Of a stretch of DNA of 64,000 nucleotides, positions 1-64,000 are shown piece after piece. Made by a program: the position numbers and the translations under genes. Every line of letters begins with the position of its first letter. Position 1 is the first letter of the stretch. The notes beneath the pieces are model-generated. The model was not told the origin of the DNA. It did no database searches and saw nothing but the letters and a program-made list of their open reading frames with translations. The DNA is taken from NCBI GenBank assembly GCA_963730185.1, contig CAVSQW010000004.1, forward strand, positions 32,001 to 96,000. Reading direction: 5' to 3'. Source of the DNA: an uncultured Gemmatimonadales bacterium. Lineage in GTDB: Bacteria > Gemmatimonadota > Gemmatimonadetes > Gemmatimonadales > GWC2-71-9.

Positions 1-1
1 A

Positions 2-1487
2 TCGCGAGGGCGGGTGGTCCAGCAGCTGGTGACGGAGACATTGATGTTGTCGTTGCTGGCCCTTGCCGGGGGGTGGCTCCTGGCCCGCTTGGCGATCGCG
101 GGGATCACCTCCATTCCGGTGAACGTGGCGGGCCTCGCGTTCAACTGGGGCATCGTCATGGACGCTCGGGTGTTCGGCATGGCGGTGGCGATTACCCTGG
201 CGGCGGGCCTCCTCGCGGGGCTGGGTCCGGCCTTCTCGGCGTCGCGATTCCGGCTCCAGCAGCAGCTCCGGGAGGGCGGCCGGGCCGGCACCGGGCGGGG
301 CGGCCGGCGGGTCCGGAGCGCCTTGGTGGTGGCCCAGGTGGCCGCCTCCGCCGTGGTGCTGGTGGCCGCCGGCCTCCTCGCGGCCAGCGTCCGCCAGGCC
401 GCGCGGATCGATCTGTCGTTCGTGCCGGACCAGGTGCTGACCCTGGCGGTCGACGCCACGCTGGCCCACTACGACGAGCCGACCGCGCGCCCGGCGTTCG
501 ACAAGGTCGCCGCGGCGGTCCGGCAGGTTCCCGGGGTGCAGGTGGTCGCCTGGACCGGCAGCGTGCCGATCGAGCATGGGAGCGACGGCCTCCGCGAGGT
601 CCGGACGGCGGGCACCAGCCAGACGACCAAGCAGGGCAGCCTCGGCGTCTTGAGCGCTTCGGTGGACCCCGCGTTCTTCGAGGTCCTCCGGATGCCGGTC
701 ATCGAGGGCCGGGCCTTCACCCGAGCCGACGACTCCACCGCCCCCCGGGTCGCGATCGTCAACCAGCGGGCGGCCGAGCTGCTCTGGCCGGGACGGTCCG
801 CCGTGGGCCAGACCTTCCGGATGGCGCTCGACGGCCCGCCGATCGAGGTGGTCGGGGTGACTAGGACCAGCCGCTACCTCCTGATCGGCGAGGGGCCGAG
901 GCCGTTCCTCTACCTGCCGCTGGCGCAGCAGTACGTTCCGCAGGTGTTTCTGACGGTCCGGACGGCGGGTGACCCGGCTCGTCTGATCGAGCCGGTGCGG
1001 GCGGCGATGGCCTCGGCGGACCGCGATCTGGTGCCCTTCAGCGCCAACACCATGACCGACGTGATCGAGAAGGGCCCCAACGGCCTCTTGCCGCTCCGGA
1101 TCGGCGCGGCGGCCGCGACCGCCATCGGCGCGGTCGCGATCGCGCTCACGCTGATGGGGCTCTACGGAATCATTGCCTACTCGGTCACCGAGCGGACTCG
1201 GGAGATCGGGCTCCGGATGGCGTTAGGCGCCAGCCGGTGGACCGTGATCCGCTCGGTCCTGGGGCAGGGCGGGCGTTTGGCCGCGATCGGGATCGGACTC
1301 GGGATTCTGGGCGCGCTGGTCGTGAGCCGGGCGCTCGCCGGCTTGCTGGTAGGCGTGGGCACCCGTGACCGCGTGGTGTTCGTTGCCGTGGCCGTCGGGC
1401 TGGCCCTCGCGACCCTCGGCTCCGCCTACCTCCCGGCCCGGCGGGCGTCGCAGGATCGACCCGGTCAAGGCGATCAAGGCGGACTGA
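2..1487 (+). CDS. ADOP/MacB-FtsX family ABC permease, 5' partial; frameshift near the C-terminus (~1451)
   Basis: Motifs ALVVAQVA, RTREIGLRMALGA and YLPARRAS. The canonical ending 'RIDPVKAIKAD*' lies in another frame and stops at TGA 1485-1487. Confidence 0.9.
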
Positions 1488-1510
1488 GTCCGAGCGCTGA
1501 GGCGGCCGGG

Positions 1511-4240
1511 CTACTCCCCGGCCAGGGTGACGGCGGGGTCCACCCGCCCAGCCCGGGTCGGCGGGGATCCAGGTCGCCAGGAGCGCCGCTCCCCCGAGCG
1601 TCGCCGTGACCGCCCCGAGCGTGAGCGGGTCCAGCCGGCTCACCCCAAAGAGCAGCGCCTGCATCGCGCCGGAGAGGACCACGGTGAGCGCGAGCCCGCC
1701 GACGATGCCGGCGACAACCAGACCGACACCCTGCCGCACCACCATCGACCGGATGGCGCTCGGACGAGCGCCCAGAGCCAGGCGGAGCCCCAGCTCCCGG
1801 GTCCGCATCCCGACGGTGTAGGCGATCACCCCGTAGACGCCGATCACGCCCAACAGCAGTGCGATCGCCGCGGCGGCGCCGAGCATCCAGCCGGTGAACG
1901 TGGTCCGGGCCATCGAGGCGGAGACGACGTCGCCGAGCGACGCCACGTCGAAGAGGGGCAGGGTGGGGTCGAGGTCACGAATGGTGGCCCGAACCGGCCC
2001 GGCCTGAGCCGGACGGGTTCCCGCTCGTCCGGATCAGAAAGGTGAGCTGCCGAGGGACCGTGATGGCGTCGATCTGCCGGGTCGATGCCGACGGGGTCGA
2101 GTCGTCGATCCAGCTCACCGTAGTGGGGAGGTAGAGGGTCGGCTCCGGTGGCGACGCCAAGGAGTTGCGGCGGGCGTCGTCGACGACGCCGACGATGGTG
2201 AGCCAGGGGGCGGAGAAGGTGAGCTTGAGGCGGTGGCCCAGCGCGGCATTCCCGGTGGGGTCGTTCCACTGCTCTCTCGCGAAGCTCCGGGTCACCACGA
2301 CTTCGTTGCGCGACGCGATCGGGGTCCAACCGGCCGAACGACCGGCCCGCGATCAGCGGCATGCCAAGCGCGCGGAAGTGGTCGCCGGCGATGTAGACCA
2401 GATGGCCGTTCACGTGCACCAGGTCGGATTCCGCCCGGCCCTCGACGATGACGGGGTTCCCGTCGTCCTCTCCCGGTCCGAGGGGCGCCCGGCTGGCGCC
2501 GCCCACTGAGGTGACACCCGGGAGGGAGCGGAGCCGGTCCATCGCCTCGAGGTAGAAGCGCGACACGTCCGCCGTGGTCCGGTAGGCGGCTCTGGGCAGG
2601 GCGACCCGTGCCGTGAGCACGCCCGCCGGGTCGAAACCGGGGCGGACGTGCCGGAGCTCCCGGTAGCTTCTCGCCAGCAGGCCTGACCCGGCGAGCAGGG
2701 CAAACGCCAGGGACACCTGCGCGGCGACCAGGATCTGCCGGACCCGTTGTCGCTCTCGGCCACCGGTGGTGCCCCGACCTCCCGAGCGGAGGACACTGGC
2801 CACCGCCAGGCCACCGATCCGCCGGATCGGCAGCAGGCTCAGCCCAACTCCTACCAGCACCGTGAGCGCGACGATCCCTCCGACGACCACCCCATCCAGC
2901 CCGATCGCGGTGAACCGGGGAATCGAGGCGCCGGCGGCGTGGCCCAGCAGGCGGATGCCCACCCAGGCGAGCCCGCAGCCGAGCCCGCCCCCCGCCGCCG
3001 CCAGCACGAGCGACTCGGTCAGCACCGCCCGGCGGAGCCGGCGGGTGCCGGCTCCGAGGGCCGCGCGGACGGCCACCTCGCGCTGCTTGGCGTCGGAGCG
3101 GACCAGGAAGAGCGTCGCGACGTTGGCGCCGGCGATCAACAGGACGAACGCGGCTGTCGCCACCAGCACCCAGAGCACGTCGCCGATGTCGCCCACGACG
3201 TCGTCCCGGAGCGGATGGAGGAGTAGTTGCTGGCGCCCCCGCTCGAGCCAGTTCCGAGTCGAGACCCCGAACCCGGCATCGGGGAAGAAGTCGGGCATCC
3301 GATCGTGGGCCGCCTGGAGGTCGGTGGTGGCGCCTTCGATCGTGACGCCGGGCTTGAGCCGCCCGATCAGATCGAAGGTTGCCCGCGACGGCAAGGCGTG
3401 GTCGGGATCGGGCTGGAGGGCGGTCCAGAGGTCGGCGCCTTCAGGGTGAGCGACCGCGGCGGGGAGGATGCCGATCACCTGGTGCGACCGGCCGTCGATC
3501 GGGATCGACCGTCCCAGCACGCCGGGGTCGGCGCCGAAGCGCCGGCGCCAGAGGCCTTCGCCGAGGACGACCACCGGCGCGGCGCCTGGACGATCGTCGG
3601 CGGCCGCGATCAGCCGGCCCTCCAAGGGACGGGCCTGGAGGGTGGTGAAGAAGTCGGCGGACGCCATTGCCCCGGTCGCCCGCTCGGGGTTGGTCGCGTC
3701 GCCGAGATTGACGTCGTGGGTCCGGTAGGCGGCCAGGCTCTCGAGGCTTCGGTTCAGACGCCTGAGGGTGAAGTAGGCGGCGTCCGATTGAGCTCGCATC
3801 TCGGCACCCATGGTCGGGTATCGAAGCCAGATCGCCACCAGCCGTGACGGGTTGGGATAGGGTAGGGGCTCGAGCAGCACCGACCAGGTCACGGTCCCGA
3901 TCCCGGCCAGCGCGCCGATCCCGAGCGCCAGGGTCAGTACCGCGGCGGCGCTGAACGCGGGGGAGCGGCTCAGCGAGCGGACCGCCTGCTTGAGGTCGCG
4001 CCCGAGACCGTCGAGCGCGGCGCTGACGCCCACCTGGCGCACCTCCTCGCGGTAGTACGCCGGGCTCCCGAAGCGCTTCCGCGAGGCGAGCCGGGCCGCC
4101 GACGGGGTCAGGCCGTCGTGCCGCTGCTGCTCCTCGTCGAGCGACAGGTGGAATCCGATCTCGGCCTCGCGCTCGGCGTCGACCCGGCTGCGCCGAAAGA
4201 ACGATCGGACGCGGTACCCCAAACCATCGAGCCACGACAT
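1511..4240 (-). CDS. ADOP family duplicated ABC permease, frameshifted (~2300, ~2000, ~1560)
   Basis: Starts MSWLDGLGYR, with an 'EIGFHL' prefix, TLALGIGA, REVAVRAALGA and RTRELGLRLALGA. Ends 'VDPAVTLAGE*'. The pieces are spread over ORFs 1844-4330, 1975-2298 and 1185-1946. Confidence 0.88.
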
Positions 4241-4265
4241 GGCGCGGTCCTCCCGGCAGGCGCCC

Positions 4266-4601
4266 TCAGGCGCGGTCCAACACCTTGGCGATGGCGAGCG
4301 CGACCCGGTCGTACTCGGAGATCTTGTCACCCAGCTGCTTCCGGCCGGATCGGGTGATGGTGTAGTAGCGGCCGTAGCGCCCCGTCGGGGTCGGCCCCCA
4401 GGCCGAGGTCACCAGGCCGTTGCGCTGGAGCCGCTCGAGGGCGGGATAGAGCGAGCCCTGCTCGACCTTGAGCACATCCTCGGACAGCCGGCCGATGTGC
4501 TGGGCGATGGCGTAGCCGTGCATCGGGCCGAGCGAGAGGGTCTGGAGGACCAGCATTTCGAGGGCGCCCTGGAGGGCGGGGCCGCTGCGGGCAGGGGTCA
4601 T
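4266..4601 (-). CDS. PadR family transcriptional regulator (acidobacterial type)
   Basis: LQGALEMLVL, MHGYAIA, GSLYPALERL and YYTIT motifs; sits directly upstream of an ADOP permease. Confidence 0.93.
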   Translation of the reverse strand: MTPARSGPALQGALEMLVLQTLSLGPMHGYAIAQHIGRLSEDVLKVEQGSLYPALERLQRNGLVTSAWGPTPTGRYGRYYTITRSGRKQLGDKISEYDRVALAIAKVLDRA

Positions 4602-4633
4602 CGGTCAGCCGGATCCGGTTGCATACCAAGATG

Positions 4634-4655
4634 TATCTAATATGTAGATATCTAC
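4634..4655. promoter_or_regulatory. Probable PadR operator: TATCTA-N5-TAGATA plus overlapping GTAGATATCTAC palindrome
   Basis: Perfect inverted repeats in an AT-rich patch about 30 bp upstream of the padR start. Confidence 0.65.
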
Positions 4656-4694
4656 CTGTAAAGGAGTCGGGATGACCCGACCGAGCTGCGGTCG

Positions 4695-6188
4695 TCAGGG
4701 ACGCTCGGCGTAGGTCCTGGCGTCATCCAGCAGGCGAGCGAGGGCGGCCCGGTCCAGGAGCCGGCCCCGGGTGACGACGGCGTCGATCGAGTCGACGTTC
4801 CCGATCGAGGCGAGCGGATCGGCCCGGAGCAGAACCAGGTCGGCGACTTTGCCGGGGCCGATCACGCCGAGCTCGGGCCGGTTGGTGGCGATCGCGGCAT
4901 TCCGCGTGGCCGCCTGGATGGCCTCTTTGGGTGAGAGGCCGGCGTCCACCAGCAAGCCAAGCTCCCGGTGCAGGCTGAAGCCCGGCACCGCGGTGAGGAC
5001 GGGGACGTCGGTGCCCGCCACGAAGCGGGCGCCCTCCCGGATCAGGGCGCGAAGGCTCTGGAGCGTGCCCTGCCAGCTCCGGCGGCCGGCCGCGATCCGC
5101 TCGGGGGTCGCCCCGGTCGGGCTCCAGGCGTCGCCGCCCCGGGCGGCGGCCGGCGCATACTGGAGCTCGGGGAAGTCCCGCGTCTCGGGCTCGAGCTCGA
5201 GCATCCGGGATCGGATCGTCACCAGCGTCGGATCGAACCAGACTGGCCGACTCGCGGCGTACCGGGCGAACCGCTCGGCCGTGGCCGAGTCGTAGTGGGC
5301 GACGGCGGAGTCGCCGGCGGCCACCCGGGCGTCGAACGCCTCGATGACGGCCTCGCGGCCTCGCCCGCGATGACCGGCCCGAGCCAGCATCTCGCGCCGG
5401 ATGCGCTCGCCGTCGGGAGTGTTCTCGAAAGCGAGGCCGAAGGCGTGCTCGACCGTCCGCTGGCCGGAGTCGATCGCCTCCCGCAACGAGACCGCGTCGG
5501 GCACGTGTCCCGCGACGAAGAGCCCGTGGTCCCGCGCGGCGGCCAGGATGCCGAAATAGGCGGCCCGCGGCGTGAGCGAGTGGACCTTGACCAGGTCCAC
5601 CCCGGCCTGGGCCAGCGAATCCACGGCTCGCCGGCCGTCTTCCCGGGTCGTGACCGCCCACCGGCCCTTGGGCACCACGTCCACGACGACCGGATCGTCC
5701 AGGATGGGGCCGGCCATGAAGATGGTGGGCCCCAGGACTCGGCCCGACCGGACGTCGGCGCGGAGGCGAGACACCTCGTCGAGGTCGCCGCCGACATCGC
5801 GGATGGTGGTGACGCCGTTGGCCAGGAACAGCGGGAAGCCGTGGGCGCCGTAGACCTGCTCGTGGACGTGCATGTCCCAAAGGCCGGGGATGAGATAGCG
5901 ACCGTGGCCGGGCACCCGCGTGGGGGTGCCTTGTACGACGAGGCGATCGGTCGGGCCGACCGCGACGATGCTGTCGCCCGCGATGGCCACGCTCATGCCG
6001 GGGGTTGGGTCGTGGTCGGTCCCGTCGATCAGCACGACGTCGTCGATCACGAGCGTGGCGGTCGGGCCTCGGGCGCCGCACCCGATCAGGGGCAGCAGCA
6101 TCGCCGCGAGCGCGACGATCCAGCGGCTTCGAGGGGCGGACCGCGGCACTGACGGTCGGGGAGACATTCGGGAGTGCTCCGTGGTCAT
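4695..6188 (-). CDS. Amidohydrolase family protein, probable lipoprotein
   Basis: PGLWDMHVH, GVTTIRD, KVH, AGH, GTD and GKVADLVLL motifs; lipobox-like LIGC. Confidence 0.9.
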   Translation of the reverse strand: MTTEHSRMSPRPSVPRSAPRSRWIVALAAMLLPLIGCGARGPTATLVIDDVVLIDGTDHDPTPGMSVAIAGDSIVAVGPTDRLVVQGTPTRVPGHGRYLIPGLWDMHVHEQVYGAHGFPLFLANGVTTIRDVGGDLDEVSRLRADVRSGRVLGPTIFMAGPILDDPVVVDVVPKGRWAVTTREDGRRAVDSLAQAGVDLVKVHSLTPRAAYFGILAAARDHGLFVAGHVPDAVSLREAIDSGQRTVEHAFGLAFENTPDGERIRREMLARAGHRGRGREAVIEAFDARVAAGDSAVAHYDSATAERFARYAASRPVWFDPTLVTIRSRMLELEPETRDFPELQYAPAAARGGDAWSPTGATPERIAAGRRSWQGTLQSLRALIREGARFVAGTDVPVLTAVPGFSLHRELGLLVDAGLSPKEAIQAATRNAAIATNRPELGVIGPGKVADLVLLRADPLASIGNVDSIDAVVTRGRLLDRAALARLLDDARTYAERP

Positions 6189-6197
6189 GGCGCCGGC

Positions 6198-6809
6198 TCA
6201 GAATCCGAGTCCGGCCGCGTTGCTCTCGAAGCCGATGGTCCCTTCGCCGAGCGCGCCGGTCCTGGCGTCGACGATCCGGACCCGGACCAGGTGCGTTCCC
6301 TGGATCAGGGTGGGCCGCCGCAGCTGGAGCAGGGCCACCCGCAGGTGACGCGGCTCCCGGCTCTCCCGGTCCACGAACCGTTCGTAGTACCACTGGAGCG
6401 ACTCCACCTCGGCCGGCGCGCCGTCGATCGTGACCCGCACGCTCCCGGCGGTCAGCGCCGGGGCGATGTCCTCGACCAGCAGGGTGTCGCCGGCCACCAC
6501 CTCTCGGGCGGGTGGCTCCTTGGCGAGGGCGCGCTCGAGGGTCGTCCTGCCGTAGCCTTCGTCGAGGATCGCGACGGCGTTGTAGGTGTCCGGGGCGAGC
6601 TCGAGCCGGTAACGGCCGGTCCCGTCGCACCTGGTCTCCTGCATCGGATCGAACGCCGGATGGAGCACCACCACCCGGCAGTTCGCGGCGGGTCGGCCGT
6701 CGGCGTAGCGGACCACCCCGGACAGGATGGACGGGGCGGATGGGCTGGCTGGGACGAACGGGGGCCGCACCGGCCCGCCGGCGAGCAGCGTCAGGAGGGG
6801 GAGAAGCAT
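6198..6809 (-). CDS. Secreted hypothetical protein with carboxypeptidase-regulatory-like (transthyretin-like) domain
   Basis: Hydrophobic leader MLLPLLTLL followed by 'LSGVVRYADGRP...DGTGRYRLEL'. The start could instead be 6854. Confidence 0.55.
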   Translation of the reverse strand: MLLPLLTLLAGGPVRPPFVPASPSAPSILSGVVRYADGRPAANCRVVVLHPAFDPMQETRCDGTGRYRLELAPDTYNAVAILDEGYGRTTLERALAKEPPAREVVAGDTLLVEDIAPALTAGSVRVTIDGAPAEVESLQWYYERFVDRESREPRHLRVALLQLRRPTLIQGTHLVRVRIVDARTGALGEGTIGFESNAAGLGF

Positions 6810-6850
6810 GGGGAGATCCAGGTTCGGGCGATCGAGCGGCCGTTGCTCAA

Positions 6851-7205
6851 TCATAGCCTGTCGACAGTGCTCCAGAGGCCGATCCCGATCCGGACCCCGT
6901 ACTGGCGGTGCGGCGCTCCCCAAGTGTCACGGTAATACCGGTCGAACAGCTGCCGGCCGTGGACTTCGATCCGGACGAGGCCCCGGTGACCGAGCGGAAG
7001 GTCCCATCCCACCGCCGCTCCGATGAAGCCCCGGCGTGAAGCGTCGCGGAGGAGGCCGGGGCTGACGGCGACGGTCGGGCCACCGACCGACCGCGAGCTC
7101 CGACCGAGGTGAACAGCCACCCCGGCATCGGCGTACGGCCCCGAGCGGCGAGGCCCCGAGCCACACGGCCACACTGGTCGCGGTCAGCCTGACGAGAAGG
7201 CGCAT
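6851..7205 (-). CDS. Hypothetical exported/outer-membrane protein, frameshifted or fragmentary
   Basis: Signal-like MRLLVRLTATSVAVWLG in one frame. Amphipathic beta-strand-like C-terminus (GAAVGWDLPLG...YGVRIGIGLW) in the adjacent frame. Confidence 0.35.
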
Positions 7206-7352
7206 GTTCGAGGGTAGCGCGCCACAGCCCGGTTGGCGGTGATCGACGTCACCCGCCGCCCCACGCTCCAAAATGAAACCTGAGGTGTCGGACCCCCGTA
7301 CGCGGGGACCGGGGCGACCTTCGCCCCGCTCGAATTCACTGGGACATGATCG

Positions 7353-8288
7353 ATGCTCACACGGATCCCTCCAGCCGCGCCTTCGCGACGGAGCGCCCGG
7401 CGCCTCGTGCTCGTGCTCGGGGCCGGACTCCTGGTCGCCGGGTGCGCTCCCGGCAACCGCGAGGCGCGGCAGCTCCGCCAGGCCTGCGAGTCGGGTACGG
7501 CCAGCGCCTGCAACGAGTTCGGCCAGCGGCTGCTGAAGGGCGAGTACGTGCTCCGCGATGAGACCGACGCCGCCGGCCGGTTCGATCAAGCCTGTCGGGG
7601 CGGCGTGGCCGGCGGCTGCGTGAGTCTCGGCGTTCTCTACCAGGACGGCCGGGGCGTGACTCGCGACTCCGCCCGGTCTCCGGGCCTGTTCCGCCAGGGG
7701 TGCGAAGGCGGCGCCCTCGAGGGCTGCACCCGCCTCGGCACGTTGCACCGGGACGGCGCCGGGGTGCCGAAGGACGTCGTCCTGGCTTCCACCCTCTTCC
7801 GTCGGGCCTGCGACGGCGGCGACCTGCTGGGCTGCGCTCGGCTGGGCGGGCTCTACGACACCGGCGAAGGTGTGACCCGCGACCAGGCCCGCGCGGCCGA
7901 CCTCTATCGGAAGGCTTGCGACGCCGACGCCCTCGTGGGCTGCGTGGGGCTGGGCCGGCTCTACGCCGCCGGGAGGGGCGTGACCCATGACGACTCGCTG
8001 GCGGCCACCTTGTTCACGAAGGCCTGCGACCAGCACGATCCCGCCGGCTGCTTCGAGCTGGGCGGGCTCGCCGAGAGCGGTCAGGGCGTGACCCAGGACT
8101 TCCAGCGGGCCGCTCGCCTCTATCGCCAAGCCTGCGACGCCGGGAACGGCGAGGCCTGCTACAGCCTGGCCGGACTCTATCAGCGGGGGGCCGGCGTCTT
8201 CCGTCAGCCGGAGCGCGCCAAGGCCCTGACCCAGCGGGCCTGCGACCTGGGCGTGGCCGACGCCTGCCCCAAGGTGAAGGGAACCTGA
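7353..8288 (+). CDS. Cysteine-rich Sel1-like repeat lipoprotein (HcpA-like)
   Basis: Lipobox LVAGC; about seven 36-aa repeats of the form 'AC-x7-C-xxLGxLY...G.GV..D...A'. Confidence 0.88.
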   Translation: MLTRIPPAAPSRRSARRLVLVLGAGLLVAGCAPGNREARQLRQACESGTASACNEFGQRLLKGEYVLRDETDAAGRFDQACRGGVAGGCVSLGVLYQDGRGVTRDSARSPGLFRQGCEGGALEGCTRLGTLHRDGAGVPKDVVLASTLFRRACDGGDLLGCARLGGLYDTGEGVTRDQARAADLYRKACDADALVGCVGLGRLYAAGRGVTHDDSLAATLFTKACDQHDPAGCFELGGLAESGQGVTQDFQRAARLYRQACDAGNGEACYSLAGLYQRGAGVFRQPERAKALTQRACDLGVADACPKVKGT

Positions 8289-9224
8289 TGCCGTCCGACG
8301 TCCCCCTGCTGGTCGCCGAGCGGCTCACGAAGCGCTACGGGAACGTGGTCGCGCTCGACGGCGTCGGGCTTCGCCGTCGCGGAGGGGATCACCGGGATCC
8401 TGGGCGAGAACGGCGCGGGCAAGAGCACCGCGATCAAGATCTTCCTCGGTCTGCATCCCGCCGACCTCCGGCCGCGGCGACCGTGCTCGGGCGAGACGCC
8501 TCCGAGAGCCTGGACGTGCGCACGCCGGCTCGGCTACATGCCGGAGCACGACTGCCTGCCGAGCAACGTGAGCGCCGCGGAGTTCCTGACCCACATGGCG
8601 GAGGTGAGCCGGGTTGCCGCCGGCGACGGCGCGGACCCGTGCGGCGGATACCCTGCGCCACACCGGGCTCTTCGAGGAGCGGTACCGGTCCATGGGCGGC
8701 TACTCGACCGGCATGAAGCAGCGGGTCAAGCTGGCGCAGGCGCTCGTGCACGACCCGGCCGTCGTCTTCCTGGACGAGCCGACCGCCGGGCTCGATCCGC
8801 TGGGTCGGGAGGAGATGCTGGCGCTGGTGCGCAAGACGCACCGGGAGTTCGGGATCAGCGTGCTGATCTCGTCGCACCTGATGGCCGACGTCGAGCGGAC
8901 CTGCGACCGGATCCTCGTGCTGCGGGAGGGCCGGCTGGTGCAGTCGGGCGAGGTGGGGCAGTTCACCCGGGAGACGGAGACCGTGTTCATCGAGGTGGAC
9001 GCCAACCGGGAGCGCCTGGTGGCGGCGCTGGAGCGGCGGGGCGTCGCGGTGAGCTCGGACGGCGGCGGGCTGACGATCTCGGGCTCGGACGAGTCGGTCT
9101 ACGACCACGTGCGCGACGCGCTGGTCGAGGCCGAGGCGCCGCTGCGCCGGATGGCGCCCCGCGGCGTGCCCTCGCCGAGCTCTTCCGCCGCGACGGCGAG
9201 GACCCCGAGTGGAGGTCCCGGTAG
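8288..9224 (+). CDS. ABC transporter ATP-binding protein, multiple frameshifts
   Basis: LTKRYG, GENGAGKST (Walker A), YSTGMKQR, FLDEPT and ISSH motifs distributed over several frames. Confidence 0.85.
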
Positions 9225-10159
9225 CGCCGCGAGCGAGGGGGCCGGTCGCGGCGCCGCACCGGGCGGCACGGTCTTCGACATCGGCTACCAGCGCTACACC
9301 GGTCCGCGCGAGGGGCGCGGGCGCGGCCGGCTCGCGGTGTACACGGACGGGCTGCGCACGGCGCTCGGGCTCGGCCGCGGCGGGCGGGCGAAGGTCCTGC
9401 CGTGGGCGTTCATCGCGGTCCTGTCGGCGATCGCGCTCGTCATGGCGCTGGTGGCCGGCGCGGCGGAGCGGCTCGGCGGGCCCGGGGCGGCGGAGCAGCT
9501 CAACCTCCCCTCGCACTCGCGACTTCTACGGGATCGCGTCGATCGTGCTCTTCGTCTTCGCCGCGGTGGTGGCCCCGGAGCTGCTGTGCCGGGACCGGCG
9601 CGAGGGCGTGATCAGCCTCTACCTGGTGCGCCCGCTGACCGGGTCGGACTACATCGTGGCGCGCTGGGCGGCGTTCCTCAGCGTCATGGTGGCGGCCGCG
9701 TGGCTGCCCGCAGCTCATCCTCCTCACGGGGCTGGCGATGGGCGCGCCGGAACCGGTCGCCTACCTGCGGGCCCACTGGCTCGACGTGCCCGAGTTCCTC
9801 GCGGCGGGCGTCGCCATGGCGGCGTACGCCACCACGCTGGCCATGCTCACCGCGTCGTTCACGACGCGGCGCGCCTACGCCTCGGTCTTCCTGGTCGGTC
9901 TCTTCGTGATCACCACGCCCTTCACGACCGGCCTGGCCATGGAGATCGGGGGGACGGCCGGCCAGTGGATCTCGATGTTCAACCTCTCCAACATCCCGGT
10001 CCACGTGAACGACCTGATCTTCGGCGAGCCCAGCGTCATCACGCAGGAGCGCCCGCGGGCGCGCTGCTCCTCGGGTGGATCCTCGCGGGGTGGTTCCTGC
10101 TCTGGACGCTCGGGCCCGGCGCCGTGCTGTGGTTCCGCTACCGGAGGCTGACGCCATGA
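9209..10159 (+). CDS. ABC-2 type transporter permease, frameshifted
   Basis: VFDIGYQRY and APELLCRDRREGVISLYLVRP motifs, several TM helices; the start is approximate. Confidence 0.78.
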   Translation: MEVPVAPRARGPVAAPHRAARSSTSATSATPVRARGAGAAGSRCTRTGCARRSGSAAAGGRRSCRGRSSRSCRRSRSSWRWWPARRSGSAGPGRRSSSTSPRTRDFYGIASIVLFVFAAVVAPELLCRDRREGVISLYLVRPLTGSDYIVARWAAFLSVMVAAAWLPAAHPPHGAGDGRAGTGRLPAGPLARRARVPRGGRRHGGVRHHAGHAHRVVHDAARLRLGLPGRSLRDHHALHDRPGHGDRGDGRPVDLDVQPLQHPGPRERPDLRRAQRHHAGAPAGALLLGWILAGWFLLWTLGPGAVLWFRYRRLTP

Positions 10160-11090
10160 GCGCGAAGCCGCGAGCCGGTGGTCGGCGTCGAGGGCGTCTC
10201 CCGCTGGTTCGGGAGCGTGGTCGCCGTGAGCGACGTCAACCTTCGACGTCGCGCCGGGGATCACGGGTCTGCTCGGACCCAACGGTGCGGGCAAGACCAC
10301 CCTGCTGCGGATGATGACGGGGCTGGCCGCCCCGTCGACCGGCACGGTCACGGTGTTCGGCGAGCCGGTGCGGGACAACCCGCCGCTGTACCGCCGGCAT
10401 CGGGGTGATGTCGGAGCACGAGACGGTGTACGGCTTCCTGAACGGGCGTGAGTTCGTGCGGATGATGGGGCGGCTGCGCGGTGTCGCGCGACCTCGACGC
10501 GGCGGTCGAGCGGGCGATCGGCCTCGTGGACCTGGCCGAGGCCGCAGGACCGGCCCATGGGCACGTACTCGCGGGGCATGCGCCAGCGGATGCGGCTCGC
10601 CGCCACCCTGGTGCACGACCCGGAGATGCTGATCCTCGACGAGCCGCTGAACGGTGCCGACCCGAGGCAGCGGGTGCACTTCCAGGAGCTGCTCCTGCAG
10701 CTCGCCGACGAGGGCCGGACCATCGTCCTCTCCTCGCACATCCTCGAGGAGGTCGAGCACCTCGCCGAGACCGTCCTGCTCATCGTGAACGGCAAGCTGG
10801 CGGCGTCGGGCGGGTTCCGCGCCATCCGGGCCGCGCTCGACGAGCGTCCCTACCACGTGCGGGTGATCTGCGACGCACCCCGCCGGCTGGCGGCGCTCGC
10901 GGTGGGCTCCCGTCCGTCGACGCGGTGCACCGTCGATCCCGACGGCGCGATCGTGGTGCTGAGCCGGAGCGTGCGCGACCTGCAGCTCGAGCTGCCACGG
11001 CTGGCGCAGCGGCGGCGCATCCGGCTGCGCAGGGTGGAACCGCTCGACGACTCGCTGGAAAGCGTCTTCGGCTACCTGGTGGAGCGCTGA
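10156..11090 (+). CDS. ABC transporter ATP-binding protein, multiple frameshifts
   Basis: GPNGAGKTT, YSRGMRQR, ILDEP, SSHILEE and SLESVF motifs; ATGA overlap with the upstream permease. Confidence 0.85.
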
Positions 11091-11092
11091 CG

Positions 11093-11816
11093 ATGGGCAC
11101 CGTCTACCGCCTCACGCTGCGCCAGCTCTCCGGCCGCTGGCGGCTGCTCGATCATGACGGTGCTGGCCGCGCTGCCGGTGGTGGTCGCCTGCTGATGCTG
11201 CGCTCGGCGACAGCGCGCCCTCGGTCGGCGGAGTTCGAGCAGGTGGTGTTCTAGCGCGCATGCTCGGCGGGCGCCATCACCCCGCTCGTCGTCCTGGCGA
11301 TCGCCACCGCCGCCTTCGCCAACGAGATCGAGGACCGGACGCTCGCGAACCTGACCCTCGCGCCGCATCCCGCGCTGGCGGATCGTGGTGCCGAAGCTCC
11401 TGGCGGTGATCACGATCGCCGCGCCGTTCGTCGGCGTGAGCGCCTGGCTCACGGCGCAGGTGGCGTTCCTGGACGACCTGGCGCGCCACGATGGCGGTCG
11501 ACCGTCTCGCCGCTGCGTCGGCGTGGCCTGTACGCCTCGGCGTTCGTCTGGCTCGGGCTGGTCACCACCCAGGCGATCGGCATCGGGCTCGCTCTACATC
11601 GTGATCTGGGAAGGGTTCTTCTCGGGGTTCGTGGCCGGCGTGCGGCTGCTCAGCATCCGGCACTACGCCATCGGCGTGATGCACGGGTTGGACGCACGCC
11701 GGTTCGCGGCGGTTCCGCACCTGGGGCCCGTGGCGGCGGTGATCGTCTCGCTGTTGGTGTTCGCGGGGTTTCTCGCCTTGTCGATCCGCCGGCTCCGCCG
11801 GATGGATGTCCCCTAG
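11093..11816 (+). CDS. ABC-2 type transporter permease, multiple frameshifts
   Basis: MGTVYRLTLRQL, NEIEDRTL, YIVIWEG and RLRRMDVP segments in different frames; hydrophobic throughout. Confidence 0.72.
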
Positions 11817-12023
11817 TGCGATGCCGGGTTGCGTCATGACGCAGGGAGCAAGCGCTGGCGGAGCCCCGCCGAGGAGCGAGGCGCAAGAGATGGGAACACG
11901 GTGGGCTGCCTCCGGGCGACCGGACAGGAGAACCACGATGTTGGCGCAACGACGCCAAACGCCGGAGACGCCCGCGGACGGCGACGCCGAGGTGATTCGC
12001 CCCTTCGACGAGGAGTGACCGTC

Positions 12024-13907
12024 ATGGTTCCGCCGCGCCGGATCCCGGTCGAAGACTTCTTCCGGAAGCCCGAGCGGACCGCCGTGCGGATCTCGCCGGG
12101 TGGCACCCATCTCGGCTGGCTCGCTCCCTGGGAGCGGCGCCTCAACGTCCACGTGCGCGACCTCGCCACCGGAGAAGGAGCGGCGCGTCACGCACGCGAC
12201 GGCCCGCGACGTGCTGGGCTGGCTCTGGGCGAGCGACGACCGGCTCGTCTACGCCCAGGACTCCGGCGGGGACGAGAACTACCGCCTCTACGCGGTGAAG
12301 GCCGACGGCTCGGGAGCGATCGATCTCACGCCGTTCGAGGGCGTGAAGTGCGGGCTCGTGGACGACCTGGAGGACGAGCCGGATCAGGTCCTGTTCCAGA
12401 TGAACCGGCGCGATCCGCGGGTCTTCGACGCCTACCGCGCGAACGTCGCGACCGGCGAGATCCAGCTCGTCGCCGAGAATCCGGGCAACGTCACGGGCTG
12501 GGTCACCGACTGGTCCGGCCGCATTCGGGCCGCGTCCGCCAACGACGGCGTCTCGACGAGCCTGCTGTACCGCGAAACCGAGGCCGCTCCCTGGCGGACG
12601 GTCGCGACGCACGACTTCCGGGAGACGGCTCCGGCCGCTCCGCTTCACCTTCGACGACCGTCGCCTCCTCGTGTCCTCCAACGTCGGCCGCGACAGGACC
12701 GCGATCTTCGAGTACGACCCGACGACCGCCGAGCACGGGGCGCTGATCTTCGAGCACCCCGAGGTGGACGTCGCCGGGCTCACACGTCTCGCGGCGGCGC
12801 CGGGTCCTGACCGCGGTGGCCTACGAGACCGACAAGCCGGGGTGGCACTTCCTCGACGAGGAGCGCCGCGCCCAGCAGGAGTACCTCGACGCGGAGCTCC
12901 CCGGCCGCCTGAACCGGCTGCGCTCGCACTCTCGCGACGAGACGCGCTGGGTCGTGCACTCCGGCGGCGACCGCACGCCGGGCAGCTATCACCTGCTCAC
13001 CTGGGAGGATCACGGCGCGCGCCGGGAGCTGACGCCGCTCTTCGAGGCGAGCCCCTGGCTGCGCGAGGACGAGCTCGCGCCGATGCAGCCGATCTCCTAC
13101 TCGAGCCGCGACGGCCTGACGATCCACGGCTACCTGACCGTGCCGGCGGGCGTCGAGCCGAAGAACCTGCCGCTCGTGCTCAACCCGCACGGCGGACCCT
13201 GGTATCGCGACTCCTGGGGCTTCAACCCGGAGGTCCAGTTCCTCGCCAACCGCGGCGCGGCCGTGCTGCAGGTCAACTACCGAGGGTCGACCGGCTACGG
13301 GAAGGCGTTCTGGGAGGCGAGCTTCGGCCAGTGGGGCCTCGCCATGCAGGACGACCTGACCGACGCCGTGCGCTGGGCGGTGGACCAGGGGATCGCCGAC
13401 CCCGCCCGCGTCGCCATCTACGGCGGCAGCTACGGCGGCTACGCGACGCTCGCCGGCATCACGAAGGAGCCGGATCTCTTCGCCTGCGCCGTGAGCTACT
13501 GCGGCGTGTCGAACATCTTCACGTTTCTCGAGGCGTTCCCGCCGTACTGGGAGCCGCTGCGCGCCATGGTGCACGAGATGATCGGCGACCCGGAGCGCGA
13601 CGCCGAGCGCCTGAAGGCGACGTCGCCGCTCTTCCACGTGGACCGCATCCGCTGTCCGCTGCTGGTCGCCCAGGGTGCCAACGACCCGCGGGTGCGGAAA
13701 GGCGAGTCGGATCAGATCGTCGCGGCGCTGCGGGAGAGGGGAGTGGAGGTCGAGTACCTCGTCAAGGACGACGAGGGGCACGGGTTCGCGAACGAGGAGA
13801 ATCAGTTCGACTTCTACCGCGCGATGGAGCGGTTCCTCGCCAAGCACCTCGAGCTGAACGGCGGAAATCAGGGTCGACCGATGTCTTCGTTCCAGAGCTC
13901 AGGATGA
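12024..13907 (+). CDS. S9 family (prolyl oligopeptidase/acylaminoacyl) peptidase, frameshifted (~12180, ~12630, ~12785)
   Basis: [12 protein letters not shown]-terminus; HGGPW, GGSYGG (Ser), GANDPRV (Asp) and EGHGF (His). Confidence 0.92.
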
Positions 13908-14320
13908 GCCGAGACGAACTCCGACAACAGCCGGTGGCACTCGCCGGAGTCGAGGTCGGTCACCTCGATGCCGCGCTCCCGGAGCCAGTCGAGCCCGCCC
14001 CGAAAGGTCCGCGACTCGCCGACGATCACCCGGCCGATGCCGAACTGCACCACCAGTCCGCTGCAATACCAGCACGGCGCCAGGGTCGTCACCATGACCG
14101 TCTCGCGATAGTCGCGCTGCCGCCCCGCCCGCCGGAAGGCGTCGGTCTCGGCGTGGGTGGCGGGGTCGTCATCCTGGACCCGGCGGTTGTGACCCCGGCC
14201 CAGCAGGGTGCCGTCGGGGCGAAACAGGGCGGCCCCGATCGGGATGCCCCCTTCGGCCAGACCCTGGCGGGCCTCCTCGATGGCGACCCGGAGCATCGCC
14301 GCATCGCGGTCGTTCGTCAT
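13868..14320 (-). CDS. Zn-dependent nucleoside/cytosine deaminase (yeast Fcy1-like)
   Basis: HAE...PCxxC zinc motif; EGGIPIG, GRGHNRRVQ and C-terminal WNEDIG. Confidence 0.88.
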   Translation of the reverse strand: MTNDRDAAMLRVAIEEARQGLAEGGIPIGAALFRPDGTLLGRGHNRRVQDDDPATHAETDAFRRAGRQRDYRETVMVTTLAPCWYCSGLVVQFGIGRVIVGESRTFRGGLDWLRERGIEVTDLDSGECHRLLSEFVSAHPELWNEDIGRP

Positions 14321-14565
14321 CCGCTCTCACCCCTCCGATCGGTCACCGGCCATGGCCCCGACTTGCTGCTCGACTCCGGCGGCTTCGACCACGACCAGAG
14401 AAGGGTGGCCCGGGTCCTGAAAGTCAAGCGTGGCTCATGAGGCCGGCGCTGATCCCAACGGAAGCAGCCTCGGAGAGGCCGGGCACCCTTCATTTGGATA
14501 CAATTCGGCGCTACGTTCTGCCGTCGCTCACGCTCCCAACCTCTCTCCCAGCCTGGGACCACGCC

Positions 14566-15978
14566 ATGATCCAACGTCTGCTCCGCCGGACGGTGATCGG
14601 CTTCTCGCTGCTCGCCGCGATCGCCCCCGCCGCGCTCCCGGCCCAGACCGGGCGCTACGACGCGGCCAAGACCCAGGCCGCCCTGACCGGCATGATCCAG
14701 CGGATCGTGCGGGGCGGTGTGCCCTCCGTCTCGATCGCGCTGGTCCGGGGAGATTCGATCGTGTGGACGGCGGCCTTCGGCTACGCCAACGTCCGGACCC
14801 GGACGCCGGCCACGCCCCAGACCTACTACAGCACTGGGTCGACTTTCAAATCGGCCACCGCGACCGCCATCATGCAGCTGGTGGAGCAGGGGAAGCTCTC
14901 CCTCGACGATCCGGTCAACCGCTACCTCGGCGACGCGCAGGTCCAGGACCGGCTCCAGAGCGAGAAGGCGGTGACCTTCCGACATATCCTGTCGCACTGG
15001 TCGGGGCTGACCGCCGGGGCGGAGACCCAGCCGCTGTGGGGGCGCAAGCTGCCCAAGACCCTCGAGCAGATGGTGTCGAGCCTCTACTCGATCAGGGCGC
15101 CGGAGACCAAGTGGGAGTACAACAACTTCGCCTATGGGATGGCGGGGCTGCTGGTTCAGAAGATCTCGGGCGAGGAGTACGAGCAGTACATGGTCGAACA
15201 CGTGCTCCGGCCGCTCGGCATCACGGCGCCGCACCCGGTGTATCCCACCCCCGAGATGGTGGAGCTGATGGCGCTGCCCTACGACCCGGGCCGAGCGGGG
15301 GCGCCGCCCACGCCGGTGGCGCAGGTGCATTTCGACGTGTACCCCGCCGGCGACGTCTGGCTCACCGCCGAAGACATGGCCCGCTTCCTCGGCGCCCACC
15401 TCAACGGTGGGGCGTTCCAGGGGCATCGGATCCTGTCCGAGGAGTCGGTGCGGCAGGCCCACGAGCCCCAGTTCGGCGGCAACTACGCCTTCGGCTGGGG
15501 GGTCCAGAAGGACGCCAAGGGACACACCATCCTGAGCCACAGCGGCGGGATCCCCGGCATGAGCTCCCAGATGGTGGGTGACCTCGATGCCAAGGTGGGC
15601 GTCTACTTCATGTCGAACTCGGGGGCCCCGGGCTGGCTGGCCCAGGCCGCGCTGGCGCTGCTCCGAGGCGAAGACTACACCCCGCCGCCGGAGCGGACGG
15701 CGATCACTCTGGCCCCGAGCATCCTGGACCGGTACGTGGGCACCTACGACCTCAGCGCCGACGTGACCATCGCCGTGTCGCGCGAGGGGCCCGGACTGAT
15801 GGCGCGGTTCAACGGCGCCAAGGAGGGAACCCTGCTCCTGCCCGAGACCGAGACCCGCTTCTTCGTGCCGGGGGCGGGGCTGGTCATCACCTTCGGCGTC
15901 GACCCGGCGGGTGCGGTCGATCGGCTCGAGCTGGGCGACGGGGGCGAGAAGCAGGTGGCGAAGCGCCGGAAGCCCTGA
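14566..15978 (+). CDS. Serine hydrolase (beta-lactamase/AmpC-like family) with C-terminal DUF3471-like domain
   Basis: Signal peptide; SxxK (STFK), YxN (YNN) and HSG motifs; 'LDRYVGTY' C-terminal domain. Confidence 0.88.
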   Translation: MIQRLLRRTVIGFSLLAAIAPAALPAQTGRYDAAKTQAALTGMIQRIVRGGVPSVSIALVRGDSIVWTAAFGYANVRTRTPATPQTYYSTGSTFKSATATAIMQLVEQGKLSLDDPVNRYLGDAQVQDRLQSEKAVTFRHILSHWSGLTAGAETQPLWGRKLPKTLEQMVSSLYSIRAPETKWEYNNFAYGMAGLLVQKISGEEYEQYMVEHVLRPLGITAPHPVYPTPEMVELMALPYDPGRAGAPPTPVAQVHFDVYPAGDVWLTAEDMARFLGAHLNGGAFQGHRILSEESVRQAHEPQFGGNYAFGWGVQKDAKGHTILSHSGGIPGMSSQMVGDLDAKVGVYFMSNSGAPGWLAQAALALLRGEDYTPPPERTAITLAPSILDRYVGTYDLSADVTIAVSREGPGLMARFNGAKEGTLLLPETETRFFVPGAGLVITFGVDPAGAVDRLELGDGGEKQVAKRRKP

Positions 15979-16030
15979 TCGGCGGGGTCCGGTGGCGGAT
16001 GTGGACCTGGCCGGCCTCAACGATTCGGTC

Positions 16031-16079
16031 TACTCGGTAGTACAAAGTACTTGACAAGCGCAAGGCCAGGTGACATCAT
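16031..16079 (+). promoter_or_regulatory. Sigma70-type promoter (TTGACA-17-CATCAT with extended TG) flanked by AGTAC-N3-GTACT palindrome
   Basis: TTGACA 16051-56, TG 16071-72, CATCAT 16074-79. Palindromes at 16031-42 and 16039-51. Confidence 0.6.
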
Positions 16080-16137
16080 GGTGATTCCGGTGCCCGCCGG
16101 GAACGGGTGCCGTCCTCGCTCACCTGGAGGTCGCGGA

Positions 16138-16431
16138 ATGAGTTTCACCGCCGTGCTGAAGCGACCCAGTGCGTTCCTGCCCCTGGTGTGCTCGGGGCTC
16201 GCCCTGGCTCTGGTGCTCGGACACGTGGCGCTCTACGGGGTCGCTCGTCAGGCTGATGAAGGGGCGGCCGCCCACCTCTTCCAGCTGGTGATGGTCTTGC
16301 AGGCGCCGATCATCGCCTATTTCGCGGTCCGGTGGGTGCCGCGGGAGGGGAAGTCGGCCTGGTCGGTGCTCGCGCTCCAGGTGGGCGCGGCCATCCTGGC
16401 GCTGGCGCCGGTGTTCCTGCTCGAGCTCTAG
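16138..16431 (+). CDS. Small hypothetical membrane protein (about 3 TM helices)
   Basis: GGAGG RBS; hydrophobic helices around 'DEGAAAHLFQL'. Confidence 0.75.
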   Translation: MSFTAVLKRPSAFLPLVCSGLALALVLGHVALYGVARQADEGAAAHLFQLVMVLQAPIIAYFAVRWVPREGKSAWSVLALQVGAAILALAPVFLLEL

Positions 16432-16501
16432 GCCGAAGCAGGGCCTGGTCCGCGGGGGACGGTGCCGTCAGACAAGGTGGGGTCGGCAACCGGCTTGCCG
16501 G

Positions 16502-17410
16502 TCAGGCCTCGCATCGCCGGCGGAGGACGCGCTCCAGCCGAAGGAACGCCAGCTCGATCCCGCCGAAGCGGTCGGTGCTGAACAGGATCCGGCCGCCGGC
16601 CGGACTCCAGACCGGGTCGCCATCGAAGCCGGCGCTCCGGGTCAGGCGCTCCGACCACCCGTCGTTCAGGTCCACGACCCAGAGGTCGCGGTTTCCATCC
16701 ACCTCCGACGCATAGACCAGACACCGTCCGTTCGGCGACCACGACGGATAGCCGTTGGAGCCGGAACCGCGGCTGACCTGTCGAACGTCCCGCCCACCGG
16801 CACTCATCACGTACACTTGCAGGTGGAAACGCTCGCGACCGCGATCGGAATGGAACGCGATCTGCCGGCCATCGGGTGACCAGCGGGCGTCGGAGTCGTA
16901 GCCCGGGTGTCGCGCCAGGGGCGTCAGCCGGCCGCTCTCGACGTTCCGGAGATAGATGTCGTGCCCGGTGCCGGCGGCGGGGTCGACGGCGTCGAACAGC
17001 AGGCGACGTCCTGACGGGTCTTCCAGCGGTCGGAAGGCTTCCCAGGCCAGCGTGTCCATTCGGGTGACGTTGCCGGAGAGTGGCTCCAGACGGAGGAGGC
17101 GGTATTTCCCCTCACGTTGCCCGTAGAACAGGATCGCCGAGCCGTCCGGAGACCAGCTCGGCCACCCCACCGGGGCAGCCTCGTTCGTCAATCGAAGGAG
17201 ATCGCCGCCGTCCGCCGCGACGGACCAGACCTGCCAGCCGGCTTCCCGGTCCGAGACGAACGCGATGCGGCGCCCGTCCGGGGCGAAGAACGCCTGCCCG
17301 TTGCGAGCGCCGGAGGTCGTGAACCGACTCACCCGGTCCTGAGGCTGCGCCGCGGCCAAGCCGAGAACCACCAGGCTGCCCGCCAGAGGAACCCACCGTC
17401 GCATCGTCAT
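16502..17410 (-). CDS. TolB-like / PD40 (WD40-like) beta-propeller protein
   Basis: Signal peptide; repeated WSPDG...IAF.SDR motifs. Confidence 0.88.
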   Translation of the reverse strand: MTMRRWVPLAGSLVVLGLAAAQPQDRVSRFTTSGARNGQAFFAPDGRRIAFVSDREAGWQVWSVAADGGDLLRLTNEAAPVGWPSWSPDGSAILFYGQREGKYRLLRLEPLSGNVTRMDTLAWEAFRPLEDPSGRRLLFDAVDPAAGTGHDIYLRNVESGRLTPLARHPGYDSDARWSPDGRQIAFHSDRGRERFHLQVYVMSAGGRDVRQVSRGSGSNGYPSWSPNGRCLVYASEVDGNRDLWVVDLNDGWSERLTRSAGFDGDPVWSPAGGRILFSTDRFGGIELAFLRLERVLRRRCEA

Positions 17411-17447
17411 CCCGTCCTCATCTTGCCGGCGAGAGCCGCTCCTCAGC

Positions 17448-18743
17448 TCAAGGCTTGGTCAGCCGATACATCCGCACGTACTCGACGTCGTTCTCGTCCT
17501 TCCACACCCCGAGCAGGTAGTCGTCGCCGATGGTCCGAACCGCGAAGCGGGGCGGCATCGTCACGGTGCCCAGCCAGACCCCGGTCGAGTCGAACACGTC
17601 CCAGCCGGCCGACGGGTTGGGGTGTTGAGGCGGGGGCATGTCCTCTTCCAGGTCGTAGGCGCGAACCCACAGGTTCCCGGCCTCGTCTACCCTGATTCGG
17701 GAAAACGCCGGCAGCACGGGCGCGTACGCCATCTCGTCGAGGGCCTGCTTGAACAGCTGGAGCGTGCGTTCCGGGACCGGGCGCCCGTTCGCGCCGATCG
17801 GGCTGAGGAGGCGCCTCGCGTACTCGTCGCGAAGCGCCGCGGTGACCGGTGTGGGTTCGACCCGGCGTCGGATGATCGTGGCGAGGGCCGCGGCCTTCCA
17901 CTCCGGACTGGAGGAAGCCGACGAGCCGCCCCGAACGAACTCCCGAATCTCGTACCGGTTGTCCGGCGCCACGTAGATCCGGTCGGCGACGCCCTCGAGC
18001 AAGGGCCTCCGGCCGAAGGCGTCCGGCCCCCCGATCGGCGACAAGGCGGACCGGTGATGAGGCGCGCCCGCGAGACGGACGAGGGTGGTGGCTCGGCTTC
18101 CGTCGGCCGCGACCCAGTCCACCGTCGCCGAATCGGTCCAGTGCCCCAGCGCGTTCCAGGCGGAGCGGGCCTTGAAGGGAAGCGTGCGGAGGGAGAGGAA
18201 CGACCCGTCCGCCATCACGACGCTCGGTGCCGCCCACTGCACATCCGGAGTGTGGCGTAGTCCGACGCGGACGAACGCCCCGGTCGGCGAGAGGACCTGG
18301 AGCCGGTCGTTGTCCGCGACGAGCAGGGAATCTCCCGGGAGCCGCCGAATGCCGGCGAAGCTGGAGAACTCGCCCGGGCCCTTGCCCCTGCCGCCGGCCT
18401 TGGCGACGAAGCGACCGGTGCTGTCGTAGAACCGGATCTCGCTGGTGCCCCCGTCCAGCACGACGATCCGTCCATCCGAAAGCCGAAGGGGGCCTTGAAC
18501 CCTGGTCAGCTGGTACTCGGGAGCGCCCTCGGCCGCCCCGATCGAGACAGCCGGGGAATCGCTCACCCGCCAGCGGGTCGAGTCGGACCACCGCGGAGCG
18601 CGGCTCTCGACGATTCGGATGCCGCTGCTGTCGCGGACTGCGGACCCGCCGGCGCCGGACGACGAGCACGCGAGCGCGGCCAGGATGGGGATCGCGGATG
18701 CGAGTCCGGCAACGAGAGGGGTCGGCCGTCTGGCGGTGGGCAT
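17448..18743 (-). CDS. 6-bladed beta-propeller lipoprotein
   Basis: Lipobox ALAC; RDSSGIRIVES, GGRGKGPGEF and WDVFDSTGVWLG motifs. Confidence 0.8.
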   Translation of the reverse strand: MPTARRPTPLVAGLASAIPILAALACSSSGAGGSAVRDSSGIRIVESRAPRWSDSTRWRVSDSPAVSIGAAEGAPEYQLTRVQGPLRLSDGRIVVLDGGTSEIRFYDSTGRFVAKAGGRGKGPGEFSSFAGIRRLPGDSLLVADNDRLQVLSPTGAFVRVGLRHTPDVQWAAPSVVMADGSFLSLRTLPFKARSAWNALGHWTDSATVDWVAADGSRATTLVRLAGAPHHRSALSPIGGPDAFGRRPLLEGVADRIYVAPDNRYEIREFVRGGSSASSSPEWKAAALATIIRRRVEPTPVTAALRDEYARRLLSPIGANGRPVPERTLQLFKQALDEMAYAPVLPAFSRIRVDEAGNLWVRAYDLEEDMPPPQHPNPSAGWDVFDSTGVWLGTVTMPPRFAVRTIGDDYLLGVWKDENDVEYVRMYRLTKP

Positions 18744-18971
18744 TGAAGGCTCGACCGTTCGGGGAGGACTTGGCGGTGCCGGCGGGGCCCTCAGGCGCAC
18801 CGTCGCGGGGATGGTGCGGGGCCGCCAACCCGACCATGATATCCCGCTCGGGGCTGGGCCGCCAGCGAGCGCGGCCCCGTCGTCAGGTTAGGGAGGCGAG
18901 CCGGGTCCTGACCTGCCACCGAGCCGGCCGAGTCCGAACCCCAGTAGAGGGCGCCGAGGTTGGAGGGGAGG

Positions 18972-19343
18972 TCAGACGTGCTGGTCGACCAGGATCGGAT
19001 TCCCGTCCGGGTCCACGACCACGAAGCTCGCCGGCCCCGTGGTCGACTCGTCCGCCTCCGTGGCGAACCGGACACCCCTCGCCTTGAGCTCCCGCTGCAG
19101 CGCCCGCACGTCGGTGAACGGCTCCAGCGGCTTGGCGTCCTGGTCCCAGCCCGGATTGAAGGTCAGGATGTTCTTGTCGAACATGCCCTGGAACAGGCCG
19201 ATCACATGGCGGCCGTTCTTGAGGATGGTCCAGCGCGCGGACGGGTCGCACGGCGGCCCGTTGAAGCCGAGCTTCTCGTAGAAGGCGCGGGAGGCGGCGA
19301 GATCCTTGACGGCCAGGCTGACGGAGAAGGCACCGAGGTCCAT
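18972..19343 (-). CDS. VOC family (glyoxalase/bleomycin resistance) protein
   Basis: SLAVKDLAASRAFYEKLGF and DPDGNPILVDQH motifs. Confidence 0.92.
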   Translation of the reverse strand: MDLGAFSVSLAVKDLAASRAFYEKLGFNGPPCDPSARWTILKNGRHVIGLFQGMFDKNILTFNPGWDQDAKPLEPFTDVRALQRELKARGVRFATEADESTTGPASFVVVDPDGNPILVDQHV

Positions 19344-19374
19344 GATGGTATCGCTCCTGTCGATGGGTGGTCGT

Positions 19375-19926
19375 TCAGCTCGACGAGGCGTCGAGCGCGG
19401 CGGCGCCGGTGGGCGGCTTGGCCCGACTCAGAACGCCGGCCGCGACCAGGGTGAAGACGAGGCCGATCGGCAGGGGCTCGAGGAAGGTGTAGGCGATGTT
19501 GACCAGCGGGTTCCGGTACCGGTCGGCGAACGCCGCCATCTCGCGGGTCCGGGCGGCGATGTCGGCCTCGGAGGCGCCGGCCTTCCTGGCCTGCTCGACG
19601 GTGTAGGCCGCGTACTTCTCGCCGAAGTCGGGGGCGAGCTTGAAGTAGATCAACTCCCAGGTGGCCACGTAGCAGGCCGTGGCGACCAGGGTGATGAGGA
19701 GGCCGACGGCGAAGGCTCGCCCGAAGGTGATCCGCCCACCCGCCACGTTGTCCCGGTAGGACTTGACCCCGAACCAGACCATCAGGAAGGCCAGCACCAT
19801 CGTGGTGTAGCCGATGACCTCGCCCCGGCCGATCCCGATCCGGTCCTGGAAGGGCAGGGTGAGGAGCATCATCGCCGACAGGATGGCGCCGGCGATGAGG
19901 CCGAAGGTCAGGACGATCTTGCGCAT
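19375..19926 (-). CDS. DUF4199-like membrane protein
   Basis: MRKIVLTFGLIAG, GYTTMVLAF..V.FGVKSYRD and ITFGRAF motifs; about 4 TM helices. Confidence 0.8.
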   Translation of the reverse strand: MRKIVLTFGLIAGAILSAMMLLTLPFQDRIGIGRGEVIGYTTMVLAFLMVWFGVKSYRDNVAGGRITFGRAFAVGLLITLVATACYVATWELIYFKLAPDFGEKYAAYTVEQARKAGASEADIAARTREMAAFADRYRNPLVNIAYTFLEPLPIGLVFTLVAAGVLSRAKPPTGAAALDASSS

Positions 19927-19984
19927 GGCGGCTCGCTCGAGACGTTGGGGACGGCCGATTCTACGGGTCGGCGGCGTTCCGCGC

Positions 19985-20039
19985 GTCACCCGAAGGAATG
20001 ATTTCGGCGGTTTCGGGTCGAAATCACCCGAAAGTTGAT
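19985..20039. promoter_or_regulatory. Candidate LuxR-type operator boxes
   Basis: TCACCCGAA occurs at 19986 and 20024, each within a TCA...TGAT pseudo-palindrome. An inverted TTCGGGT lies between them. Confidence 0.55.
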
Positions 20040-20064
20040 CGACGACGGGGCATACCGGCGCCGA

Positions 20065-20511
20065 TCAGGCAATGATCCGGAATTCCTTGCCGAGTTGGAC
20101 GGCCTGGGTGCGCCGCCGGGCGCCGAGTTTGTCGAAGACCCGGCTCGAATGGGTCTTGACCGTATTCTCGCTGACGTGGACCCGTTCCGCGATCTCCCGG
20201 TTGCTGAGCCCTTCGGCGATCAGCTCGAGGATTTCCAGCTCCCTCGGCGTGAGGCCGAGCGACTCGACCCTGGCCTGGTCCCGGACGAAGGTGGCCGGGG
20301 CCGGTACCAGGACCTCGCGCACCACGACCTTCTCGGTGGGCCGGGTGAGTCGGCGGCCGAGCCAGAGGCCGAGACTCACGAAGACGAGCGCGACCAACCC
20401 GCCGTAGATCTCGACCGAATGCTCGACCACGATCCAGCGATACTCGATCAGCTGGAGCAGGGCGATCAGGAGGCCGCCCAGGAGGCCGAAAAGCAGGACG
20501 TGCTTCCGCAT
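20065..20511 (-). CDS. Membrane-anchored LuxR/NarL-type HTH regulator without receiver domain
   Basis: Two N-terminal TM helices, then LTPRELEIL..IAEGLSNREIA..VSENTVKTH. Confidence 0.92.
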   Translation of the reverse strand: MRKHVLLFGLLGGLLIALLQLIEYRWIVVEHSVEIYGGLVALVFVSLGLWLGRRLTRPTEKVVVREVLVPAPATFVRDQARVESLGLTPRELEILELIAEGLSNREIAERVHVSENTVKTHSSRVFDKLGARRRTQAVQLGKEFRIIA

Positions 20512-20757
20512 GACGAGAGTCTACGGCGCCTCGGGAACGAAGGGGTCGTCGTCGCTCCGCTGCCGGAGGCTCCGGCTGAAGAGCCGATCGCTGGGGTCGA
20601 AGCCGAAGGTCATGGACTGCTGAAAGTTACCCGGCGCCCGGGCCCCTTCGTGGCATCGGCCCCAACGGCTAACCTCAGGTGGCTGCCGGGGTTAGTATAA
20701 CAGATCGGAGCCCACGCGCCTCACTGCAAAATGTACCCCGCCACCGGGAGGGGAGAC

Positions 20758-21495
20758 ATGAAGTCGCACCATCAGCTCACCTTCGTGCCGAACCGGCAGC
20801 GCGCCGGGGAGCTTCGCGCGTTCCGAGACCTGTTGGAGACCTACTTCGACCGCTCCCAGCGCGATCCGGACGACGTGCCCTTCGACTGGCCGGGGGCACA
20901 GGCGGCCCGGGCCCGGATCAACCAGATGCTGCCCCGGGTGCTGGAGGTGGTTCGGGCGGCGGGCATCGGTGGCCCGGTCGGGATCGGGACGGCGACCGAT
21001 CCGGGCGTAACTCTTGGCCGGGTCGACGTGCTCAACCGGATCTTCAGTGCCACGTACGCCGAGGGGGCCGATCAGGAGATCTTCGACCTGCTCGACATGG
21101 CAATCGGGGTCTACGATTCGGGCCGGTTCGGCGCCCTGCTGCGGACCGCCAACCCGTTCCACTACGTTGGGATGGCCCTGAGTGTGGTGGCTCGCGGCCC
21201 CCGCTGGCTGCTCTCGAGCCTGGGCTTCCGCCGCGGCCCCGCGGCCCCCCGGCTCCGGGCGGACGACCTGGCCCGCTTGGAGCTCGTGGCGGCCCGGCTG
21301 AGCGACGTCGAGGACCTGATCGAGACCCGCTTGGCTGCCTATCAGGACCGCCAGGCGCTCCGCCAGGTGGAGAGCAACCGGCAGCTGGCCGAGCTGGCGG
21401 AGCGGCTGGACTTCGCCGAACGGGTCCTGGCCCGGCGGGAGCCGGTGGAGCGTCTCGAGGCGCCGGAGCGGCCGGACGTGGCCACGCCCGTCTAG
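20758..21495 (+). CDS. Hypothetical protein with C-terminal coiled coil
   Basis: GGGAG RBS; coding-like GC3; ends with LAELAERLDFAERVL. Confidence 0.7.
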   Translation: MKSHHQLTFVPNRQRAGELRAFRDLLETYFDRSQRDPDDVPFDWPGAQAARARINQMLPRVLEVVRAAGIGGPVGIGTATDPGVTLGRVDVLNRIFSATYAEGADQEIFDLLDMAIGVYDSGRFGALLRTANPFHYVGMALSVVARGPRWLLSSLGFRRGPAAPRLRADDLARLELVAARLSDVEDLIETRLAAYQDRQALRQVESNRQLAELAERLDFAERVLARREPVERLEAPERPDVATPV

Positions 21496-21599
21496 GTGCT
21501 TCGTCTCGGCGGGCCGGTCATTCGGTGCAACTCCATGAACCGGCGGGCCACCTCGACCGGCGGGTCCCGGCCGATGACCTCCCGGGCACGCCGCGAACG

Positions 21600-22543
21600 T
21601 CAGCCCGCGAGGCGCCGCACGATGTCGGCGGCCGGCAGGACGCCGTCGATCGCACCGACGCTCCGGCCGGCGTAGAGCGCCATCGCCTCGACCTGTCCGG
21701 TCGTGCCGGGCAGGGGTAGGTCGTCGCCGTAGCGTCGCAGGGTCCGGCCGTCGGGCGCCGTGGCGATCGCCTCGCCTTCGCCGGGGCGGTGGGGCGCGGG
21801 CGGGCGCCCCGCCTCCTCCCAGCGTCGCACGGTGCTGTTCCGGATGACCCGGTGGGCGGCGTCGGGCCAGCCGCCGTCGAAGAGCGTCAGGTGGACGGTG
21901 TCGTCGGCGCGGGCATCCAGCAGCGCCTGCCTGTAGACGTCGTGCACCCGGGCTTCCACCGAGGCCAGGAACCGGGTGCCGACCCAGACGCCGGCCGCGC
22001 CGGCGCTCCGGGCTCGGGCCACGTCCTCCCGGGTGGCGATGCCCCCGGCCGCCAGGACCGGTCGATCGGGAACGGCGGCTACCACCGCCGGCAGCAGGGT
22101 GTCGAGCGGCTCGCGCCCGCGGACGTGCCCACCGGCCTCAATGCCCTGCGCCACGATCAGGTCGACCCCGAGCACGGCGTGGCGGCCGGCCTCGTCGGCG
22201 GACCCGACGGTCGAGATCGACCGATGCCCCGGCGGCGCGGATGGCCGGCAGACACGGGGCTGGATCTCCCCAGAAGAGCGAGATGACCGGCGTGCCCTCG
22301 TCGAGCGCCACCGTCGAGCCGCTCGTGCTGGGCCCAGGCGAGGACCAGGTTCACCCCGAAGGGCCGCTCGGTGAGGCGCCGAATCGATCGGATCGCGGTC
22401 CGAAGCTCGTCGGGCGTGAGCCACGATCCGGCCAGGACCCCAAGCCCGCCGGCGTTCGAGACCGCGGCGACGAGCTCAGGGCTGCAGGCGCTCCCGACGG
22501 GTGCCTGCACCACGCGGGTCGGGGGAAGCGCCGCCGAGCTCAT
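21600..22543 (-). CDS. Nitronate monooxygenase / enoyl-ACP reductase II-like flavoenzyme, frameshifted (~22200-22320)
   Basis: QAP..ELVAAVSNAGGLG, PFGVNL, QGIEAGGH, AAGGI and GTRFLAS motifs; ATGA overlap with tetR. Confidence 0.87.
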
Positions 22544-23226
22544 CGCATCGACCGGGCTGGGGCGGCCGGCGCCGCCGACCTCGCCCCAGGGTCGGCCAGC
22601 AGACCGCGAAAGACCAAGTCGAACCAGGCGTCGACCTGGCGGTCGAGCGGAACCCGGTCGCGCTTGAGCAGCTTGCCCACCGTATGGTATTCGTGGATCA
22701 CGCCCATCAGACTGGGGACGATCAGCTGACTCACCGTGTCGGGGTCGACGGGGCGGAATTCGCCCGAGCTGATCCCGGCTTCGATCACCCCGCGGAGCAG
22801 CCGGCCGAACCGCCCGCCAACCTCGTCGACCATGATCCGGGCGGCCCCCGGCAGCGCGGCGGCTTCGCTCCGGATGACCGCCCCGAGGCAGGCGCTCGGG
22901 CGATCGGCCGAGAGCCGGGCGAGCGACCGAAGCACGGCCTCCAGGGTGGCGCCGGCCGATTCGCCGCCCTCCACCATCAGGGCCTCGATCTCGGCGAGCG
23001 CCTCGACCTTGCTCCGGACCAGCTCCTCGAACAGGGCCTCCTTGGATCCGAAGTAGCGGTGCACGGTGCCGGCCGATACCCCGGCGCGCTTGGCCACGTC
23101 GGTGAGCGCGGCCCGGACGAACCCCATCTCCCCGAACACCAGCGTGGCCGCGTCGAGAATCTCGCCCCGGCGCGCTTCCGGCCGGCGGCTCCATCGCGGC
23201 GCGTTCCTGGGGTGCTCGTCGGCCAT
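22540..23226 (-). CDS. TetR/AcrR family transcriptional regulator
   Basis: EILDAA..VF...DVAKRAGVSAGTVHRYFGSKEALF HTH motif. Confidence 0.92.
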   Translation of the reverse strand: MADEHPRNAPRWSRRPEARRGEILDAATLVFGEMGFVRAALTDVAKRAGVSAGTVHRYFGSKEALFEELVRSKVEALAEIEALMVEGGESAGATLEAVLRSLARLSADRPSACLGAVIRSEAAALPGAARIMVDEVGGRFGRLLRGVIEAGISSGEFRPVDPDTVSQLIVPSLMGVIHEYHTVGKLLKRDRVPLDRQVDAWFDLVFRGLLADPGARSAAPAAPARSMR

Positions 23227-23238
23227 GTCGGAGCCTCC

Positions 23239-24711
23239 TTACGGGGTGGTGGCGTCGCTCGTCCCGGTCCACCGCCCCCCGATGGCCTTGTAGAGCTGGA
23301 CCGTCGCGGCGAGGTACTGCCGGCGGGCGGAGGTGAGCGCGAGCTCCGCGACGAAGAGGCTCCGTTGAGCGTCCAGCACCTCGAGGTAACTCGCGATCCC
23401 TCCCTCGTAGCGGCGTTGGGCCAGCCCGAGGGCGTCGCGGAGCGCGATGGCCTGGGTGGAAAGGGCGGCCACCTGATCGCGGTTGGTGCGGACACCAACC
23501 AGCGCGTCGGCGGTCTCGCCCATCGCGGTGAGCACGGTCTTCTCGTAGCGGGCTCGGGCCTGTTCCGCCCGGGCCCGGGCCGCATCGACGTTGGCCTTGC
23601 CGCGCCCGCCGTCGAAGAGCGGGACCGAGATGCCCAACTGGACGCCGTAGATCTCCGAGTTCTTGGTGAAGAGGTCCTTGGAGTTCGGGGTCTGGCTGCC
23701 GTACTGGCCGGTCAGCACGATCCGAGGGAGCCGGGTGCCCACCGCGAGGCCGATCCGATTGGTGGCGGCAGCCAGCTCCCGGTCGGCCCGCCGGACGTCG
23801 GGTCGCCGGAGCAGCACGTCGGCGGTCACCGAGTCGGGTACGACGACGGCCGCGACGGCGGCGTCGAGGCTGGAGCCGGTCGGAATCGGTCCCGGCGCCC
23901 GCCCGACCAGGATCGAGAGCTGGTGCTCCTTCCGGGACAGATCGCGGGTGAACTCCGCCACCCGAGCGGCCGGCGCGGCCAGGTCGGCCTCGAACTGGCG
24001 GACATCGAGCTCGGAGATGAGGCCCTGGGCGTAGCGTCGCCGGGCCAGCTCGAGCGTGGTTCGACGGGTGGTCAGCGTCCGCCGGGAAACGGCCAGGTTC
24101 TCGCGGAGCTCCAGCAGCTCGAGGTAGGCGGTCGAGACGTCCGCCACCAGGGTCAGGGCCACGGCGCGCTGGTCCTCCACCCGGGCGTCCCGGTCCGCCC
24201 GGGCGGCGCCCAGCCCGCGCCGGAGCCGGCCCCAGAAGTCGAGCTCCCACTGGAGGTCGCTCGTAACCCGGATGGCGTCGTACTTGAGGGCCCCGAACGA
24301 GCCGAACACGGCCTGCTGGGTCGAGGCCGAGCCGTTCAGGTCGATCTCGGGGAGGAGCGGGCTCCGGGAGGTGGTGACCAGGGCCCGGTACTCCCGGACC
24401 CGCGCGATGGCCTCCTGGAGGTCGCGGTTGTCGTGGAGCGCGGTCTGGACCAGGTCGACGAGGACGGTGTCGTGGATCACGTCGAGCCAGGTGGCGGCAT
24501 CGACCGCCTGGGCATCGAAGACCGGGAGCGCGCCGGCGGGCTCCGCGGCGGCCGCCCGGGTGGCCAGCGAGTCGAAGAGCGATGCCTCGGGCGCCCTCGG
24601 TGGGGCCACCGCGATGACCGTCGGCGCCACGGTCGGCGGCGAGTAGCCCGGCCCCACCGCGCAGCCGGCGGCGAGGCCGAGGGCCACCAGCGGGGAGAGT
24701 CGTCGGGTCAT
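23239..24711 (-). CDS. RND efflux outer-membrane lipoprotein (NodT/OprM family)
   Basis: Lipobox AAGC-AVGP; WELDFWGR, RRPDVR.A, YLEVLDAQR and LYKAIGG motifs. Confidence 0.93.
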   Translation of the reverse strand: MTRRLSPLVALGLAAGCAVGPGYSPPTVAPTVIAVAPPRAPEASLFDSLATRAAAAEPAGALPVFDAQAVDAATWLDVIHDTVLVDLVQTALHDNRDLQEAIARVREYRALVTTSRSPLLPEIDLNGSASTQQAVFGSFGALKYDAIRVTSDLQWELDFWGRLRRGLGAARADRDARVEDQRAVALTLVADVSTAYLELLELRENLAVSRRTLTTRRTTLELARRRYAQGLISELDVRQFEADLAAPAARVAEFTRDLSRKEHQLSILVGRAPGPIPTGSSLDAAVAAVVVPDSVTADVLLRRPDVRRADRELAAATNRIGLAVGTRLPRIVLTGQYGSQTPNSKDLFTKNSEIYGVQLGISVPLFDGGRGKANVDAARARAEQARARYEKTVLTAMGETADALVGVRTNRDQVAALSTQAIALRDALGLAQRRYEGGIASYLEVLDAQRSLFVAELALTSARRQYLAATVQLYKAIGGRWTGTSDATTP

Positions 24712-27700
24712 GAGGTCACCTCCGCCTGGCGGCGCCCTTCCGACACCCGGCGGATGGTCGCGAAGAAGAGGGGGATGAAGAAGATCCCGACCAACGTCGC
24801 GAACAGCATCCCGAAGAACACCGCCGTGCCGAGCGAGTGGCGGGAAAGGGCCCCGGCCCCGCCGGCCACCACGAGCGGCAGCACCCCCAGGATGAAGGCG
24901 AACGAGGTCATCAGGATCGGCCGGAACCGCTCCCGGGCGGCCTCCATCGCCGCCTCGCGGATCGAGGCGCCCCGGGAGCGGAGCACGTTGGCGAACTCCA
25001 CGATCAGGATCGCGTTCTTGGCCGCGAGGCCGATCACCGTGATCATCCCGACCTGGAAGTACACGTCGTTCGGCATGCCCCGGGTCCAGATCGCGAGGAA
25101 GGCGCCCAGGGCCCCGAACGGCACCCCGAGCAACACGGCGAAGGGTATGCTCCAGCTCTCGTACTGGGCCGCGAGCACCAGGAACACCAGGACGATGCCC
25201 AAGCCGAAGATCAGACCGCCCTGCCCGCTGGAGGTCTTCTCGGCGAAGGACTGACCGCTGTAGCCGTAGCCGACTCCCCGAGCGGCGAAGTCGTCCTTGA
25301 CCAGCCGCTCCACCGCGCTCAGCATCTCGCCCGAGCTGTGGCCCGGCGCCACCGAGGCGGTGATCAGGGCGGCCGGGAAGCCGTTGAAGCGGCGGACCAG
25401 GCTCGGGCCGGTCCGGAACTCGGCCCGGGCCAGGGCGGAGATCGGGATCATTTCGCCCGACGTGCTCCGGACGAAGATCCGGTTCAGGTCGTCGGGCGCA
25501 TGCCGGAACTCCGGCTGGGCCTCCGCCTGCACCCGGTAGGTGCGGCCGTAGAGGTTGAAATCGTTGATGTAGAGCGACGAGAGCATCGTCTGCAGGGTCT
25601 CGTAGAACGAGCCCAGCTCGACATGGCGGGTCTTGATCGCGTCACGATCGATGTCGAGGTAGAGGAGCGGGGCATCGACCCGGAAGGTGGTCGCGGCGCC
25701 GCGAATCGCGGGCTCCCGGTTGAGCGCCTGAATGAAGTCGTTGACCGTGCCCTCGAAGGTCCGGAGATCCTGGCCCAACCGGGCCTGGAGGTTCACCTCC
25801 AGCCCGGAGGTGAAGCCCAAACCGGTGATCTCGGGGCTGTTGAAGGCGAAGGTGATCGCGTCAGGCAGGCCGAAGAACCGGCCGTTGATCCGCTGGAGGA
25901 TCGCGTCCACGCTCTCGTCCTTGCCGCGCTCGTCCCAGGGCTTGAGCGCCACGAACATGGTGACGCTGTTGGGCTGGTTGGAGAACGACAGCAGGTCGAG
26001 CCCGACCAGGGCGGTGACCCGTTGGACCGCCGACTCGTGGAGCAGGATCTGCTCGACCTGGCTGGTGAACTCGCGGGTCCGCTGGAGCGACGCCCCGGCC
26101 GGGAGCTGGGCCGCCACGATGAAAGTGCCCTTGTCCTCGGTCGGGAGGAACGCCGACGGCACCCGGCGCTCGAGGACGACGATCAGGGCCAGAATCACCC
26201 CGAACACGGCCAGCCAGGGCCGGGGCCGACCCAGCACCAGGCCCACCCGGTGCACGTAGCCCCGGGTCATCCGGGCGAACGTGGTGTTGAACCAGGTGAA
26301 GAACCGGCCGTGCCGGGCCTTCTCGGGCGGCTCGGTGAGGAGGAGGGCGCAGAGCGCGGGCGTCAGGGTCAGGGCCACGATGCCCGACAGCACCACCGCG
26401 ATCACGATGGTGATGGCGAACTGCTTGAACATCGTCCCGGTGATGCCGCCCAGGAAGCCGACCGGGATGAAGACCGCGCAGAGCACCAGCACGATCGCCA
26501 CCAGGGCGCCCGCCACCTGTCCCATGGCCTTGTCGGCCGCCTGCCGGGCGGGGATGCCCTCCTCGGCCATGATCCGCTCGACGTTTTCGATCACCACGAT
26601 CGCGTCGTCGACCACGATCCCGATGGCCAGCACCAGGCCGAAGAGGGTCAGGACGTTGATGGAGAAGCCGAAGGCCAGCAGACCCAGGAAGGTCCCGATC
26701 ACGGACACCGGTACCGCCAGGATCGGGATCAGGGTGGCGCGCCAGCTCTGGAGGAAGAGGAACACCACCAGGGTCACCAGCAGCATCGCCTCGCCCAGGG
26801 TTTTCACGACCTCCTCGATCGAGGCAGTGATGAACGGGCTGGTGTCGAAGGAGACGGCCCACTTCACCCCGGCCGGGAAGGCGCGCTCGAGCTCGTTCAT
26901 CCGATCGACCAGCGCCTGCTTGACCGACAGGGCGTTCGCCCCCGGCTGGAGGAAGAGGATGAAGAGGGCGGTGGGCTTGCCGTTGAGCCGCCCCTCGAGG
27001 TCGCTGCTCCGCGGGCCCAGCTCCACCTTGGCCACGTCCCGGACCCGGACCAGCGAGCCGTCGGACCGGGCCCGGACGATCACCTCCCCGAACTCCTCCG
27101 GCGTCCGGAGCCGGCCCCGGGCGGTCACCGGGATGGTGAGCTCCGTTCCGGGCGGCGCCGGCTCCCGGCCCAGGCGGCCGGCCGGGGCGGTGGCGTTCTG
27201 TTCCCGCACCGCGGTGGCGACGTCGCTCACCGTCACCCCGAGCTGCGCCATCCGATCGGGATCGAGGCGGATCTGCATGGCGAACTCGGTCCCGCCGAAG
27301 ATCTGCGCGTCGCCGACCCCGGGGAGCCGCTTGATCTCGTTCTCGATGTAGAGCTTGGCGTAATTCGTCAGGAACGAGGCGCCGTAGCGGGGATCGTCCG
27401 AGGTCAGCGTCCCGACCAGCAGGATGTCGCTGTTGGCCTTGGTGACGATGATGCCGTTCCGCCGGACCTCCTCGGGGAGCTGCGGCTCGGCCAGCTTGAT
27501 GGCGTTCTGCACCTCGACCGCCGCGAGGTCCTGATTGCGGGACACGTCGAAGAACGCCTGGAGGGTCAGGGTCCCGTCGCTGCCGTTGGACGAGTTGAAG
27601 TAGAGCAGGCCGGACAGGCCGGACAGCTGCTGCTCGATCGGCGCCGCCACCGCCTGGGCGACGTCTTCCGCGGTGGCGCCGGGATACACCGCGTTGACCC

Positions 27701-27878
27701 GGATCGAGGGCGGGGTGATCGAGGGATACCGGTTGACCGGCAGGTACCGGATCGAGAACACGCCGAGCAGGGTGATGACGATCGAGATCACCGCCGCGAC
27801 GACCGGGCGGCGGATGAAGAAGTAGCGAGGCTCCCCCGGCGGAACCGGGCCCGAGGAGAAGGGCGACTCGCCGCTCAC
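24708..27878 (-). CDS. HAE1 family RND efflux permease (AcrB/MexB-like)
   Basis: FFIRRPV, GIVVDDAIVVIEN, AKNAILIVEF and RFRPILMTS motifs; 1056 aa. Confidence 0.96.
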   Translation of the reverse strand: MSGESPFSSGPVPPGEPRYFFIRRPVVAAVISIVITLLGVFSIRYLPVNRYPSITPPSIRVNAVYPGATAEDVAQAVAAPIEQQLSGLSGLLYFNSSNGSDGTLTLQAFFDVSRNQDLAAVEVQNAIKLAEPQLPEEVRRNGIIVTKANSDILLVGTLTSDDPRYGASFLTNYAKLYIENEIKRLPGVGDAQIFGGTEFAMQIRLDPDRMAQLGVTVSDVATAVREQNATAPAGRLGREPAPPGTELTIPVTARGRLRTPEEFGEVIVRARSDGSLVRVRDVAKVELGPRSSDLEGRLNGKPTALFILFLQPGANALSVKQALVDRMNELERAFPAGVKWAVSFDTSPFITASIEEVVKTLGEAMLLVTLVVFLFLQSWRATLIPILAVPVSVIGTFLGLLAFGFSINVLTLFGLVLAIGIVVDDAIVVIENVERIMAEEGIPARQAADKAMGQVAGALVAIVLVLCAVFIPVGFLGGITGTMFKQFAITIVIAVVLSGIVALTLTPALCALLLTEPPEKARHGRFFTWFNTTFARMTRGYVHRVGLVLGRPRPWLAVFGVILALIVVLERRVPSAFLPTEDKGTFIVAAQLPAGASLQRTREFTSQVEQILLHESAVQRVTALVGLDLLSFSNQPNSVTMFVALKPWDERGKDESVDAILQRINGRFFGLPDAITFAFNSPEITGLGFTSGLEVNLQARLGQDLRTFEGTVNDFIQALNREPAIRGAATTFRVDAPLLYLDIDRDAIKTRHVELGSFYETLQTMLSSLYINDFNLYGRTYRVQAEAQPEFRHAPDDLNRIFVRSTSGEMIPISALARAEFRTGPSLVRRFNGFPAALITASVAPGHSSGEMLSAVERLVKDDFAARGVGYGYSGQSFAEKTSSGQGGLIFGLGIVLVFLVLAAQYESWSIPFAVLLGVPFGALGAFLAIWTRGMPNDVYFQVGMITVIGLAAKNAILIVEFANVLRSRGASIREAAMEAARERFRPILMTSFAFILGVLPLVVAGGAGALSRHSLGTAVFFGMLFATLVGIFFIPLFFATIRRVSEGRRQAEVTS

Positions 27879-29071
27879 GACGCCCCTCCGGCCGCCGTGC
27901 TGTCCGCGCCGGGCTCGGCCTTGGCCGGCGTCGGCTTCGCCACGCCGCCGGGACGGACCTTCTGGAGGCCGTCGACGACCACCCGGTCACCGGGAGCGAG
28001 CCCCTCCTCGATCAGCCACTCGTCGCCGACCCAGGCGGTCGCCTTGACGTCGCGCGCCACCACCGTATCGCCGGCGCCGAGCAGATAGACCGACTGTCGC
28101 CCCAGCTGCTGTTGGACGGCGCGCTGCGGCACCAGGATGGCGCTGTCCCGGACCAATCCCTCGAGCCGGACTCGAACGAACTGGCCCGGAAGCAGCAGAC
28201 GCTTCGGGTTCGGGACCCGCGCCCGGAACTCCTGGGTGCCGCTGGCCGGGTCGATCACCGGCTCCACGTAGTCGAGCTTGCCCTCGGTCGGGGTCAGCGT
28301 CCCATCCGGCAAGATGATCCGGATCCGCGCGGACCCGCCGGGCCGGAGGGCCGCCACCGCCTGGGGATCGCGACGCCAGTGAAGGGTCTGCTGATTCGAG
28401 GGCCGGAAGGTGACCCGGACCGGGTCCAGCGCGTCGATCGTGGTCAGCAGGTCCGCCGGTCCGGTAACCCGGGCCCCCCGCACCAGGTTGGCCTTGCCGA
28501 CCCGCCCCGCGATCTCGGCCCGGACGGTCGCGTCCTTCAGGTCCTTGGCGGCGCGGTCCACCGAGGCCTGCGCATCCTCGACCGACGCCCGCGCTTGGGC
28601 CTCGGCGGTCTCGGCATCGTCCACGTCGCGCTGGGCCACGGCGTGGTCGGCCAGCAGGGGGCGGAGCCGCTCCATCGTGCGGGTGGCGTTCCGGAGGCGG
28701 GCCTCCGCTTCGGTCTGACGAGCCTTGGCACCGCGAAGCGTGGCGTCGTAGCTGGTGGGGTCGATCCGGAAGAGCACGTCGCCGACCGCGACCTCGGCCC
28801 CTTCGCGAATCGGCTGGGCCACGATCACCCCCGCCACCGGGGAGCGGACCTCCACCCGGCGCATGGCCTCGACCTGGCCGGCGAACTCGGCGACCTCGTT
28901 CACCCGCCGGGGCTGGACCGCCACCACCCCCACCGTCGGCGGCGGTAGCGGGGGCGGTTGGGGAGCGTTGCAGGCCAAGGCGACCATCACCGTGCCCGCC
29001 GCCGCGATTCGGCGGAACGACGTCAGCCAACCGCGCGAATCCGCCCTTGCCCCCGATGTCGCCACAGCCAC
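27875..29071 (-). CDS. RND efflux periplasmic adaptor (AcrA-like)
   Basis: Lipobox ALAC; EVRSPVAG, LFRIDP, LLPGQFVRV and GDRVVVDG motifs. Confidence 0.93.
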   Translation of the reverse strand: MAVATSGARADSRGWLTSFRRIAAAGTVMVALACNAPQPPPLPPPTVGVVAVQPRRVNEVAEFAGQVEAMRRVEVRSPVAGVIVAQPIREGAEVAVGDVLFRIDPTSYDATLRGAKARQTEAEARLRNATRTMERLRPLLADHAVAQRDVDDAETAEAQARASVEDAQASVDRAAKDLKDATVRAEIAGRVGKANLVRGARVTGPADLLTTIDALDPVRVTFRPSNQQTLHWRRDPQAVAALRPGGSARIRIILPDGTLTPTEGKLDYVEPVIDPASGTQEFRARVPNPKRLLLPGQFVRVRLEGLVRDSAILVPQRAVQQQLGRQSVYLLGAGDTVVARDVKATAWVGDEWLIEEGLAPGDRVVVDGLQKVRPGGVAKPTPAKAEPGADSTAAGGAS

Positions 29072-29110
29072 CTCGCCCGCTGGTATGAAGGACCTGTTAT
29101 TGAGGGGCGC

Positions 29111-29139
29111 AAATAATTGGCTGGCCGTTCAATTGTCAA
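29111..29139 (-). promoter_or_regulatory. Promoter of the RND operon (TTGACA -35) with TetR-like operator AATTG-N10-CAATT
   Basis: TTGACA on the - strand at 29139-34; inverted repeat at 29115-29134 in the spacer; AT-rich -10 region. Confidence 0.6.
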
Positions 29140-29188
29140 GCAGGTACCAGTGCCCGGGGGCGGCGGCCGGCTCGGGGGTGCCGACCGG

Positions 29189-29599
29189 TCAGAAGCGGCC
29201 GCCGATCACGGGCAGCTCGCGCCGCCGGATCACGATCACGATCAGCGCCGACACCAGCACCGTCACCGCCATGCCGAAGAGGAGCCCGCCGTCGCCCTGG
29301 ACGTCGATTCCGAGCCGGGTCAGGTGGGCCCCGATGGCACCCACCATCAGGCCCAGGGCCAGGACCGCGCCCACGGCCGGGGTCTTGGGGTAGACCAGCA
29401 GCAGGGCCGTGATCAGCTCGAGGATTCCGGTGCCGATCCGTCCCCAGGGCTCGACGCCCAAGGTGGAGAAGATGTACTTGGCTTCGGGGGCGCCGGTGAA
29501 CTTGAAGAAGAGAGTCTGGGCCAGAATCACCGCGGCGAGGAGCTGGAAGATCCAGCTCGCCACCAGGGCGGGTTTGCTCGGCGCGACGGGTGCGGACAC
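29189..29599 (-). CDS. DoxX-like membrane protein
   Basis: QTLFFKF, EPWGRIGTG..EL and GAI..HLT.LGI motifs; strong AAGGAGGT RBS before GTG. Confidence 0.85.
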   Translation of the reverse strand: MSAPVAPSKPALVASWIFQLLAAVILAQTLFFKFTGAPEAKYIFSTLGVEPWGRIGTGILELITALLLVYPKTPAVGAVLALGLMVGAIGAHLTRLGIDVQGDGGLLFGMAVTVLVSALIVIVIRRRELPVIGGRF

Positions 29600-29617
29600 G
29601 GGACCTCCTTGCTGGGG

Positions 29618-32260
29618 TCAGGCCGCCTCCACGTGGGCCCGGCCGGCCCGGCGGTGGCGACGCATCAGATCGAACAGCCCACGGAGCGGGGTGGGGGTGG
29701 CGCCGGCGACCCGGTTACGGGTCCCGATCTCGAAGAGGAGTGCCCACTGCCGGAACAGCACTCGATAGGCCCGGAACAGCGAGTTGGCCGGATCGTAGAT
29801 GCTGGTCGCTTCGGAGGTGGCGCCGTTGAGCTCCAGGATCTTGAAGCTGTCACCCCGGCTCAACGCCTCGTACGACGGCGCTCTGATGTCGTAGCGCCCG
29901 AACCAGAACCCATCGTAGGTCCGGCTCACCTCGTCGATCGCGGCCTCGAGGGCCGGCGTTCTGACCCGCTCACCCTCGAAGAACGCCGCCCCCCGGCAAT
30001 GGGTTCCCAACTCGGCCAGGGGGACGATTTCGCCCGCCGCTGGGACGCTGGCCAACCGGGACGCATGATGGGTGAGAAAGAACCGGGCCATGCCGACCGC
30101 GCGGTCGTCGGTCAGGATCAGTTCCTCCAGCGACCGGACCCCGTCACCGGTGACGGCGGGGAGCCGCTTGTCGGTGAGGGCGAAGAGCCGGCCCCGCTCC
30201 TCACCGGGGATCCGGTAGTAGAAAATGCCCATCTCGACGCCGGGCACGTACTCCTGGATCAGCACCGGCTCGACCGCCCGGGCGAGGTAGGCCTCCGCGG
30301 CGGCCAGATCCCGAACGATGGCCACTCCATCGCCGCGCTCGCCGACGTCGGGCTTGAGCACCACGGGAAAGTCGAGCCGGTGCTCGGTCAGGAAGCGTCG
30401 GACCGCCGCCACCCGTTCGGCGAGCGATCCGCCGGGCGGCAGGAGACGCCAGCGGGCCACCCGGTCGCCGGCGCCGTCGAGCCCGCGAAGGATCTCCGCC
30501 TTGGACTCGCCCACGAAGCCGCCGCCCGGGATCGCCGGGTTGGCCGCGGTCCAGACCGTCAGGCTCCGGTGCTTGAGCGCCAGCCAGAGGACGTAGAGCA
30601 CCACCGGTGGATAGAAGGCCCAGCGGGGCCAGTATTCCCAGCGGGTGAGCCGCCGCCAGCGGGAGACCAGGAGCCGCCGGCCCCGCCAGGAGCAGAGCGG
30701 GACCACCAGCTTGACCACGATCAGGAGCAGGAGCGCCACCCCGAGCAGGGTGGGCATGGCGAATCGCTGGTAGGCCGTGAACCCGGCGAGCACCCGACTT
30801 CCGAAGAGGGCGCTGGCGCCGACCAGGGCGGGCGTCCAGAGCGCCGCCGCGAGGACGAAGACGCCGAGGAAGGCGAGCGCCCGGGTGTGGAGGATGCCGG
30901 CCGTCAGATAGGTCGGGAGGCGGGTGCCGGGCACGAACCGGGTCAGGAGGGCGATCCAGGCCCCATAGCGGCGGAACCAGGCCGAGCTCCGGTCGATGTC
31001 GGCGTCACTGACCAGCCAGCGGAGCGGCGCCCGGCGGACGGCCGGCCGGCCGATCCAGCGCCCGGCCGCGAAGAGCAGGAGGTCGCCACCCACGATCCCC
31101 ACCGCGCACGCGGTGGTGCCGGCCACGAACCCGAGGGAACCCCGGCCGATCAGGAGCCCGGCGGCGATGCAGGCCAGGTCTTCGCTGACCAGCGTCGCCA
31201 CGGCCAGGAGCACCAGCAGGATGCTCAGCGCGAGCCCGGCGACCGGCGGAATGACCCGGGGGTCGAACGGCCGGGCCGCCGCGGCCAGCCGGGCCGGGTC
31301 GGCGGTGGCCCGGGTTATGGCGGTGCCCTGGTCGACCGAGTCGAGGAACCGGTCGACGACCGGGGCGAGCTCGGACGCGCGGGCGAAGGCCATGAAGTGG
31401 TTGGCTGCCGGATCGCGAAACATCACCAGCTCGCTCTGGGGGAGGAGCCGGGCGTGCTCAGCGGCGATCGCGGGCTGGACCAGCGGGTCCCGGTCGCCCT
31501 GGATGATCAGCGCCGGTCCGCCGAACCGGCTCAGGATCCCGCGGAGCGGCCGTTGGTCGGAGTCGTAGAAATTCCGGGCATACTCCACGTTCAGCATCCC
31601 GAAGAGCCCGCCGTCGGGGGCGCCGACGTGGGGAACGGCTTCGCGGAGGAGCCAGAGCCCGGCCAGCTGGAGCCCGTGAATGGTGTGGTTCAGGTAGTAG
31701 TCGCCGAGGAGCTCGTATTCCTGCGCGCCGATGGCCGAGAGGAGGGTGAGCGACTCGATCCGGTCGGGCGCCAGTCCCGCCATGCTGATGGCCACCCCAC
31801 CGCCCATGCTGAAGCCCAGCACGTTGGCCTTCCGGATCCCGAGCGAGTCCATCAGCTCGAGCACGTACCGGGCGTGGGCCAGGAACGAGTAGTCCGGGAC
31901 GTCGTGGGTGGAGCCACCGAACCCGGGCAGGTCGGGCGCGATGGCCCGGCGCCGGGCGCCGAGCAGGTGGGTGAGCTGGGAGACCTCGCGGTTGGAGCCC
32001 GGGCTCCCGTGGAGCAGGATGATCGGAGTCCGGTCGTCGGCGCTGTCGGCGCTGTCGGGCCGAACGTCGAGGAAGGCGAGCCGGACCGTGCCCGCCACCA
32101 CCTTCGCCCCCCGCACCGCGCCGACCGGCACGACCCGTTCGGTCGGGCGGGGTGTCGGGACGAACGGGTGGGCCGAGCGCCACAGGTGTGACAGCGCGAC
32201 CAGGACGGCCCAGACTCCCACGACCCATCGGAGCCAATGGCGCCGGGGCCGGCCGGTCAT
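29618..32260 (-). CDS. Triple fusion: alpha/beta hydrolase + DedA/VTT membrane domain + ATP-grasp (D-Ala-D-Ala-ligase-like) domain
   Basis: Hydrolase: HGSPG, GFSMGG, GDRDPLV, ANHF. DedA: ATLVSEDLACI, RFVPGTRLPTY. ATP-grasp: LKPDVGERG, IQEY, FGRYDIR, ILELNG. Confidence 0.85.
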   Translation of the reverse strand: MTGRPRRHWLRWVVGVWAVLVALSHLWRSAHPFVPTPRPTERVVPVGAVRGAKVVAGTVRLAFLDVRPDSADSADDRTPIILLHGSPGSNREVSQLTHLLGARRRAIAPDLPGFGGSTHDVPDYSFLAHARYVLELMDSLGIRKANVLGFSMGGGVAISMAGLAPDRIESLTLLSAIGAQEYELLGDYYLNHTIHGLQLAGLWLLREAVPHVGAPDGGLFGMLNVEYARNFYDSDQRPLRGILSRFGGPALIIQGDRDPLVQPAIAAEHARLLPQSELVMFRDPAANHFMAFARASELAPVVDRFLDSVDQGTAITRATADPARLAAAARPFDPRVIPPVAGLALSILLVLLAVATLVSEDLACIAAGLLIGRGSLGFVAGTTACAVGIVGGDLLLFAAGRWIGRPAVRRAPLRWLVSDADIDRSSAWFRRYGAWIALLTRFVPGTRLPTYLTAGILHTRALAFLGVFVLAAALWTPALVGASALFGSRVLAGFTAYQRFAMPTLLGVALLLLIVVKLVVPLCSWRGRRLLVSRWRRLTRWEYWPRWAFYPPVVLYVLWLALKHRSLTVWTAANPAIPGGGFVGESKAEILRGLDGAGDRVARWRLLPPGGSLAERVAAVRRFLTEHRLDFPVVLKPDVGERGDGVAIVRDLAAAEAYLARAVEPVLIQEYVPGVEMGIFYYRIPGEERGRLFALTDKRLPAVTGDGVRSLEELILTDDRAVGMARFFLTHHASRLASVPAAGEIVPLAELGTHCRGAAFFEGERVRTPALEAAIDEVSRTYDGFWFGRYDIRAPSYEALSRGDSFKILELNGATSEATSIYDPANSLFRAYRVLFRQWALLFEIGTRNRVAGATPTPLRGLFDLMRRHRRAGRAHVEAA

Positions 32261-32994
32261 CAAGCGGGCTCGCCCCGGCGGGGAAGGGAGAGCGTGGTCA
32301 CCGGGCCGCCCTCGCAGGGGGCGCCGTCCACGTGGGCGAGCTGGACCTGGTGGGTCTCGACCGTGACGACCGTGTATCCCCGGGTTGCCGCCTCGGGCCG
32401 GTGCATGCACACCGAGAAGGGCCCCCGCTCGGGGTCGTGGCTCCGGTGGAACCGATCGAGCCGATCGCGGGTGACCGGGCCGTCGCCCAGCATCGCCCGC
32501 CAGGCCGCGCTCCGCGCCCGCTCGGCCTCGGCCTGATCGCGGCCCGAGCTGGTCCGGATCATCCCGGGCGTCTCCACCAGCGCGCGGAGCAGCAGGGCGC
32601 CGGTCCAGTCGGTGAGCAGGACTTCGCGGCCGGGGTCGACGGCGGCCAGGGTGAACGGCTGATACCGACCCAGCGTGGCTGGCGCCAGCCGGTCGATGGC
32701 GCGGCCGGCCGTTCGGGCATCGAGCAGCGAGCGAACCAGGAGGCCGCGGCTCACCCGGTTGGGTTCTGGATCGGGCGGCGACTCGGCGTACCGGTTGAGG
32801 AGCGCGATGGTGACCCCGTACTCGTTGACCCCGATCCAGGTACCGCCGAAGTCGCCGTCGGTGGGGGCGAGATAGGCTACACCCTCGCGCTCGCCCCGCG
32901 TCGGCGGCAGGGCAGGGGCCCGGGTCAGACGCTCGTCGCGGTTGAAGTAGAGGGCGTAGCCGTCGGGCTCACCGAGCCAGCTCAGAGTACACAC
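32260..32994 (-). CDS. NRDE/TANGO2 family protein (Ntn-hydrolase fold)
   Basis: GTG-Cys-Thr start; NRDE, GGTWIGVNEYG and SRGLLV motifs. Confidence 0.9.
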   Translation of the reverse strand: MCTLSWLGEPDGYALYFNRDERLTRAPALPPTRGEREGVAYLAPTDGDFGGTWIGVNEYGVTIALLNRYAESPPDPEPNRVSRGLLVRSLLDARTAGRAIDRLAPATLGRYQPFTLAAVDPGREVLLTDWTGALLLRALVETPGMIRTSSGRDQAEAERARSAAWRAMLGDGPVTRDRLDRFHRSHDPERGPFSVCMHRPEAATRGYTVVTVETHQVQLAHVDGAPCEGGPVTTLSLPRRGEPA

Positions 32995-33509
32995 TACCGC
33001 TCGGCCCGAGCGTGCGCCTGGGTCGAAGGGGCCACGCCGAAGTCGGGGCCGAGGGTCACCGGCTCGTCGGCCAGGAGGAGCTTGATCAGGGCGAAGTGAT
33101 GCACGGTATGACTCACCAGAAACTGGATCTCGCGGGCCACCGTGGACCGCGACCACTCGGGCTCGGGCGCGTCGACGGCGGTCCGGAGCTGGACGGCCAC
33201 CGGCCGATCGGGCTCGATGCCTTGGAGCGAGGCCAGGCCGTCGAGGGCCTCGCGGGTGGCTTGGGCGGCGCGAGTCGGGTCCTGCTCGAGCCGGGCGTCG
33301 CGCCGCCGGGCATCGTAGTCTATCGCCCCGGTGGCCACCCCGGCCAGGAAACACTGATAGTGCTCCACCACGTGCCGGTACTGCGCCCCGACCGGCGCCC
33401 AGCCGCCCCGGTGGGCCGCGTACCGCTCCGGAGACAGCGCGACCAGCAGGGCGAGGGCCTGTTCCAGGAGCAGGCGATTGGCGTCGAGGCCGGTTTCCAG
33501 CGGGTTCAT
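32994..33509 (-). CDS. DinB/YfiT-like protein
   Basis: GAQYRHVVEHY, IDYDARRRD and REIQFLVSHTVHHFALI (conserved His) motifs. Confidence 0.82.
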   Translation of the reverse strand: MNPLETGLDANRLLLEQALALLVALSPERYAAHRGGWAPVGAQYRHVVEHYQCFLAGVATGAIDYDARRRDARLEQDPTRAAQATREALDGLASLQGIEPDRPVAVQLRTAVDAPEPEWSRSTVAREIQFLVSHTVHHFALIKLLLADEPVTLGPDFGVAPSTQAHARAER

Positions 33510-34363
33510 GCGCTCTCCACGGTTCCGGCCCGGGCCGACTCGAGGCGGCGGGCCATCAGCGATCGGGCCCGCGCCGCCAACGCGCTCCGGTCGTCGGCGA
33601 CGAGGCCCTCGGGCTCGAAGGTGACGGTAGCATGGAACCCGGGCAACTGACAGAGCCCGAGCACGTGGGGCACGAACGCCATGTCGCCCCACCAGCACAC
33701 CGCGTCCCGCGCCGGCGGCGAGCCGGCGGGGGTCTGATAGCGGATCGTGGCCACGCGGACCGGCGATCCGGAGCGGACGGCCCACTCGAAGAGCGCCGGC
33801 CGCAATTGAGAAACGTCGTCACCGTGGGAGCTGGTTCCCTCGGGGAACACCACCACGCCGAGCCCCCGGGCGACGCCCTGGTCGATCGCGTCGAGGACCC
33901 GGATGGCGTCGCGCGGGCTCGACCGGTCCAGGAATATGGTGCCCACCAGCCGGGTCAGATACCCGACGATCGGCCACTGGTTGAGCTCCCGCTTGGCCAC
34001 GAAGACCACGTCGACCTGGCTCATCAGAAGCACGATGTCCACGTAGCTCAAGTGGTTCGCCACCAGGAAGAAGGGCGGTTCCGGCACCGGCCCTTCGATC
34101 GTGACCCGCATGCCGACGGAGCGGCTCATGCCCCGGGCCCAGAGCCGTGCCATCCGGGCCAGCCACCGCTGCCGGGCCCGGGCCCAGGGCGTCAGGATGC
34201 CGATCCCGACCAGCGCGACGGTGAGGCACCCGGTGGTCCACCAGCTCATCAGCAGGAGCCGCCAGAACGGCCGGACCGAGCCGGCGCGGATGAGTCCCGC
34301 CAGCTCGGCCGGGAGGCTCTGGCCGAGCACCTCACGGCGGATCTCCGAAGGGGCGTCGCTCAC
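33506..34363 (-). CDS. Lysophospholipid acyltransferase (PlsC/OlsA-like)
   Basis: NHLSYVD, FVAK, GTIFLDR and FPEGT motifs; also CWWGDM.F..H. Confidence 0.92.
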   Translation of the reverse strand: MSDAPSEIRREVLGQSLPAELAGLIRAGSVRPFWRLLLMSWWTTGCLTVALVGIGILTPWARARQRWLARMARLWARGMSRSVGMRVTIEGPVPEPPFFLVANHLSYVDIVLLMSQVDVVFVAKRELNQWPIVGYLTRLVGTIFLDRSSPRDAIRVLDAIDQGVARGLGVVVFPEGTSSHGDDVSQLRPALFEWAVRSGSPVRVATIRYQTPAGSPPARDAVCWWGDMAFVPHVLGLCQLPGFHATVTFEPEGLVADDRSALAARARSLMARRLESARAGTVESA

Positions 34364-35184
34364 CGGAAGAAGGTGCGGAAGGTCGCCGGGTCGATGGTCC
34401 TCACGTCGAGCATCACCAGCCAGTCGATGGTCTTGAACAGGGGATCGATTGCCGGCGGGCCGGCCACCTTCGCTCCGAGCGCCAGATAGGTCTGGAACAG
34501 CGCCGGGACGTGCGGCTCGGGCAGCGGGGCGTCCGGATCGGCCACCGCGCACCGTCCGGCCGGGCGGGGCTGCACCCCGAACCGCTCGTCCACCGCGCCG
34601 ATCCGCTCCAGGTGGCGGTGGACCGAGACGCCGACCGCCGGATCCATGCTGTTGACCGAACAGCAGCCGAAAAGATAGTGCTTCCGGTTCCAGGTCAGGT
34701 AGGAGGCCAATCCCCGCCAGAGGAGGTGCAGCACCCGGCCGTTCCGATGGGCCTTGGCCACGCAGGCCCGCCCGATTTCGACGGCACCCCCTTCGACGTC
34801 GGCGGGGAGGCCGCTCAGATCGAACTCGCCGTCCGAGTAGTAGCCGCCGCCTTCGCGGGCCATCTCGGCGGTCTGCATCCGGTAGGTCCCCACCACCTCG
34901 GTGCCGGAGCGGTCGAGGATCATCAGGTGGTGGAAGCGCTGATCGAGGTCGTCCTCGTCACGGCCGTTCTGATGCGAGCTGTCGAGGCCTTCGCCCAGCT
35001 CCAGGTTGAAGACCTCGTAGCGGAGCCGGAGGAGCCGGTCGAGGTCGGCCGCGGTGCGGGCGAACCGGACCAAGTAGTTGCCGGCCTCGAGGTGGAGATC
35101 CGGCAGGGCGTCGGGCGCGATCGGGTACTCGGCCGTGGCGGGCTCGAGACTCCGGATCGAACGGCGACGGATGGGCTCGATCAT
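34360..35184 (-). CDS. GNAT-fold N-acyltransferase (OlsB-like N-acyl amino acid synthase)
   Basis: RLRYEVFNLEL, DEDDLD, VVGTYR, EFD, EIGRACV..HRNG, LW.GL, FGCCS and GPPA.D..F.T.D motifs. Confidence 0.88.
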   Translation of the reverse strand: MIEPIRRRSIRSLEPATAEYPIAPDALPDLHLEAGNYLVRFARTAADLDRLLRLRYEVFNLELGEGLDSSHQNGRDEDDLDQRFHHLMILDRSGTEVVGTYRMQTAEMAREGGGYYSDGEFDLSGLPADVEGGAVEIGRACVAKAHRNGRVLHLLWRGLASYLTWNRKHYLFGCCSVNSMDPAVGVSVHRHLERIGAVDERFGVQPRPAGRCAVADPDAPLPEPHVPALFQTYLALGAKVAGPPAIDPLFKTIDWLVMLDVRTIDPATFRTFFR

Positions 35185-36962
35185 GCGGCACTCCGGAGCG
35201 AAGAAGGATCGGCTTCGAGGAGCCAGAGGTCGCCGAGGCGGGCGACCCGGCCGGTGACGGCGACCGGCCGTCCCACCCAACGCGCGAGGCCCGCGATCGG
35301 TTGCCCGCGGCGATCGACCAGGAGCAACTCCAGCCGGTGGCCCTGCTCGTCCCGCACCACCAGCATCGGAGGTAGGCCGCCCGCCACGCAACGCGCGGCG
35401 CACTCCCGGTGGGTCTTGCCCTCCCCCGGGTTCATTACCCCCAAGTAGCACTTGCCGTCCACGATCTCCCCTACGAGATCGAAGGTACCGAGGTTCTGGG
35501 GCGCGGCGGCGGGCGCGGCCGGCTCGGGACGGGGCGCCGTGCCGCTCACCTCGAGCAGGGTCAGCCCGTCGCGATAGGCCAGGGTACCCCGGAGCACCGC
35601 GCGGCGGCCGTCGAGCGGCCCGGCGATCGCCTGGGCGCCGTGCTTGCCGGCCGCCGCCAGCAGATAGCGGCTGACCCGTTCGCTGCCGGGCCGCTGAACT
35701 TCGAGGAGCGGGTAGGGGGCGGTTCGAACCGTGCCGATCAGCTCCGTCGGGTGGCCGTACTCGAACGTTGCCGGCGCGAAGCGATCCTGCGCAAGAGCCA
35801 AGACGCCCACGATGGCTCCGACCAGTACCAGAGCGGCCACGACCAGGTGCCGGGTGAATCGGGCCAGCCCGGTGGGGGCGGTGGGCACGTAGCCGACGTA
35901 GAACTCGTCCCGGCCCGCGGGCGCGGACGGGGACGAGGGGGCGGCCACCGGCTCGACCCGGGTTCCGGGGGCGTTGGGGATCCGATGCACCAGCACCCGA
36001 TCGCCGGCCAGGCGGAGGTTGAAGGTGGGAATCCGGTCGTCGAACGGCGGCGGCGCGGTGCCGCTGTCGGGGCGATACTGGTAGCCGTGCCAGGGACAGG
36101 TGATGCAGCCATCGACGATCCGGCCTTCGCCCAGGGGGCCGTTCTGGTGCCGGCAGACGTTGGAGACCGCCGAGAGCCGGCCCTCGTGCCGGAACACCGC
36201 GACCCGCTCGCCGCCCACCACGCCGACGATGGCGCGGCCCTCGGGGATCGAGGCGGCCGAGCCCACGTCCTCCCAATCCTGGTCCGGCGCCCCCTCGCGA
36301 TCGCGGGCCCGCTCCCGGAGGGCCGCGGCCAGGTGCAACCCCCCGATCGCGACCGCGCCCAGGGCGAAGGGCGCGGCGTACCACAGGCTCCGCTCATCCT
36401 GAAGCACGCCCAGCCCCACGTGGCCGAGGAGCAGCAGGTAGGCTGGGTACACGAGGAGGTGGAGCCGCTTCCAGGCCGGCGGGGTGAGGACCGAGAGCCA
36501 GTAGTCGTGGCTGGTGGCGGCCATCAGGACCAGGATCACCAGCGCGCCGAGGCCCAGCAGCTCGAACGGAAAGCCGCTCACGCTGGTCCAGCTCCGATTC
36601 GAGATCAGCACGCTCACGAGAGGGTTCACGTTGCCGAAGGCGTGGAACTGAACCAGCGCGAACCCGGCATGCGCCAATGCCAGGAGCGCCATGGCGATGC
36701 CCAGGTGGCGGCGGTTGTAGAGCAGGGGCAGAAAGCGCCGGTCCAGGCGAGCCAGCGGGCCGATGGCGAGGATCAGGTGGAGCAAGACGATCCCCGCGAG
36801 GCCGAGCCCCCGGATCAGGATCGTCTCGGCGGTGGCGTCGGGGTGGGTGAGCGCCGTGAGGCCCCCGAACCACGCCACCAGGCCGACCGCCGTGACCCCG
36901 AGAACCGCGTCGTAGATCCGCTTCTGACGGTTCCAGTTGACGGCCCGGTAGGCGACGCTCAT
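35181..36962 (-). CDS. Ferric-reductase-like (MsrQ-type) heme-b membrane domain + Rieske [2Fe-2S] + C-terminal Cys/His domain fusion
   Basis: RRHLG, AHA, ATSHD and WKRLHLLVY; Rieske CRHQ...CPWHG; a further TM helix, then C-x12-H-x2-C-x3-C. Confidence 0.85.
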   Translation of the reverse strand: MSVAYRAVNWNRQKRIYDAVLGVTAVGLVAWFGGLTALTHPDATAETILIRGLGLAGIVLLHLILAIGPLARLDRRFLPLLYNRRHLGIAMALLALAHAGFALVQFHAFGNVNPLVSVLISNRSWTSVSGFPFELLGLGALVILVLMAATSHDYWLSVLTPPAWKRLHLLVYPAYLLLLGHVGLGVLQDERSLWYAAPFALGAVAIGGLHLAAALRERARDREGAPDQDWEDVGSAASIPEGRAIVGVVGGERVAVFRHEGRLSAVSNVCRHQNGPLGEGRIVDGCITCPWHGYQYRPDSGTAPPPFDDRIPTFNLRLAGDRVLVHRIPNAPGTRVEPVAAPSSPSAPAGRDEFYVGYVPTAPTGLARFTRHLVVAALVLVGAIVGVLALAQDRFAPATFEYGHPTELIGTVRTAPYPLLEVQRPGSERVSRYLLAAAGKHGAQAIAGPLDGRRAVLRGTLAYRDGLTLLEVSGTAPRPEPAAPAAAPQNLGTFDLVGEIVDGKCYLGVMNPGEGKTHRECAARCVAGGLPPMLVVRDEQGHRLELLLVDRRGQPIAGLARWVGRPVAVTGRVARLGDLWLLEADPSSLRSAA

Positions 36963-37426
36963 CGGGGCCCTCCCCTCGGGCGGAGCGGGGTGACGGCTTC
37001 GACCCGACCTGGCCCGTTGCTCCAGAGTATGGCCGTCAGCCTCCCACTCGGGAGCCGAAGCCGCTCGGAGACGGCGCGAGGCGCGCCGACCGCGCCGACC
37101 AGGATGGCGTCCGCGGGAAGCCCGCCGGTGCTCGATACGCCCGGGGCCAGGTAGAGCAGGGGGTCGGCCGCCCGGATCGGAAACCGCGGTCGGGTGGTCA
37201 CCACCGTCTCCCCGGTGGCTGGGTTGCCGGCGAGCGACACGATGAGCGGGAAGGTCGAGTCGGCCACCAGGTCGTCGGTCGCAGGGTCCGAGGTGCCGGG
37301 AAGGACGGCGACCACGAGCCGCGACGGATCGGGTCGGGCGGCGAGCGCCCCGAGCACGATGGTCGGCCCGACCGTGACCAACGCCACCGACCAGGCCAGG
37401 TGCCGTCGTCGGAGCCTTCGGATCAT
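36959..37426 (-). CDS. Hypothetical membrane-anchored protein
   Basis: MIRRLRRRH, one TM helix and 'ADPLLY' soluble domain; ATGA overlaps at both ends. Confidence 0.7.
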   Translation of the reverse strand: MIRRLRRRHLAWSVALVTVGPTIVLGALAARPDPSRLVVAVLPGTSDPATDDLVADSTFPLIVSLAGNPATGETVVTTRPRFPIRAADPLLYLAPGVSSTGGLPADAILVGAVGAPRAVSERLRLPSGRLTAILWSNGPGRVEAVTPLRPRGGPR

Positions 37427-37695
37427 CCGGGCGGCCTGGCTCGGGCGGCGTCGCGATGGGCGTCGTGCGGCTCGGGCGGGGCTGGGCCTCCGCGGGACAC
37501 CCGCCACACGATCGCCGGCCAGAGCAGCGCGGCGCCGGGCACGATCAGGAGTCGAAAGCCCCAGGTCCCGTGGCCGGCCGCGGGATCGAGCCGACCGGCC
37601 CCACGGAACGCCAGCCACGCCGCGCACCCGGCGCCCACCGCCAGGTAAGCCGCGGTGAGGAGGACGATGGTGGAGGCGGTCTGGATCGCGGTCAT
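37423..37695 (-). CDS. Small 2-TM hypothetical protein
   Basis: AAYLAVG...RLDPAA..GTWGFRLLIVPG.ALLWP; ATGA overlap with the next gene. Confidence 0.72.
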   Translation of the reverse strand: MTAIQTASTIVLLTAAYLAVGAGCAAWLAFRGAGRLDPAAGHGTWGFRLLIVPGAALLWPAIVWRVSRGGPAPPEPHDAHRDAARARPPG

Positions 37696-37890
37696 GTGAG
37701 AGTCCCAATCTCTGGTTCGGCGGGGGCTTTGGCCAGACCGGACATCCAAGGAACGCCGTCGGCGGGTGTTCGGTTCCGAGGCGGGCCGCCGCGGGTGGGC
37801 GCTCCCGCCATCCGGGGGATCGGGCCGCTCGCGGGTCGATCTCGGCGGGCGGCGAGGCCGACTAGTATTCGGGTGGAGGAAGGGCATCAG

Positions 37891-40592
<2,702 letters not shown>

Positions 40593-40596
<4 letters not shown>

Positions 40597-41456
40597 CCTT
40601 ACCCAGCGAGACCGGCATTCCCGTTGCGTCCACCTTCATCGATCGCCCGGCCCCTCGGCTGCTCGCGGGCCAGAACGTCCTGGTGACCGGCGCCAGCTCG
40701 GGCATCGGCAAAGCCGTCGCCTTCGCCATGGCCTCCGCCGGCGCCGACGTCTGCGTCAACTATCCGGTCGAGACCGAGATGGCCAAGGCCGAAGGCGAGG
40801 TCGAGGAGATCAAACAACTGGGTGGCCGGGCCTGGGCCCACCAGTGCGACGTCTCGAAGGAGGACGAGGTGATCGCGATGTTCGACCGGATTCGTCGCGA
40901 GATGGGCACGGTCGACATCGTGGTGGCCAACGCCGGGATCCAGCGCGACGCGCCGTTCCATGAGATGACCCTCGACCAGTGGAACCGCGTGCTCGCGGTG
41001 AACCTGACGGGCCAGTTCCTGTGCATCCGCGAGGCGGTCAAGGAGTTCCGCCGGCGCGGCTTCCGGGACGTGTCACGCGCGCTGGGGAAGGTGATCTGCA
41101 TGAGTTCGGTCCACGAGGTGATTCCCTGGGCCGGGCACGTGAACTACGCCGCGTCGAAGGGTGGGGTGATGCTGATGATGAAGAGCATCGCCCAGGAGGT
41201 CGCGCCCCAGAAGATCCGGGTCCTCGCGGTGGCCCCCGGCGCCATCCGGACCCCGATCAACAAGGACGCCTGGGATACCCCCGAGGCCCTGAACAAGCTG
41301 CTCACCCTGATCCCGGCCAAGCGGATCGGCGAGACCGAGGACATCGCCCGGACCTGCGTCTGGCTGGCCTCGGACGAAGCCGACTACATCACCGGGACGA
41401 CGCTCTTCGTCGACGGCGGGATGACCCTCTACCCGGGCTTCGAAGCCGGGGGATGA
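40593..41456 (+). CDS. Glucose 1-dehydrogenase-like SDR oxidoreductase
   Basis: TGASSGIG, NAG, SSVHEVIPW, YAASK and DGGMTLYPGF motifs. Confidence 0.92.
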
Positions 41457-41459
41457 ATC

Positions 41460-41590
41460 TAGGGAGTGGTGAGTAGGGAGGAGGGAATAGGGAGTGAGTG
41501 GGGAGTGGGGAGTGGGGGCGCCTGGCTCGTGACTGGGCACTCCTCCCTACTCACCCACTCCCTACGCACGACCCACGACTCCCTACTCCC
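41460..41590. repeat. Heptamer-based G-rich tandem tract followed by an inverted C-rich tract
   Basis: Repeated (T/A)GGGAGT/GGGGAGT units at 41460-41518; CACTCCC/CTCCCTA units at 41538-41590. Confidence 0.75.
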
Positions 41591-41621
41591 AATCTGAAAC
41601 CGCCCGGCGATCCGAATCGTA

Positions 41622-41638
41622 CATAATTCGACATTATG
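41622..41638 (+). promoter_or_regulatory. CATAAT-N5-ATTATG operator overlapping a -10-like box and the padR start codon (probably leaderless)
   Basis: Perfect 6-5-6 palindrome; no Shine-Dalgarno before ATG 41636. Confidence 0.6.
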
Positions 41639-41968
41639 CGCGATCGCCCCTCGCTCCCGCCCCTCTCACACCTCCAGGCGCTGGCCTTGGGCCTGCTCCG
41701 ATCGGGCGACCGACCAGGCCGGTTGGTGCGAGAGGCGATGGCCGGCTACGGCGTTCGCCATTCCGCGGCCGCGTTCTACCAGATGATGGCCCGCCTCGAG
41801 CGCGACGGGTTCGTCACCGGGCGCTACGAGGCGGTCTGGGCCGGCGACCAGGAGGTGACCGAGCGGTGGTACCTGCTGACCGCCGCCGGTGAGCGGGCGT
41901 GGCAGCGCACCCAGGCCTTCTACGAAGCCATCGGCCGGGCAGCCGACGAGGGCTATTCACCTGCCTGA
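41636..41968 (+). CDS. PadR-like transcriptional regulator
   Basis: LSHLQ..LGLL, FYQMMARLERDG and WYLLTAAGE motifs; directly upstream of an ADOP permease. Confidence 0.8.
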   Translation: MRDRPSLPPLSHLQALALGLLRSGDRPGRLVREAMAGYGVRHSAAAFYQMMARLERDGFVTGRYEAVWAGDQEVTERWYLLTAAGERAWQRTQAFYEAIGRAADEGYSPA

Positions 41969-44624
41969 CCGCGTCCCCGGCTCCCGGATCCGTCGCCTCC
42001 TCCCCCGGCGCGCTCGCGACTGGTACGACCCCGCCGCGGCCGACCTGGTACTCGGACGCCGGGCTTCCGCCGGGTCCTGGGCCGCGATCCGGAACCGTCT
42101 GGCGCTCCTGTTGCTCTTCCTCGATTGCTGGCGGTTGCTCGTCCTCGAGCTGCCCGAGCGGTGGCTCGGCGGGCGGCCGCCCGGGCCCGAATCCTCTCGC
42201 CGGGAGCGCTTCCCCATGTTCTTCACTCAGCTCCGCTACGCCGTCCGCCGACTCTGGCGGGAGCCCACGTTCACCGCCACCGCGGTGCTCACCCTGGCGC
42301 TCGGGGTCGGGGCCAACGTCGCGGTGTTCGAGCTGGTCGAGGCGGCGCTGCTCCGCCCACTGCCCTATCCGAACGCCGACGAGCTGATGGTCGTTCGTCA
42401 TCGGGACCAGCGCACCGGCATCACCAAGCCGTTCATCGCAATGGGCGACTACGTCGACCTGGCCCGTCGTCAGACCGTCTTCGAGTCCCTCGGGGCCTAC
42501 GGCACCGACCAGGCAACGATCTTCGGTGAAGGCGACCCGTTCCAGGCGTCCGCGCTTTTCGCCGCGCCGGCGATGCTCCAGATGCTCCGGTTCCGTCCGC
42601 TCATCGGCCGCGGACTCACCGCGGCCGACGCGGTTGAGGGCGGGGGCCAGGTCGTGATCCTGGGCTACGAGCTCTGGCGAACCCGATTCGGGGCGGACTC
42701 CGCCATGGTGGGCCGGAGCGTCCGGTTCGCGTCCGGGCCGCGGTTGGTAATCGGGGTGGCGCCGCCCGGGTTCCGCTTTCCGCCGGACGTCTCGACCGGC
42801 GTCATCGTCCCGATGCCGGTGCCGGTCGAGACGCCGGCGGTGCGGAAGTCGGGATGGACCTTTGCGCTGGCGCGGCGGAAGCCCGGCCGGACGGCGGTCG
42901 AGGCCACGGCCGAATTGGACGCGATCTCCCGGCAGCTGGCGACGGAGTATCCGGTGGACAACCAGGGATCGCAGTACTACGCCGTGCCGTTGCGCGACGA
43001 CACGGTCGGCGACGCCAAACCGGCCCTCCTGCTCCTGCTCGCGGCGGTCGGGGTGGTCCTGCTGATCGCGTGCGTCAACGTCGCGAACCTGCTGGTGGCC
43101 CGCTCCCTGACCCGCCATCGGGAAATGGCGGTTCGGATGACGCTCGGCGCCAACCGGTGGCGCCTGGTGAGCCAACTCCTGACCGAGAGCCTGGTGCTGG
43201 CGTTGCTCGCCGGCGCGGCCGGCGTCGCGGTGGCCGGGGTGGCGGCCCGGGGTCTCACGAGCCTCGCTCCGGCGTCGTTGGACGTGAGTGGTTTGGGTCA
43301 GATCGCCCTCGACCCGACCGTGCTCGGCTTCGCGCTGGTCGTCACCGTCGCGACGGCGCTCGCCTGTGGGACCGTCGCGGCGGTCACGGTCCCCCTCGGC
43401 GAATCGGCTGGTCCCCTGGTGGTCGGCGGCCGCGCCAGTCAGACGGCCGCGGCACGGAGAGCCACCACCACGCTCGTGGTGGTGGAGGTGGCGTTCGCGG
43501 TCGTGCTCCTGATCGGCGCGGGCTTGATTCTCCGGAGCTTTGCCGGGCTCCTGTCGGTGGATCCCGGCTTCCGGACGGACCACGTGCTCACCCTGGAGCT
43601 CTCCCTCCCGGCCGACCGCTACGACGCCGAAGGCGCGCGGGTGGGCTTCTACGACCAGGCGGCCACCGCGATCGGCGCCTTGCCCGGGGTGACCGCCGTG
43701 GGCGAGGCGGTGGTGGTGCCGCTCACCGGCAACAACTGGACGGTGCCGTTCGAGCGGGCCGATCAGCCGGTCCGAACGGGCGAGCGCCCGCCGGATGTGG
43801 GCTGGCAGGTGGCGTCGGGCGGCTATTTCCGCGCCCTTGGGATTCCGCTCCGTTCGGGGCGGCTCTTCGACGAGAGAGACCGACCGGGGAGCGCCAGGGC
43901 GGTGATCGTGAGCGACGCGATTGCCGAGCGGTTCTTTCCCGGCGATTCGGCGGTGGGCCACGCCCTCCGGATCTCGGCCGACCAGACCGCCGAGATCGTG
44001 GGCGTAGTGGGCGACATCCGACGGGCCGGGCTCACGGACGAGCCGCGGGCCGACCTCTACTTCCCGTTCGAGCGCCAGCCGTCGACCGGGATCACCCTGT
44101 TTGTCCGCACCAGCGACGGTCCCGCTCGCCTGGCGGGGCCGGTTCAGGCGGCCCTGCGGAAAGTCGAGCCGAATGTGGTGCTGACGAGGGTCCGCACCAT
44201 GGCCGAGATCGCCCTCCGGTCGATGCGGCTCACCACCCTGGTGCTCTGGTTGCTGGGGGTCTTCGCGGCGCTCGCCCTGGTCCTGGCGGCGATCGGCATC
44301 TACGGCGTGATGTCGGAGGTGGTGCGGCAGCGGTCCCGTGAGATCGGCACCCGGATGGCGCTCGGCGCGCCCCGGAGCGGGATCCTGTGGATGGTGGCGC
44401 GGATGGGCCTGTCGCTCGCGGGTATCGGGACGGCGGTGGGTCTGGCGATTGGTCTGGCCGGGGCCCGGGCGCTCCGCGGCATGCTCTATGGGGTGAGTGC
44501 AGGCGATCCCCTGGTGCTGCTGGGGGCGACCGGGATGATCTTCTTCACGGCCGCCGCGGCGTGCTACCTCCCGGCTCGCCGGGCGGCGAGCGTCGATCCG
44601 GCCCGGACGCTGGCGGAGCCCTGA
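41961..44624 (+). CDS. ADOP family duplicated ABC permease (start uncertain: CTG 41961 or ATG 42216)
   Basis: LRYAVRRL, TLALGVGAN, IACVNVANLL, REMAVR..LGA, RSREIGTRMALGA and ARRAASVDP motifs. Confidence 0.92.
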   Translation: MPDRVPGSRIRRLLPRRARDWYDPAAADLVLGRRASAGSWAAIRNRLALLLLFLDCWRLLVLELPERWLGGRPPGPESSRRERFPMFFTQLRYAVRRLWREPTFTATAVLTLALGVGANVAVFELVEAALLRPLPYPNADELMVVRHRDQRTGITKPFIAMGDYVDLARRQTVFESLGAYGTDQATIFGEGDPFQASALFAAPAMLQMLRFRPLIGRGLTAADAVEGGGQVVILGYELWRTRFGADSAMVGRSVRFASGPRLVIGVAPPGFRFPPDVSTGVIVPMPVPVETPAVRKSGWTFALARRKPGRTAVEATAELDAISRQLATEYPVDNQGSQYYAVPLRDDTVGDAKPALLLLLAAVGVVLLIACVNVANLLVARSLTRHREMAVRMTLGANRWRLVSQLLTESLVLALLAGAAGVAVAGVAARGLTSLAPASLDVSGLGQIALDPTVLGFALVVTVATALACGTVAAVTVPLGESAGPLVVGGRASQTAAARRATTTLVVVEVAFAVVLLIGAGLILRSFAGLLSVDPGFRTDHVLTLELSLPADRYDAEGARVGFYDQAATAIGALPGVTAVGEAVVVPLTGNNWTVPFERADQPVRTGERPPDVGWQVASGGYFRALGIPLRSGRLFDERDRPGSARAVIVSDAIAERFFPGDSAVGHALRISADQTAEIVGVVGDIRRAGLTDEPRADLYFPFERQPSTGITLFVRTSDGPARLAGPVQAALRKVEPNVVLTRVRTMAEIALRSMRLTTLVLWLLGVFAALALVLAAIGIYGVMSEVVRQRSREIGTRMALGAPRSGILWMVARMGLSLAGIGTAVGLAIGLAGARALRGMLYGVSAGDPLVLLGATGMIFFTAAAACYLPARRAASVDPARTLAEP

Positions 44625-44636
44625 GGCCGCCGCGGG

Positions 44637-45677
44637 TCAGCGGCCGCCGGTGGGTGGCCCGGCCACGACGTCGATCGAGACGCTCCGCCGTCGCTCCGCG
44701 TTGGCGGCGAGCGCGGCGTCATGCTCCCGCTGCCAGCTGGTCCGGAGGGCCTGGTTGGCCGCGAGGTGGGCCGCGGCGGCCCGGCCGGGCTGGCGGGTTA
44801 TGAAACCGATCACCCCGGCCAGGCTCAAGGTGGCGCCCGCGGCGTAGGGAGCCGGACCCAACGAGGTGCCGGAGGAGACCGCGTTGGGAACCACCGCCGC
44901 GAGCAGGCCGGTCGCCAGGCCACCCACCAGAAAGGCGATCGCCGGACCCTGATCGCGCCGTTCGGGGAAGAAGGCCGAGGCCGGGAGCGGGGTGGGGAGG
45001 GGAAGCGTGTCGGCCAGGGCGGCGGAGGCGGTGATCGGGACCGTCACCACCCGGTCGGCCGCCATTCGGGAGCGCGCTCGGATCCGGAGGTCGAAGCGCC
45101 CTCGCGCCGGCGCGCCGCCGGCCGCCCGGCCGTCCCAGGCGACCACGGCGCTGTCGCCGACGGCGCCGGTGTAGATCTCGCGGCCCTCGTCGGCTCCGTC
45201 GGCCGCCGCCAGCGTGACCGTCACGTCCAGGGGCGCGCTGGTGTACACCCGAAGCCGATAGGGATGTCCGGCATCGATCCGAAACGCGGGCGGCGCCGCC
45301 ACTGCGACGTAGTTGCTGGTCCGCCGCACGCCGTCGAACGCCTCGGTCACGGCCGGCGGGAAGATCAGGGCGTTGGGCCGGCTCTTGGGCGAGGTTTCGA
45401 GCGCTTCCCGAAATGCGGCTGCGGCGGCGTCGCGACGGCCGCCGAAGAGCTCCGCCGCGCCAAGGTAGATGAGGATGTCGGCCCGGGCCGAGTCGACCAG
45501 GGCCGCGGGACCGCCCACCGCCAGGCTTTGGCGCAGCAACGTGGCGGCGCTCTGGTATTCCAGGGCGCGATAGGCCGCGAGCCCCTTGGCCGCGAGATCG
45601 CCGGCATCCTGCCCCCAGGCAGGGGCGGCGGCCAGCGCGGTCAGCAAGACGAGCGTCCCGACCAGCCGCCGCATCAC
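44637..45677 (-). CDS. Exported protein with N-terminal TPR-like helices and C-terminal TM hairpin
   Basis: Signal peptide AAPAWG; helical 'GLAAYRALEY..AA..L' segment and FPP motif; overlaps the kinase stop. Confidence 0.65.
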   Translation of the reverse strand: MMRRLVGTLVLLTALAAAPAWGQDAGDLAAKGLAAYRALEYQSAATLLRQSLAVGGPAALVDSARADILIYLGAAELFGGRRDAAAAAFREALETSPKSRPNALIFPPAVTEAFDGVRRTSNYVAVAAPPAFRIDAGHPYRLRVYTSAPLDVTVTLAAADGADEGREIYTGAVGDSAVVAWDGRAAGGAPARGRFDLRIRARSRMAADRVVTVPITASAALADTLPLPTPLPASAFFPERRDQGPAIAFLVGGLATGLLAAVVPNAVSSGTSLGPAPYAAGATLSLAGVIGFITRQPGRAAAAHLAANQALRTSWQREHDAALAANAERRRSVSIDVVAGPPTGGR

Positions 45678-47182
45678 GACGCCGGCTCCAGGATCTGGTC
45701 GATCAGTCGCACCGCCTGGCCGGCCGGCACCACCACCTCGCGCTCGAACGGTGTGAACCCGTCGCGAACGATCCGGAGTCGATGAGTGCCAGCGGTGATC
45801 TCCACGTTGGCCTGGGGCGTGTTACCGATCAGCTTGTCGTCCACGTAAAGCGCTCCCCAGGGCCGCGAGCTCACGAAGAGCCGGCCGGTTTGGGCGTCGG
45901 AGGAAGCCACCCGTCCGGCGGCCGTGGTCTGGCGCGTCGGTTCGGGGCTCGGGCCGGGGCGTTCCGCTCTCGCGGCCGGCCGGGTGGCTGGTGCCGGCGG
46001 CGGTGTCGGCGCGGGCTCGTCGGGCGGCGGCTCGGCCGGGGCCACGGCCATCGTGGCGGTGTCGAGCGCCCCGCTGGTCGAGTCCGAGGCCGGGGCCACC
46101 GCCACCTGTCGACTCAGGCCAGGCTGGCTCCCGTTCGAGCGGAGAAACCAGGCGGCGAGCACCGCGCCGATCACGACCGCTGCGATGATGCCCCCGGTCA
46201 GCAGCGGGCTCCGGCGAGCGGGCGGCGCGTCGGAGACCTCGGGCTCGCCCGGGTCGGGGGGGAACACCAAGGTGTGCTGCGCCAGCGAGGGCGGCTGATG
46301 GCGGTGCGGTGCCCCGCCGGGGGCGGCTGCTCCGGCCAAGGCGGCAGCCAGGCTCCGCGCGAAGGTGCCGATCGTGGGGAACCGGTCGCGCGGGTCGGGG
46401 CTCAGGGCCCGGTTCACCACCCGATGCACGGCCGACGGAAGCTCCGCCGATTCGTCGACGGCGGCCCTGAAGGTCGCAGCGAGGGCGTACTGGTCGGTGG
46501 CCGGACCGGGGTCCCTGCCGGCCAGCTCCTCCGGGGATTCGAACTGCGCTGGCCGGCTCTTGCCGCCGAAGGCCGGAATCCGGTCGAGGATCGGTCCGAC
46601 CGCCAACTCGGTGAGGAGCGCCACCCCGCCGTCGTCGCAGACGATGATGTCGGCCGGACTCAGACTGCCGTGGATCACGTCGCGCCGGTGGGCCTCGTCG
46701 AGGGCATCGGCAGCCTGGCCCACCAACCGGGTTACCCGGTCCGGCGGCAGACGTCCCTGTCCCTGGAGCAGCTCCGCCAACGACTGCCCCCCGGCGAACC
46801 GGGTGGCGTACCAGGCCAGGTTGGCGGTGGTGCCGAAACGGTAGATGGGAACGATGTTGGGGTGATCCAGCGCGTTGACGGCCGCCATGGCACGCCACCA
46901 GCGGTCGGCCTGGCCGGCCCGTTCGATCGGCGCCCGCGACAGGACCCGGAGCGCCAAGGTCACGTCGGGATCGGCGCGACGGGCCACGTAGACGGCCGAG
47001 TGCGGGCTCCGGGCCAGCTCCTCGCCGATCTCGAATTGGGGGGAGAGCTCGTAGTGCACCCAGGCGTCGAGATCGTCCGGCAAAGGCCGATCAGAGGCTG
47101 CCCCGTCCGGCGAGTAGCCGCAACGCGCACACGTCCCCGTCTCCGGTGAGATCTCCTCGGCAGCGCAGAACGGACAGATCAC
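45674..47182 (-). CDS. Ser/Thr kinase-like pseudokinase with N-terminal Zn ribbon, TM helix and C-terminal PEGA domain
   Basis: CPFC..CARC, LDHPNIVPIY, SPEE and DQYAL motifs, but degenerate catalytic motifs; PEGA 'VSSRPWG.LYVD...GTHRLRI.RDG'. Confidence 0.85.
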   Translation of the reverse strand: MICPFCAAEEISPETGTCARCGYSPDGAASDRPLPDDLDAWVHYELSPQFEIGEELARSPHSAVYVARRADPDVTLALRVLSRAPIERAGQADRWWRAMAAVNALDHPNIVPIYRFGTTANLAWYATRFAGGQSLAELLQGQGRLPPDRVTRLVGQAADALDEAHRRDVIHGSLSPADIIVCDDGGVALLTELAVGPILDRIPAFGGKSRPAQFESPEELAGRDPGPATDQYALAATFRAAVDESAELPSAVHRVVNRALSPDPRDRFPTIGTFARSLAAALAGAAAPGGAPHRHQPPSLAQHTLVFPPDPGEPEVSDAPPARRSPLLTGGIIAAVVIGAVLAAWFLRSNGSQPGLSRQVAVAPASDSTSGALDTATMAVAPAEPPPDEPAPTPPPAPATRPAARAERPGPSPEPTRQTTAAGRVASSDAQTGRLFVSSRPWGALYVDDKLIGNTPQANVEITAGTHRLRIVRDGFTPFEREVVVPAGQAVRLIDQILEPAS

Positions 47183-47243
47183 GATACCAGCCCTTCACCC
47201 CGGCGCCGGCTCCGAAACCGGCGACCCAAGAACACTCGACGCC

Positions 47244-47285
47244 AAAACCGCCCCCAGGGGTAGGACACCCCCGGGGGTAGCGGTT
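47244..47285 (-). terminator. Probable Rho-independent terminator (or tandem G/C-tract operator) after the RraA gene
   Basis: On the - strand, a CCGC..CCCCCGGGG / CCCCTGGGG..GCGG stem is followed by TTTT about 40 nt after the stop. Confidence 0.45.
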
Positions 47286-47325
47286 GTACTCAGCTATGGA
47301 GGGTAGGGTGGGAACGCTCCGGTGG

Positions 47326-48030
47326 CTAGTCCCCTCGGGCCAGGTCGGGTACCGGCACCCCGGCGTCGATTCGGGCCACCCGGGCGGCCTCCCCGGCGAT
47401 CCGGCGACGGACGCCGGCCAAGACGTCCTCGGCCCGCTCCCGAGGGACGAAGCAAACCCCGGTGTCGTCCGCCACCACGAGATCCCCTGGGTGGACGGTG
47501 ACCCCGTGGATCGAAACCGCCCCGTTGATGGCCACGGTCCGGAGCCGGTACTTGCCGGTCCGGGGGCTCGGTCCGCGGGCCCAGACCGGGAAGCCGAGCC
47601 GGCGGAGCCCGCCCACGTCCCGCACCGCGCCGTCGACCACCGCGCCGGCTTCGCGCTGCCGCCTGCCGATCCGGGCCGAGATGGCGCCCATGCTGGAGAC
47701 CTCGGGGGCGCCCTGGACAACGAGGACGTCGCCGGGCTCGGCGAGGTTGTGGCATTCCAGATCGCCCATCCGGCTCCCCGGCACCTCCACAGACCCCCGG
47801 AGCTCGGTGGCGACCGTGAGGGCTGGACCGACGATTCGCCCGCCGGCCACCATCGGCACCAGCACGCTGCCCGGCACGGCACCGTCGAGGCCGAGGGCGT
47901 CCAGGACGTCCGAGACCGTGCCGGTCAGGTCGTCGATCGCAAGCAGCTCTCGAAGCAGATCCGCCGGCGGCCGGGGAACCTCGCGAAGCCGGACCATCTC
48001 GGCCGGGAAGAGACCGGTGAGGGGGCGCAT
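47326..48030 (-). CDS. RraA family protein / HMG-CHA aldolase-like
   Basis: TVSDVLD, PGDVLVV, VVDGAVRD and PGDLVVADDTGV motifs. Confidence 0.88.
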   Translation of the reverse strand: MRPLTGLFPAEMVRLREVPRPPADLLRELLAIDDLTGTVSDVLDALGLDGAVPGSVLVPMVAGGRIVGPALTVATELRGSVEVPGSRMGDLECHNLAEPGDVLVVQGAPEVSSMGAISARIGRRQREAGAVVDGAVRDVGGLRRLGFPVWARGPSPRTGKYRLRTVAINGAVSIHGVTVHPGDLVVADDTGVCFVPRERAEDVLAGVRRRIAGEAARVARIDAGVPVPDLARGD

Positions 48031-48069
48031 GGCAGCGAGGTTACCGCGACGAGGACGGCTTGGCCATGG

Positions 48070-48942
48070 TCACCCTCGGAACCGGGGCTCGGGCAAGCCG
48101 ACGGCGGCGGTCCGGATGGCGAAGAGGGAGCCGGCCAAGGGTTCCCGGGCCAGCTGCTCCGGGGTCAAGCGCTGCCGGGCGGACGTGACGAACAGGGTGT
48201 CGAGTCCGGGGCCGCCGAAAGCGCAGCTGGTCGGGTTCGACACCGGCATGGGAATCACCCGGTCCACTCGACCGGCCGGCGTGTACCGCACCACCCGGCC
48301 GCCGGCATACTCGGCGTTCCAGAGACAGCCGTCGGCATCGACGGCGGAGCCGTCCGGTCGGCCCGGCGCGGCGGTCAGGTCGACCAGCACCCGCGGCGAC
48401 GACGGCACTCCGCGCTCGGCGTCGAAGGCGAAGGCCGAGATCCGATGGCGGTAGGTGTCGGCGAAGTACATGACCCGGGCGTCCGGGCTCCAGGCCAGGC
48501 TGTTGGGCACGATGACGTCGCCGAAGAGTCGGTGGCAAGCGCCGTCGGGGTCGAGCCGGTAGAGCGCGCCCGTGGGATCGCGGCGGACGTCGTTCATCGT
48601 TCCCGCCCAGAAGCGTCCCTGCCGGTCCACCCGGCCGTCGTTGAACCGGTTGTCCGGCTGATCGGCCTCGGGGTCGACGATCGGTTCGAGCATGCCGGTC
48701 TCGGGGTCGAGCCGGTGAAAGCCGTCGGCCATCGCGGCCACGAGTCCCGCCCCCTCGCGGAGCGCGATCGCCCCGACCAGCGACGGCAGGGGCACCCGGC
48801 GCGGCGAGGTGCCGCCGGACTCGATCCACTGGAGCGTGGGACCCCGGGCGTCGACCCAATAGAGGCGGCCGGACCGCTCGCACCACACCGGGCTCTCGCC
48901 CAGCCGATCGGTGCCCGGGACGATCGCGTCGACGGTGGTCAC
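48070..48942 (-). CDS. SMP-30/gluconolactonase/LRE family lactonase
   Basis: LGESPVW, NRFNDG.VD, PNSLAWSPD, PDG..VD.DG and PTSCAFGG motifs. Confidence 0.93.
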   Translation of the reverse strand: MTTVDAIVPGTDRLGESPVWCERSGRLYWVDARGPTLQWIESGGTSPRRVPLPSLVGAIALREGAGLVAAMADGFHRLDPETGMLEPIVDPEADQPDNRFNDGRVDRQGRFWAGTMNDVRRDPTGALYRLDPDGACHRLFGDVIVPNSLAWSPDARVMYFADTYRHRISAFAFDAERGVPSSPRVLVDLTAAPGRPDGSAVDADGCLWNAEYAGGRVVRYTPAGRVDRVIPMPVSNPTSCAFGGPGLDTLFVTSARQRLTPEQLAREPLAGSLFAIRTAAVGLPEPRFRG

Positions 48943-49919
48943 GCCGCCGGTGACCGATAGACCACGTTGCGCGGGGCCTCACCCCGGGCCACCCGATCGA
49001 TGTTGTCGGCGATCTCGGTCCAGCGCCGGTCGATCATCCCCCGGGTCCAGGCCGAGCAGTGCGGGGTCATCAACACGTTGTCGAGCTCGTGGAAGGGAAA
49101 GCGCGAGGGCCTGAGGTCGGGCGCCTCCGGCGTCGGATACCGATACCAGGTGTCGATCACCGCGCCGGCGATGGTGCGATCCACCAGGGCCCGATAGAGC
49201 GCCTCCTCCGCCACGATCGGGCCCCGGGAGACGTTGATCAGCACCGCGGTAGGGCGCATCGCGCGGAAGCTCTCGGCATCGATCAACCCCTCGGTCTCGG
49301 GGCCGAGACCCGACGCCACCACGACGAAGTCGCTCTCGGCGTAGAGGGCGGGCAGGGCGCCGAGGGGGCGGAGCCACGCGAGCCCGGGGGCCGGCCCCAC
49401 CCGCCGGGCGCAGGCCACCACCCGGGCGCCGAAGGCGCGGGCTCGGGGCACGATCGCCCGGCCGATCTGCCCGTAGCCGATCAACCCTACCGTCTTGCCG
49501 CCCAGCTCTTCCCCCAGCGGCCCGCCGGTCCGACCGCCCAAGGCCCAGCTCCCGGCCCGAAAGCTCCGTTCGGCGGCGAGGAACCGGGTGCCGGAGAGCA
49601 GCAGGCTCAAGAGGACGTACTCGGCGACCGCTTCGCCGTGTCCGTAGGCGTTGGCCACCACGGTGCCGGGTGGAAGCCGCCGGACGTCGATCCCATCGTA
49701 ACCCGTGCCGCCCGCCTGTACGAAGCGGAGCCTGGGGGCGGGGGGCATGCCGTCGTCGTAGTGGAGGGTGATCATCAGCTCCGCCGAGGCCAGCGCCTCC
49801 CGCCGGACCGGATCCGGAGCGTCGTCGGGCACCGGGACGATCTCGAGCGGGGTCCGGAGCTTCCCGACCAGGGTCGCGTGTTGCTCGCAGGCGAGCGAGC
49901 CGAGGAGCACGAGCCGCAC
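48939..49919 (-). CDS. D-2-hydroxyacid dehydrogenase family protein
   Basis: GYGQIG, INVSRG, AVID and MTPH motifs. Confidence 0.92.
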   Translation of the reverse strand: MRLVLLGSLACEQHATLVGKLRTPLEIVPVPDDAPDPVRREALASAELMITLHYDDGMPPAPRLRFVQAGGTGYDGIDVRRLPPGTVVANAYGHGEAVAEYVLLSLLLSGTRFLAAERSFRAGSWALGGRTGGPLGEELGGKTVGLIGYGQIGRAIVPRARAFGARVVACARRVGPAPGLAWLRPLGALPALYAESDFVVVASGLGPETEGLIDAESFRAMRPTAVLINVSRGPIVAEEALYRALVDRTIAGAVIDTWYRYPTPEAPDLRPSRFPFHELDNVLMTPHCSAWTRGMIDRRWTEIADNIDRVARGEAPRNVVYRSPAA

Positions 49920-49921
49920 GC

Positions 49922-50605
49922 TCAGCCGGCCGGTTCCAGCCGGACCCGACGGCGACCGTCGATGCCGAGGTAGCGGAGGAAGAGGCGGGTCAGCTCGTCG
50001 GCCAGGATCGGGGCGGGGAACGCGGAGCCGCCCGGCCAGCGCTCGTCGAAGAGCACCAGCTCGCGGAGCGTGCTCCGGATGGTCAGGAGCCCGATCTCGA
50101 GCCCCCGCTCCGGATCAGGATGGCGGATCCCGCCGTGGCGAAGCAGGAAGTCGAGCACCCGCGGCGGACCCTCGGCGTTGAGCCGCTCGAGTCGCCTCCG
50201 AAGGCCGGCATCGGTGTGCGACCGGAGGACCAGCGCCCGGCCGGCGCCCCGGGTGGCGTGGTACACCGTCACCAGGTCGTCGAGGTAGGCGCGGAGGGCC
50301 TCGGCCACCGTGGTCCCCTGCCAGCGGGCCGGGTCGGTGGCCCGAGACACCACGCCGAGCACCGCGTCGGTGACCCGCTCCTCGAGCGCCTCGAGCAGGG
50401 CATCCTTGTCGGGGAAGCGAGCGTAGAAGGCGCCGATCGTTACCCCCGCCCGCTCGGCCACCGCGGCGACGCTCACCGCCTCGAAGCTCCGGTCGGCGAG
50501 GAGGGCCTCGGCGGCGTCGAGCATCCGGCGATAGGTCGCCTGGCTCCGGGCCTGTCGGGGGGCCCGGGTGCGCGACCGGCGGCGGGGGCGGCTTGCAGAA
50601 AACAT
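49922..50605 (-). CDS. TetR/AcrR family transcriptional regulator
   Basis: RQARSQATYRRMLDAA and VAERAGVTIGAFYARFPDK motifs. Confidence 0.9.
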   Translation of the reverse strand: MFSASRPRRRSRTRAPRQARSQATYRRMLDAAEALLADRSFEAVSVAAVAERAGVTIGAFYARFPDKDALLEALEERVTDAVLGVVSRATDPARWQGTTVAEALRAYLDDLVTVYHATRGAGRALVLRSHTDAGLRRRLERLNAEGPPRVLDFLLRHGGIRHPDPERGLEIGLLTIRSTLRELVLFDERWPGGSAFPAPILADELTRLFLRYLGIDGRRRVRLEPAG

Positions 50606-50620
50606 AGTGAATGCTATGAT
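50593..50620 (+). promoter_or_regulatory. Promoter (TTGCAG-16-TATGAT, extended TG) overlapped by CATAG-N6-CTATG operator
   Basis: Palindrome 50603-50618 covers the tetR start codon and the -10 of the rightward operon. Confidence 0.65.
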
Positions 50621-50653
50621 ATTTGATCGAAGCTCCGCATCCGTCAAGAGGCC

Positions 50654-51454
50654 ATGTCCCAGCCGTCGACCATCACTCGGGTCACCCTGCGCCGGGTTGC
50701 CGGCCCGCCGAGCCTCCTCTTGGCCGAGGTCGGTGACGGTCGTTGGACCGGGCTGGCCACCGCGGCGGACCGGCCCGGGCTGGCCGAGGCCGCGGGGCGG
50801 CGGGGGGCCGGGTGGATCGGTCGCTCGGCCGACCACGGACCGGGGCCGGGCGCGATCGGGGGCGACTGGCTCCGCGACGATGCGGACTGGACGGCGTTCG
50901 GGCTGCTTGAATCGGCCCGGCACGATCTGGCCGCCCGCCGGCATGACGTCCCGCTCTGGCGGTGGCTGGGCGGCGCGGTGCGACGAGTGGTGGGGGTGAG
51001 CGGGTCGACGGACGAGCGTCCGGCCGGAGCCGGCGGGCCCCGGGTGGCGGACCCGTCGCGCTGGTCGGAGCTCCAGGGCGACCTGCTGGCCGACCGGGTC
51101 GACGGGCTCAGGGTGGATCCGTTGCGGGCAGGTGGACCCGCCGGGGTGCTCCGGCTCGACGCCATCGCGCGAACCTTCCGGGTCGGGCTCGCGCTCGCCT
51201 CCGGTGCCACCCTGGCCGGCCGGGCGTTGGCGGTTCACCTGGCCATGGCGGCCACGATGGCAAGCCTCCCGCTCGACTGGCCGGACGACGACCCGCCGGA
51301 CCAGGCATGGCTCGGCCCGGCCCGGGCCTATCGGCCCGACGGGGGCCGGGTGACCGCGCCGGAGGCGGCGGGATTGGGGCTCGCGATCGAGGCCGGCCGG
51401 TTGGGGCCGTTGGTAACCGAGCGCTGGTCTCTGGGCGAGGACGACCGCGGGTGA
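50654..51454 (+). CDS. Internally truncated enolase-superfamily (MR/MLE-like) protein
   Basis: Capping-domain motif ESARHDLAARRHDVPLWRWLGG and C-terminal PEAAGLGL are present; most of the barrel is absent (266 aa). Confidence 0.65.
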   Translation: MSQPSTITRVTLRRVAGPPSLLLAEVGDGRWTGLATAADRPGLAEAAGRRGAGWIGRSADHGPGPGAIGGDWLRDDADWTAFGLLESARHDLAARRHDVPLWRWLGGAVRRVVGVSGSTDERPAGAGGPRVADPSRWSELQGDLLADRVDGLRVDPLRAGGPAGVLRLDAIARTFRVGLALASGATLAGRALAVHLAMAATMASLPLDWPDDDPPDQAWLGPARAYRPDGGRVTAPEAAGLGLAIEAGRLGPLVTERWSLGEDDRG

Positions 51455-52626
51455 GCGGGGCGCTCCGGATCGAGCGGGTGCGGCTCAGCCGGGTGAAGAT
51501 CCCGCTCGCCACCGTGTACGTGAGCTCGATGTACGTGATGCCCGCCACCTGGCGCACGGTGATCGAGGTGGAGGCGGGCGGCGGGTTGGTCGGCCTGGGC
51601 GAAACGCTGGGCACGGACGAGGTCTTCCGCCTGACGGCCGCGCTCGCGAGCCGCTGGATCGGACACGACCCCCTGGACCGGCGCGGGTTGACGGCGAGCT
51701 TCGCCCGCTCGGGCTTCGACAACCGGGCCGGCCGGAACGGGTGGTCGGCGCTGGGGGGGCTCGAGCTGGCCCTCTGGGACCTGGCGGGCCGGGCGTTCGG
51801 GGTGTCGGTCTCGGCCCTCCTGGGTGGGGCGACCCGCGAGCGGGTCGAGCTGGTCTGCCCGATCCCGGCCGTGGCGGTGGAGCGGCCGGTCACCCCGGTG
51901 GAGCTCGACCGTCACCAGGCCGACCTGGGCAACGTGGACCGGGTGGCCGACTGGGCCGAGGCGCAGCGGGAGCAGTCGGGGTTCGGCGCGTTCAAGTACA
52001 AGAGCACCGCCCGGTCGCCGGCGTGGGACGAGGCGGTGATGCGCGCGCTCCGGGCGCGGCTCGGGGCCGAGGCGCGCCTCCGGTTCGATCCCAACGGCGG
52101 GTATCCGCCGGTCGAGGCGATCCGGCTCTGCGATCGCTTGGAGGAGCTGGACCTGGAGTTCTTCGAGGATCCGACCGACGACTTGGAGGGTCTGGCTCGG
52201 CTCCGGCGGCGGGCCCGCACCCCGGTTGCCACCAACATGGCTGTGGTGGAGCCGGCTCATCTGCCCGCGGCGATTCGACGGAAGGCGGTGGACGTGGTGC
52301 TGGCGGACGTCTTCATGTGGGGTGGGGTGGGCCGGTGGCGCGATCTCGTCGCGGTGGCCGACGGTTTCGGGCTCGAGGTCGGGGTCCACAGCCTGTTCGA
52401 GACGGGCGTGGCCACGGCGCTGAACCTCCACCTGGCGGCTGCCCATCCATCCATCCGCCGGGCCAACGACTCGGGCCTCCACCTGATGGGGGCCGACGTC
52501 ACCACCGGGCTCGGCCCGATCGCGAACGGGGCGCTCGGGGTGCCGACCGGCCCGGGACTTGGGGTGACGCTCGACCGGGCCGAGCTCGATCGCTGGACCG
52601 TCGGCCCGGTCACCGTGGTGGACTGA
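51451..52626 (+). CDS. Enolase-superfamily dehydratase/cycloisomerase, glucarate-dehydratase-like subgroup
   Basis: GLGET, ELALWDL, KxK (KYK), DPN, EDP, TNM, HS and PGLGV motifs; GTGA overlap. Confidence 0.87.
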   Translation: MSGALRIERVRLSRVKIPLATVYVSSMYVMPATWRTVIEVEAGGGLVGLGETLGTDEVFRLTAALASRWIGHDPLDRRGLTASFARSGFDNRAGRNGWSALGGLELALWDLAGRAFGVSVSALLGGATRERVELVCPIPAVAVERPVTPVELDRHQADLGNVDRVADWAEAQREQSGFGAFKYKSTARSPAWDEAVMRALRARLGAEARLRFDPNGGYPPVEAIRLCDRLEELDLEFFEDPTDDLEGLARLRRRARTPVATNMAVVEPAHLPAAIRRKAVDVVLADVFMWGGVGRWRDLVAVADGFGLEVGVHSLFETGVATALNLHLAAAHPSIRRANDSGLHLMGADVTTGLGPIANGALGVPTGPGLGVTLDRAELDRWTVGPVTVVD

Positions 52627-52631
52627 CGATC

Positions 52632-53372
52632 ATGGCCGGCCCCGTCTCGACCGTTCCGCCCAGCGATCCCGCGGGGCAGCCCGCCCGGGCCATCGCGGGG
52701 TATCCGCGGAGCCTGGACCGGACCCCTGCCGCCGAGCCGATCCGGCGCTTTCTCTCCCGGGCCGACCTGTTGGGTCCGGCCCGGGTGATCGAGGCCGCGG
52801 CCGTCTCCGTGCTCGACCTGTCCCGGCTCCGCCCCACGGCGCCTCGAGCGCTGGGACAGCTGGTCCGGGTGAGGGGTCGGGTGCTCGACGAGGACGGCCG
52901 ACCCGTCTCGGGCGCGGTGCTCGAGGTGTGGCAGGCCAACGCCGCCGGCAAGTACCTCCATCCCAACGATCCCTCGCCGGTGCCGGTCGATCCCAACTTC
53001 GCCGGGGTGGGGCGGATCGTGGTGGGTCCGGACGGGGGGTTCGAGCTCGTCACCATCAAGCCGGGCGCCTACGCGGTCCCGTACGAGGAACAGGGCGGTG
53101 CCACCGACTGGTGGCGCCCGCCGCACATCCACGTCTCGATCTTCGGGCCCGCCTTCGCGAGCCGGTTGGTGACCCAGGTGTACTTCCCCGGCGAGGTGCT
53201 GAACGAGCGCGACCTCCTGCTCAACAGCATCCCCGACCCGCGGGCTCGGGAGCGGCTGGTGGCCCGGTTCGTCCCGGCGCTCTCGACCGCGACCGGCGGG
53301 TTGGGTTTCGCCCACGACCTGGTGCTCCGAGGCCGCCGCGCGACGCCCTTCGAGCGGGGCGGACATGCCTGA
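52632..53372 (+). CDS. pcaH: Intradiol ring-cleavage dioxygenase, protocatechuate 3,4-dioxygenase beta-like
   Basis: GRVLDEDGRP, EVWQANAAGKY, TIKPGAY, WRPPHIH and LVTQVYFPG motifs; both Tyr and both His Fe ligands are present. Confidence 0.85.
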   Translation: MAGPVSTVPPSDPAGQPARAIAGYPRSLDRTPAAEPIRRFLSRADLLGPARVIEAAAVSVLDLSRLRPTAPRALGQLVRVRGRVLDEDGRPVSGAVLEVWQANAAGKYLHPNDPSPVPVDPNFAGVGRIVVGPDGGFELVTIKPGAYAVPYEEQGGATDWWRPPHIHVSIFGPAFASRLVTQVYFPGEVLNERDLLLNSIPDPRARERLVARFVPALSTATGGLGFAHDLVLRGRRATPFERGGHA

Positions 53373-53958
53373 GCTGCGAACGCCGCACCACACCACCGGG
53401 CCCTTCTTCCCGCCGGCCTTCGTGGGCGAGAGCGGAAGTGACCTGACCCGGCACGGCGGACGCGTCGCCGAGGGCACGGTCCTCGAGCTGGCCGGCCGGG
53501 TCCTGGACCGGCGCGGCCGCCCGGCGGTCAACGTGATCCTCGAGCTCTGGCAGGCCGACGCCCGAGGGGTGTTCCACGACCCGGCCGACCCTCGCCACGC
53601 CGAGCGCGACCCGGGCTTCGCGGGCTGGGGGCGGACCTGGACCGACTCGCACGGAGGGTACCGGTTCCGGACGGTGCGGCCGGGGAGCTATCCCGCGCTC
53701 GATGCCGGTGACTGGATCCGCCCGCCGCATCTCCGGCTCCTGGTGCTCGGGTCGGGGCTGATGCGCCCGCTGGTGACGGAGGTGTTCTTCCCCGGCGAGC
53801 CGCTCAACGAAACCGACCGCCATTGGAGCCAGCTCGGGCCGGAGCGCCGGGGCCGCCTGCTCGCGGTGCCGGCGCCCGATGGGTCGAGCGCCGGGGAGCG
53901 GTTCGGATTCGACCTGGTGCTGAGCGGCCCCCACGAGACCCCATTCCTGGACGACTGA
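53365..53958 (+). CDS. pcaG: Protocatechuate 3,4-dioxygenase alpha-like subunit
   Basis: TP..TTGPFF, ELWQADARG, F.GWGR and FDLVL...ETPF motifs. Confidence 0.8.
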   Translation: MPELRTPHHTTGPFFPPAFVGESGSDLTRHGGRVAEGTVLELAGRVLDRRGRPAVNVILELWQADARGVFHDPADPRHAERDPGFAGWGRTWTDSHGGYRFRTVRPGSYPALDAGDWIRPPHLRLLVLGSGLMRPLVTEVFFPGEPLNETDRHWSQLGPERRGRLLAVPAPDGSSAGERFGFDLVLSGPHETPFLDD

Positions 53959-53972
53959 TCGAGAGAGATGCC

Positions 53973-54338
53973 ATGATCGTCGAGCATCGGACCTACACCC
54001 TGAAGCCGGGCACCCTGAACGAGTACTTCCGCCTCTACCAGTCGGAGGGCCTGCCGATCCAGCGGCGCTACCTCCCCGCGATGGTCGGGTACTACACCAC
54101 CGAGGTCGGTCCGCTGAACCAGGTGATCCACCTCTGGGCTTATCGGACGTTCGAGGAGCGCACGGCCTGCCGGACCGCCATGCGGGCCGACCCGGGTTGG
54201 GCTCCCTATCTCGGCAAGATCCATCCGCTGCTGGTCACGATGGAGAGCAAACTCCTGACCCCGGCGCCCTTCTTCGACGTCGCCTCCCTGATCGAGGCGC
54301 TTTCCGGCACCCCCGCCGGGAAAGGACCCGACGCATGA
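53973..54338 (+). CDS. NIPSNAP family protein
   Basis: EHRTYTLKPG, GPLNQVIHLWAY and LLTPAPF motifs. Confidence 0.9.
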   Translation: MIVEHRTYTLKPGTLNEYFRLYQSEGLPIQRRYLPAMVGYYTTEVGPLNQVIHLWAYRTFEERTACRTAMRADPGWAPYLGKIHPLLVTMESKLLTPAPFFDVASLIEALSGTPAGKGPDA

Positions 54339-55852
54339 CCGCCGCTTCCCGAGCCTCGACCCCGGCCCCGCCGGCGCCCGAGCCCACGGGTGCCCGACGG
54401 GGCGCCGACCTCCTGAACCGCCTCCGCGAAGCGCCGCCGGAGCTCTGGTACCGCGGCGAGCGGGTGCCCGACCCGACGGCGCACCCGGCCCTGCGCCGGG
54501 GGCTGGCCTCCCTGGCGGGACTCTACGACCTCCAGTGGGAGGATCCGGACACCATGCTGTTCGACTCGCCGAGCAGCGGACGGAAGGTGGGCCGGTCGTT
54601 CATGATCCCGAGAACCGCCGGCGACCTGGACCGGATCTCCGCCGCGATGAAGCGCTGGGCCGACGCGAGCTTCGGGATGATGGGACGCTCGCCGGACTAC
54701 ATCAACCGGGCGATGACGTCCTACGCCGCCGGCTCGGCGTTTCTGGGCGAGGCCGACCCCCGGTTCGGGGTCAACGCCCGCGCCTATCACGAGTACATCC
54801 GGGAGCGCGACCTCTGCCTCACCCACACCCTGAGCTCGCCCCAGGCCAACCGCTCCCGCCACGCCGCCCAGCAGGCCGACCCGTTCCTGGCGGCCAAGGT
54901 CAAGGAGGAGACCGACGCCGGGATCGTGATCCGAGGTTGCCGGATGCTGGCGACGCTCCCGGTGTCCGACGAAATCATGGTCTTTCCGTCGACCTTCCTC
55001 CGGAACGAGCCGGACCATGAGCCCTATGCCTACGGGGTTTGCATCCCCTCGGCGACGCCCGGGCTCCGGTTCCAGTGTCGGGAGAGCTACGACTACGAGC
55101 GGTCCAGCTACGACCACCCGCTGGCCTCGCGGTTCGAGGAGATGGATGCGGTGGTGATCTTCGACGACGTGTTCGTGCCCTGGGAGCGGGTCTTCCTCTA
55201 TCGCGACATTCCCCGGTGCAACGAGGCGTACGCCCGGACCGGCGCGCTCGCGGCCATGGCGCACCAGGTGGTCGTCAAGAACCTGGCCAAGGCCGAGTAT
55301 CTCATGGGGCTGGCCTCGCTCCTGGTCGACACGATCGCGATCGAGGGCTTTCAGCACGTCCAGGAGAAGCTGGCCGAGATCTGGGTCAACATGGAGACGA
55401 TGCGGGCCTTTCTCCGGGCCTCCCTGGCCGACGCCGAGGTCGACGAGTTCGGGGTGATGCGCCCGGCGTGGGACCCGCTCGACGCGGCCCGGAACCTCCA
55501 TCCCCGGCTCTACCCCCGGATGGTCGAGATCATCCAGCAGCTCGGCGCCGCCGGATTGGTGGCCATGCCCACCGAAGCCGACGTGACCGGGCCGCTCGCC
55601 GCCGACGTCCAACGGTTCTTCCAGGCCGCCCGGGCGGAGGCCCACGAGCGGATCCCGATCTTCCGGCTGGCCTGGGACACGGCGATGTCGGCCTTCGGGT
55701 CGCGGCAGGTGCTCTACGAGCGCTACTTCTTCGGCGATCCGGTTCGGATGGCGGGCGCGCTGGTGGCGAGTCACGACCGGAAACGCTACATGGACCGGGT
55801 GCGCCACTTCCTCGAGCAGTCGCGCGACGAGGCGGCCCGGGCGGCGGGATGA
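54335..55852 (+). CDS. hpaB: 4-hydroxyphenylacetate 3-monooxygenase-like oxygenase component
   Basis: GMMGRSPDY, THTL..PQ.NR, DHPL.SRFEEMDA, FQHVQEK and RQVLYERYFFGDP motifs. Confidence 0.9.
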   Translation: MTAASRASTPAPPAPEPTGARRGADLLNRLREAPPELWYRGERVPDPTAHPALRRGLASLAGLYDLQWEDPDTMLFDSPSSGRKVGRSFMIPRTAGDLDRISAAMKRWADASFGMMGRSPDYINRAMTSYAAGSAFLGEADPRFGVNARAYHEYIRERDLCLTHTLSSPQANRSRHAAQQADPFLAAKVKEETDAGIVIRGCRMLATLPVSDEIMVFPSTFLRNEPDHEPYAYGVCIPSATPGLRFQCRESYDYERSSYDHPLASRFEEMDAVVIFDDVFVPWERVFLYRDIPRCNEAYARTGALAAMAHQVVVKNLAKAEYLMGLASLLVDTIAIEGFQHVQEKLAEIWVNMETMRAFLRASLADAEVDEFGVMRPAWDPLDAARNLHPRLYPRMVEIIQQLGAAGLVAMPTEADVTGPLAADVQRFFQAARAEAHERIPIFRLAWDTAMSAFGSRQVLYERYFFGDPVRMAGALVASHDRKRYMDRVRHFLEQSRDEAARAAG

Positions 55853-56397
55853 CGATCGACGGCCAGGCCTTCCGCCGGGCGATGGGGCATTTCGCCACCG
55901 GCGTCGGGGTGATCACCGCCGACCGCGAAGGCGCGGTGCGCGCCATGACCGCCAACGCCTTCACGTCGGTCTCGCTCGACCCTCCGCTGGTGCTGGTGGC
56001 CCTGGACCGGCGGACCCGGATGGCCGGATTGCTCGACCCGGGGACGGGATTCGCGGTCAATCTGCTGCGGGAGGACCAGCAGGCCTTGAGCCGGTTCTTC
56101 GCCGGCGCCTGGAAAGAGGCCGCCCGGCCCCCGTTTCGGTTCGTCCCGTTCGCCGGGGGGCCGCGGCTCGAGGGCGCCTCCGCCACGGTCGGCTGCGAGG
56201 TCGACCGGCGCCACGACGGGGGCGATCACTGGCTCGTCGTCGGCCGGGTGCTCGATGTCCACGTCGGGGTGACGCCCCACTACCCGCTGGTCTTTTTCCG
56301 GGGCGAGTACCGGGAGCTGGCCCGGGACCATGTGACCGAAGCGCCGGAGATCGAGCTGGGCGGCGAGTCGGCCCAGGTCTTCTACGAGTCCTGGTAG
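55849..56397 (+). CDS. hpaC: Flavin reductase (HpaC-like)
   Basis: FRRAMGHFATGV, MTANAFTSVSLDPPLV and GGDHW motifs; ATGA overlap with hpaB. Confidence 0.88.
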   Translation: MTIDGQAFRRAMGHFATGVGVITADREGAVRAMTANAFTSVSLDPPLVLVALDRRTRMAGLLDPGTGFAVNLLREDQQALSRFFAGAWKEAARPPFRFVPFAGGPRLEGASATVGCEVDRRHDGGDHWLVVGRVLDVHVGVTPHYPLVFFRGEYRELARDHVTEAPEIELGGESAQVFYESW

Positions 56398-58343
56398 TGG
56401 CCGCCGGTCCGGTCCTGCCCCCGCTGGAGGCCGAATGGCTGGAGGCCGATGGGCTCGGCGGGTTCGCCTCGGGTACCGCCGGCGGCCCGCGGCGGCGGCG
56501 CTACCATGCCCTCCTGCTGACGGCCCTGACGCCGCCGACCGGCCGGGTCGCTCTGGTCGGGGGCTTCGACGCCTGGGTGGAGCGCGACGGCCGGCCACCC
56601 GAGTTTCTGACCGTTCAGCGCTACGTCCCCGACCTGACCTCGCGGACGTTCGATCATCTGGTCGGCTTCGAGTGGGATCCCTGGCCGGCCTGGACGTTCC
56701 GGTTGGCCGACGGACTCGAGATCCGGCAGGAGCTGCTCGCGACCAAGGGCCGGGCCGTGGTGGCGATCCGGTGGCGGCTGCTCCGGAAGCGCGGCGGGAT
56801 CCGGCTGGTGGCTCGGCCGTTCCTGCTGGGTCGCGACGCCCACGCGCTGCACCGAGAGAACCCCGACTTCCGGTTCGATGCCCAGGTCGCCGGCGGCACG
56901 GTGCGCTGGCGGCCGTACGGCTCGCTCCCCGGCGTTCTCAGCCTCCAGAACGGCGTCTATCGCCACGACCCCGTCTGGTACCGGGCCTTTCAGCTCGACG
57001 AGGAGCGGGCCCGGGGACTCGACTTCACGGAAGACGCGGGATCGCCGGGTCGAATCGAGTGGGACCTGTCGGCCGGGCAGGCTGCGTGGGTCCTGGCCGC
57101 CGATGATCCCGCCGGCAAGGCGGAGGGCCTCGACGGGCCGGCCGAGACGATCGTCGCCCGCCTGGTCCGGCGGGAACGAGCCCGCCGGTCGCGCTGGGCC
57201 ACGCCCCTGGTTCGCGCCGCGGACGCCTACCTGGTGGCTCGGGGCGCGGGCCGCTCGATCGTCGCCGGCTATCCCTGGTTCACCGACTGGGGGCGCGACA
57301 CCTTCATCGCGATGCGGGGGCTCTGCCTGGCGACCGGACGTCTGGCCGACGCCCGGTCGATCCTCGGGACCTGGGCGGAGACGGTGTCGGAGGGAATGCT
57401 TCCCAATCGCTTTCCGGACGGCGGCGATCCGGAGTTCAACTCGGTCGACGCCTCCCTCTGGTACGTGGTGGTGGTGGGTGAGGTGCTCGAGGCGCTCGCC
57501 GCGGCCGGCCGGTCGCTCGGGCGGGGCGAGCGCGGGCGCCTGTTGGGGGCGGTGGACGCCATCCTCACCGGCTACGCCAGGGGCACCCGCTACGGAATCC
57601 GGATGGACGAAGACGGCTTGATCGCCGCCGGCGAGCCCGGGGTCCAGTTGACCTGGATGGATGCCAGAGTCGGCGACCGGGTCGTGACCCCCCGGATCGG
57701 GAAGCCGGTCGAGGTCCAGGCGCTCTGGATCGCCGCGCTCCGGGTGGGGCAGGGCCTCGACCGGCGCTGGGGCACCGTCGCCGACCGGGCCACGGCGGCG
57801 TTCGCCGATCGGTTCTTCGATCCCGACCGCGGGGCGCTCCGCGACGTGGTCGACGTCGACCACGTGGCGGGGCGGGTGGACGGCTCGCTCCGGCCCAATC
57901 AGATCTTCGCCGTGGGCGGGCTGCCGGTCCGGCTCTTGGAGCCGGCCCGCGAGGCGGCGGTCGTCGATCTGGTGGAGCGGGAGCTGCTCACCCCGGTCGG
58001 CCTCCGGAGTCTCGGTCCGGCTGAGCCGGGTTACCGGGGCCGATACGAGGGCGGTCCCGCCGAGCGCGACTCGGCCTACCATCAAGGGACCGTCTGGCCC
58101 TGGTTGTTGGGGCCCTTCGTCGAGGCGTGGCTCCGGCGCCGGGGAGCCGGTCCCGCCGAACGGGCGGCGGCCCGGGAGCGGTTTCTCGCGCCCCTTCTGG
58201 CCCATCTCGGTGAGGCCGGACTCGATCACGTTTCGGAGATCGCCGACGGCGAGCCGCCGTTCACGCCGCGAGGCTGCCCGTTCCAGGCCTGGTCGGTGGG
58301 CGAGGCGCTCCGGATCGAGCGCCTGACCCGATCCGGAGCCTGA
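56397..58343 (+). CDS. Glycogen debranching enzyme / amylo-alpha-1,6-glucosidase (GH133-like)
   Basis: EWLEADGLGGFASGT, AGYPWFTDWGRD, LTWMDA, LRPNQ, YHQGTVWPW and QAWSV motifs. Confidence 0.93.
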   Translation: MAAGPVLPPLEAEWLEADGLGGFASGTAGGPRRRRYHALLLTALTPPTGRVALVGGFDAWVERDGRPPEFLTVQRYVPDLTSRTFDHLVGFEWDPWPAWTFRLADGLEIRQELLATKGRAVVAIRWRLLRKRGGIRLVARPFLLGRDAHALHRENPDFRFDAQVAGGTVRWRPYGSLPGVLSLQNGVYRHDPVWYRAFQLDEERARGLDFTEDAGSPGRIEWDLSAGQAAWVLAADDPAGKAEGLDGPAETIVARLVRRERARRSRWATPLVRAADAYLVARGAGRSIVAGYPWFTDWGRDTFIAMRGLCLATGRLADARSILGTWAETVSEGMLPNRFPDGGDPEFNSVDASLWYVVVVGEVLEALAAAGRSLGRGERGRLLGAVDAILTGYARGTRYGIRMDEDGLIAAGEPGVQLTWMDARVGDRVVTPRIGKPVEVQALWIAALRVGQGLDRRWGTVADRATAAFADRFFDPDRGALRDVVDVDHVAGRVDGSLRPNQIFAVGGLPVRLLEPAREAAVVDLVERELLTPVGLRSLGPAEPGYRGRYEGGPAERDSAYHQGTVWPWLLGPFVEAWLRRRGAGPAERAAARERFLAPLLAHLGEAGLDHVSEIADGEPPFTPRGCPFQAWSVGEALRIERLTRSGA

Positions 58344-58429
58344 CCCGACCTTCGGCTGCCGGCTGGCCCTCCGGCCGGCCGGGCCGCGTGCCCGGGGCCT
58401 CGGTCGGGCGATCCCGCTATTTTCCGACC

Positions 58430-58918
58430 GTGCGATTTCGCCTCGGTCTTCTCGTGCTCGCGGTGGCGGTGTCCGCCTGCGGCGATTCCGCCAGGGCGCC
58501 CAGTGGCGCGCCGGCCGACTCGATCGCGGCGGCTCCGGCCGACTCCGCGCCACGACCCGCGATCGTCGCCCTCGACCTCGGGACCCAGGAGGGGAGGGAA
58601 CAGCTCGACGACGATCTCCTCCACGCCGTGGTGCCGGGCGACACCGTCCGGCTCGACCTCGCGCTCTCCCCGGACCAGATCCGTGACCTTCCTTCCGTGA
58701 TCTCCGACGGGTGGTGGATCGCCCTCACCTACCGGCGCGACGACGGGGCGGAAGCTGGGTCGGAGCTACACATCCTGTTCGGTCCCGAGGGGCAGCGCGG
58801 CGACCTGGTAGTGGATTCCACCGGGGCCACTCCGAGGCTCCAAGGCCGGATCACGATCCGGGAGGTCCGGGGGCCGCACATGGGGCTGATGTCGATCTTT
58901 GCGGCCCCGGTCCAGTAG
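58430..58918 (+). CDS. Hypothetical lipoprotein
   Basis: GTG start; hydrophobic leader with lipobox VSAC. Confidence 0.6.
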   Translation: MRFRLGLLVLAVAVSACGDSARAPSGAPADSIAAAPADSAPRPAIVALDLGTQEGREQLDDDLLHAVVPGDTVRLDLALSPDQIRDLPSVISDGWWIALTYRRDDGAEAGSELHILFGPEGQRGDLVVDSTGATPRLQGRITIREVRGPHMGLMSIFAAPVQ

Positions 58919-59034
58919 CTGGACGTCTCGTGCTCCGCTGGCGAGGCCCCGGGCTCGTGGGGGGCGCTCGCTGGCACAAAGTCCACGCCGCCCTCTACAT
59001 TGCCAGTCCCCACCTACTCGGTCAGGGAGTTCTG

Positions 59035-61500
59035 ATGGCGTCCATCATGGAGCGGCCGCGGAGCGCGGCGCTGCCCTTGTTCATGTTGTTGTCCCTCGGT
59101 ACCGCGTCGTTGTCCGCGCAGGCCCTTCCTTCGATCGCGGCCAAGACCCAGGGGATGCAGAAGATCGACGGCTTCATCCCGATGTACTGGGATCCGTCGG
59201 CCGGCAAGCTCTGGCTCGAGATCGACAAGCTCGGACAGGAGATTCTCTACGTGGTGTCGCTGCCCGACGGCATCGGCTCGAACGACATCGGGCTGGACCG
59301 CGGGCAGATCGGCGGCGAGCGAATCGTGCGATTCGATCGAGTCGGTCCGCGGGTGCTGATGGTGCAGCCTAACTACGAGTTCCGGGCGGGAACCGACAAT
59401 GCCGACGAGCGGCGGGCGGTGGAGCAGTCGTTCGCCCAGTCGGTGCTCTGGGGCTTCAAGGTCGAGGCCGAGAGTGACGGGGCGGTGCTGGTCGACGCGA
59501 CCGACTTCGCGCTCCACGATGCCCACGACGTGATCGGCGGGCTCCGCCGGACCCGCCAGGGCAGCTTCCGGCTCGACGCCTCCCGGAGCGCACTCTACCT
59601 GGAGCGGACCAAGGGCTTTCCCAAGAACACCGAGATCGAGGCCATCCTCACCTTTACCGGCGATAGCCCGGGCCGCTGGGTGCGCGACGTGACGCCCACG
59701 GCCGACGCGATCACCGTCCACGAGCATCAGTCGTTCGTCGAGCTCCCCGGGCCGGGCTACCGGACCCGCCTGGCCGATCCGCGGTCCGGCTTCTATCCGA
59801 TGACGTACTACGACTACGCCACGCCGATCGACCAGCCCTTGGTGCAGCGGTTCACGGCCCGGCACCGGCTGGCCAAGCGGGACCCGAGCGCCGCGATCAG
59901 CGATCCGGTCGAGCCGATCGTCTATTACCTCGACCGCGGGGTCCCCGAGCCGATTCGCTCGGCCCTGCTCGACGGCGCCCGTTGGTGGAATCAGGCCTTC
60001 GAGGCCGCCGGGTATCGCAACGCCTTCCGGGTGGAGCTCATGCCCGAAGGCGCCGATCCGATGGACATCCGGTACAACGTGATCCAGTGGGTCCACCGGT
60101 TCACCCGCGGCTGGAGCTACGGCAACACCATCACCGACCCGCGGACCGGCGAGATCCTCAAGGGCCAGGTTTCCCTCGGCTCGCTCCGGGTGCGGCAAGA
60201 TCTCCTGATCGCCGAAGGGCTGCTCCAGCCGTTCGTCCGCGGCGACGAGGATCCGACCACCGCCAAGGCGATGGCGCTGGCCCGGATCCGACAGCTGGCG
60301 GCCCACGAGGTGGGGCACACGCTGGGGCTCCAGCACAACTACATCTCGAGCAGCGAAGGCCGCTCGTCGGTGATGGACTACCCCCACCCGCTGATCAAGC
60401 TCGACGCCAACGGCGCCATCGACGTCTCCGATGCGTACGCCACCGGCATCGGTGCCTGGGACCAGGAAGCGATCAAGTGGGGCTATTCGGATTTCCCGCC
60501 GGGGACCGACGAGAAGACGGCGCTCGACGGCGTGATCCGAGAGGCGCGCGCCAAGGGGCTCACCTTCCTCACGGACCAGGATGCCCGGCCGGCCGGGAGC
60601 GCGCATCCCAACACCCATCTCTGGGACAACGGCACCAGCGCGGCGGCCGAGCTGGATCGGGTGATGACCGTGCGCCGGGCGGCGCTCCGGCAGTTCGGCG
60701 AGCACGCGATTCGGCTCGGCCAGCCGATGGCGACGATCGAAGACGTGCTGGTGCCGATCTACCTCTTCCATCGCTACCAGGTGGAGGCGGCTACCAAGGT
60801 GATCGGCGGCCAATACTACGATTACGCCCTCCGCGGCGACGGCGTCACCCCGGTCAGGGAGGTGCCGGCCGCCGAGCAGATCGAGGCGCTCACCTCGGTG
60901 CTCCGGACCCTCACCCCCCAGGCGCTGGCCCTGCCTCGCTCGGTGCTCCAGCTCATCCCGCCCCGGCCGTCGACCTATCCGATGCATCGGGAGCTCTTCC
61001 AGCGCACCACCGGGCTCGTGTTCGACGCCGTTTCGCCGGCCACGTCCGCGGCGGATCTGGCGGTCGGTTTCCTGCTCAACGACGAACGGGCGGCGCGCCT
61101 GGTCGAGCAGCATGCCCTCGATCCCAAGCTTCCCGGGCTCGAAGACGTGCTCGATCGCCTGATCGCCGCCACCTTCGACCTGGCCCCCGCCGACGGGTAC
61201 CAGGCGGAAATCGGCCGGGCGGTGCAGCGGGTGGTCGTGGACCAGCTGATGCACCTCGCGGCCACGGCCGAGCTTCCTCAGGCTCGGGCGGTGGCCGCTC
61301 GGAAACTTTCGGAGCTGGCGGGTCGTTCCGTGAGAACGGCGGCGCCGAGCCCGGCCGACCGCGCGGCCCGAGCCCTCTTCGCCGCCGACATCCACCGCTT
61401 CCTCGAGCGTCCCTACGATCCGACCCGCCTCACCTCGGCGCCGGAAGCGCCGCCGGGCAGCCCGATCGGAGACTTCGAGGAAGTCGTCACCGTTCCGTGA
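59035..61500 (+). CDS. Zinc-dependent metalloprotease (metzincin; DUF5117/DUF4953-type architecture)
   Basis: HEVGHTLGLQH zinc motif, SVMDY Met-turn and DPRTGEI motif; signal peptide. Confidence 0.9.
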   Translation: MASIMERPRSAALPLFMLLSLGTASLSAQALPSIAAKTQGMQKIDGFIPMYWDPSAGKLWLEIDKLGQEILYVVSLPDGIGSNDIGLDRGQIGGERIVRFDRVGPRVLMVQPNYEFRAGTDNADERRAVEQSFAQSVLWGFKVEAESDGAVLVDATDFALHDAHDVIGGLRRTRQGSFRLDASRSALYLERTKGFPKNTEIEAILTFTGDSPGRWVRDVTPTADAITVHEHQSFVELPGPGYRTRLADPRSGFYPMTYYDYATPIDQPLVQRFTARHRLAKRDPSAAISDPVEPIVYYLDRGVPEPIRSALLDGARWWNQAFEAAGYRNAFRVELMPEGADPMDIRYNVIQWVHRFTRGWSYGNTITDPRTGEILKGQVSLGSLRVRQDLLIAEGLLQPFVRGDEDPTTAKAMALARIRQLAAHEVGHTLGLQHNYISSSEGRSSVMDYPHPLIKLDANGAIDVSDAYATGIGAWDQEAIKWGYSDFPPGTDEKTALDGVIREARAKGLTFLTDQDARPAGSAHPNTHLWDNGTSAAAELDRVMTVRRAALRQFGEHAIRLGQPMATIEDVLVPIYLFHRYQVEAATKVIGGQYYDYALRGDGVTPVREVPAAEQIEALTSVLRTLTPQALALPRSVLQLIPPRPSTYPMHRELFQRTTGLVFDAVSPATSAADLAVGFLLNDERAARLVEQHALDPKLPGLEDVLDRLIAATFDLAPADGYQAEIGRAVQRVVVDQLMHLAATAELPQARAVAARKLSELAGRSVRTAAPSPADRAARALFAADIHRFLERPYDPTRLTSAPEAPPGSPIGDFEEVVTVP

Positions 61501-61520
61501 ACCGAGAAGGGGGAGGAAAA

Positions 61521-62093
61521 GTGCGCAGTCCGACGAACCAGAGCAGTGAGCCCAGGAAGCCGGGGACCGGCCGCTGGCGGAGCGGGGTCGTCGCCCTCCT
61601 CCTCGCCTCCGCGACCAGCGCCGCGGCGCAAACGCCCATGGCCAAGCCGGAAGACGTGAGCTCGATCGACGCGATCATGAAGGCCGTCTACGACGTGATT
61701 TCGGGTCCGGCCGGACAGAAGCGCGACTGGGACCGCTTCCGTTCGCTGTTCGCCCCGGGTGGTCGGTTGATTCCCACCGGCGTCAATCCGCAAGGCGAGC
61801 ACCGGATCGGGGCGCTCACGCCTGACGAATACATTCAGCGAAGCGGTCCGTTCCTCGAGGGCAAGGGCTTCTTCGAGCGCGAGATCGGGCGGACGATGGA
61901 GCGCTACGGGAACATCGTCCAGGCGTTCAGCGCCTACGAGTCTCGTAACAAGCTCGACGACCCCAAACCGTTCGCCCGCGGGATCAACAGCTTCCAGCTC
62001 TGGTTCGACGGGAACCGCTGGTGGGTGGTGACGATCTTCTGGCAGGGCGAGACGCCGGACACGCCCATCCCCGCCAAGTACCTCAACAAATAG
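61521..62093 (+). CDS. Exported conserved hypothetical protein (NTF2-like fold suspected)
   Basis: GGAGG RBS; signal peptide; SIDAI..YDVISG...RDWDRFRSLF and GINSFQL motifs. Confidence 0.75.
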   Translation: MRSPTNQSSEPRKPGTGRWRSGVVALLLASATSAAAQTPMAKPEDVSSIDAIMKAVYDVISGPAGQKRDWDRFRSLFAPGGRLIPTGVNPQGEHRIGALTPDEYIQRSGPFLEGKGFFEREIGRTMERYGNIVQAFSAYESRNKLDDPKPFARGINSFQLWFDGNRWWVVTIFWQGETPDTPIPAKYLNK

Positions 62094-62100
62094 GACGGAC

Positions 62101-64000
62101 GTGCTCCGTTGGTCTCCTCTGGTTGCGTTGGCGGCGGTGGCCCTCCTCGGTGGAGTGGCGCCGCCGCCGGCGCCGGTGGCCGGGCTGTGCGGGCCGGACG
62201 GCCCGGCCCTCCGGCCCAGCACCGATCTCTATTGCATGGAGCTCATTACCCGACCCGACCTGAACGGCATCACGGCCACGGTCGAGCTGGGACGGGCTGC
62301 GTCGCCGATCGACGTCGCGGTCACGGCCGACGGCAACCAGCGCTACGACGCCACCGTCGAGATCCACGGCCTGCCTGAGCCCGCGTCGCTTGGGCCGTAT
62401 CACACGTACGTCGCCTGGATCACCCCGCCCGCCCTGGATCCGGTCGTCAAGCTGGGCGAGGTGAAGGACGGCCGCACCCACCTGGGTGAGATCGCCTTCG
62501 ACAAGTTTCTCGTCTTCGTCACGGCCGAAGCGTCGGCCGAGGTGTCGGAGCGGTCGGGGCGGATGGTGCTCCGCGGCATGTCGCCCAGCGTCCGGATGCA
62601 GCAGCACTCGATGTTCGCGCTCTCCCGCGAGGTGGACTCGAGCATGGAGCACATGCGGCACGACGTGCCGGACGGCCGGATCGCGGCGGCCCGGTGGACC
62701 ATGCCCGCGATGCGCGCCAACACGCCGATGCTCCCCATGCCCGGCGTCGAGGGCCTGGTGCCGGCCGCCGCGCCGTTCCTGCCGGGCGCCGGTCTCGAGC
62801 TCGCCCGCCTGCCCGAAGCGAAGCCGCGCCGCCTGGTCCGGCTCGCGAACGGCGACACCTTGGAGCTTCGGGCCTCGCTCGTCCGCCGCACCATCAACGG
62901 CCAGACCCTGGCGATGTACGCCTACAACGAGCAGTACCCGGGACCGCTGATCCAGGTGGACCAGGACGCCACGATCTACGTCCGGTTCCGGAACGCGATC
63001 GACCAGCCGAGCTCGGTCCACTGGCACGGGGTCCGGCTCGACAACGCGAGCGACGGCGTGCCGGGCGTAACCCAGGACCCGGTCCAACCAGGCCAGGGGT
63101 TCTTCTACCGGGTCAAGTTCCCGGACGCCGGCATCTACTGGTACCATCCCCACGTGCGGGAGGACATCCAACAGGACTTGGGGTTGTACGGCAACATCCT
63201 GGTCAAGCCGAAGCGCCCCGACGCGTTCGGGCCGGCCAACCGGGAGGAGACCCTCATCCTCGATGATCTCCTCCTGGGCGGCGACGGGCTGGTCCCGTAC
63301 GGGATCGATCACGCGACCCACGCGCTGATGGGCCGGTTCGGGAACGTCCTGCTGGTGAACGGCGATCCGAGCTGGCACTTCGACGCGCACCCCGGTGAGG
63401 TGGTCCGCCTCTATCTCACCAACGTGTCGAACACCCGGACCTTCAACGTGGCGCTCCCCGGCGCCCGGATGAAGCTGGTCGGCGCCGACGTGGGCCGCTA
63501 CGAGCGGGAGGCCTGGGTCGAGAGCGTGGCCATCGCGCCGGCCCAGCGCTACATCGTCGACGTCCGGTTCCCGGCCGCCGGCCGCTACCCGCTGATGAAC
63601 CGGGTTCAGGCGATCGATCACACCATCGGGAGCTTCTTCCCGGAGTACGATACGCTGGGGATGGTGACGGCCGGCGCGGAGCCGGCGACGCCCGACTACG
63701 GCGCCGCCTTCGAGACCCTTCGCGAGAACCGCGACGTGGTGACGGAGATCGACCGGTACCGGCCCTGGTTCAGCCGCCCGCCCGACAAGCGCCTGGTGCT
63801 GACCGTCCGCCTCGGCGAGCTCCCCTTCGGCGTGGTCCAGCTGCTCCGCCGCGACCGGATGTACTCGCACCCGGTCGAGTGGAGCGGCACCATGCCGATG
63901 ATGGACTGGCTGCCCACCACCGCCGAGACCCACTGGGTGCTCCGCGATCCGGACAGCGGCAAGGAGAACATGGCGATCGACTGGCACTTCAAGCTGGGCG
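62101..64000 (+). CDS. Multicopper oxidase family protein, 3' partial (absent from the ORF track because there is no stop in the window)
   Basis: Frame open from GTG 62101 to the window end. Signal peptide; GPLIQV, SVHWHG, DGVP and YWYHPH Cu motifs; N.SNTR.F. Confidence 0.9.
   Translation, partial: MLRWSPLVALAAVALLGGVAPPPAPVAGLCGPDGPALRPSTDLYCMELITRPDLNGITATVELGRAASPIDVAVTADGNQRYDATVEIHGLPEPASLGPYHTYVAWITPPALDPVVKLGEVKDGRTHLGEIAFDKFLVFVTAEASAEVSERSGRMVLRGMSPSVRMQQHSMFALSREVDSSMEHMRHDVPDGRIAAARWTMPAMRANTPMLPMPGVEGLVPAAAPFLPGAGLELARLPEAKPRRLVRLANGDTLELRASLVRRTINGQTLAMYAYNEQYPGPLIQVDQDATIYVRFRNAIDQPSSVHWHGVRLDNASDGVPGVTQDPVQPGQGFFYRVKFPDAGIYWYHPHVREDIQQDLGLYGNILVKPKRPDAFGPANREETLILDDLLLGGDGLVPYGIDHATHALMGRFGNVLLVNGDPSWHFDAHPGEVVRLYLTNVSNTRTFNVALPGARMKLVGADVGRYEREAWVESVAIAPAQRYIVDVRFPAAGRYPLMNRVQAIDHTIGSFFPEYDTLGMVTAGAEPATPDYGAAFETLRENRDVVTEIDRYRPWFSRPPDKRLVLTVRLGELPFGVVQLLRRDRMYSHPVEWSGTMPMMDWLPTTAETHWVLRDPDSGKENMAIDWHFKLG

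What the first reader, a model, noticed from the sequence alone, without database searches (positions are those of the whole stretch)
29189..37695. Nine-gene coupled operon: candidate undescribed amino/peptido-lipid synthesis, flipping and redox system
Seen: nine - strand genes whose stop and start codons overlap (ATGA at 37423-26, 36959-62, 35181-84 and 33506-09; GTGA at 34360-63; 1-nt overlaps at 32994 and 32260), then DoxX after an 18-nt gap with a strong RBS. Order: 2-TM protein, anchored protein, heme-b/Rieske/Cys-His fusion, OlsB-like GNAT, PlsC/OlsA-like acyltransferase, DinB, NRDE, hydrolase-DedA-ATP-grasp, DoxX. Known: OlsB + OlsA make ornithine-type aminolipids by N-acylation then O-acylation; ATP-grasp enzymes form amide bonds; DedA proteins are lipid flippases/transporters; DinB and DoxX often act in thiol/redox chemistry. 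Inference: the operon builds a diacylated lipid with an extended (di)peptide or amine head group, possibly sulfur-containing and redox-cycled, then flips and remodels it. I know of no characterised pathway that combines these parts.
Basis: partly seen in the sequence, partly recalled or inferred. Interest (0 to 1): 0.9.

Follow-up and report, generated by a model that had tools for sequence, protein, structure and literature searches.

The report
Ornithine-lipid tailoring operon with redox module
Nine tightly packed genes in a Gemmatimonadales-type bacterium join ornithine-lipid-making enzymes to an unstudied membrane ligase-flippase-hydrolase and an unstudied electron-transfer module under a stress-type promoter; the same set recurs as far away as Vibrio cholerae, so it probably encodes an unknown way of modifying amino-acid membrane lipids.

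Summary
Observation confirmed: nine minus-strand genes, seven overlapping junctions, then DoxX. The unit is real. The ligase recurs with the same partners, in shuffled order, in Gemmatimonadota, Acidobacteriota, Planctomycetota and Pseudomonadota, next to OlsB/OlsA or, instead, OlsF. Its Vibrio cholerae counterpart is vca0651-0646, ending in the proven ornithine-lipid synthase VCA0646; published tests left out the ligase. Best reading (0.55): OlsB/OlsA make an ornithine-type lipid; the membrane-anchored, cyanophycin/glutathione-synthetase-like ATP-grasp domain amide-links a second amine to its carboxyl; DedA flips it; the serine hydrolase and the Cys-Ntn NRDE protein reverse or remodel it. The product and the amine are unshown. 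This scan found the core module before (20 findings, at least 20 genomes). A word search of its notes found none naming the redox module. Added here: the heme-b/Rieske/Cys-His gene occurs almost only in genomes with the ligase, even when unlinked, and a conserved ECF-type promoter precedes both this operon and an MsrP-like molybdoenzyme. That supports a redox or sulfur link. Against: V. cholerae OlsF alone makes plain ornithine lipid and has its own promoter. New variant of a known kind; interest 0.66.

The parts
37752..37777 (-). ECF-sigma-type promoter motif GGAAC-N17-CGTT, 82 nt upstream of the g1 start
   Evidence: Window position. Relaxed motif in 13 of 13 Gemmatimonad g1 upstream regions (0.28 expected), strict in 8 of 13 (0.01 expected). 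Reading it as an ECF promoter (SigH/SigR-like) is recalled, not tested.
37423..37695 (-). g1, 90 aa, two hydrophobic segments, no family; first gene of the redox module
   Evidence: sits before g3 in 28 other loci
36959..37426 (-). g2, 155 aa, N-terminal membrane anchor plus an outer domain that is missing in about half of the relatives
35181..36962 (-). g3, 593 aa: six-helix MsrQ-like heme-b domain (H86, H98, H168, H181 invariant), Rieske [2Fe-2S] (C270, H272, C289, H292), one more helix, then a predicted periplasmic domain of no family with invariant C505, H518, C521, C525; often split into two genes
34360..35184 (-). g4, 274 aa, OlsB-like N-acyltransferase (GNAT); only such gene found in the genome
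   Evidence: PF13444 E 1e-28; NF052554 128.7 bits against cut-off 350
33506..34363 (-). g5, 285 aa, OlsA/PlsC-like O-acyltransferase, H104-x4-D109 motif kept
32994..33509 (-). g6, 171 aa, DinB-superfamily protein with H46, H134, H138 invariant in 72 of 72 homologues; counterpart of VCA0649
32260..32994 (-). g7, 244 aa, NRDE/TANGO2 protein with N-terminal Cys2 (67 of 68), N18, D20: predicted Cys-Ntn amidase/acyltransferase; counterpart of VCA0648
   Evidence: TANGO2 as Cys-Ntn hydrolase, PMC13044924 passages
29618..32260 (-). g8, 880 aa: N-terminal helix, serine hydrolase (S151, D258, H288), DedA/VTT (E360, D361, R441, R447), membrane-anchored ATP-grasp ligase (K587, K636, E676, R789, D791, E810, N812); counterpart of VCA0651 + VCA0650
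   Evidence: (model pLDDT 92.4)
29189..29599 (-). g9, 136 aa, DoxX-like membrane protein, H92 invariant in 41 of 41

Best explanation
A stress-induced operon that makes an ornithine-type acyloxyacyl lipid and then tailors its head group, MprF-style but with ATP-grasp chemistry. (1) g4 N-acylates ornithine or a similar amino acid and g5 O-acylates the lyso-lipid (inferred from family; shown for the OlsF that takes their place in V. cholerae). (2) The cytoplasm-facing, membrane-anchored ATP-grasp domain of g8 phosphorylates the lipid's free carboxyl with ATP and amide-links a second amine, perhaps a sulfur amino compound (inferred; substrate not shown). (3) The DedA domain moves the product to the outer leaflet (inferred). 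(4) The periplasm-facing serine hydrolase and the Cys-Ntn NRDE protein remove or exchange acyl chains or the added residue; DinB handles the head-group substrate at a metal site (inferred, weak). (5) g1-g2-g3, with DoxX, form an accessory trans-membrane electron chain, Rieske to heme b to a periplasmic Cys3-His site, that depends on the ligase pathway and probably keeps its product or partner in the right redox state (dependence shown by genome profile; chemistry inferred).
For: Acyltransferase beside the ligase: OlsB-like gene in 18 of 20 Gemmatimonad loci; OlsB- or OlsF-type in 11 of 16 Acidobacteriota, 6 of 15 Planctomycetota, 7 of 9 Pseudomonadota loci; OlsF in 23 of 27 Vibrionaceae loci. 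On the quick tree the OlsF label needs at least 3 changes, so the ligase has been paired with more than one synthase type. L199 carries published primers of VCA0646 and the VCA0649 promoter in the order DedA, ATP-grasp, DinB, NRDE, YHS, OlsF; VCA0646 makes ornithine lipid (PMC12186959). All six genes shift together in two RNA-seq sets: iurV mutant, -2.0 to -2.9; hapR comparison, +1.28 for the ligase (FDR 0.016), +0.76 for DedA (FDR 0.096), +1.4 to +1.6 for the other four. Nearest folds are CphA1, GshAB and CphA2, which add amines to peptide-like carboxyls. ATP and Mg residues are kept in 148-149 of 149 homologues. A hydrophobic helix precedes the ligase even in stand-alone forms. An ATP-dependent amide ligation onto ornithine lipid (cerilipin) is known with its gene unknown (PMC12971839). 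g3 is in the same 22 of 60 relatives as g8; 11 of 11 g3 genomes among 151 Acidobacteriota and 10 of 12 among 151 Planctomycetota have the ligase (about 1.2 expected each), often on unlinked sites.
Against: No modified lipid is reported in the V. cholerae passages I read: OlsF alone gave unmodified ornithine lipid in E. coli; low salt induced a promoter directly before vca0646 but not the fusion before vca0649; vca0646 alone restored polymyxin resistance. So synthase and ligase can be uncoupled. The ligase has no Ols gene within about 7-10 kb in 4 of 5 plasmid loci, 2 of 9 Pseudomonadota, 8 of 15 Planctomycetota and 5 of 16 Acidobacteriota loci (I did not check those genomes for Ols genes elsewhere). 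g4 and g5 fall well below the OlsB/OlsA cut-offs, though the proven VCA0646-type protein also misses its own (434 of 620). Kin inflate all co-occurrence counts.
Confidence: 0.55

Rival explanations
1. Lipid-anchored redox buffer. The ligase adds cysteine, methionine or another thiol/thioether to the aminolipid; DedA displays it in the periplasm; DinB acts as its S-transferase, NRDE as its conjugate amidase, and g1-g3/DoxX/YHS as its reductase: an envelope analogue of glutathione or mycothiol. This is a special case of the best explanation.
For: GshAB is among the nearest folds. DinB is recalled as the thiol S-transferase superfamily. g3 depends on the ligase. The same promoter precedes an MsrP-like molybdoenzyme in 11 of 12 same-genus loci with intact 5' ends and 0 of 9 others. 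In V. cholerae the operon falls with msrB, thioredoxin 2, glutaredoxin and a predicted ferric reductase. The YHS partner belongs to a Cys/Sec family.
Against: No sulfur lipid is shown. g3 was not found by the profile search in the 9 Pseudomonadota ligase loci. The MsrP-like gene also occurs in families without the operon. The iurV set also holds cpxP, ompU and copper genes, so it may be a general envelope response.
Confidence: 0.15
2. The ligase makes a soluble dipeptide or amide (or modifies a protein or carrier); OlsB/OlsF then acylates it, or the ligase-DedA-DinB-NRDE module works on a non-lipid envelope substrate such as an undecaprenyl-linked or peptidoglycan-related compound and merely shares a stress regulon with ornithine-lipid synthesis.
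For: The ligase is found without nearby Ols genes in many loci. The DedA domain scores with undecaprenyl-phosphate transporter UptA models below cut-off. D-Ala-D-Ala ligases follow CphA/GshAB in the fold search. vca0646 has its own promoter.
Against: Repeated pairing with two different synthase types, translational coupling, fusion to membrane domains and a lipase-like hydrolase (PlaF rank 6).
Confidence: 0.2
3. g1-g3 is a membrane oxidoreductase that supplies electrons for hydroxylation or desaturation of the aminolipid (an OlsE/OlsC-like role) or serves a copper site, rather than recycling a sulfur group.
For: A Rieske + FMN-reductase gene follows DoxX in many relatives and an alkylglycerol-monooxygenase-like fatty-acid hydroxylase lies nearby in 5 loci. 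The C-x3-C plus His pattern recalls copper chaperones (recalled). Copper genes shift with the V. cholerae operon.
Against: Neither the Rieske-FMN reductase nor YHS was found in this 82%-complete genome. The promoter match before the copper ATPase is not conserved. The Cys-His domain faces out by topology, away from cytoplasmic hydroxylases.
Confidence: 0.1
4. Ordinary olsBA genes that drifted into an unrelated stress operon; the nine genes share no pathway.
For: Each part has free-standing relatives; g2, g9 and g1-g3 are variable.
Against: Shuffled but conserved content in four phyla, replacement of OlsBA by OlsF, genome-level dependence of g3 on the ligase even when unlinked.
Confidence: 0.05

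Closest known systems
V. cholerae vca0651-vca0646 (OlsF VCA0646, PMC12186959; HapR-activated 'vca0646-0649' cell-death operon, 10.1101/2024.09.23.614608 = PMC11573629)
   Same: Orthologous DedA, ATP-grasp (38% identity), DinB and NRDE next to an aminolipid synthase; genes shift together in RNA-seq.
   Different: Here OlsB + OlsA replace OlsF, DedA and ligase are fused with a serine hydrolase, YHS is absent, and g1-g3 are added. The papers give a function only for VCA0646 and did not test vca0650-0651.
OlsBA ornithine-lipid pathway (Sinorhizobium, Rhodobacter, Brucella)
   Same: Coupled GNAT N-acyltransferase and PlsC-type O-acyltransferase; best NCBIfam matches are OlsB and OlsA.
   Different: Below curated cut-offs; amino acid not shown; embedded among seven genes that the review parts I read do not list among Ols enzymes.
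Cerilipin (taurine-ornithine lipid) synthase and the serine step of flavolipin
   Same: Amide bond onto the aminolipid carboxyl; ATP-dependent for cerilipin; gene unknown per PMC12971839.
   Different: No sequence to compare. Homologues named in Komagataeibacter, Novacetimonas and Gluconacetobacter, none named Gluconobacter among 120 hits.
MprF/LpiA with AcvB/AhyD hydrolases (recalled, no call)
   Same: Cytoplasmic lipid-aminoacylating domain fused to a flippase, with an outer hydrolase that reverses it.
   Different: MprF uses aminoacyl-tRNA and a GNAT fold to make an ester on phosphatidylglycerol; g8 has an ATP-grasp ligase and a DedA domain. An analogy only.
Cyanophycin synthetase G domain, CphA2, GshAB
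   Same: ATP-grasp fold and insert; top fold matches (TM 0.4-0.54).
   Different: 18-21% identity, no partner Mur or GshA domain, membrane anchor and DedA fusion.
MsrPQ
   Same: g3 begins with an MsrQ-like heme-b domain (NF003831 E 3e-6); an MsrP-like gene shares the promoter.
   Different: Far below cut-offs (26.8 of 130; 50.4 of 207); g3 adds a Rieske and a Cys-His domain; the MsrP-like protein has no twin-arginine motif in its first 40 residues and is unlinked.

Membership tests
OlsBA pathway | GNAT (PF13444) N-acyltransferase coupled to a PlsC-family O-acyltransferase with H-x4-D | tested here: met
OlsBA pathway | Score above the OlsB and OlsA equivalog cut-offs | tested here: not met
   128.7 of 350 and 120.2 of 300. 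Weak test: the proven VCA0646 type scores 434 of 620 for OlsF.
OlsBA pathway | Makes ornithine lipid from ornithine and acyl-ACP | not testable with these tools
   needs expression and lipidomics
OlsBA pathway | Groups with characterised OlsB rather than GluB or GlsB in a tree | not tested
   no characterised OlsB sequence came from a tool
ATP-grasp carboxylate-amine ligase | ATP-grasp fold | tested here: met
   model pLDDT 90.6; best matches CphA1, GshAB, E about 1e-11
ATP-grasp carboxylate-amine ligase | ATP- and Mg-binding Lys, Asp, Glu-x-Asn | tested here: met
   K636, D791, E810, N812 in 148-149 of 149
D-Ala-D-Ala ligase (database label of Vibrio homologues) | Match to Ddl family models; Ddl as nearest structure | tested here: not met
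   no Ddl model among Pfam or the listed NCBIfam hits; Ddl ranks below CphA/GshAB
DedA/VTT | PF09335 above cut-off; acidic pair and R-F-x-P-x-x-R kept | tested here: met
   56.1 against 33.9
DedA/VTT | Lipid flipping or transport | not testable with these tools
   inferred from family
TANGO2/NRDE Cys-Ntn hydrolase | N-terminal Cys and NRDE motif | tested here: met
   C2 in 67 of 68; N18, R19, D20, E21 in 65-67 of 68; PF05742
DinB / thiol S-transferase-like | Three-His metal site | tested here: met
   H46, H134, H138 in 72 of 72
DinB / thiol S-transferase-like | Thiol transferase activity | not testable with these tools
   no solved relative by sequence
MsrPQ | MsrQ and Tat-exported MsrP above cut-off and adjacent | tested here: not met
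MprF | tRNA-dependent GNAT synthase domain and MprF flippase domain | tested here: not met
   no such families on g8
Pho regulon ornithine-lipid genes | Pho box upstream | tested here: not met
   best match 4-6 mismatches, no better than shuffles, in 27 of 27 Vibrionaceae loci (consensus recalled)
ECF-sigma regulon | Conserved -35/-10 dyad upstream | tested here: met
   13 of 13; a different dyad in 20 of 27 Vibrionaceae loci against 1.6, pattern drawn from the same sequences. Sigma factor and start site not identified.

The most novel reading that the evidence does not exclude
The operon builds a lipid-anchored thiol or thioether (an ornithine lipid extended with a sulfur amino acid) that is flipped to the outer leaflet and redox-cycled by a dedicated heme-b/Rieske/Cys-His chain, with DinB as S-transferase and the TANGO2-like protein as conjugate amidase: a membrane-bound counterpart of glutathione for the cell envelope, spread over at least four phyla.
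Probability: 0.13. Interest if true: 0.93.

Novelty: new variant of a known kind. Interest (0 to 1): 0.66.

Why it matters
Aminolipids with two-residue head groups are known, but the 2026 review states that the cerilipin ligase gene is unknown and names no enzyme for the serine step of flavolipin (PMC12971839, parts read). This ATP-grasp family is a concrete candidate for that enzyme class, and thousands of homologues carry no function or a D-Ala-D-Ala ligase label. It also reframes the V. cholerae 'four genes of unknown function' as a six-gene lipid unit whose ligase and DedA were left out of the published tests. It gives a bacterial context for TANGO2, whose substrate is open. The g1-g3 module is an electron-transfer chain of no family that follows the ligase across phyla.

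Tried and rejected
Pho boxes before the Vibrionaceae operons: none above chance. Genome-wide scan for the ECF motif: no enrichment at spacer 17 (16 sites against 20-61 at other spacers; 6 against 2-15), so only sites kept in orthologues were accepted: the MsrP-like gene passed; a second VTT gene (1 of 4) and the copper ATPase (own site not kept; five other hits are a different element) failed; the gamma-glutamyltransferase site was not tested. SigX consensus: not found in the paper opened, so the Vibrio sigma factor is unnamed. Cerilipin link: no Gluconobacter named. Shewanella HtpA/SO0126 is in another context. YHS and Rieske-FMN reductase not found in the own genome with these queries. No solved relatives by sequence for g4 or g6. 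The fold of the g3 C-terminal domain remains open; the Atlas gave only unnamed or DUF5666-named clusters. No RNA holder was listed for the window. No sigma-70 promoter or terminator at the 3' end, 28900-29800. The tree is the quick one; the careful search did not finish. Literature searches found no paper assigning this gene set to a pathway; the 2009 amidoligase survey by Iyer et al. (recalled) is not held and may mention the family.

Full report
Observation. The nine ORFs, the five four-base and two one-base overlaps and the 18-nt gap with AAGGAGG before DoxX are as described. The closest named relatives of g8 are Gemmatimonadota records, which is my basis for the host group.

Conservation. 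Full-length g8 is in 22 of 60 relatives: 17 of 21 in the genus, 5 of 15 in other genera of the family, 0 of 24 in two other families. Of 20 loci fetched, 12 keep the order g1-g3-g4-g5-g6-g7-g8 and 18 hold g4; two start inside the operon (L052 is the same contig as L001). The ATP-grasp domain has 2945 relatives among 50% clusters. It was found in 9 of 401 Pseudomonadota, 16 of 151 Planctomycetota, 17 of 151 Acidobacteriota and 57 of 121 genomes of one Vibrio-type genus. Among 80 metagenome and 5 plasmid loci, many short, DedA was seen in 61, DinB 38, NRDE 35, hydrolase 35, g4 23, DoxX 21 and g3 10-11, several with changed order and strand.

Tie to aminolipid synthesis. An OlsB- or OlsF-type gene lies beside the ligase in 7 of 9 Pseudomonadota, 6 of 15 Planctomycetota, 11 of 16 Acidobacteriota and 1 of 5 plasmid loci (the two seed genomes were not refetched), and OlsF in 23 of 27 Vibrionaceae loci (20 of the 57 hits plus 7 earlier loci). 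NCBIfam confirms the OlsF and OlsB labels of five test cases. On a quick tree of 62 ligases the OlsF label needs at least three changes. L199 carries the published VCA0646 start primer and both VCA0649 promoter primers (one with a mismatch); the VCA0646 end primer and the VC0489 primer did not match. Its order is DedA, ATP-grasp, DinB, NRDE, YHS, OlsF. VCA0646 makes ornithine lipid in E. coli and at low salt in V. cholerae (PMC12186959, passages). Mashruwala and Bassler (parts 1-3 of 5) report HapR activation of vca0646-0649, cell death on overexpressing vca0646+0647, no effect of deletion, and no known function. Their supplementary table shows the ligase (+1.28, FDR 0.016) and DedA (+0.76, FDR 0.096) moving with the other four (+1.41 to +1.62), and the upstream DUF3069 gene flat (I assigned the rows by order and description). 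In an iurV mutant all six fall with msrB, thioredoxin 2, glutaredoxin, cpxP, copper genes and an ECF sigma (PMC7600106, table). VCA0647 gave conflicting T6SS results (passages).

The enzymes. The ligase models well (pLDDT 90.6) and matches cyanophycin synthetases and GshAB before D-Ala-D-Ala ligases; its ATP and Mg residues are near invariant. These relatives activate a peptide-like carboxyl and add an amine (established knowledge); an N-acyl amino acid offers such a carboxyl. A hydrophobic helix before the domain is kept in stand-alone forms. From the g8 model, the positive-inside rule and recalled DedA topology I infer the ligase inside and the hydrolase outside; my hydropathy scan did not call the N-terminal helix as a membrane segment, so this is tentative. 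The hydrolase triad is intact and the membrane phospholipase PlaF is among many similar fold matches; the OlsI precedent (PMC12493201, passages) means it could also acylate. g7 keeps the N-terminal Cys of Ntn hydrolases; TANGO2 is proposed as a Cys-Ntn hydrolase for fatty-acid derivatives (PMC13044924, passages) and binds acyl-CoA (PMC11867700, passages); a heme role is reported for the Shewanella homologue in another context (PMC10470608, passages). The 2026 review (PMC12971839, parts 1-3 of 11, section 10, passages) states that taurine transfer to ornithine lipid is ATP-dependent and its gene unknown.

The redox module. g3 is in exactly the 22 of 60 relatives that have g8, in four of them on other contigs. 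Among 151 Acidobacteriota all 11 genomes with g3 are among the 17 with the ligase; among 151 Planctomycetota 10 of 12 are among the 16 (about 1.2 expected each; kin are not independent). So g3 nearly always needs the ligase, not the reverse. Four heme His, the Rieske ligands and C505, H518, C521, C525 are invariant. Topology puts the Rieske domain inside and the Cys-His domain outside. Its fold is open.

Regulation. GGA[ATG]C-N17-[CA]GTT lies 61-106 nt before g1 in 13 of 13 Gemmatimonad loci (0.28 expected). A genome scan was not enriched, but one site held up in orthologues: an MsrP-like molybdoenzyme, 11 of 12 same-genus loci (own included; one truncated locus left out) against 0 of 9 others. 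Two other candidates failed. Vibrionaceae have a different dyad (20 of 27, pattern fitted on the same data) and no Pho box. That these are ECF promoters is recalled.

Against. OlsF alone gave plain ornithine lipid, has its own low-salt promoter and alone restored polymyxin resistance. Many ligase loci lack a nearby Ols gene. No Gluconobacter was named among 120 hits. g4 and g5 miss the curated cut-offs. No lipid product is shown anywhere.

Verdict. Best explanation 0.55 for ligase-based head-group extension of an ornithine-type lipid with flipping and reversal; the sulfur redox-buffer form is about 0.13-0.15; a non-lipid or soluble substrate 0.2. It works like MprF plus hydrolase (recalled) but is not a member; g4/g5 work like OlsBA, membership unproven. 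Searches found no paper assigning the set to a pathway; subscription papers, the 2009 amidoligase survey and bioRxiv supplements were out of reach. This scan noted the core module before (20 findings; 8 shown); I reached the V. cholerae link, and these notes are not independent support. No note held the redox-module words. New variant of a known kind, interest 0.66.

Noticed in passing
window 37886-40596 (+): Divergent glycoside-hydrolase-like gene (GH63/MGH1 type, name recalled) whose middle part, about 38800-39100, lies in another frame: two compensating frameshifts, possibly assembly errors. A similar gene lies divergent to the operon in L181 and L182.
   Followed up: partly
G000:C3:69757-70377 (L216): MsrP/sulfite-oxidase-family molybdoenzyme with the same GGAAC-N16/17-CGTT promoter in 11 of 12 same-genus loci with intact 5' ends and 0 of 9 others.
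   Followed up: yes
G000:C13:47197-47868, C14:83603-85870, C7:540030-541739: Promoter-like matches before a second VTT protein, a copper ATPase and a gamma-glutamyltransferase; the first two are not kept in orthologues, the third was not tested.
   Followed up: partly
L033, L037, L039, L040, L041, L045, L051, L052, L185: A Rieske + NADPH-FMN-reductase fusion follows the operon in many relatives; an alkylglycerol-monooxygenase-like hydroxylase is near in 5 loci.
   Followed up: partly
L041, L049: An ECF sigma factor gene lies divergent just upstream of g1; a candidate regulator.
   Followed up: no
L199:2516-7797: The published four-gene operon vca0646-0649 is a six-gene unit; in the authors' own RNA-seq table the ligase and DedA genes move with it.
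   Followed up: yes
L054:6926-8011: Stand-alone ligase on conjugative Komagataeibacter plasmids among transposases and arsenic/copper genes.
   Followed up: partly
window 23239-29071 (-): RND efflux set (MFP, permease, outer-membrane factor) starts about 120 nt after DoxX on the same strand; not conserved beside the operon in relatives.
   Followed up: no
window 40569-41456 and 41636-44624 (+): SDR oxidoreductase, then a PadR regulator before an ABC permease.
   Followed up: no

Follow-up and report, generated by a model that had tools for sequence, protein, structure and literature searches.

The window, a stretch of 64,000 nucleotides from an uncultured Gemmatimonadales bacterium, contains at positions 29618-32260, on the minus strand, an open reading frame that translates to 880 aa plus a stop. 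It lies in an operon in which starts and stops overlap from the Rieske gene through to the fusion, and it is translationally coupled to genes for OlsB-like, OlsA-like, DinB and TANGO2 proteins. The features of the locus are:

29189..29599, minus strand: DoxX-like membrane protein, 136 aa, 19 bases past the fusion stop; recurrent neighbour
29618..32260, minus strand: 880-aa fusion of an N-terminal anchor or signal, an alpha/beta-hydrolase, a DedA/VTT domain and an ATP-grasp domain (Pfam, homologs, AlphaFold)
32171..32242, minus strand: N-terminal helix, aa 7-30, behind a basic N-terminus; predicted signal anchor or signal peptide (model, charge pattern)
31331..32089, minus strand: alpha/beta-hydrolase, aa 58-310, Ser151-Asp258-His288, oxyanion motif HGSPG; predicted periplasmic (Pfam, conservation, Foldseek, charge)
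30695..31237, minus strand: DedA/VTT domain, aa 342-522, invariant Glu360-Asp361 and Arg441/Arg447, two predicted re-entrant tips (Pfam, conservation, model)
29696..30640, minus strand: ATP-grasp domain, aa 541-855, with a hydrophobic WEYWP helix; predicted cytoplasmic (domain model, structure searches, conservation)
32260..32994, minus strand: TANGO2/NRDE protein, 244 aa, Cys at position 2; its stop overlaps the fusion start (TGATG)
32994..33509, minus strand: DinB-family protein, 171 aa, His motifs RHVVEH and HTVHH
33506..34363, minus strand: OlsA-like O-acyltransferase (PF01553); best NCBIfam match lyso-ornithine lipid O-acyltransferase, under cut-off
34360..35184, minus strand: OlsB-like N-acyltransferase (PF13444); best NCBIfam match L-ornithine N(alpha)-acyltransferase, under cut-off
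35181..36962, minus strand: ferric-reductase-like membrane domain, Rieske domain and unassigned C-terminal part; recurrent neighbour
36959..37426, minus strand: 155-aa ORF without family, present in 1 of 20 relative loci
37423..37695, minus strand: 90-aa membrane ORF without family; probable first operon gene; recurrent neighbour

A promoter and terminator scan at the locus gave nothing exceeding chance. A description of the fusion protein or its gene module was not found in the literature searched, which covered few subscription papers.

Integrity of the fusion and its operon

The preliminary description had proposed a single uninterrupted hydrolase-DedA-ATP-grasp polypeptide, with an indel artefact joining separate genes as the outcome that would undo it. 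Pfam and AlphaFold show three domains within the 880 aa, and the hydrolase and ligase motifs named in that description, GFSMGG (Ser151), GDRD (Asp258), NHF (His288), WEYWP, ANP..GG..GESK and GTHCRG, are all present in the translation. The same domain order is common to 120 of 120 homologs listed, of 2908 matches (56-96% identity, 91-100% query coverage), and an indel artefact was therefore rejected. All five homologs that were examined match the window within a single frame, and related-strain contigs (run X1) span both domain junctions gap-free (31179-31455 and 30655-30945). GC3 across the ORF is 0.84-0.98.

The OlsB-like gene, the sole PF13444 match in the window's genome, adjoins an LPLAT O-acyltransferase, an arrangement shared with the OlsB/OlsA, OlsF and OlsH/OlsI pathways. 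Both genes are adjacent to the fusion in 19 of 20 relative loci. Against lineage-specific NCBIfam equivalog models, they score 128.7 bits (cut-off 350) and 120.2 bits (cut-off 300), so ornithine as the head-group amino acid stays putative. Unlike this operon, the ornithine-lipid pathways have no ATP-grasp, DedA, DinB or TANGO2 component named in the sections of the review used here, where "ATP-grasp" and "DedA" each occur 0 times (PMC12971839).

Domains of the fusion protein

The N-terminal helix is moderately hydrophobic, with a KD value of 1.6 over 15 residues reached in 67 of 92 full-start homologs. A helix is thus present where a membrane anchor had been described, but the N-terminus could be a cleaved signal instead. 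The following domain matches Abhydrolase_1 (PF00561; E 8.7e-27, 94.8 bits, cut-off 25.8), and its Foldseek matches are esterases. The Ser-Asp-His triad is intact in 121/121 close sequences, in agreement with the earlier account of an apparently intact serine alpha/beta-hydrolase. Among more distant relatives, the fused hydrolase is missing from 67 of 80 GTDB loci, and of 74 divergent long representatives, 17 have Gly in place of the catalytic Ser; the hydrolase is therefore probably an accessory rather than an obligatory step. Substitution of the hydrolase for OlsA was rejected, since 9 of the 13 GTDB triple fusions, like 19 of the 20 relative loci, have an OlsA-like gene alongside.

The central domain matches VTT_dom (PF09335; E 6.6e-15, 56.1 bits, cut-off 33.9). 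In the model, split helices (342-358/360-372 and 419-440/447-456) form two re-entrant hairpins, and E360, D361, R441 and R447 are invariant across 121 rows. An acidic first tip with two Arg at the second is the pattern of anionic-lipid DedA flippases (PMC10127716), and by residue comparison the tips match the COG0586-like (anionic-lipid) subfamily. Membership in the UptA undecaprenyl-phosphate transporters was rejected, with scores (47.8 bits against 250; 41.6 against 300) far under the NCBIfam equivalog cut-offs. PetA of the same subfamily flips PE (PMC10193950), and the subfamily therefore does not fix the cargo. The charge pattern over 121 sequences favours the hydrolase outside and the ligase inside, and the way the DedA helices are arranged in the model agrees; the opposite sidedness claimed earlier is thus retained as a prediction, with a periplasmic hydrolase and a cytoplasmic ligase. 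At one MAG locus (L125, a single case), DinB runs straight into DedA, which, if real, would be discordant with an outward N-terminus.

For the C-terminal domain, a Foldseek search with the full-length model returned hydrolases only, and the ligase domain was therefore refolded by itself (pLDDT 97). This model confirmed the ATP-grasp carboxylate-amine ligase superfamily fold that had been assigned from the motifs: it superposes on LysX/ArgX with Z 15.6 (rmsd 3.5, 220 aligned) and on cyanophycin synthetase with Z 13.9 (rmsd 4.3, 271 aligned), and among 68 chains at Z>=8 the top rows are all ATP-grasp. The top Foldseek match of the domain (E 2.5e-11) is bifunctional glutathione synthetase, and ESM Atlas matches are unnamed or RimK-like clusters only. 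Lys636, Gln669, Glu676, Arg789, Asp791 and Glu810 are invariant in 96/96 sequences, and Asn812 is present in 95/96. The KP..G.G.G and E.N motifs align with those of cyanophycin synthetases; we take the KP, Gly loop, RxD and ExN elements to be nucleotide and metal residues. The domain shares its fold, nucleotide-binding motifs and a VxGDG lid insertion with the cyanophycin synthetase G domain, GshF and RimK-LysX, but differs in its low identity to them (16-21%) and in its own conserved hydrophobic N-terminal helix, which also opens stand-alone members. Membership in the cyanophycin synthetase or RimK families was rejected, with no family cut-off reached (RimK ATP-grasp Pfam match E 0.0014). The closest solved relatives are amide-forming ligases, and from these and the conserved residues we infer ATP-dependent amide formation via an acyl phosphate.

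Relatives of the ligase are often labelled D-Ala-D-Ala ligase in databases. This label is without support and was rejected: no Dala_Dala or bacterial Ddl model matched at E<=0.01, and Ddl_archaea gave 20.8 bits against a cut-off of 500.

Distribution of the ligase family

The ligase family comprises 1200 clusters (50% identity, E<=1e-30) and is found in acetic acid bacteria that are amenable to genetics. A DedA gene or domain is adjacent or fused to the ligase in 72 of 80 GTDB loci and in 20 of 20 Acetobacteraceae loci, where DedA and ligase alone form the minimal unit; a DedA neighbour is absent in 20/20 Bacteroidia loci. Within 8 kb of the ligase, a PF13444-type gene is found at 30 of the 80 GTDB loci, across many phyla, and at 10 of 13 triple fusions. 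Other neighbours at the GTDB loci are DinB (44/80), TANGO2 (38/80) and DoxX (34/80), and 104 clustered loci include YHS in 27, ECF sigma in 16 and MsrA/B in 8. Many ligase neighbours are of redox type (YHS, DoxX, MsrA/B, AhpC).

The ligase family is nested within genomes that have an OlsB-type gene. In its own phylum, this gene is present in 24/24 ligase-bearing genomes (9 genera) as against 7/177 others, with both genes on one contig and at most ~6 kb apart in 22 of the 24. The corresponding figures for Verrucomicrobiota are 28/31 and 95/200, with a PF13444 match absent from 3 of the 31, and nesting there holds genome-wide also where the two genes lie apart. Kin are not independent, so these counts overstate the association. 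Since 250 of 251 Acetobacteraceae genomes have PF13444, the test cannot discriminate in that family. Among 301 Bacteroidia genomes, 79 carry the ligase; an OlsF model, which cannot tell GlsB from OlsF and whose threshold drops split genes, matched 49 of these 79 and 108 of the 222 others, a weak contrast (tallies that take in unpublished genomes G289 and G361). A universal flavolipin (Gly-Ser lipid) synthase was not supported, the ligase occurring in 79 of the 301 genomes, counted with the orders pooled, whereas GlsB homologs span orders (PMC12971839, section 10).

A proposed aminolipid pathway and its alternatives

We propose, with a probability of roughly 55%, that the ligase forms an amide at the free carboxyl of an ornithine-type lipid, which DedA then flips. 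OlsB/OlsA-like enzymes would make the aminolipid; the predicted cytoplasmic ATP-grasp domain would activate its free carboxyl and join an amine to it; the DedA domain would then flip the modified lipid outward, where the hydrolase may trim or re-acylate it. TANGO2 could be a cytoplasmic amidase, reversing the formation of the product or recycling it. Because the OlsB/OlsA-like genes adjoin the fusion, an ornithine-type aminolipid is the better choice of substrate, and the DedA fusion, like the hydrophobic WEYWP helix, suggests that the substrate lies in the membrane. An anionic amine, either the taurine found in cerilipin or an amino acid, would fit the conserved basic residues. OlsB-type genes occur without the ligase and the reverse is seldom seen, so the ligase fits a downstream step.

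That same asymmetry argues against a reversed order, in which a soluble dipeptide or amino-acid conjugate is formed by the ligase before the OlsB-like enzyme N-acylates it, or the ligase joins a fatty acid directly to an amine like the Legionella acyl-histidine ATP-grasp enzyme. Co-occurrence with OlsB as such is compatible with either order, the closest solved relatives of the ligase use soluble or polymer substrates, and fatty-acid activation by ATP-grasp is documented (PMC11631085, section 4); yet the N-acyl bond is already supplied by the OlsB-like enzyme, and the membrane features just named suggest a lipid substrate, which makes this order unlikely. We consider it quite improbable that the ligase takes part in a redox or stress module, making or repairing a small thiol or peptide conjugate with DinB, DoxX, YHS and Rieske proteins while the ols genes are co-regulated passengers. 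The recurrent YHS, ECF sigma, MsrA/B, DinB, TANGO2 and DoxX neighbours and the glutathione synthetase match would suit such a role, but a soluble thiol has no need of DedA, the Acetobacteraceae unit lacks the other partners, and OlsB nesting holds even with the genes apart.

A relay, with the ligase loading a group on a carrier lipid (e.g. of undecaprenyl-phosphate type), DedA flipping it and an obligatory periplasmic hydrolase transferring it to an envelope acceptor, would draw on the resemblance of the DedA tips to a subfamily with undecaprenyl-phosphate flippases (PMC10127716), on the weak UptA-model matches, on the intact triad of close sequences and on OlsI, an alpha/beta-hydrolase O-acyltransferase of ornithine-lipid synthesis (PMC12971839). 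The Acetobacteraceae DedA-ligase pair moreover lies amid peptidoglycan genes, not ols genes, with uppP/bacA within ~2 kb in 16/20 loci. Against this, an oppositely oriented mlaD gene separates uppP from the pair, PetA shows that the cargo is not fixed, and most relatives have either no hydrolase or a degenerate one; we give the relay little credence. The ligate-flip-cleave/transfer machine of the preliminary description stands in its synthase-flippase analogy, whereas its obligatory cleavage or transfer was not borne out.

The proposed aminolipid pathway resembles MprF/LpiA with the periplasmic hydrolase AcvB, which make the lipid inside, flip it and hydrolyse it outside (PMC13197417), and DedA-MprF fusions, in which DedA is joined to a lipid-modifying enzyme (PMC10193950). 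The present fusion differs in having an ATP-grasp domain rather than a tRNA-dependent GNAT synthase, a hydrolase in the same chain, and linked genes for aminolipid rather than PG. No MprF synthase or flippase domain matched among the 6 Pfam families listed, and the model shows other folds.

A broader reading is tentative and rather doubtful: the ligase family would supply the aminolipid head-group ligases that are missing as a class, cerilipin synthase among them, the triple fusion would be a single-chain build-flip-remodel machine for phosphorus-free lipids, and TANGO2 would be a reversing amidase, which would give that disease-gene family its first natural substrate. If the proposed aminolipid pathway is right, aminolipid biology would gain a transport step, and the synthase-flippase-hydrolase logic of lysyl-PG would extend to phosphorus-free lipids with different folds. 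The linked TANGO2 homolog would offer a bacterial route to the substrate of the human disease protein, and a gene would be named for the orphan transfer of taurine to ornithine lipid.

Since the 1970s, cerilipin synthase has been recognized by its activity alone. In Gluconobacter cerinus, taurine transfer to ornithine lipid is ATP-dependent, its gene being given as unknown in a 2026 review (PMC12971839). In the window's genome (81.8% complete), neither a cysteine dioxygenase nor a taurine-binding protein was found for taurine supply; three unlinked PLP decarboxylases are present. The ligase family nevertheless provides a testable candidate for the cerilipin-forming enzyme, by analogy of reaction class, as an ATP-dependent amide on an aminolipid carboxyl is what an ATP-grasp enzyme could form, and by homology, as homologs of the ligase (P0525, P0535, P0537 and P0538) carry the name G. 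cerinus, with P0525 39% identical. Unlike the fusion, the G. cerinus protein consists of the ligase alone, at 354 aa.

Structure and conservation of the fusion

A single uninterrupted polypeptide of about 880 residues, joining an alpha/beta-hydrolase, a DedA/VTT domain and an ATP-grasp ligase, had been read in the preliminary description. The translation and an AlphaFold model, one of the checks proposed there, both bore this out.

Features at and around the fusion locus (window positions)
32260-29618, minus strand: fusion gene, one frame, 880 residues plus stop
22540-29071, minus strand: genes for a TetR-like regulator, outer-membrane factor, RND transporter and membrane-fusion protein, read from translations; downstream of the module
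35181-36962, minus strand: ferric-reductase-like plus Rieske protein, C-terminal part without assignment
37912-40596, plus strand: MGH1/GH63-like glycosidase gene

Third-position GC is 0.84-0.98 along the whole fusion frame. Pfam matches above the cut-off were obtained for Abhydrolase_1 (E 8.7e-27) and VTT_dom (E 6.6e-15), and a RimK-like ATP-grasp match fell below it. All three domains are visible in the full-length AlphaFold model (mean pLDDT 92, pTM 0.73), and the C-terminal 360 residues, modelled alone (pLDDT 97), resemble ATP-grasp ligases. The ligase domain model aligned with LysX/ArgX (Z 15.6, rmsd 3.5, 220 aligned) and cyanophycin synthetase (Z 13.9, rmsd 4.3, 271 aligned); GshF and cyanophycin synthetase took the top Foldseek ranks, and cyanophycin synthetases ranked top with a 96-row ligase profile.

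Checking the fusion for an indel artefact was important because the nearby glycosidase gene has a stretch in another frame: 38771-39064 aligns to a homologue in frame 2 and the remainder in frame 1. By this alignment, the gene appears to contain two compensating frameshifts, through assembly error or decay. A homologue search with the fusion gave 2908 matches, the 120 listed having 56-96% identity and 91-100% query coverage; five of five homologues tested aligned to the window in one frame, and contigs of a related strain (sequencing run X1) crossed both domain junctions gap-free. These results rule out the artefact that the preliminary description had raised as an alternative. In a tree of 120 ligase domains, the window fell among members of its genus and family, and genomes of the same class clustered with named Gemmatimonadota; the host thus most probably belongs to this phylum. 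The fusion is real, conserved and uncharacterised.

The Ser-Asp-His hydrolase described as intact is so, with Ser151, Asp258 and His288 kept in 121/121 close sequences. In the ligase, Lys587, Lys636, Gln669, Glu676, Arg683, Arg789, Asp791, Glu810 and Glu817 are kept in 96/96 sequences, Glu542 and Asn812 in 95/96 and His754 in 90/96, presumably with the roles they have in other ATP-grasp enzymes. The DedA domain has invariant Glu360-Asp361 and Arg441/Arg447, matching the acidic and basic tip pattern of the COG0586 subfamily (PMC10127716, in part). Such tips leave the DedA cargo unfixed, since the PE flippase PetA belongs to the same subfamily (PMC10193950, in part). DedA fusions to lipid enzymes, DedA-MprF included, have been described (PMC10193950), whereas the literature searched yielded no description of the ligase family studied here or of its hydrolase-DedA fusion.

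Predicted membrane arrangement and the conserved core

Averaged over 121 sequences, Lys+Arg counts are 7.1 after the first TM helix and 6.9 after the last, whereas the alternate loops have 1.0 and 1.8. The N-terminus averages 3.1 Lys+Arg, followed by a helix of mean hydropathy 1.6. By the positive-inside rule, whereby positive charge marks the cytoplasmic side, this pattern suggests a cytoplasmic ligase domain. In the AlphaFold model the hydrolase joins the first re-entrant hairpin without an intervening TM helix, which together with the charges points to a hydrolase outside the membrane. The proposed arrangement, hydrolase out and ligase in, is thus favoured by charge and model, with three reservations: the anchor is moderate (KD 1.6 reached in 67/92), the linker preceding DedA is mildly basic (4.6 vs 3.0 acidic), and one locus is discordant. 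The latter, from a single MAG (L125:6837-9020), encodes DinB, DedA and the ligase as one continuous frame, DinB running straight into DedA. A stop codon may have been lost there, or a segment deleted; if the fusion is genuine, it casts doubt on the topology.

Among 150 representatives at 50% identity, 76 matched a hydrolase profile and 74 did not, with fragments in either group. The catalytic serine was present in 55 of the 74 representatives of at least 700 aa and replaced by glycine in 17, two having no hydrolase domain; among triple fusions from loci, 29/30 kept it. Ligase and DedA make up the conserved core, to which the hydrolase is accessory. In the ligate-flip-cleave/transfer machine originally envisaged, the last step would not be obligatory.

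Gene neighbourhoods

With overlapping starts and stops, the gene order is Rieske/ferric-reductase protein, OlsB-like N-acyltransferase, OlsA-like O-acyltransferase, DinB, TANGO2 and fusion, then DoxX. The OlsB-like gene is the sole PF13444 match in the source genome. Both acyltransferases adjoin the ligase in 19/20 relative loci, picked from strong ligase matches among own-phylum genomes, and DinB and TANGO2 in 16/20. Among the best 80 of 594 GTDB loci (flanks up to 8 kb), 13 had the ligase in a triple fusion, 44 had it joined to DedA and 23 had it as a stand-alone protein. DedA, fused or adjacent, was present in 72; the neighbours were DinB (44), TANGO2 (38), DoxX (34), PF13444-type (30), Rieske (21) and LPLAT (16). 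The Rieske protein gene, module-linked in those 21, is split in two in many relatives.

Paracoccus has ligase, hydrolase and DedA as three separate genes, and Salinivibrio a split form with DedA, ligase, DinB and TANGO2. In Acetobacteraceae, DedA immediately precedes the ligase in 20/20 loci examined, the pair lying mostly amid mltB, dacA, mlaD and uppP. The 20 Bacteroidia loci examined (L215-L234) have no DedA beside the ligase; DinB occurs in 16 and TANGO2 in 11. Ten of them have an adjacent gene for a LysE-type transporter, perhaps a substitute partner.

Several single arrangements were also seen. One representative protein (P0323, 722 aa) ties a TANGO2 domain to the ligase via two hydrophobic helices, a single sequence in which the two functions are linked. 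A divergent plasmid copy in Komagataeibacter (L052:5073-8011), without DedA, is divergently oriented beside genes for a methyltransferase and a redox enzyme that contains iron (PF14518). A TPR-like protein of ~400 aa adjoins the ligase in seven proteobacterial loci (L076, L078, L080, L101, L105, L107, L122).

A proposed role in aminolipid amidation

By the standard route, aminolipids are made in two steps, by a PF13444 N-acyltransferase and an LPLAT (PMC11631085, in part); their head group bears a free carboxyl. We propose that the ligase would act on this carboxyl. The membrane-bound carboxylate-amine ligase is seldom found without an aminolipid pathway, making this its simplest substrate. 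Among 201 own-phylum genomes, PF13444 occurred in 24/24 with a strong ligase match (E<=1e-20) vs 7/177 others, 20 further matches at E>1e-6 being left out as other ATP-grasps; in 231 Verrucomicrobiota the figures were 28/31 vs 95/200. Both contrasts are overstated because kin are not independent. In Acetobacteraceae (ligase in 124/251) co-occurrence cannot discriminate, as PF13444 is present in 250/251. In Bacteroidia (ligase in 79/301), OlsF-model matches numbered 49/79 vs 108/222, a weak contrast in tallies that include two unpublished genomes (G289, G361).

A precedent, known as an activity only, comes from Gluconobacter cerinus, in which taurine is transferred in an ATP-dependent reaction to hydroxylated ornithine lipid by an enzyme for which no gene is known (PMC12971839, in part). 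G. cerinus encodes a ligase-family member (39% identity over 342 residues), a test passed by the putative link to cerilipin, the taurine-bearing ornithine lipid, and not proof of it. Neither cysteine dioxygenase nor a taurine-binding protein was found in the source genome (81.8% complete), so the amine here may differ from taurine.

DedA would then flip the more anionic product, and the outer hydrolase might trim the flipped lipid, as AcvB acts on lysyl-PG made by LpiA (PMC13197417, in part), or re-acylate it, like the hydrolase-fold acyltransferase OlsI (PMC12971839, in part). Known here from sequences and models, the fusion would resemble a synthase-flippase-hydrolase system of the kind that LpiA and AcvB form for lysyl-PG. 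TANGO2, with Cys at its start in 55/59 matches, could reverse the ligase reaction as an amidase; this fits the proposal that it is an Ntn amidase acting on derivatives of fatty acids (PMC13044924, in part). DinB, DoxX, YHS and the Rieske protein are not explained by the aminolipid scheme and lend some support to a redox/stress module in which the ligase makes or repairs a small thiol or peptide conjugate, an explanation we consider improbable.

The MGH1/GH63-like glycosidase family lies near the module in six other loci, and the TetR/outer-membrane factor/RND/membrane-fusion cluster was not seen as a recurrent neighbour of ligase loci.

Follow-up and report, generated by a model that had tools for sequence, protein, structure and literature searches.

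The fusion protein encoded at 35181..36962 is interpreted here as an MsrQ-like exporter of electrons that is induced by stress and acts as an optional accessory to a predicted, so far undescribed aminolipid ligase pathway; we assign this reading a probability of roughly 55%. The gene lies in a window of 64,000 nucleotides (the whole stretch of DNA analysed) and likely joins in one reading frame the parts of an outward wire, namely a Rieske domain, a heme/flavin membrane domain, and a Cys-His domain. The gene and its parts are the following:

35181..36962 (-), fusion gene, 593 aa, in the order ferric reductase domain (FRD, MsrQ-type), Rieske, seventh transmembrane helix, OB, OB (ORF translation, Pfam, AF2 model)
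36300..36929 (-), six-helix MsrQ-type ferric-reductase domain, residues 12-221 (Pfam, alignments, residue mapping)
35958..36281 (-), ferredoxin-type Rieske [2Fe-2S] domain, residues 228-335, predicted to be cytoplasmic (Pfam, Foldseek, positive-inside counts)
35787..35909 (-), EFYVGY motif and seventh membrane helix, residues 352-392, where the stand-alone gene begins in split systems (alignments, AF2)
35532..35771 (-), first OB-like barrel, residues 398-477, with K440 of the invariant type, 388/389 (structure prediction, alignment)
35193..35498 (-), second OB-like barrel, residues 489-590, with D502, C505, M510, H518, C521, and C525, a homologue of a stand-alone family that carries signal peptides (alignment)

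The fusion matches the Pfam families Ferric_reduct at residues 53-178 (E 4e-13) and Rieske at residues 230-302 (E 3e-15), and residues 350-593 give no Pfam match. Seven hydrophobic peaks are present, six ahead of the Rieske domain and one at ~373, in agreement with the AF2 model; about six helices with histidines at ferric-reductase-like positions, and a further helix after the Rieske domain, had been read from the letters in the preliminary description, and both are borne out. In the full-length model (pLDDT 87.8, pTM 0.84) the protein is predicted to form one rigid body. The positive-inside charges alternate cleanly along all seven helices, and in 256 stand-alone proteins of split systems the K+R count is 3.6 before the helix vs 1.8 after it. 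The Rieske domain is predicted to lie inside and the OB domains with the Cys-His site outside; on the charge counts and the signal peptides of relatives, the C-terminal domain is predicted to lie away from the cytoplasm, the location that had been named as speaking against a wire. Export of the last domain by the Tat route was rejected, as no [ST]RRxF motif is found in the 256 stand-alone proteins.

The membrane domain scores 49.9 bits against PF01794 (gathering score 28) and belongs to the ferric reductase domain superfamily. The signature of its YedZ/STEAP branch is an Arg in place of the first canonical heme His, with three His kept (PMC3591440); the corresponding residues of the fusion are R84 and H98, H168, and H181. 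The FMN pocket of MsrQ is formed by R77, R78, S135, W147, and H151, and its heme ligands are H91 and H164 (PMC12525009). The equivalent residues, mapped via the genome's own MsrQ and by spacing rather than by aligning E. coli MsrQ directly, are R84, R85, S151, W164, and H168 for the predicted FMN pocket, and H98 and H181 for the predicted heme ligands. All seven are invariant in 121 fused proteins, and across 187 aligned sequences the FMN and heme positions show little or no variation (R84 in 185/187; H98, H168, and H181 in 187/187). This FMN-plus-one-heme signature suggests that a flavin likely sits between the Rieske center and the heme. MsrQ itself binds heme b, FMN, and quinone and transfers electrons outward; the fusion is predicted to bind heme b and FMN through these residues and may likewise transfer electrons outward. 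The NCBIfam cut-off for the MsrQ equivalog is missed (26.8 bits vs 130).

The likeness to E. coli MsrPQ (MsrQ/YedZ flavocytochrome b) extends to the six-helix FRD, the Arg for the first heme His, the equal spacings of FMN pocket and heme ligands, the predicted outward electron transfer, and the stress-type regulation. Unlike MsrQ, the fusion carries a Rieske domain in place of the soluble Fre and four more invariant His (H86, H107, H152, and H210), its acceptor would be a membrane-anchored Cys3-His OB protein, and neither an adjoining MsrP nor a tight co-occurrence with MsrP is seen. The window holds no molybdopterin oxidoreductase (PF00174), as had been stated for MsrP, and the genome encodes its MsrP beside a separate MsrQ on contig C2. 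A role as the MsrQ partner of MsrP was dropped, because MsrP is found in 0/100 module loci and is absent from 7/33 module genomes. The parallel statement that the window has no FAD/NADPH domain stands for the fusion protein but not for the whole window, in which an NAD(P)-binding short-chain dehydrogenase is encoded at 40593-41456 (+).

NOX, long-form FRE, and STEAP reductases also carry an FRD core and a cytoplasmic redox domain on a single polypeptide, but the fusion has no FAD/NADPH dehydrogenase domain. Neither the four heme His nor the FAD/NADPH domains of NOX and long-form FRE are present: the first His is Arg, and no FAD/NAD-binding Pfam domain is found in the protein. A two-heme NOX type is not favoured, with R84 at the first canonical His position. 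H86 is invariant yet off the canonical spacing, which leaves room for a second heme. A Rieske domain among the bacterial FRD extensions appears as architecture 'M4' in the figure 3 legend of Zhang et al. 2013 (PMC3591440), listed there with an FMN-binding domain as well, unlike the fusion; the legend and section 12 give no function, partner or operon for M4.

The Rieske motif, C270-x-H272-x16-C289-x2-H292, is kept in 187/187 aligned sequences and is thus intact, as first described. The best Foldseek matches of the domain are dioxygenase ferredoxins (BphF/CarAc-type, TMt 0.80-0.86), and both motif and fold are those of ferredoxin-type Rieske proteins.

In the C-terminal part, the motifs listed in the preliminary description are all present (DEFYVGY at 352-358, GKHG at 439-442, and C505-x12-H518-x2-C521-x3-C525), but they differ in constancy. 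C505, H518, C521, and C525 occur in 389/389 homologues, which answers the suggested check of conservation, and M510 and K440 in 388; H441 of GKHG occurs in only 279/389, so that this His is not essential. PDB sequence searches with the C-terminal part, the stand-alone family, and u1 (the 155-aa protein encoded upstream) returned nothing significant. Foldseek on the C-terminal part gave only generic tandem-OB matches (best E 4.5e-4, TM <0.3), its look-alikes in the ESM Atlas (242-252 aa) are without names, and the second barrel fell into no named cluster there. Membership in DUF5818 was rejected: the match is weak in 22/86 members (best E 8e-4), and four stretches scored 11-14 bits against a cut-off of 27, none of them spanning the Cys motif. 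A scan of metagenome contigs for TGA (selenocysteine), which covered C505, gave 0 matches. The module matches contain no internal stops.

Like CusF and CcmE, which are periplasmic OB-fold chaperones, the protein is predicted to place an OB barrel outside the membrane, and this barrel has a potential site for a metal or cofactor; unlike them, it shows no PDB sequence match, another ligand set, and tandem barrels. Neither the His/Met/Met/Trp site nor the cus operon of CusF is found, the site being Cys3/His/Met. In sending cytoplasmic electrons to a Cys site that is exported, the proposed wire resembles DsbD/CcdA with TlpA/ResA and Sco (CxxxC plus His), although here a cofactor wire stands in place of a thiol relay, an OB fold in place of a thioredoxin fold, and three Cys and a His lie on two helices.

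The Cys/His domain also occurs as a stand-alone protein with a signal peptide. A TlpA-like thioredoxin domain is encoded within 1.5 kb of the stand-alone gene in 24/30 own-phylum loci, recalling DsbD/CcdA-TlpA/ResA, and in only 2/100 module loci. TlpA proteins are reductants, and these neighbours indicate that the stand-alone relatives sit beside another route of exported reducing power. The neighbours in a second phylum are cytochromes c (10 to 13 of 32 loci), P1B ATPases (4), and CusA-like pumps (3), with TlpA at 0; over 62 stand-alone loci, P1B ATPases and CusA-like pumps number 4 each. Other neighbours of the family are thioredoxin and, once, CcdA.

Among 80 module loci the gene is fused in 5, split in 69, and undecided in 6, while 10 of 20 loci in the own phylum are fused. 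A cultured bacterium, Engelhardtia mirabilis Pla133, is among the carriers of the module. The question raised at the outset, whether homologues are split into two genes, is answered by this majority. The fused/split label changes 9 times on a quick tree, with at least 3 changes forced, as is expected of partners in one complex. A frameshift or an assembly or sequencing artefact as the origin of the fusion is ruled out by the many fused homologues and their recurrence on that tree; query coverage is 98-100% in all but one among the best 120 homologues listed. The single-chain wire from Rieske to heme to exported site, as originally proposed, is upheld in its domain order and predicted topology, but the single chain is the minority form and a flavin is likely inserted.

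The fusion gene belongs to an operon with the following further elements:

37752..37777 (-), SigE/SigH-type ECF promoter motif GGAACC-N16-CGTT, whose end lies 57 nt upstream of the operon's first gene (motif scan)
37423..37695 (-), u2, a 90-aa membrane protein, core member of the four-gene module (no Pfam/NCBIfam match)
36959..37426 (-), u1, 155 aa, one N-terminal helix and a predicted outside beta domain (alignment, profile comparison)
34360..35184 (-), OlsB-like N-acyltransferase, its start overlapping the fusion gene stop (PF13444; NCBIfam OlsB E 3e-37, below cut-off)
33506..34363 (-), OlsA-like O-acyltransferase (PF01553; NCBIfam OlsA E 8e-35, below cut-off)
32994..33509 (-), DinB-superfamily protein (PF12867)
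32260..32994 (-), TANGO2/NRDE-family protein with N-terminal Cys (PF05742; Cys2 in 40/40 alignments)
29618..32260 (-), alpha/beta hydrolase - DedA - ATP-grasp fusion, the predicted ligase, 880 aa (Pfam/NCBIfam, genome profiles)
29189..29599 (-), DoxX-like membrane protein, the operon's last gene (PF13564; near the module in 28/80 loci)

A u2 homologue lies upstream in 70/80 loci and in 20/20 own-phylum loci (one partial), and its residues G21, F47, and W59 are invariant across 63 rows. The u1 cluster is found in 52/80 loci, often reduced to the helix alone, and u1 is short or undetected in most of the 20 own-phylum loci. No Pfam match to DM13 (PF10517) is present in 36 u1 members; a weak profile match of u1 to two DM13 sequences (prob 57.6, E 1e-4, 74 columns) has Ser in u1 at the Cys column. 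As the preliminary description suggested, u2 and u1 may be subunits of the wire.

The promoter motif agrees with the SigE/SigH-type consensus of hypochlorite-induced M. smegmatis promoters (PMC5430705). It occurs twice in the window (0.69 expected) and precedes the module exactly in 7/20 loci and with at most one mismatch in 10/20, compared with 0.7% for shuffles. An ECF sigma factor is encoded near 12/80 loci and a ZAS anti-sigma near 9/80. The promoter pattern makes it likely that the module is stress-induced. The genome-wide scan gave 14 copies, few of them at plausible promoter positions, so that no regulon is definable.

Adjacent N- and O-acyltransferase homologues are a feature of OlsB/OlsA aminolipid synthesis, and the additional ATP-dependent ligase recalls cerilipin, in which taurine is transferred to ornithine lipid at the expense of ATP by an enzyme whose gene is given as not known in the sections of PMC12971839 on this lipid. 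The present homologues differ in scoring under the OlsB and OlsA cut-offs, and those sections describe no redox module for these pathways. OlsB-like genes lie within 10 kb of the module in 45/80 loci, in line with the expected proximity to acyltransferase genes. Beyond adjacency, the ligase is present in 84/88 module-carrying genomes vs 40/603 module-free genomes of four lineages (per lineage 33/34, 11/11, 10/11, and 30/32 vs 1/267, 6/140, 1/102, and 32/94), counts that overstate independence as the genomes are related by descent. Stops reported in ligase matches fall outside the aligned regions. The earlier proposal that the wire serves the lipid operon is thereby strengthened. The dependence of the module on the ATP-grasp part of the ATP-grasp/DedA ligase is one-way and holds at the level of the genome: the two are unlinked in 15/33 own-phylum pairs, and 40/124 ligase genomes have no module, which makes the wire an accessory. 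In controls on 69-70 genomes, MsrP is found in 26/33 module vs 16/36 module-free genomes and a Rieske-FAD reductase, the candidate donor, in 10/34 vs 6/36; neither tracks the module as the ligase does. Being almost confined to genomes with the predicted ligase, the module likely keeps the lipid or the pathway enzymes reduced during oxidative stress. Shared regulation alone is able to couple genes.

In the mechanism that we favour, a non-dedicated cytoplasmic reductase would give electrons to the Rieske domain, from which they would pass to FMN (R84, R85, S151, W164, H168), then to heme b (H98, H181), and on to the C505/H518/C521/C525 site. This site may cycle between disulfide and thiol or hold a soft metal, and would reduce the exported OlsB/OlsA/ATP-grasp/DedA product or a pathway enzyme at the outer face of the inner membrane, with u2 and u1 as putative accessory subunits. 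The repair of an oxidised head group proposed in the preliminary description is a candidate role.

The same outward wire could instead serve general envelope thiol repair and be tied to the lipid genes by no more than a common ECF stress regulon. The shared promoter type, the nearby sigma and anti-sigma genes, the frequent lack of linkage to the ligase, and the TlpA, thioredoxin, and CcdA neighbours of the stand-alone family are consistent with this, but the ligase dependence is one-way and near complete even when unlinked, and MsrP, another envelope repair gene, is far looser; we consider it unlikely. Within the lipid reading, a specific and rather doubtful version makes the operon a membrane-bound redox buffer: OlsB/OlsA would build the aminolipid, ATP-grasp attach a thiol-bearing amine to its head group, DedA flip the product outward, DinB and TANGO2 handle its processing or recycling, and the wire re-reduce it once oxidised. 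This would amount to a lipid equivalent of MsrPQ and of the systems based on low-molecular-weight thiols, in which a new OB-fold reductase forms the catalytic end.

Inward flow, in which the outer site takes electrons from a thiol or another group of the product and the heme relays them to the Rieske domain and on to an acceptor in the cytoplasm, is improbable in our estimate. No dedicated electron donor was found: the genome, which is 82% complete, yielded no NAD_binding_1 (Fre/FNR-type) domain, just 6 and 3 of 80 loci have Rieske-fused flavoenzymes as neighbours, and the Rieske-FAD reductase does not follow the module. Ferredoxin-type Rieske centres lie at about -150 mV. With MsrQ at -340 mV for FMN and -256 mV for heme (PMC12525009), the first outward step would be uphill, and inward flow downhill, unless His86/152/210 retune the site. 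The cytochromes c beside stand-alone relatives in the second phylum also suit an inward direction. Against it, the stand-alone family in the own phylum neighbours TlpA reductants, and the characterised FRD proteins (MsrQ, STEAP, FRE, NOX) export electrons, as described in PMC12525009 and the FRD sections of PMC3591440. A metal reductase, with the heme reducing Cu(II)/Fe(III) outside and a CusF-like OB domain binding the reduced metal via Cys/His/Met, is the least probable reading, for although the FRD family includes ferric and cupric reductases (same sections of PMC3591440), CusF, with its OB-like fold, binds Cu(I) (PMC7558416), M510 is nearly invariant, and some stand-alone relatives adjoin P1B ATPases and CusA-like pumps, CusF uses no Cys (PMC7558416), P1B ATPases occur in only 4/100 module loci, RND matches in those loci reach no more than 31% identity to the CusA-like query with no close CusA-like gene in 100 loci, and the module tracks the ligase, not metal genes.

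MsrQ-type wires have one well-characterised client, MsrP, and the exporter favoured here points to a second, a family of exported Cys3-His OB proteins that has no name, is frequent in phyla of soil and sediment, and is tied to an undescribed aminolipid ligase pathway. Because a single polypeptide holds the donor domain, the wire, and the acceptor, one purified protein can settle the cofactors, the direction, and the acceptor chemistry. Should the wire act on a lipid head group, this would be a cytoplasm-driven redox repair or modification of membrane lipids, of which we found no instance in the literature searched.

The ORF of 593 aa encodes an MsrQ-like ferric-reductase membrane domain (Pfam, residues 53-178) and a Rieske domain (230-302), followed by a Cys/His domain, as proposed in the preliminary description; residues 350-593 have no Pfam family above the cut-off and no PDB sequence match. 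The fusion is real, as 119 of the 120 homologues among the matches listed cover 98-100% of the query (the nearest named relatives listed are from Gemmatimonadota), and it is conserved and uncharacterised. The gene comes third in an operon of nine, whose stop and start codons overlap or abut, in the order u2 (90 aa), u1 (155 aa), fusion, OlsB-like, OlsA-like, DinB, TANGO2/NRDE, hydrolase-DedA-ATP-grasp, and DoxX (the last separated from the rest by a short gap). Features of the window include:

36962-35181, minus strand: fusion gene
36959-37426, minus strand: u1, outer domain similar to DM13 by profile (probability 57.6), with Ser at the DM13 Cys position
29618-32260, minus strand: hydrolase-DedA-ATP-grasp fusion, its ATP-grasp part with one invariant His (56/56)
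24708-29071, minus strand: RND pump (AcrB type) with its adaptor, immediately downstream of DoxX and facing a region with a TetR-like gene, outside the conserved cluster
37891-41456, plus strand: divergent pair, MGH1-like glycoside hydrolase and SDR
37777-37752: motif GGAACC-N16-CGTT

YedZ fusions were reportedly treated by von Rozycki in 2004. A description of the module (u2, u1, FRD-Rieske and Cys/His OB protein) was not found in the open-access literature on MsrQ/YedZ-Rieske fusions, lipid-gene sets, ATP-grasp aminolipids, thiol-lipids, and OB/CxxxC/TlpA; related background is given in passages of PMC5676040, PMC8238504, PMC11631085, and PMC7558416.

The last 243 residues are also encoded as a separate protein of ~250 aa (647 matches; 2815 representatives with E values of at most 0.001). 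The proposed Cys/His motif is strictly conserved, with C505, H518, C521, and C525 never replaced in 389 aligned sequences, where M510, K504, and K440 are each present in 388 and D502 in 384. In the case of the GKHG motif, the lysine (K440) stands while the histidine (H441) does not, being found in only 279 of the 389. Among 187 FRD-Rieske sequences no variation is seen at the four ligands of the Rieske cluster or at H98, S151, H152, H168, and H181; R84, R85, H86, H107, and H210 are retained in 185-186.

The mean number of Lys and Arg per loop alternates from the N-terminus (3.5, 0.1, 4.1, 0.8, 1.8, 0.3, 3.8), from which the Rieske domain is predicted to lie inside. Around helix 7 the number is 3.6 before and 1.8 after (256 stand-alone proteins), which predicts the last domain outside, in agreement with the suggested export of the Cys/His site. 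The AF2 models reach a pLDDT of 90.3 for the last 243 residues and 87.8 (pTM 0.84) for the whole chain. In Foldseek, the Rieske part matches dioxygenase ferredoxins and the outer part, for which this search had been advised, weakly matches tandem OB folds.

Residues of MsrQ were mapped by alignment to the genome's own MsrQ and by the spacings published for the E. coli protein, in which R77, R78, S135, W147, and H151 form the FMN pocket and H91 and H164 bind heme (passages of PMC12525009). The equivalents are R84, R85, S151, W164, and H168 for FMN and H98 and H181 for heme. The signature of the YedZ/STEAP branch is an Arg where the first canonical His would stand (PMC3591440), and together with the mapped residues it makes FMN and one heme the likely content of the membrane domain. 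A figure legend of the same paper names Rieske as a bacterial FRD extension, which may be the same architecture. A functional MsrQ is ruled out by the NCBIfam score (26.8 against a cut-off of 130), by MsrP, not found in any of 100 module loci, and by a separate msrPQ on contig C2 of the source genome; the fusion would work like MsrPQ, yet does not belong to it.

Eighty loci were analysed from at least 583 confirmed stretches. Homologues are split into two genes in 69 of them, fused in 5, and 6 have no FRD inside the locus; u2 is present in 70 and u1 in 52. By record titles the module occurs in Gemmatimonadota, Acidobacteriota, Planctomycetota, Rhodothermales, Verrucomicrobiota, KSB1, and others. 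Twenty of the 33 other loci of Gemmatimonadota divide evenly into fused (10) and split (10) forms; u1 in these is frequently just its helix, and in many relatives only the N-terminal helix of u1 is left. On a quick tree of 107 rows (one third of the fused proteins and all usable locus rows) the fused label requires 9 changes, at least 3 of them forced by well-supported branches.

Several other genes adjoin the module. A glutamate-synthase-like FMN enzyme fused to Rieske is found in 6/80 loci and a PoxB-like enzyme fused to Rieske in 3/80 (L008, L013, L017, L018, L026, L068, and L072 for both), possible local electron donors in some lineages. In 19/80 loci (L012, L015, L071, and 16 more) the module and DoxX occur together with a secreted protein that has a YHS domain. 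Homologues of genes such as the divergent glycoside hydrolase and SDR of the window are also seen near the module in other loci, with glycoside hydrolase clusters in 15-19/80.

The motif ahead of u2 is identical to the SigE/SigH consensus, GGAACY-N16/17-CGTT, of promoters that hypochlorite induces in M. smegmatis (passages of PMC5430705); the motif itself does not specify the inducing stress. Upstream of u2 it is exact in 7/20 loci and within one mismatch in 10/20 (window included; one locus without a full u2 dropped), and occurs in 0.7% of shuffles. Among 59 broader loci a related pattern is seen in only 5, and in many u2 lies inside an operon. ECF sigma homologues are near 12/80 loci and ZAS anti-sigma near 9/80. 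A second exact copy lies 67 nt ahead of a molybdopterin oxidoreductase gene (PF00174) of the source genome (G000:C3:69823-70444; L212:5758-6378, minus strand), a candidate for the same regulon. A different ECF-like motif, TGTCACA-N16/17-CGTA, precedes u2 in L010, L011, and L059 (Planctomycetota).

Homologues do occur near acyltransferase genes: within up to 10 kb of the module, in 80 loci of which many are shortened by contig ends, OlsB-like genes occur in 45, DinB in 37, ATP-grasp in 37, DedA in 36, TANGO2 in 31, DoxX in 28, and OlsA in 21, in several orders and orientations. The same genome samples were searched with the module profile and the ATP-grasp part (ligase).

Genomes with both, module only, ligase only, and neither (each sample contains its centre genome, a known positive)
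Gemmatimonadota: 33, 1, 1, 266 (six genomes with only weak stand-alone matches scored module-free)
Phylum of G301: 11, 0, 6, 134 (G328, an unpublished genome, among the 134)
Phylum of G456: 10, 1, 1, 101
Class of G302: 30, 2, 32, 62

The ligase is present in 84/88 module genomes and 40/603 others, counts whose significance is overstated, as kin genomes are not independent and most assemblies are incomplete. Module and ligase are encoded on separate contigs or at a great distance from each other in 15 pairs of Gemmatimonadota and nearly all pairs of the G302 class. Ten module loci of Gemmatimonadota have no lipid gene after the module; the lipid genes, when not next to it, stay clustered elsewhere. 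In controls (33-34 module-positive vs 36 module-free genomes) the counts are 26 vs 16 for MsrP, 10 vs 6 for Rieske-FAD reductase, and 32 vs 0 for the ligase. The dependence is one-way, module on ligase, and the module is an optional accessory. Besides its catalytic His, the hydrolase domain fused to the ligase keeps some six others, each conserved in 33-37 of 36-37 alignments; this His-rich fusion may hold a metal site.

Stand-alone relatives, first met as weak module-profile matches of 120-150 aa, have 115-150 aa across the family, a signal-like N-terminus, and the second barrel only (L122-L151 and L160-L189; e.g. L149:1495-1869 and L123:1483-1884, minus strand). They keep D-x2-C, H-x2-C-x3-C, and G-x-P (strict pattern in 55/62 loci), with the pattern D-x2-C-x10-H-x2-C-x3-C, and lose the Met510 column. 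The family is widespread and unnamed, with no match in Pfam, NCBIfam, or PDB; the Cys/His domain thus forms a separate family. Profile matches, module copies included, occur in 78/301 genomes of Gemmatimonadota and 59/151 of the G301 phylum (G328 counted here, its locus left out of the neighbour counts). A TlpA-like thioredoxin domain lies within 1.5 kb in 24/30 stand-alone loci of Gemmatimonadota, usually in a large protein encoded next to and overlapping the stand-alone gene; one longer locus also has CcdA, thioredoxin, and ECF sigma. In 32 loci of the G301 phylum TlpA was not found, and the neighbours include di-heme cytochromes c (10), cytochrome c3/c7 (3), P1B ATPases (4), and CusA-like pumps (3). 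These findings support export and a site that needs to be kept reduced; the site may have a metal role.

No electron donor tracking the module was found among the Rieske-FAD reductase and other candidates compared; an SDR homologue adjoins 34/80 loci. Ferredoxin-type Rieske centres lie at about -150 mV. The main weakness of outward flow is thermodynamic, given the MsrQ potentials of -340 mV for FMN and -256 mV for heme; four extra His may retune the potentials of the sites, or the electrons may instead flow inward. DinB proteins handle thiols, and ATP-grasp enzymes join carboxylate to amine. ATP-dependent taurine transfer to ornithine lipid is a known activity with the gene not identified (passages of PMC12971839). 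Outward electron transfer is the most likely reading: electrons would enter the Rieske cluster from a shared cytoplasmic reductase, cross the membrane via FMN and heme, and arrive at the Cys3-His site; once reduced, this site would act, at the outer face, on the product or the enzymes of the aminolipid pathway.

Follow-up and report, generated by a model that had tools for sequence, protein, structure and literature searches.

A conserved gene cluster of an uncultured Gemmatimonadales bacterium likely encodes an intradiol route for 4-hydroxyphenylacetate that substitutes for HpaD meta-cleavage, likely finishes with an aldol split and bypasses beta-ketoadipate. To the core of this reading (a hydroxyphenylacetate feed, intradiol cleavage and an aldol end), which is shared by the two step orders weighed below, we assign a probability of about 0.7 to 0.75. 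The cluster occupies positions 47326..56397 of the window, i.e. the whole 64,000-nt stretch of DNA analysed (GCA_963730185.1 CAVSQW010000004.1:32001-96000), whose own genome, here G000, is 82% complete. A check of the genes in the window found all 11 present and intact, so that the divergent gene set around tetR named in an earlier, sequence-only reading is confirmed gene by gene in position and strand (Table 1). Spacing ranges from -8 to 48 nt, with five overlaps. Seven of the genes, namely those for the lactonase, RraA, the two enolase-fold proteins, the PcaHG-like pair and NIPSNAP, are referred to as the cassette.

Table 1. Features of the locus, with positions counted from the first letter of the window
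Feature	Position	Strand	Basis
RraA-like	47326..48030	-	PF03737 100 bits
SMP-30/gluconolactonase-family lactonase	48070..48942	-	PF08450 294 bits
D-2-hydroxyacid dehydrogenase	48939..49919	-	PF02826/PF00389
tetR, TetR-family regulator	49922..50605	-	PF00440
Inverted repeat CATAG-N6-CTATG	50603..50618		read from sequence
eno1, degenerate, truncated enolase-fold protein, predicted non-catalytic	50654..51454	+	PF13378 43 bits
eno2, enolase-superfamily enzyme	51451..52626	+	catalytic residues aligned with GudD
pcaH-like, intradiol dioxygenase beta subunit	52632..53372	+	ligands aligned with P. putida beta
pcaG-like, intradiol dioxygenase alpha subunit	53365..53958	+	PF00775
NIPSNAP-family protein	53973..54338	+	PF07978 96 bits
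hpaB, 4-hydroxyphenylacetate 3-monooxygenase oxygenase, Thermus type	54335..55852	+	TIGR02309
hpaC, HpaC-type flavin reductase	55849..56397	+	PF01613 132 bits

The cluster is conserved and not a chance array, because the same enzyme genes recur elsewhere, as the sequence-only reading required. All ten form a single operon in three genomes of the same genus (G005, G006 and G021) and are split across two contigs in two others (G004 and G014), while G777, from another family, possesses a near-identical operon with nine of the ten, eno1 being missing. In these six other genomes every gene except eno1 retains 41-75% identity, and in five relatives the operon is hosted by the paa (phenylacetate) locus. 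The divergent operons around tetR, which heads the leftward unit, are present here but not general: tetR had no match in any relative locus retrieved, and because the relatives have one operon headed by a GntR gene (GntR/FCD in G006), the divergent arrangement is a local rearrangement. Within the 48-nt divergent gap, an inverted repeat with arms of just 5 bp spans the tetR start codon and is a possible operator; a sigma-70 scan passed no site.

The feed of the route is indicated by HpaBC and its partners. HpaB scores 637 against TIGR02309 (HpaB-1, cut-off 480), and in an alignment to 2yyg its R118, Y122, H164, S219 and T220 correspond to Thermus R100, Y104, H142, S197 and T198, residues whose roles are given in the available part of PMC10816480; the Ser/Thr pair, to which the substrate binds in Thermus HpaB, is retained. 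The best NCBIfam match of HpaC is HpaC_Thermus (135, below the cut-off of 200), and in the relatives hpaC adjoins hpaB or shares its operon. Homoprotocatechuate is a product of tyrosine breakdown, and HpaD is the standard extradiol enzyme that opens its ring. HpaB of the type found here occurs in 16 of the 22 genomes of the genus, ten of which have HpaD without the cassette and six the cassette without HpaD. Indeed, HpaD (TIGR02295) was found in none of the seven cassette genomes, i.e. the six in the genus and G777; a second profile, TIGR02298, was silent everywhere, controls included, and has no bearing on the presence of HpaD. Similarly, hpaD, hpaF and hpaH gave no match in G000 (82% complete), and G007 holds HpaD together with HpaE, HpaG and HpaH, all above cut-off. 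A Fisher test on this alternation gives p = 1.2e-4, which is overstated because just one change suffices on the HpaB tree (support 66/82; one to three changes in bootstraps), and the alternation may reflect a single evolutionary event. Nevertheless, it suggests that the feed is 4-hydroxyphenylacetate/homoprotocatechuate, which narrows a substrate that the earlier reading had left open. Between cassette and HpaD genomes the active-site motifs of HpaB are identical and only two positions, both outside the motifs, separate the groups, so that HpaB bears no mark of a double-hydroxylating enzyme.

The ring would be opened by an intradiol dioxygenase that belongs to a distinct clade and has an altered pocket. 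The beta chain of protocatechuate 3,4-dioxygenase uses two Tyr and two His as iron ligands, plus an active-site Arg, and all of these are kept in the PcaH-like subunit, whose Y109, Y148, R162, H165 and H167 align (to 2pcd_M) with P. putida Y108, Y147, R157, H160 and H162. Like the PcaHG of the beta-ketoadipate pathway (pcaHGBCDIJF), it is an alpha/beta enzyme with the catalytic Arg in place. It differs in that both subunits fall below their NCBIfam cut-offs (TIGR02422, 206 against 296; TIGR02423, 113.5 against 126), that V150 stands at P. putida W149 (Trp449 -> Val), that Ser130 of the alpha subunit takes the position of Arg133, which we take to bind carboxylate (LGSGLMR here, canonically FARGI), and that PcaH-like branches outside the canonical/ScaH clade (SH-aLRT 100). 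Arg is present at alpha 133 in all 54 Trp-type loci with a readable motif. The 4-sulfocatechol dioxygenase of Novosphingobium resinovorum SA1 (type II PcaHG; ScaH) likewise has Trp449 -> Val and has lost the alpha Arg133, with Lys in its stead. However, the shared Val looks convergent, because ScaH nests within the canonical PcaH clade, unlike the PcaH of the locus.

Enzymes of the known exits are missing behind this dioxygenase. In a profile search PcaB stayed under cut-off in all six cassette genomes examined, and in G000 (82% complete) pcaB was not found, pcaC had no match and pcaD-like matches reached 31-36% identity, the best 32-36%; the lack of hpaD, pcaB, pcaC and pcaD that had been noticed in the window thus extends, apart from these distant pcaD-like matches, to the genome, where no canonical set was found. 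The Fe-ADH/maleylacetate reductase family (PF00465) and acetoacetate-CoA ligase were each absent from the six cassette genomes, and G000 showed no PobA, no sulfomuconolactone hydrolase and no counterpart of the cycloisomerase, sulfolactone hydrolase or maleylacetate reductase of the ScaH route. G000 also carries a 3-oxoacid CoA-transferase gene adjoining one for HMG-CoA lyase. A patchwork or decaying cluster, with PcaHG an ordinary protocatechuate enzyme among unrelated neighbours, is favoured by the degenerate state of eno1 and by the best 80 GTDB PcaH loci of a first scan, in which the other genes are almost entirely lacking. But those 80 comprise 76 Trp-type, one Tyr-type, two Val-type and one unreadable locus, and in sister genomes with Trp-type PcaH, pcaB, pcaD, pcaC and pobA adjoin, whereas G000 has no pcaB, pcaC or pobA; as the operon recurs at the identities given above, this explanation appears largely refuted by conservation and is hardly credible.

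In another view, a different ring is cleaved (unsubstituted catechol or pyrogallol, a sulfonated catechol or a substituted protocatechuate), supplied by HpaBC or other funnels, the lack of HpaD being incidental. The N. resinovorum enzyme shares W449V, the Val-type clade has other branches whose neighbours are CoA ligase/transferase, HMG-CoA-lyase-like or fumarase-like genes, and a 13-kb metagenome locus (L155) has a UbiD-family decarboxylase gene adjoining the cassette. Moreover, the G777 operon contains a malonate-semialdehyde dehydrogenase (MMSDH) gene (TIGR01722, 502 against a cut-off of 448), which would fit pyruvate and malonate semialdehyde formed from pyrogallol. We nonetheless consider another ring unlikely in view of the retained Ser/Thr pair of HpaB, the alternation with HpaD, the separate position of ScaH and the absence from G000 of sulfomuconolactone hydrolase, maleylacetate reductase and PobA.

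Two enolase-superfamily genes are present, as had been read, but just eno2 has catalytic residues, and these are of the glucarate dehydratase type. Its K182, K184, D213, N215, E239, N262, D286, H313 and D340 match the catalytic and metal positions K205, K207, D235, N237, E260, N289, D313, H339 and D366 of E. coli GudD and are 99-100% conserved in 120 homologs. At 29% identity to GudD, eno2 scores 100 against TIGR03247 (cut-off 829), A140, L315 and G342 replace GudD Tyr150, Asn341 and His368, and His343 is not kept either. In the muconate lactonising subgroup a second Lys lies at the sixth strand; eno2 has Asp286 there and scores 105 against TIGR02534 (cut-off 335), and it was rejected as a muconate-lactonising enzyme. 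By its catalytic set it is likely a hydratase or cycloisomerase. The profile match of eno1 to eno2 is 97.5%, the catalytic motifs are not conserved in eno1, and an eno1-like N-terminal extension of ~200 aa occurs on four of the 120 eno2 homologs. A complex of the two is predicted (0.88, best control 0.00), and eno1, which is degenerate, is predicted to be a non-catalytic partner subunit of eno2. The arrangement resembles GudD and its partner GudX, an adjacent paralog pair with a solved complex (4gyp), although GudX has decayed far less than the truncated eno1.

LigK/GalC enzymes carry the full metal motif D-X20-R-D. Among 120 homologs of the RraA-like protein the upstream Asp is invariably Ala or Gly, while R137 and D138 are kept in all and E214 in 119. 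The protein scores 71 against TIGR02798 (LigK, cut-off 304.5), is present in six of the 22 genus genomes, exactly those with the cassette, and is likely a 4-hydroxy-2-oxoacid aldolase/beta-decarboxylase. In genome G918 an RraA ortholog adjoins an amidohydrolase that, among NCBIfam families, best matches a lactone hydrolase. The lactonase matches regucalcin structures (E 4e-51) and is 55-66% identical across cassette loci; NIPSNAP, at 58-67%, retrieved NIPSNAP clusters alone in an Atlas search and is possibly a tautomerase or isomerase. By motif alone, R137, D138 and E214 match the catalytic Arg123 and the metal ligands Asp124 and Glu199 of LigK/GalC in the accessible portion of PMC5065237. With the LigK-type route, as described in passages of PMC5065237 and PMC11393088, the proposed logic shares the hydrolysis of a lactone, a tautomerisation, a hydration and an aldol cleavage by an RraA-fold enzyme. 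The two have no more than the aldolase fold in common, however, and this below the LigK cut-off; the candidates for lactonase, hydratase and tautomerase belong to different families, a PcaHG-type enzyme cleaves the ring and the side chain is one carbon longer.

The 2-hydroxyacid dehydrogenase, which reaches no NCBIfam cut-off, does lie in the leftward unit but appears to go with the hpaB-hpaC module and not with the cassette. It is intact in seven of seven cassette genomes and in eight of ten HpaD genomes (lost or cut in the other two), under similar constraint (relative-divergence ratio 2.34 against 2.20). Since cassette-free genomes retain it, it may have no role once the ring is cleaved; it would rather work upstream, on aryl 2-hydroxy/2-oxo acids. 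Its coupling to hpaB could also suit a route in which 4-hydroxyphenyllactate or -pyruvate keeps its side chain during hydroxylation and cleavage, lactonisation, lactone opening, side-chain oxidation and aldol cleavage then giving pyruvate and maleylacetate. Each family would here perform textbook chemistry, with a single hydration and a single oxidation in all, and G777 has a sodium-dependent transporter gene directly behind the regulator. Given that PF00465 is absent from the six cassette genomes and that HpaD in sister genomes draws on the same HpaB, we hold it to be quite improbable.

For the preferred route we propose, tentatively and at somewhat less than even odds for the exact order, that HpaBC would convert 4-hydroxyphenylacetate to homoprotocatechuate and hydroxylate this again to 3,4,5-trihydroxyphenylacetate. 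The PcaHG-like enzyme would cut between two hydroxyls to yield 4-carboxymethyl-2-hydroxymuconate and its 2-pyrone, the lactonase would open the pyrone, NIPSNAP would tautomerise, and eno2, partnered by eno1, would add water to form 4-carboxymethyl-4-hydroxy-2-oxoadipate. RraA would split this into pyruvate and 3-oxoglutarate, from which it may also form acetoacetate by decarboxylation. From the trihydroxy acid the balance requires one water and no redox step, and the seven cassette genes include no oxidoreductase, which together support this order, as does the similar constraint on the dehydrogenase where the cassette is lacking; W449V and R133S in the pocket, the paa setting of the operon in five relatives, the G918 neighbour of RraA and the CoA-transferase/HMG-CoA lyase pair of G000 also count in favour of the route. 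Against it stand the HpaB motifs shared with HpaD genomes, the missing acetoacetate-CoA ligase, the loss or truncation of the dehydrogenase in two HpaD genomes, the Acetobacteraceae loci described below, L155, where the dehydrogenase adjoins the cassette and HpaBC is absent from the locus, and the G777 MMSDH, which fits a ketone product poorly unless unsubstituted pyrogallol is also taken.

The close rival, possible but on balance doubtful, has the same feed and the same kind of end: homoprotocatechuate would be cleaved directly to 3-carboxymethyl-cis,cis-muconate, eno2 would perform a 1,6 (vinylogous) lactonisation or a hydration, and after lactone opening the dehydrogenase would oxidise the new 2-hydroxy acid. 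Following a second hydration, RraA would split the C8 acid into pyruvate and 3-oxoglutarate or into 2-oxoglutarate and malonate semialdehyde. This is the simplest reading of the alternation with HpaD and fits the unchanged HpaB; its two waters and one oxidation agree with the dehydrogenase in all seven cassette genomes and L155, the latter split would account for the G777 MMSDH, and eno2 lies immediately 5' of pcaH in most loci. On the other hand, a 1,6-addition is not known to us from any member of the enolase superfamily, the dehydrogenase persists in eight of ten genomes lacking the cassette, and MMSDH occurs in 22 of 22 genus genomes, with one operon alone tying it to the route.

The new ortho-cleavage route of the sequence-only reading therefore survives in part, as a conserved, non-canonical set with neither pcaBCD nor hpaD behind it: the two outcomes that sequence could have turned against it, no co-occurrence elsewhere and canonical pca genes in the genome, did not arise, while its substrate, enolase type, dehydrogenase role and operon layout are revised. 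The homoprotocatechuate meta pathway (hpaBC + hpaDEFGHI), in which a final aldol cleavage sets pyruvate free, shares the HpaBC entry and takes the corresponding place in sister genomes, but here an intradiol Fe(III) heterodimer would open the ring and the lower enzymes are unrelated. In Acetobacteraceae, eno2-PcaHG occurs without adjacent SMP-30, NIPSNAP or a close RraA. We think it rather probable that the cluster represents a second, hitherto undescribed central route for 4-hydroxyphenylacetate, in which an intradiol dioxygenase from a large clade without characterised members and a pseudo-enzyme/enzyme enolase pair with a new hydration or vinylogous lactonisation bypass beta-ketoadipate towards an aldol end. 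On this view the HpaD route and the intradiol route have replaced one another, in whichever direction, within one genus, and Proteobacteria combine the dioxygenase-enolase core with different lower pathways.

The eleven genes that the sequence-only reading had placed divergently about tetR were borne out by an ORF listing, start mapping and Pfam, and the gaps within the cluster range from -8 to 48 nt. HpaB is its sole protein over an NCBIfam cut-off (TIGR02309, 637 against 480), PcaH, PcaG, the enolases, RraA, the dehydrogenase and HpaC each lying under theirs, and the names of close homologues lead to Gemmatimonadales. A recent foreign origin was rejected on composition, as GC3 is 0.89-0.93 in the cluster and 0.87-0.89 in three flanking genes, and a promoter and terminator scan of the cluster gave no signal exceeding shuffles. 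The hpaC stop overlaps by 1 nt a glycogen-debranching-like gene (GDE_N/GDE_C), which adjoins hpaC in none of the relatives examined and is probably unrelated to the cluster. Another neighbour encodes a protein that is kinase-like, carries a PEGA domain and has a weak Pfam kinase score (37 bits), and in which an N-terminal CxxC-like stretch precedes the kinase-like part; after it comes a 346-aa gene without a Pfam match.

The cluster is real and conserved, and its genes do co-occur elsewhere. Three genomes of the same genus (G005, G006, G021) carry a single operon hpaB-hadh-smp30-rraA-eno1-eno2-pcaH-pcaG-nips-hpaC (hadh being the dehydrogenase), two others (G004, G014) have the identical gene order spread across two contigs, and G777, from another family, has the operon minus eno1 and plus an additional aldehyde dehydrogenase. 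Because the relatives' operons form one unit with GntR as regulator, the divergent TetR layout of the window reads as a local rearrangement. In five relatives the operon is located at the phenylacetate locus. PcaH matches occur in 19 of 151 related genomes (five of the same genus, at 58-62%), and none of the relatives' seven Trp-type PcaH loci has any cluster gene, two carrying pcaB, pcaD, pcaC and pobA instead. The first GTDB scan with PcaH as query is misleading by itself and speaks wrongly against the cluster: its best 80 loci, 76 with a canonical Trp-type PcaH, gave three dehydrogenase matches and one each for enolase, hpaC and NIPSNAP.

The full cassette of seven genes (SMP-30 lactonase, RraA, eno1, eno2, PcaH-like, PcaG-like, NIPSNAP) is rare, since eno2 is present in only 4 of 401 genomes of the phylum, the window's own among them. 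Outside the phylum, an RraA ortholog was found in 1/251, 0/401, 0/5 and 0/29 genomes of four sets; in the family around Roseomonas 18 of 401 genomes have eno2, 13 of them with pcaHG adjacent, and searches of plasmids for the cluster were negative. Among 34 metagenome loci, on contigs that are mostly short and of which the two longest (L141, L144) have different neighbours, 33 have PcaHG, five an eno2 match and one (L155) lactonase, RraA and dehydrogenase; L155 also has NIPSNAP and PcaHG, and HpaBC is absent from its contig. A gene without a Pfam match (Pfam tested for L146) lies immediately upstream of eno1 or pcaH at three metagenome loci (Table).

Table. Coordinates of the cluster and of features in and around related loci
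Feature	Locus	Positions
Eleven-gene cluster	window	47326..56397
Glycogen-debranching-like gene	window	56397-58343
Kinase-like gene	window	45674-47182
Conserved gene upstream of eno1/pcaH	L139	3-617
Same	L146	3700-4431
Same	L152	374-1234
Val-type PcaHG with CoA-related neighbours	L144	8633-16196
Same	L006	3459-11339
Same	L186	
Val-type PcaHG near fumarase-like subunits	L161	11950-24248
Same	L188, L190, L194, L135	
In-operon MMSDH (G777)	L199	12178-13656
Aminotransferase and TPP enzyme	L233	1495-4714
Same	L234	11415-14101
Short GntR / hpaB-dehydrogenase-hpaC operons, ten genus genomes	L218, L219, L222-L229	

The beta chain of the dioxygenase, the genome's only intradiol enzyme, retains both Tyr, both His and the Arg known from the P. 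putida enzyme and has Val for Trp449; the alpha chain has Ser at the canonical FARG Arg position. This Arg was read at 54 of 54 Trp-type loci and at none of the Val-type ones (n = 32, two of them beta-chain mis-hits). The best 120 PcaH homologues divide into 78 with Y-A-V-P, 21 with another non-Trp residue and 21 with Trp. The N. resinovorum 4-sulfocatechol enzyme shares Val at this position but nests within the canonical clade, from which the window's PcaH is separated (SH-aLRT 100, from a quick tree built on 165 of 220 rows, for which one canonical row in three was kept); 4-sulfocatechol orthology was therefore rejected.

Other Val-type branches have MarR, CoA ligase, CaiB transferase and enoyl-CoA hydratase neighbours, with an HMG-CoA-lyase-like gene in addition at L144 and L186 and a muconate-cycloisomerase-like enolase at L006/L007, and a CoA-dependent lower route is possible there. 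A further group lies near class I fumarase/tartrate-dehydratase-like subunits, GST and GntR, and occurs also in cultured Paracoccus marcusii. At four loci (L182, L183, L185, L192) the Trp449 loop of the PcaH beside eno2 is Y-R-A, which suggests an additional pocket type. Orthologs of eno2 (P0167, P0172) in cultured Roseomonas species offer potential test strains.

At nine catalytic and metal positions eno2 agrees with E. coli GudD, and the muconate-lactonising label was rejected on a score under the NCBIfam cut-off and on the residue alignment. As Tyr150, Asn341 and His368 of GudD are lost, eno2 is placed by family neither with glucarate dehydratase, the label its subfamily relatives often bear, nor with muconate-lactonising enzymes. 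Its partner eno1 is a decayed paralog of 266 aa; an eno1-like N-terminal extension was seen in 4 of 120 eno2 homologues (weak BLAST hits). An eno1-eno2 complex was predicted at 0.88 (best control 0.00), a mark that 116 of 157 solved pairs attain, as do 2 of 215 mismatched ones, with at least 76% of contacts agreeing between runs and partner pLDDT of at least 84. This may reflect family likeness only, because solved enolase-family dimers include GudD/GudX.

RraA conserves an Arg-Asp and a C-terminal Glu, which match by motif residues named in PMC5065237, and its subfamily has 1573 matches at E<=1e-50 among 8000 scored. The dehydrogenase, of the DxWYxYP subfamily, has Arg and His motifs intact in 15 of 15 intact copies; its divergence relative to HpaB is similar with and without the cassette (2.20 and 2.34), and it is kept in short hpaB operons although no function within the HpaD route is known for it. 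For NIPSNAP, an Atlas search yielded no further information. As regards canonical exits, pcaB is under cut-off in each of the genus's six cassette genomes, and the maleylacetate exit was rejected, its reductase family being absent from the same six. The window's genome has a CoA-transferase adjoining HMG-CoA lyase, through which it could use acetoacetate, and no ligase for this acid.

The best evidence on the substrate, which the sequence-only reading had left unnamed, is an either-or pattern with HpaD. HpaB was found in 16 of 22 genus genomes. Ten have HpaD over cut-off, and their locus consists of GntR, hpaB, dehydrogenase and hpaC with nothing inserted (G001 is without the dehydrogenase, and in G018 it is cut); in one of the ten HpaD stands together with HpaE, HpaG and HpaH, all over cut-off (G007), and comparable genes flank it in four further loci inspected by eye. 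The remaining six have the cassette and no HpaD, with RraA in exactly those 6 of 22. G777 likewise has the cassette without HpaD; G012 has HpaD and no HpaB match. Since one HpaB type feeds either HpaD or the cassette, the pattern suggests that homoprotocatechuate, or the compound next formed from it, is what the cassette consumes. On the HpaB tree, with cassette genomes (the window's and G777) as outer rows, the label requires one change only (support 66/82; bootstraps 1-3), so that HpaD and cassette may have been exchanged just once, and the pattern is weaker than its Fisher value, 1.2e-4, would indicate. Upstream of two meta operons lie an aminotransferase and a PRK08266-type TPP enzyme (with HpaR in L233), a candidate hydroxyphenylpyruvate decarboxylase supplying 4-hydroxyphenylacetate (4-HPA). 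The TPP-enzyme family stands under HpaR by the meta operon in G009, adjoins that of G012, and also adjoins eno2-pcaHG in four Acetobacteraceae loci (51-53% identity).

A pyruvate-type aldolase requires a 4-hydroxy-2-oxo acid. Starting from homoprotocatechuate and O2 the balance calls for two waters and one oxidation, and from 3,4,5-trihydroxyphenylacetate for one water and zero redox; the cassette contains no oxidoreductase, and its make-up of lactonase, small isomerase-fold protein, hydratase and aldolase mirrors the gallate/PDC lower route. PcaHG is reported to produce a 2-pyrone from pyrogallol (PMC6628648), a product that would call for a lactonase, and an A. baumannii enzyme, of a different type, is reported to hydroxylate 4-HPA twice (PMC10816480). 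On these grounds we favour, with a probability of roughly 0.4, a route in which 4-HPA would be double-hydroxylated to 3,4,5-trihydroxyphenylacetate and yield pyruvate and 3-oxoglutarate. Against it counts the HpaB pocket, which is unchanged between cassette and HpaD genomes. A CoA-acylating methylmalonate-semialdehyde dehydrogenase (MMSDH; TIGR01722 over cut-off) inside the G777 operon, where it overlaps both neighbours and where a gene for a sodium-dependent transporter lies behind that for GntR, likewise hints at malonate semialdehyde; this hint is weakened because MMSDH occurs in every one of the 22 genus genomes and G777 possesses a further copy, containing a stop codon, next to an aminotransferase. 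Presence of neither the MMSDH nor the acetoacetate-CoA ligase profile tracks the cassette. Both the unaltered pocket and the in-operon MMSDH would be accounted for by direct cleavage of homoprotocatechuate with the dehydrogenase as oxidant, which we consider only slightly less probable than the favoured route; it requires a vinylogous addition, for which we know of no precedent.

No publication describing an intradiol route for homoprotocatechuate, or the gene set, emerged from a literature search, although precedent in subscription journals is possible. Contzen and Stolz reportedly worked on type II enzymes, and the Dagley laboratory is said to have worked on Trichosporon and on an Arthrobacter making 3-ketoglutarate from trimethoxyphenylacetate; an enzymological precedent without genes is thus possible. 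The accessible parts of PMC10832562, PMC9338888 and bioRxiv 10.1101/2025.08.13.670189 hold nothing decisive for the route. All parts of the cluster are known folds; what appears new is how they are combined and that HpaD is displaced, and the cluster probably represents a new variant among the routes that break down aromatic rings. In textbooks homoprotocatechuate is a substrate of extradiol enzymes, and intradiol cleavage leads into beta-ketoadipate; the cluster, if our reading is true, would break both links. The protocatechuate route may be overcounted in metagenomes, because Trp is absent in 99 of the 120 nearest PcaH homologues, yet the named ones mostly carry the label protocatechuate 3,4-dioxygenase. 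Lignin engineers report lacking a dioxygenase together with a lactonase for pyrogallol-type rings (PMC6628648). Finally, the cluster offers a testable substrate for its PcaHG-like clade and candidate functions for an enolase subfamily, an abundant RraA subfamily and a bacterial NIPSNAP protein.
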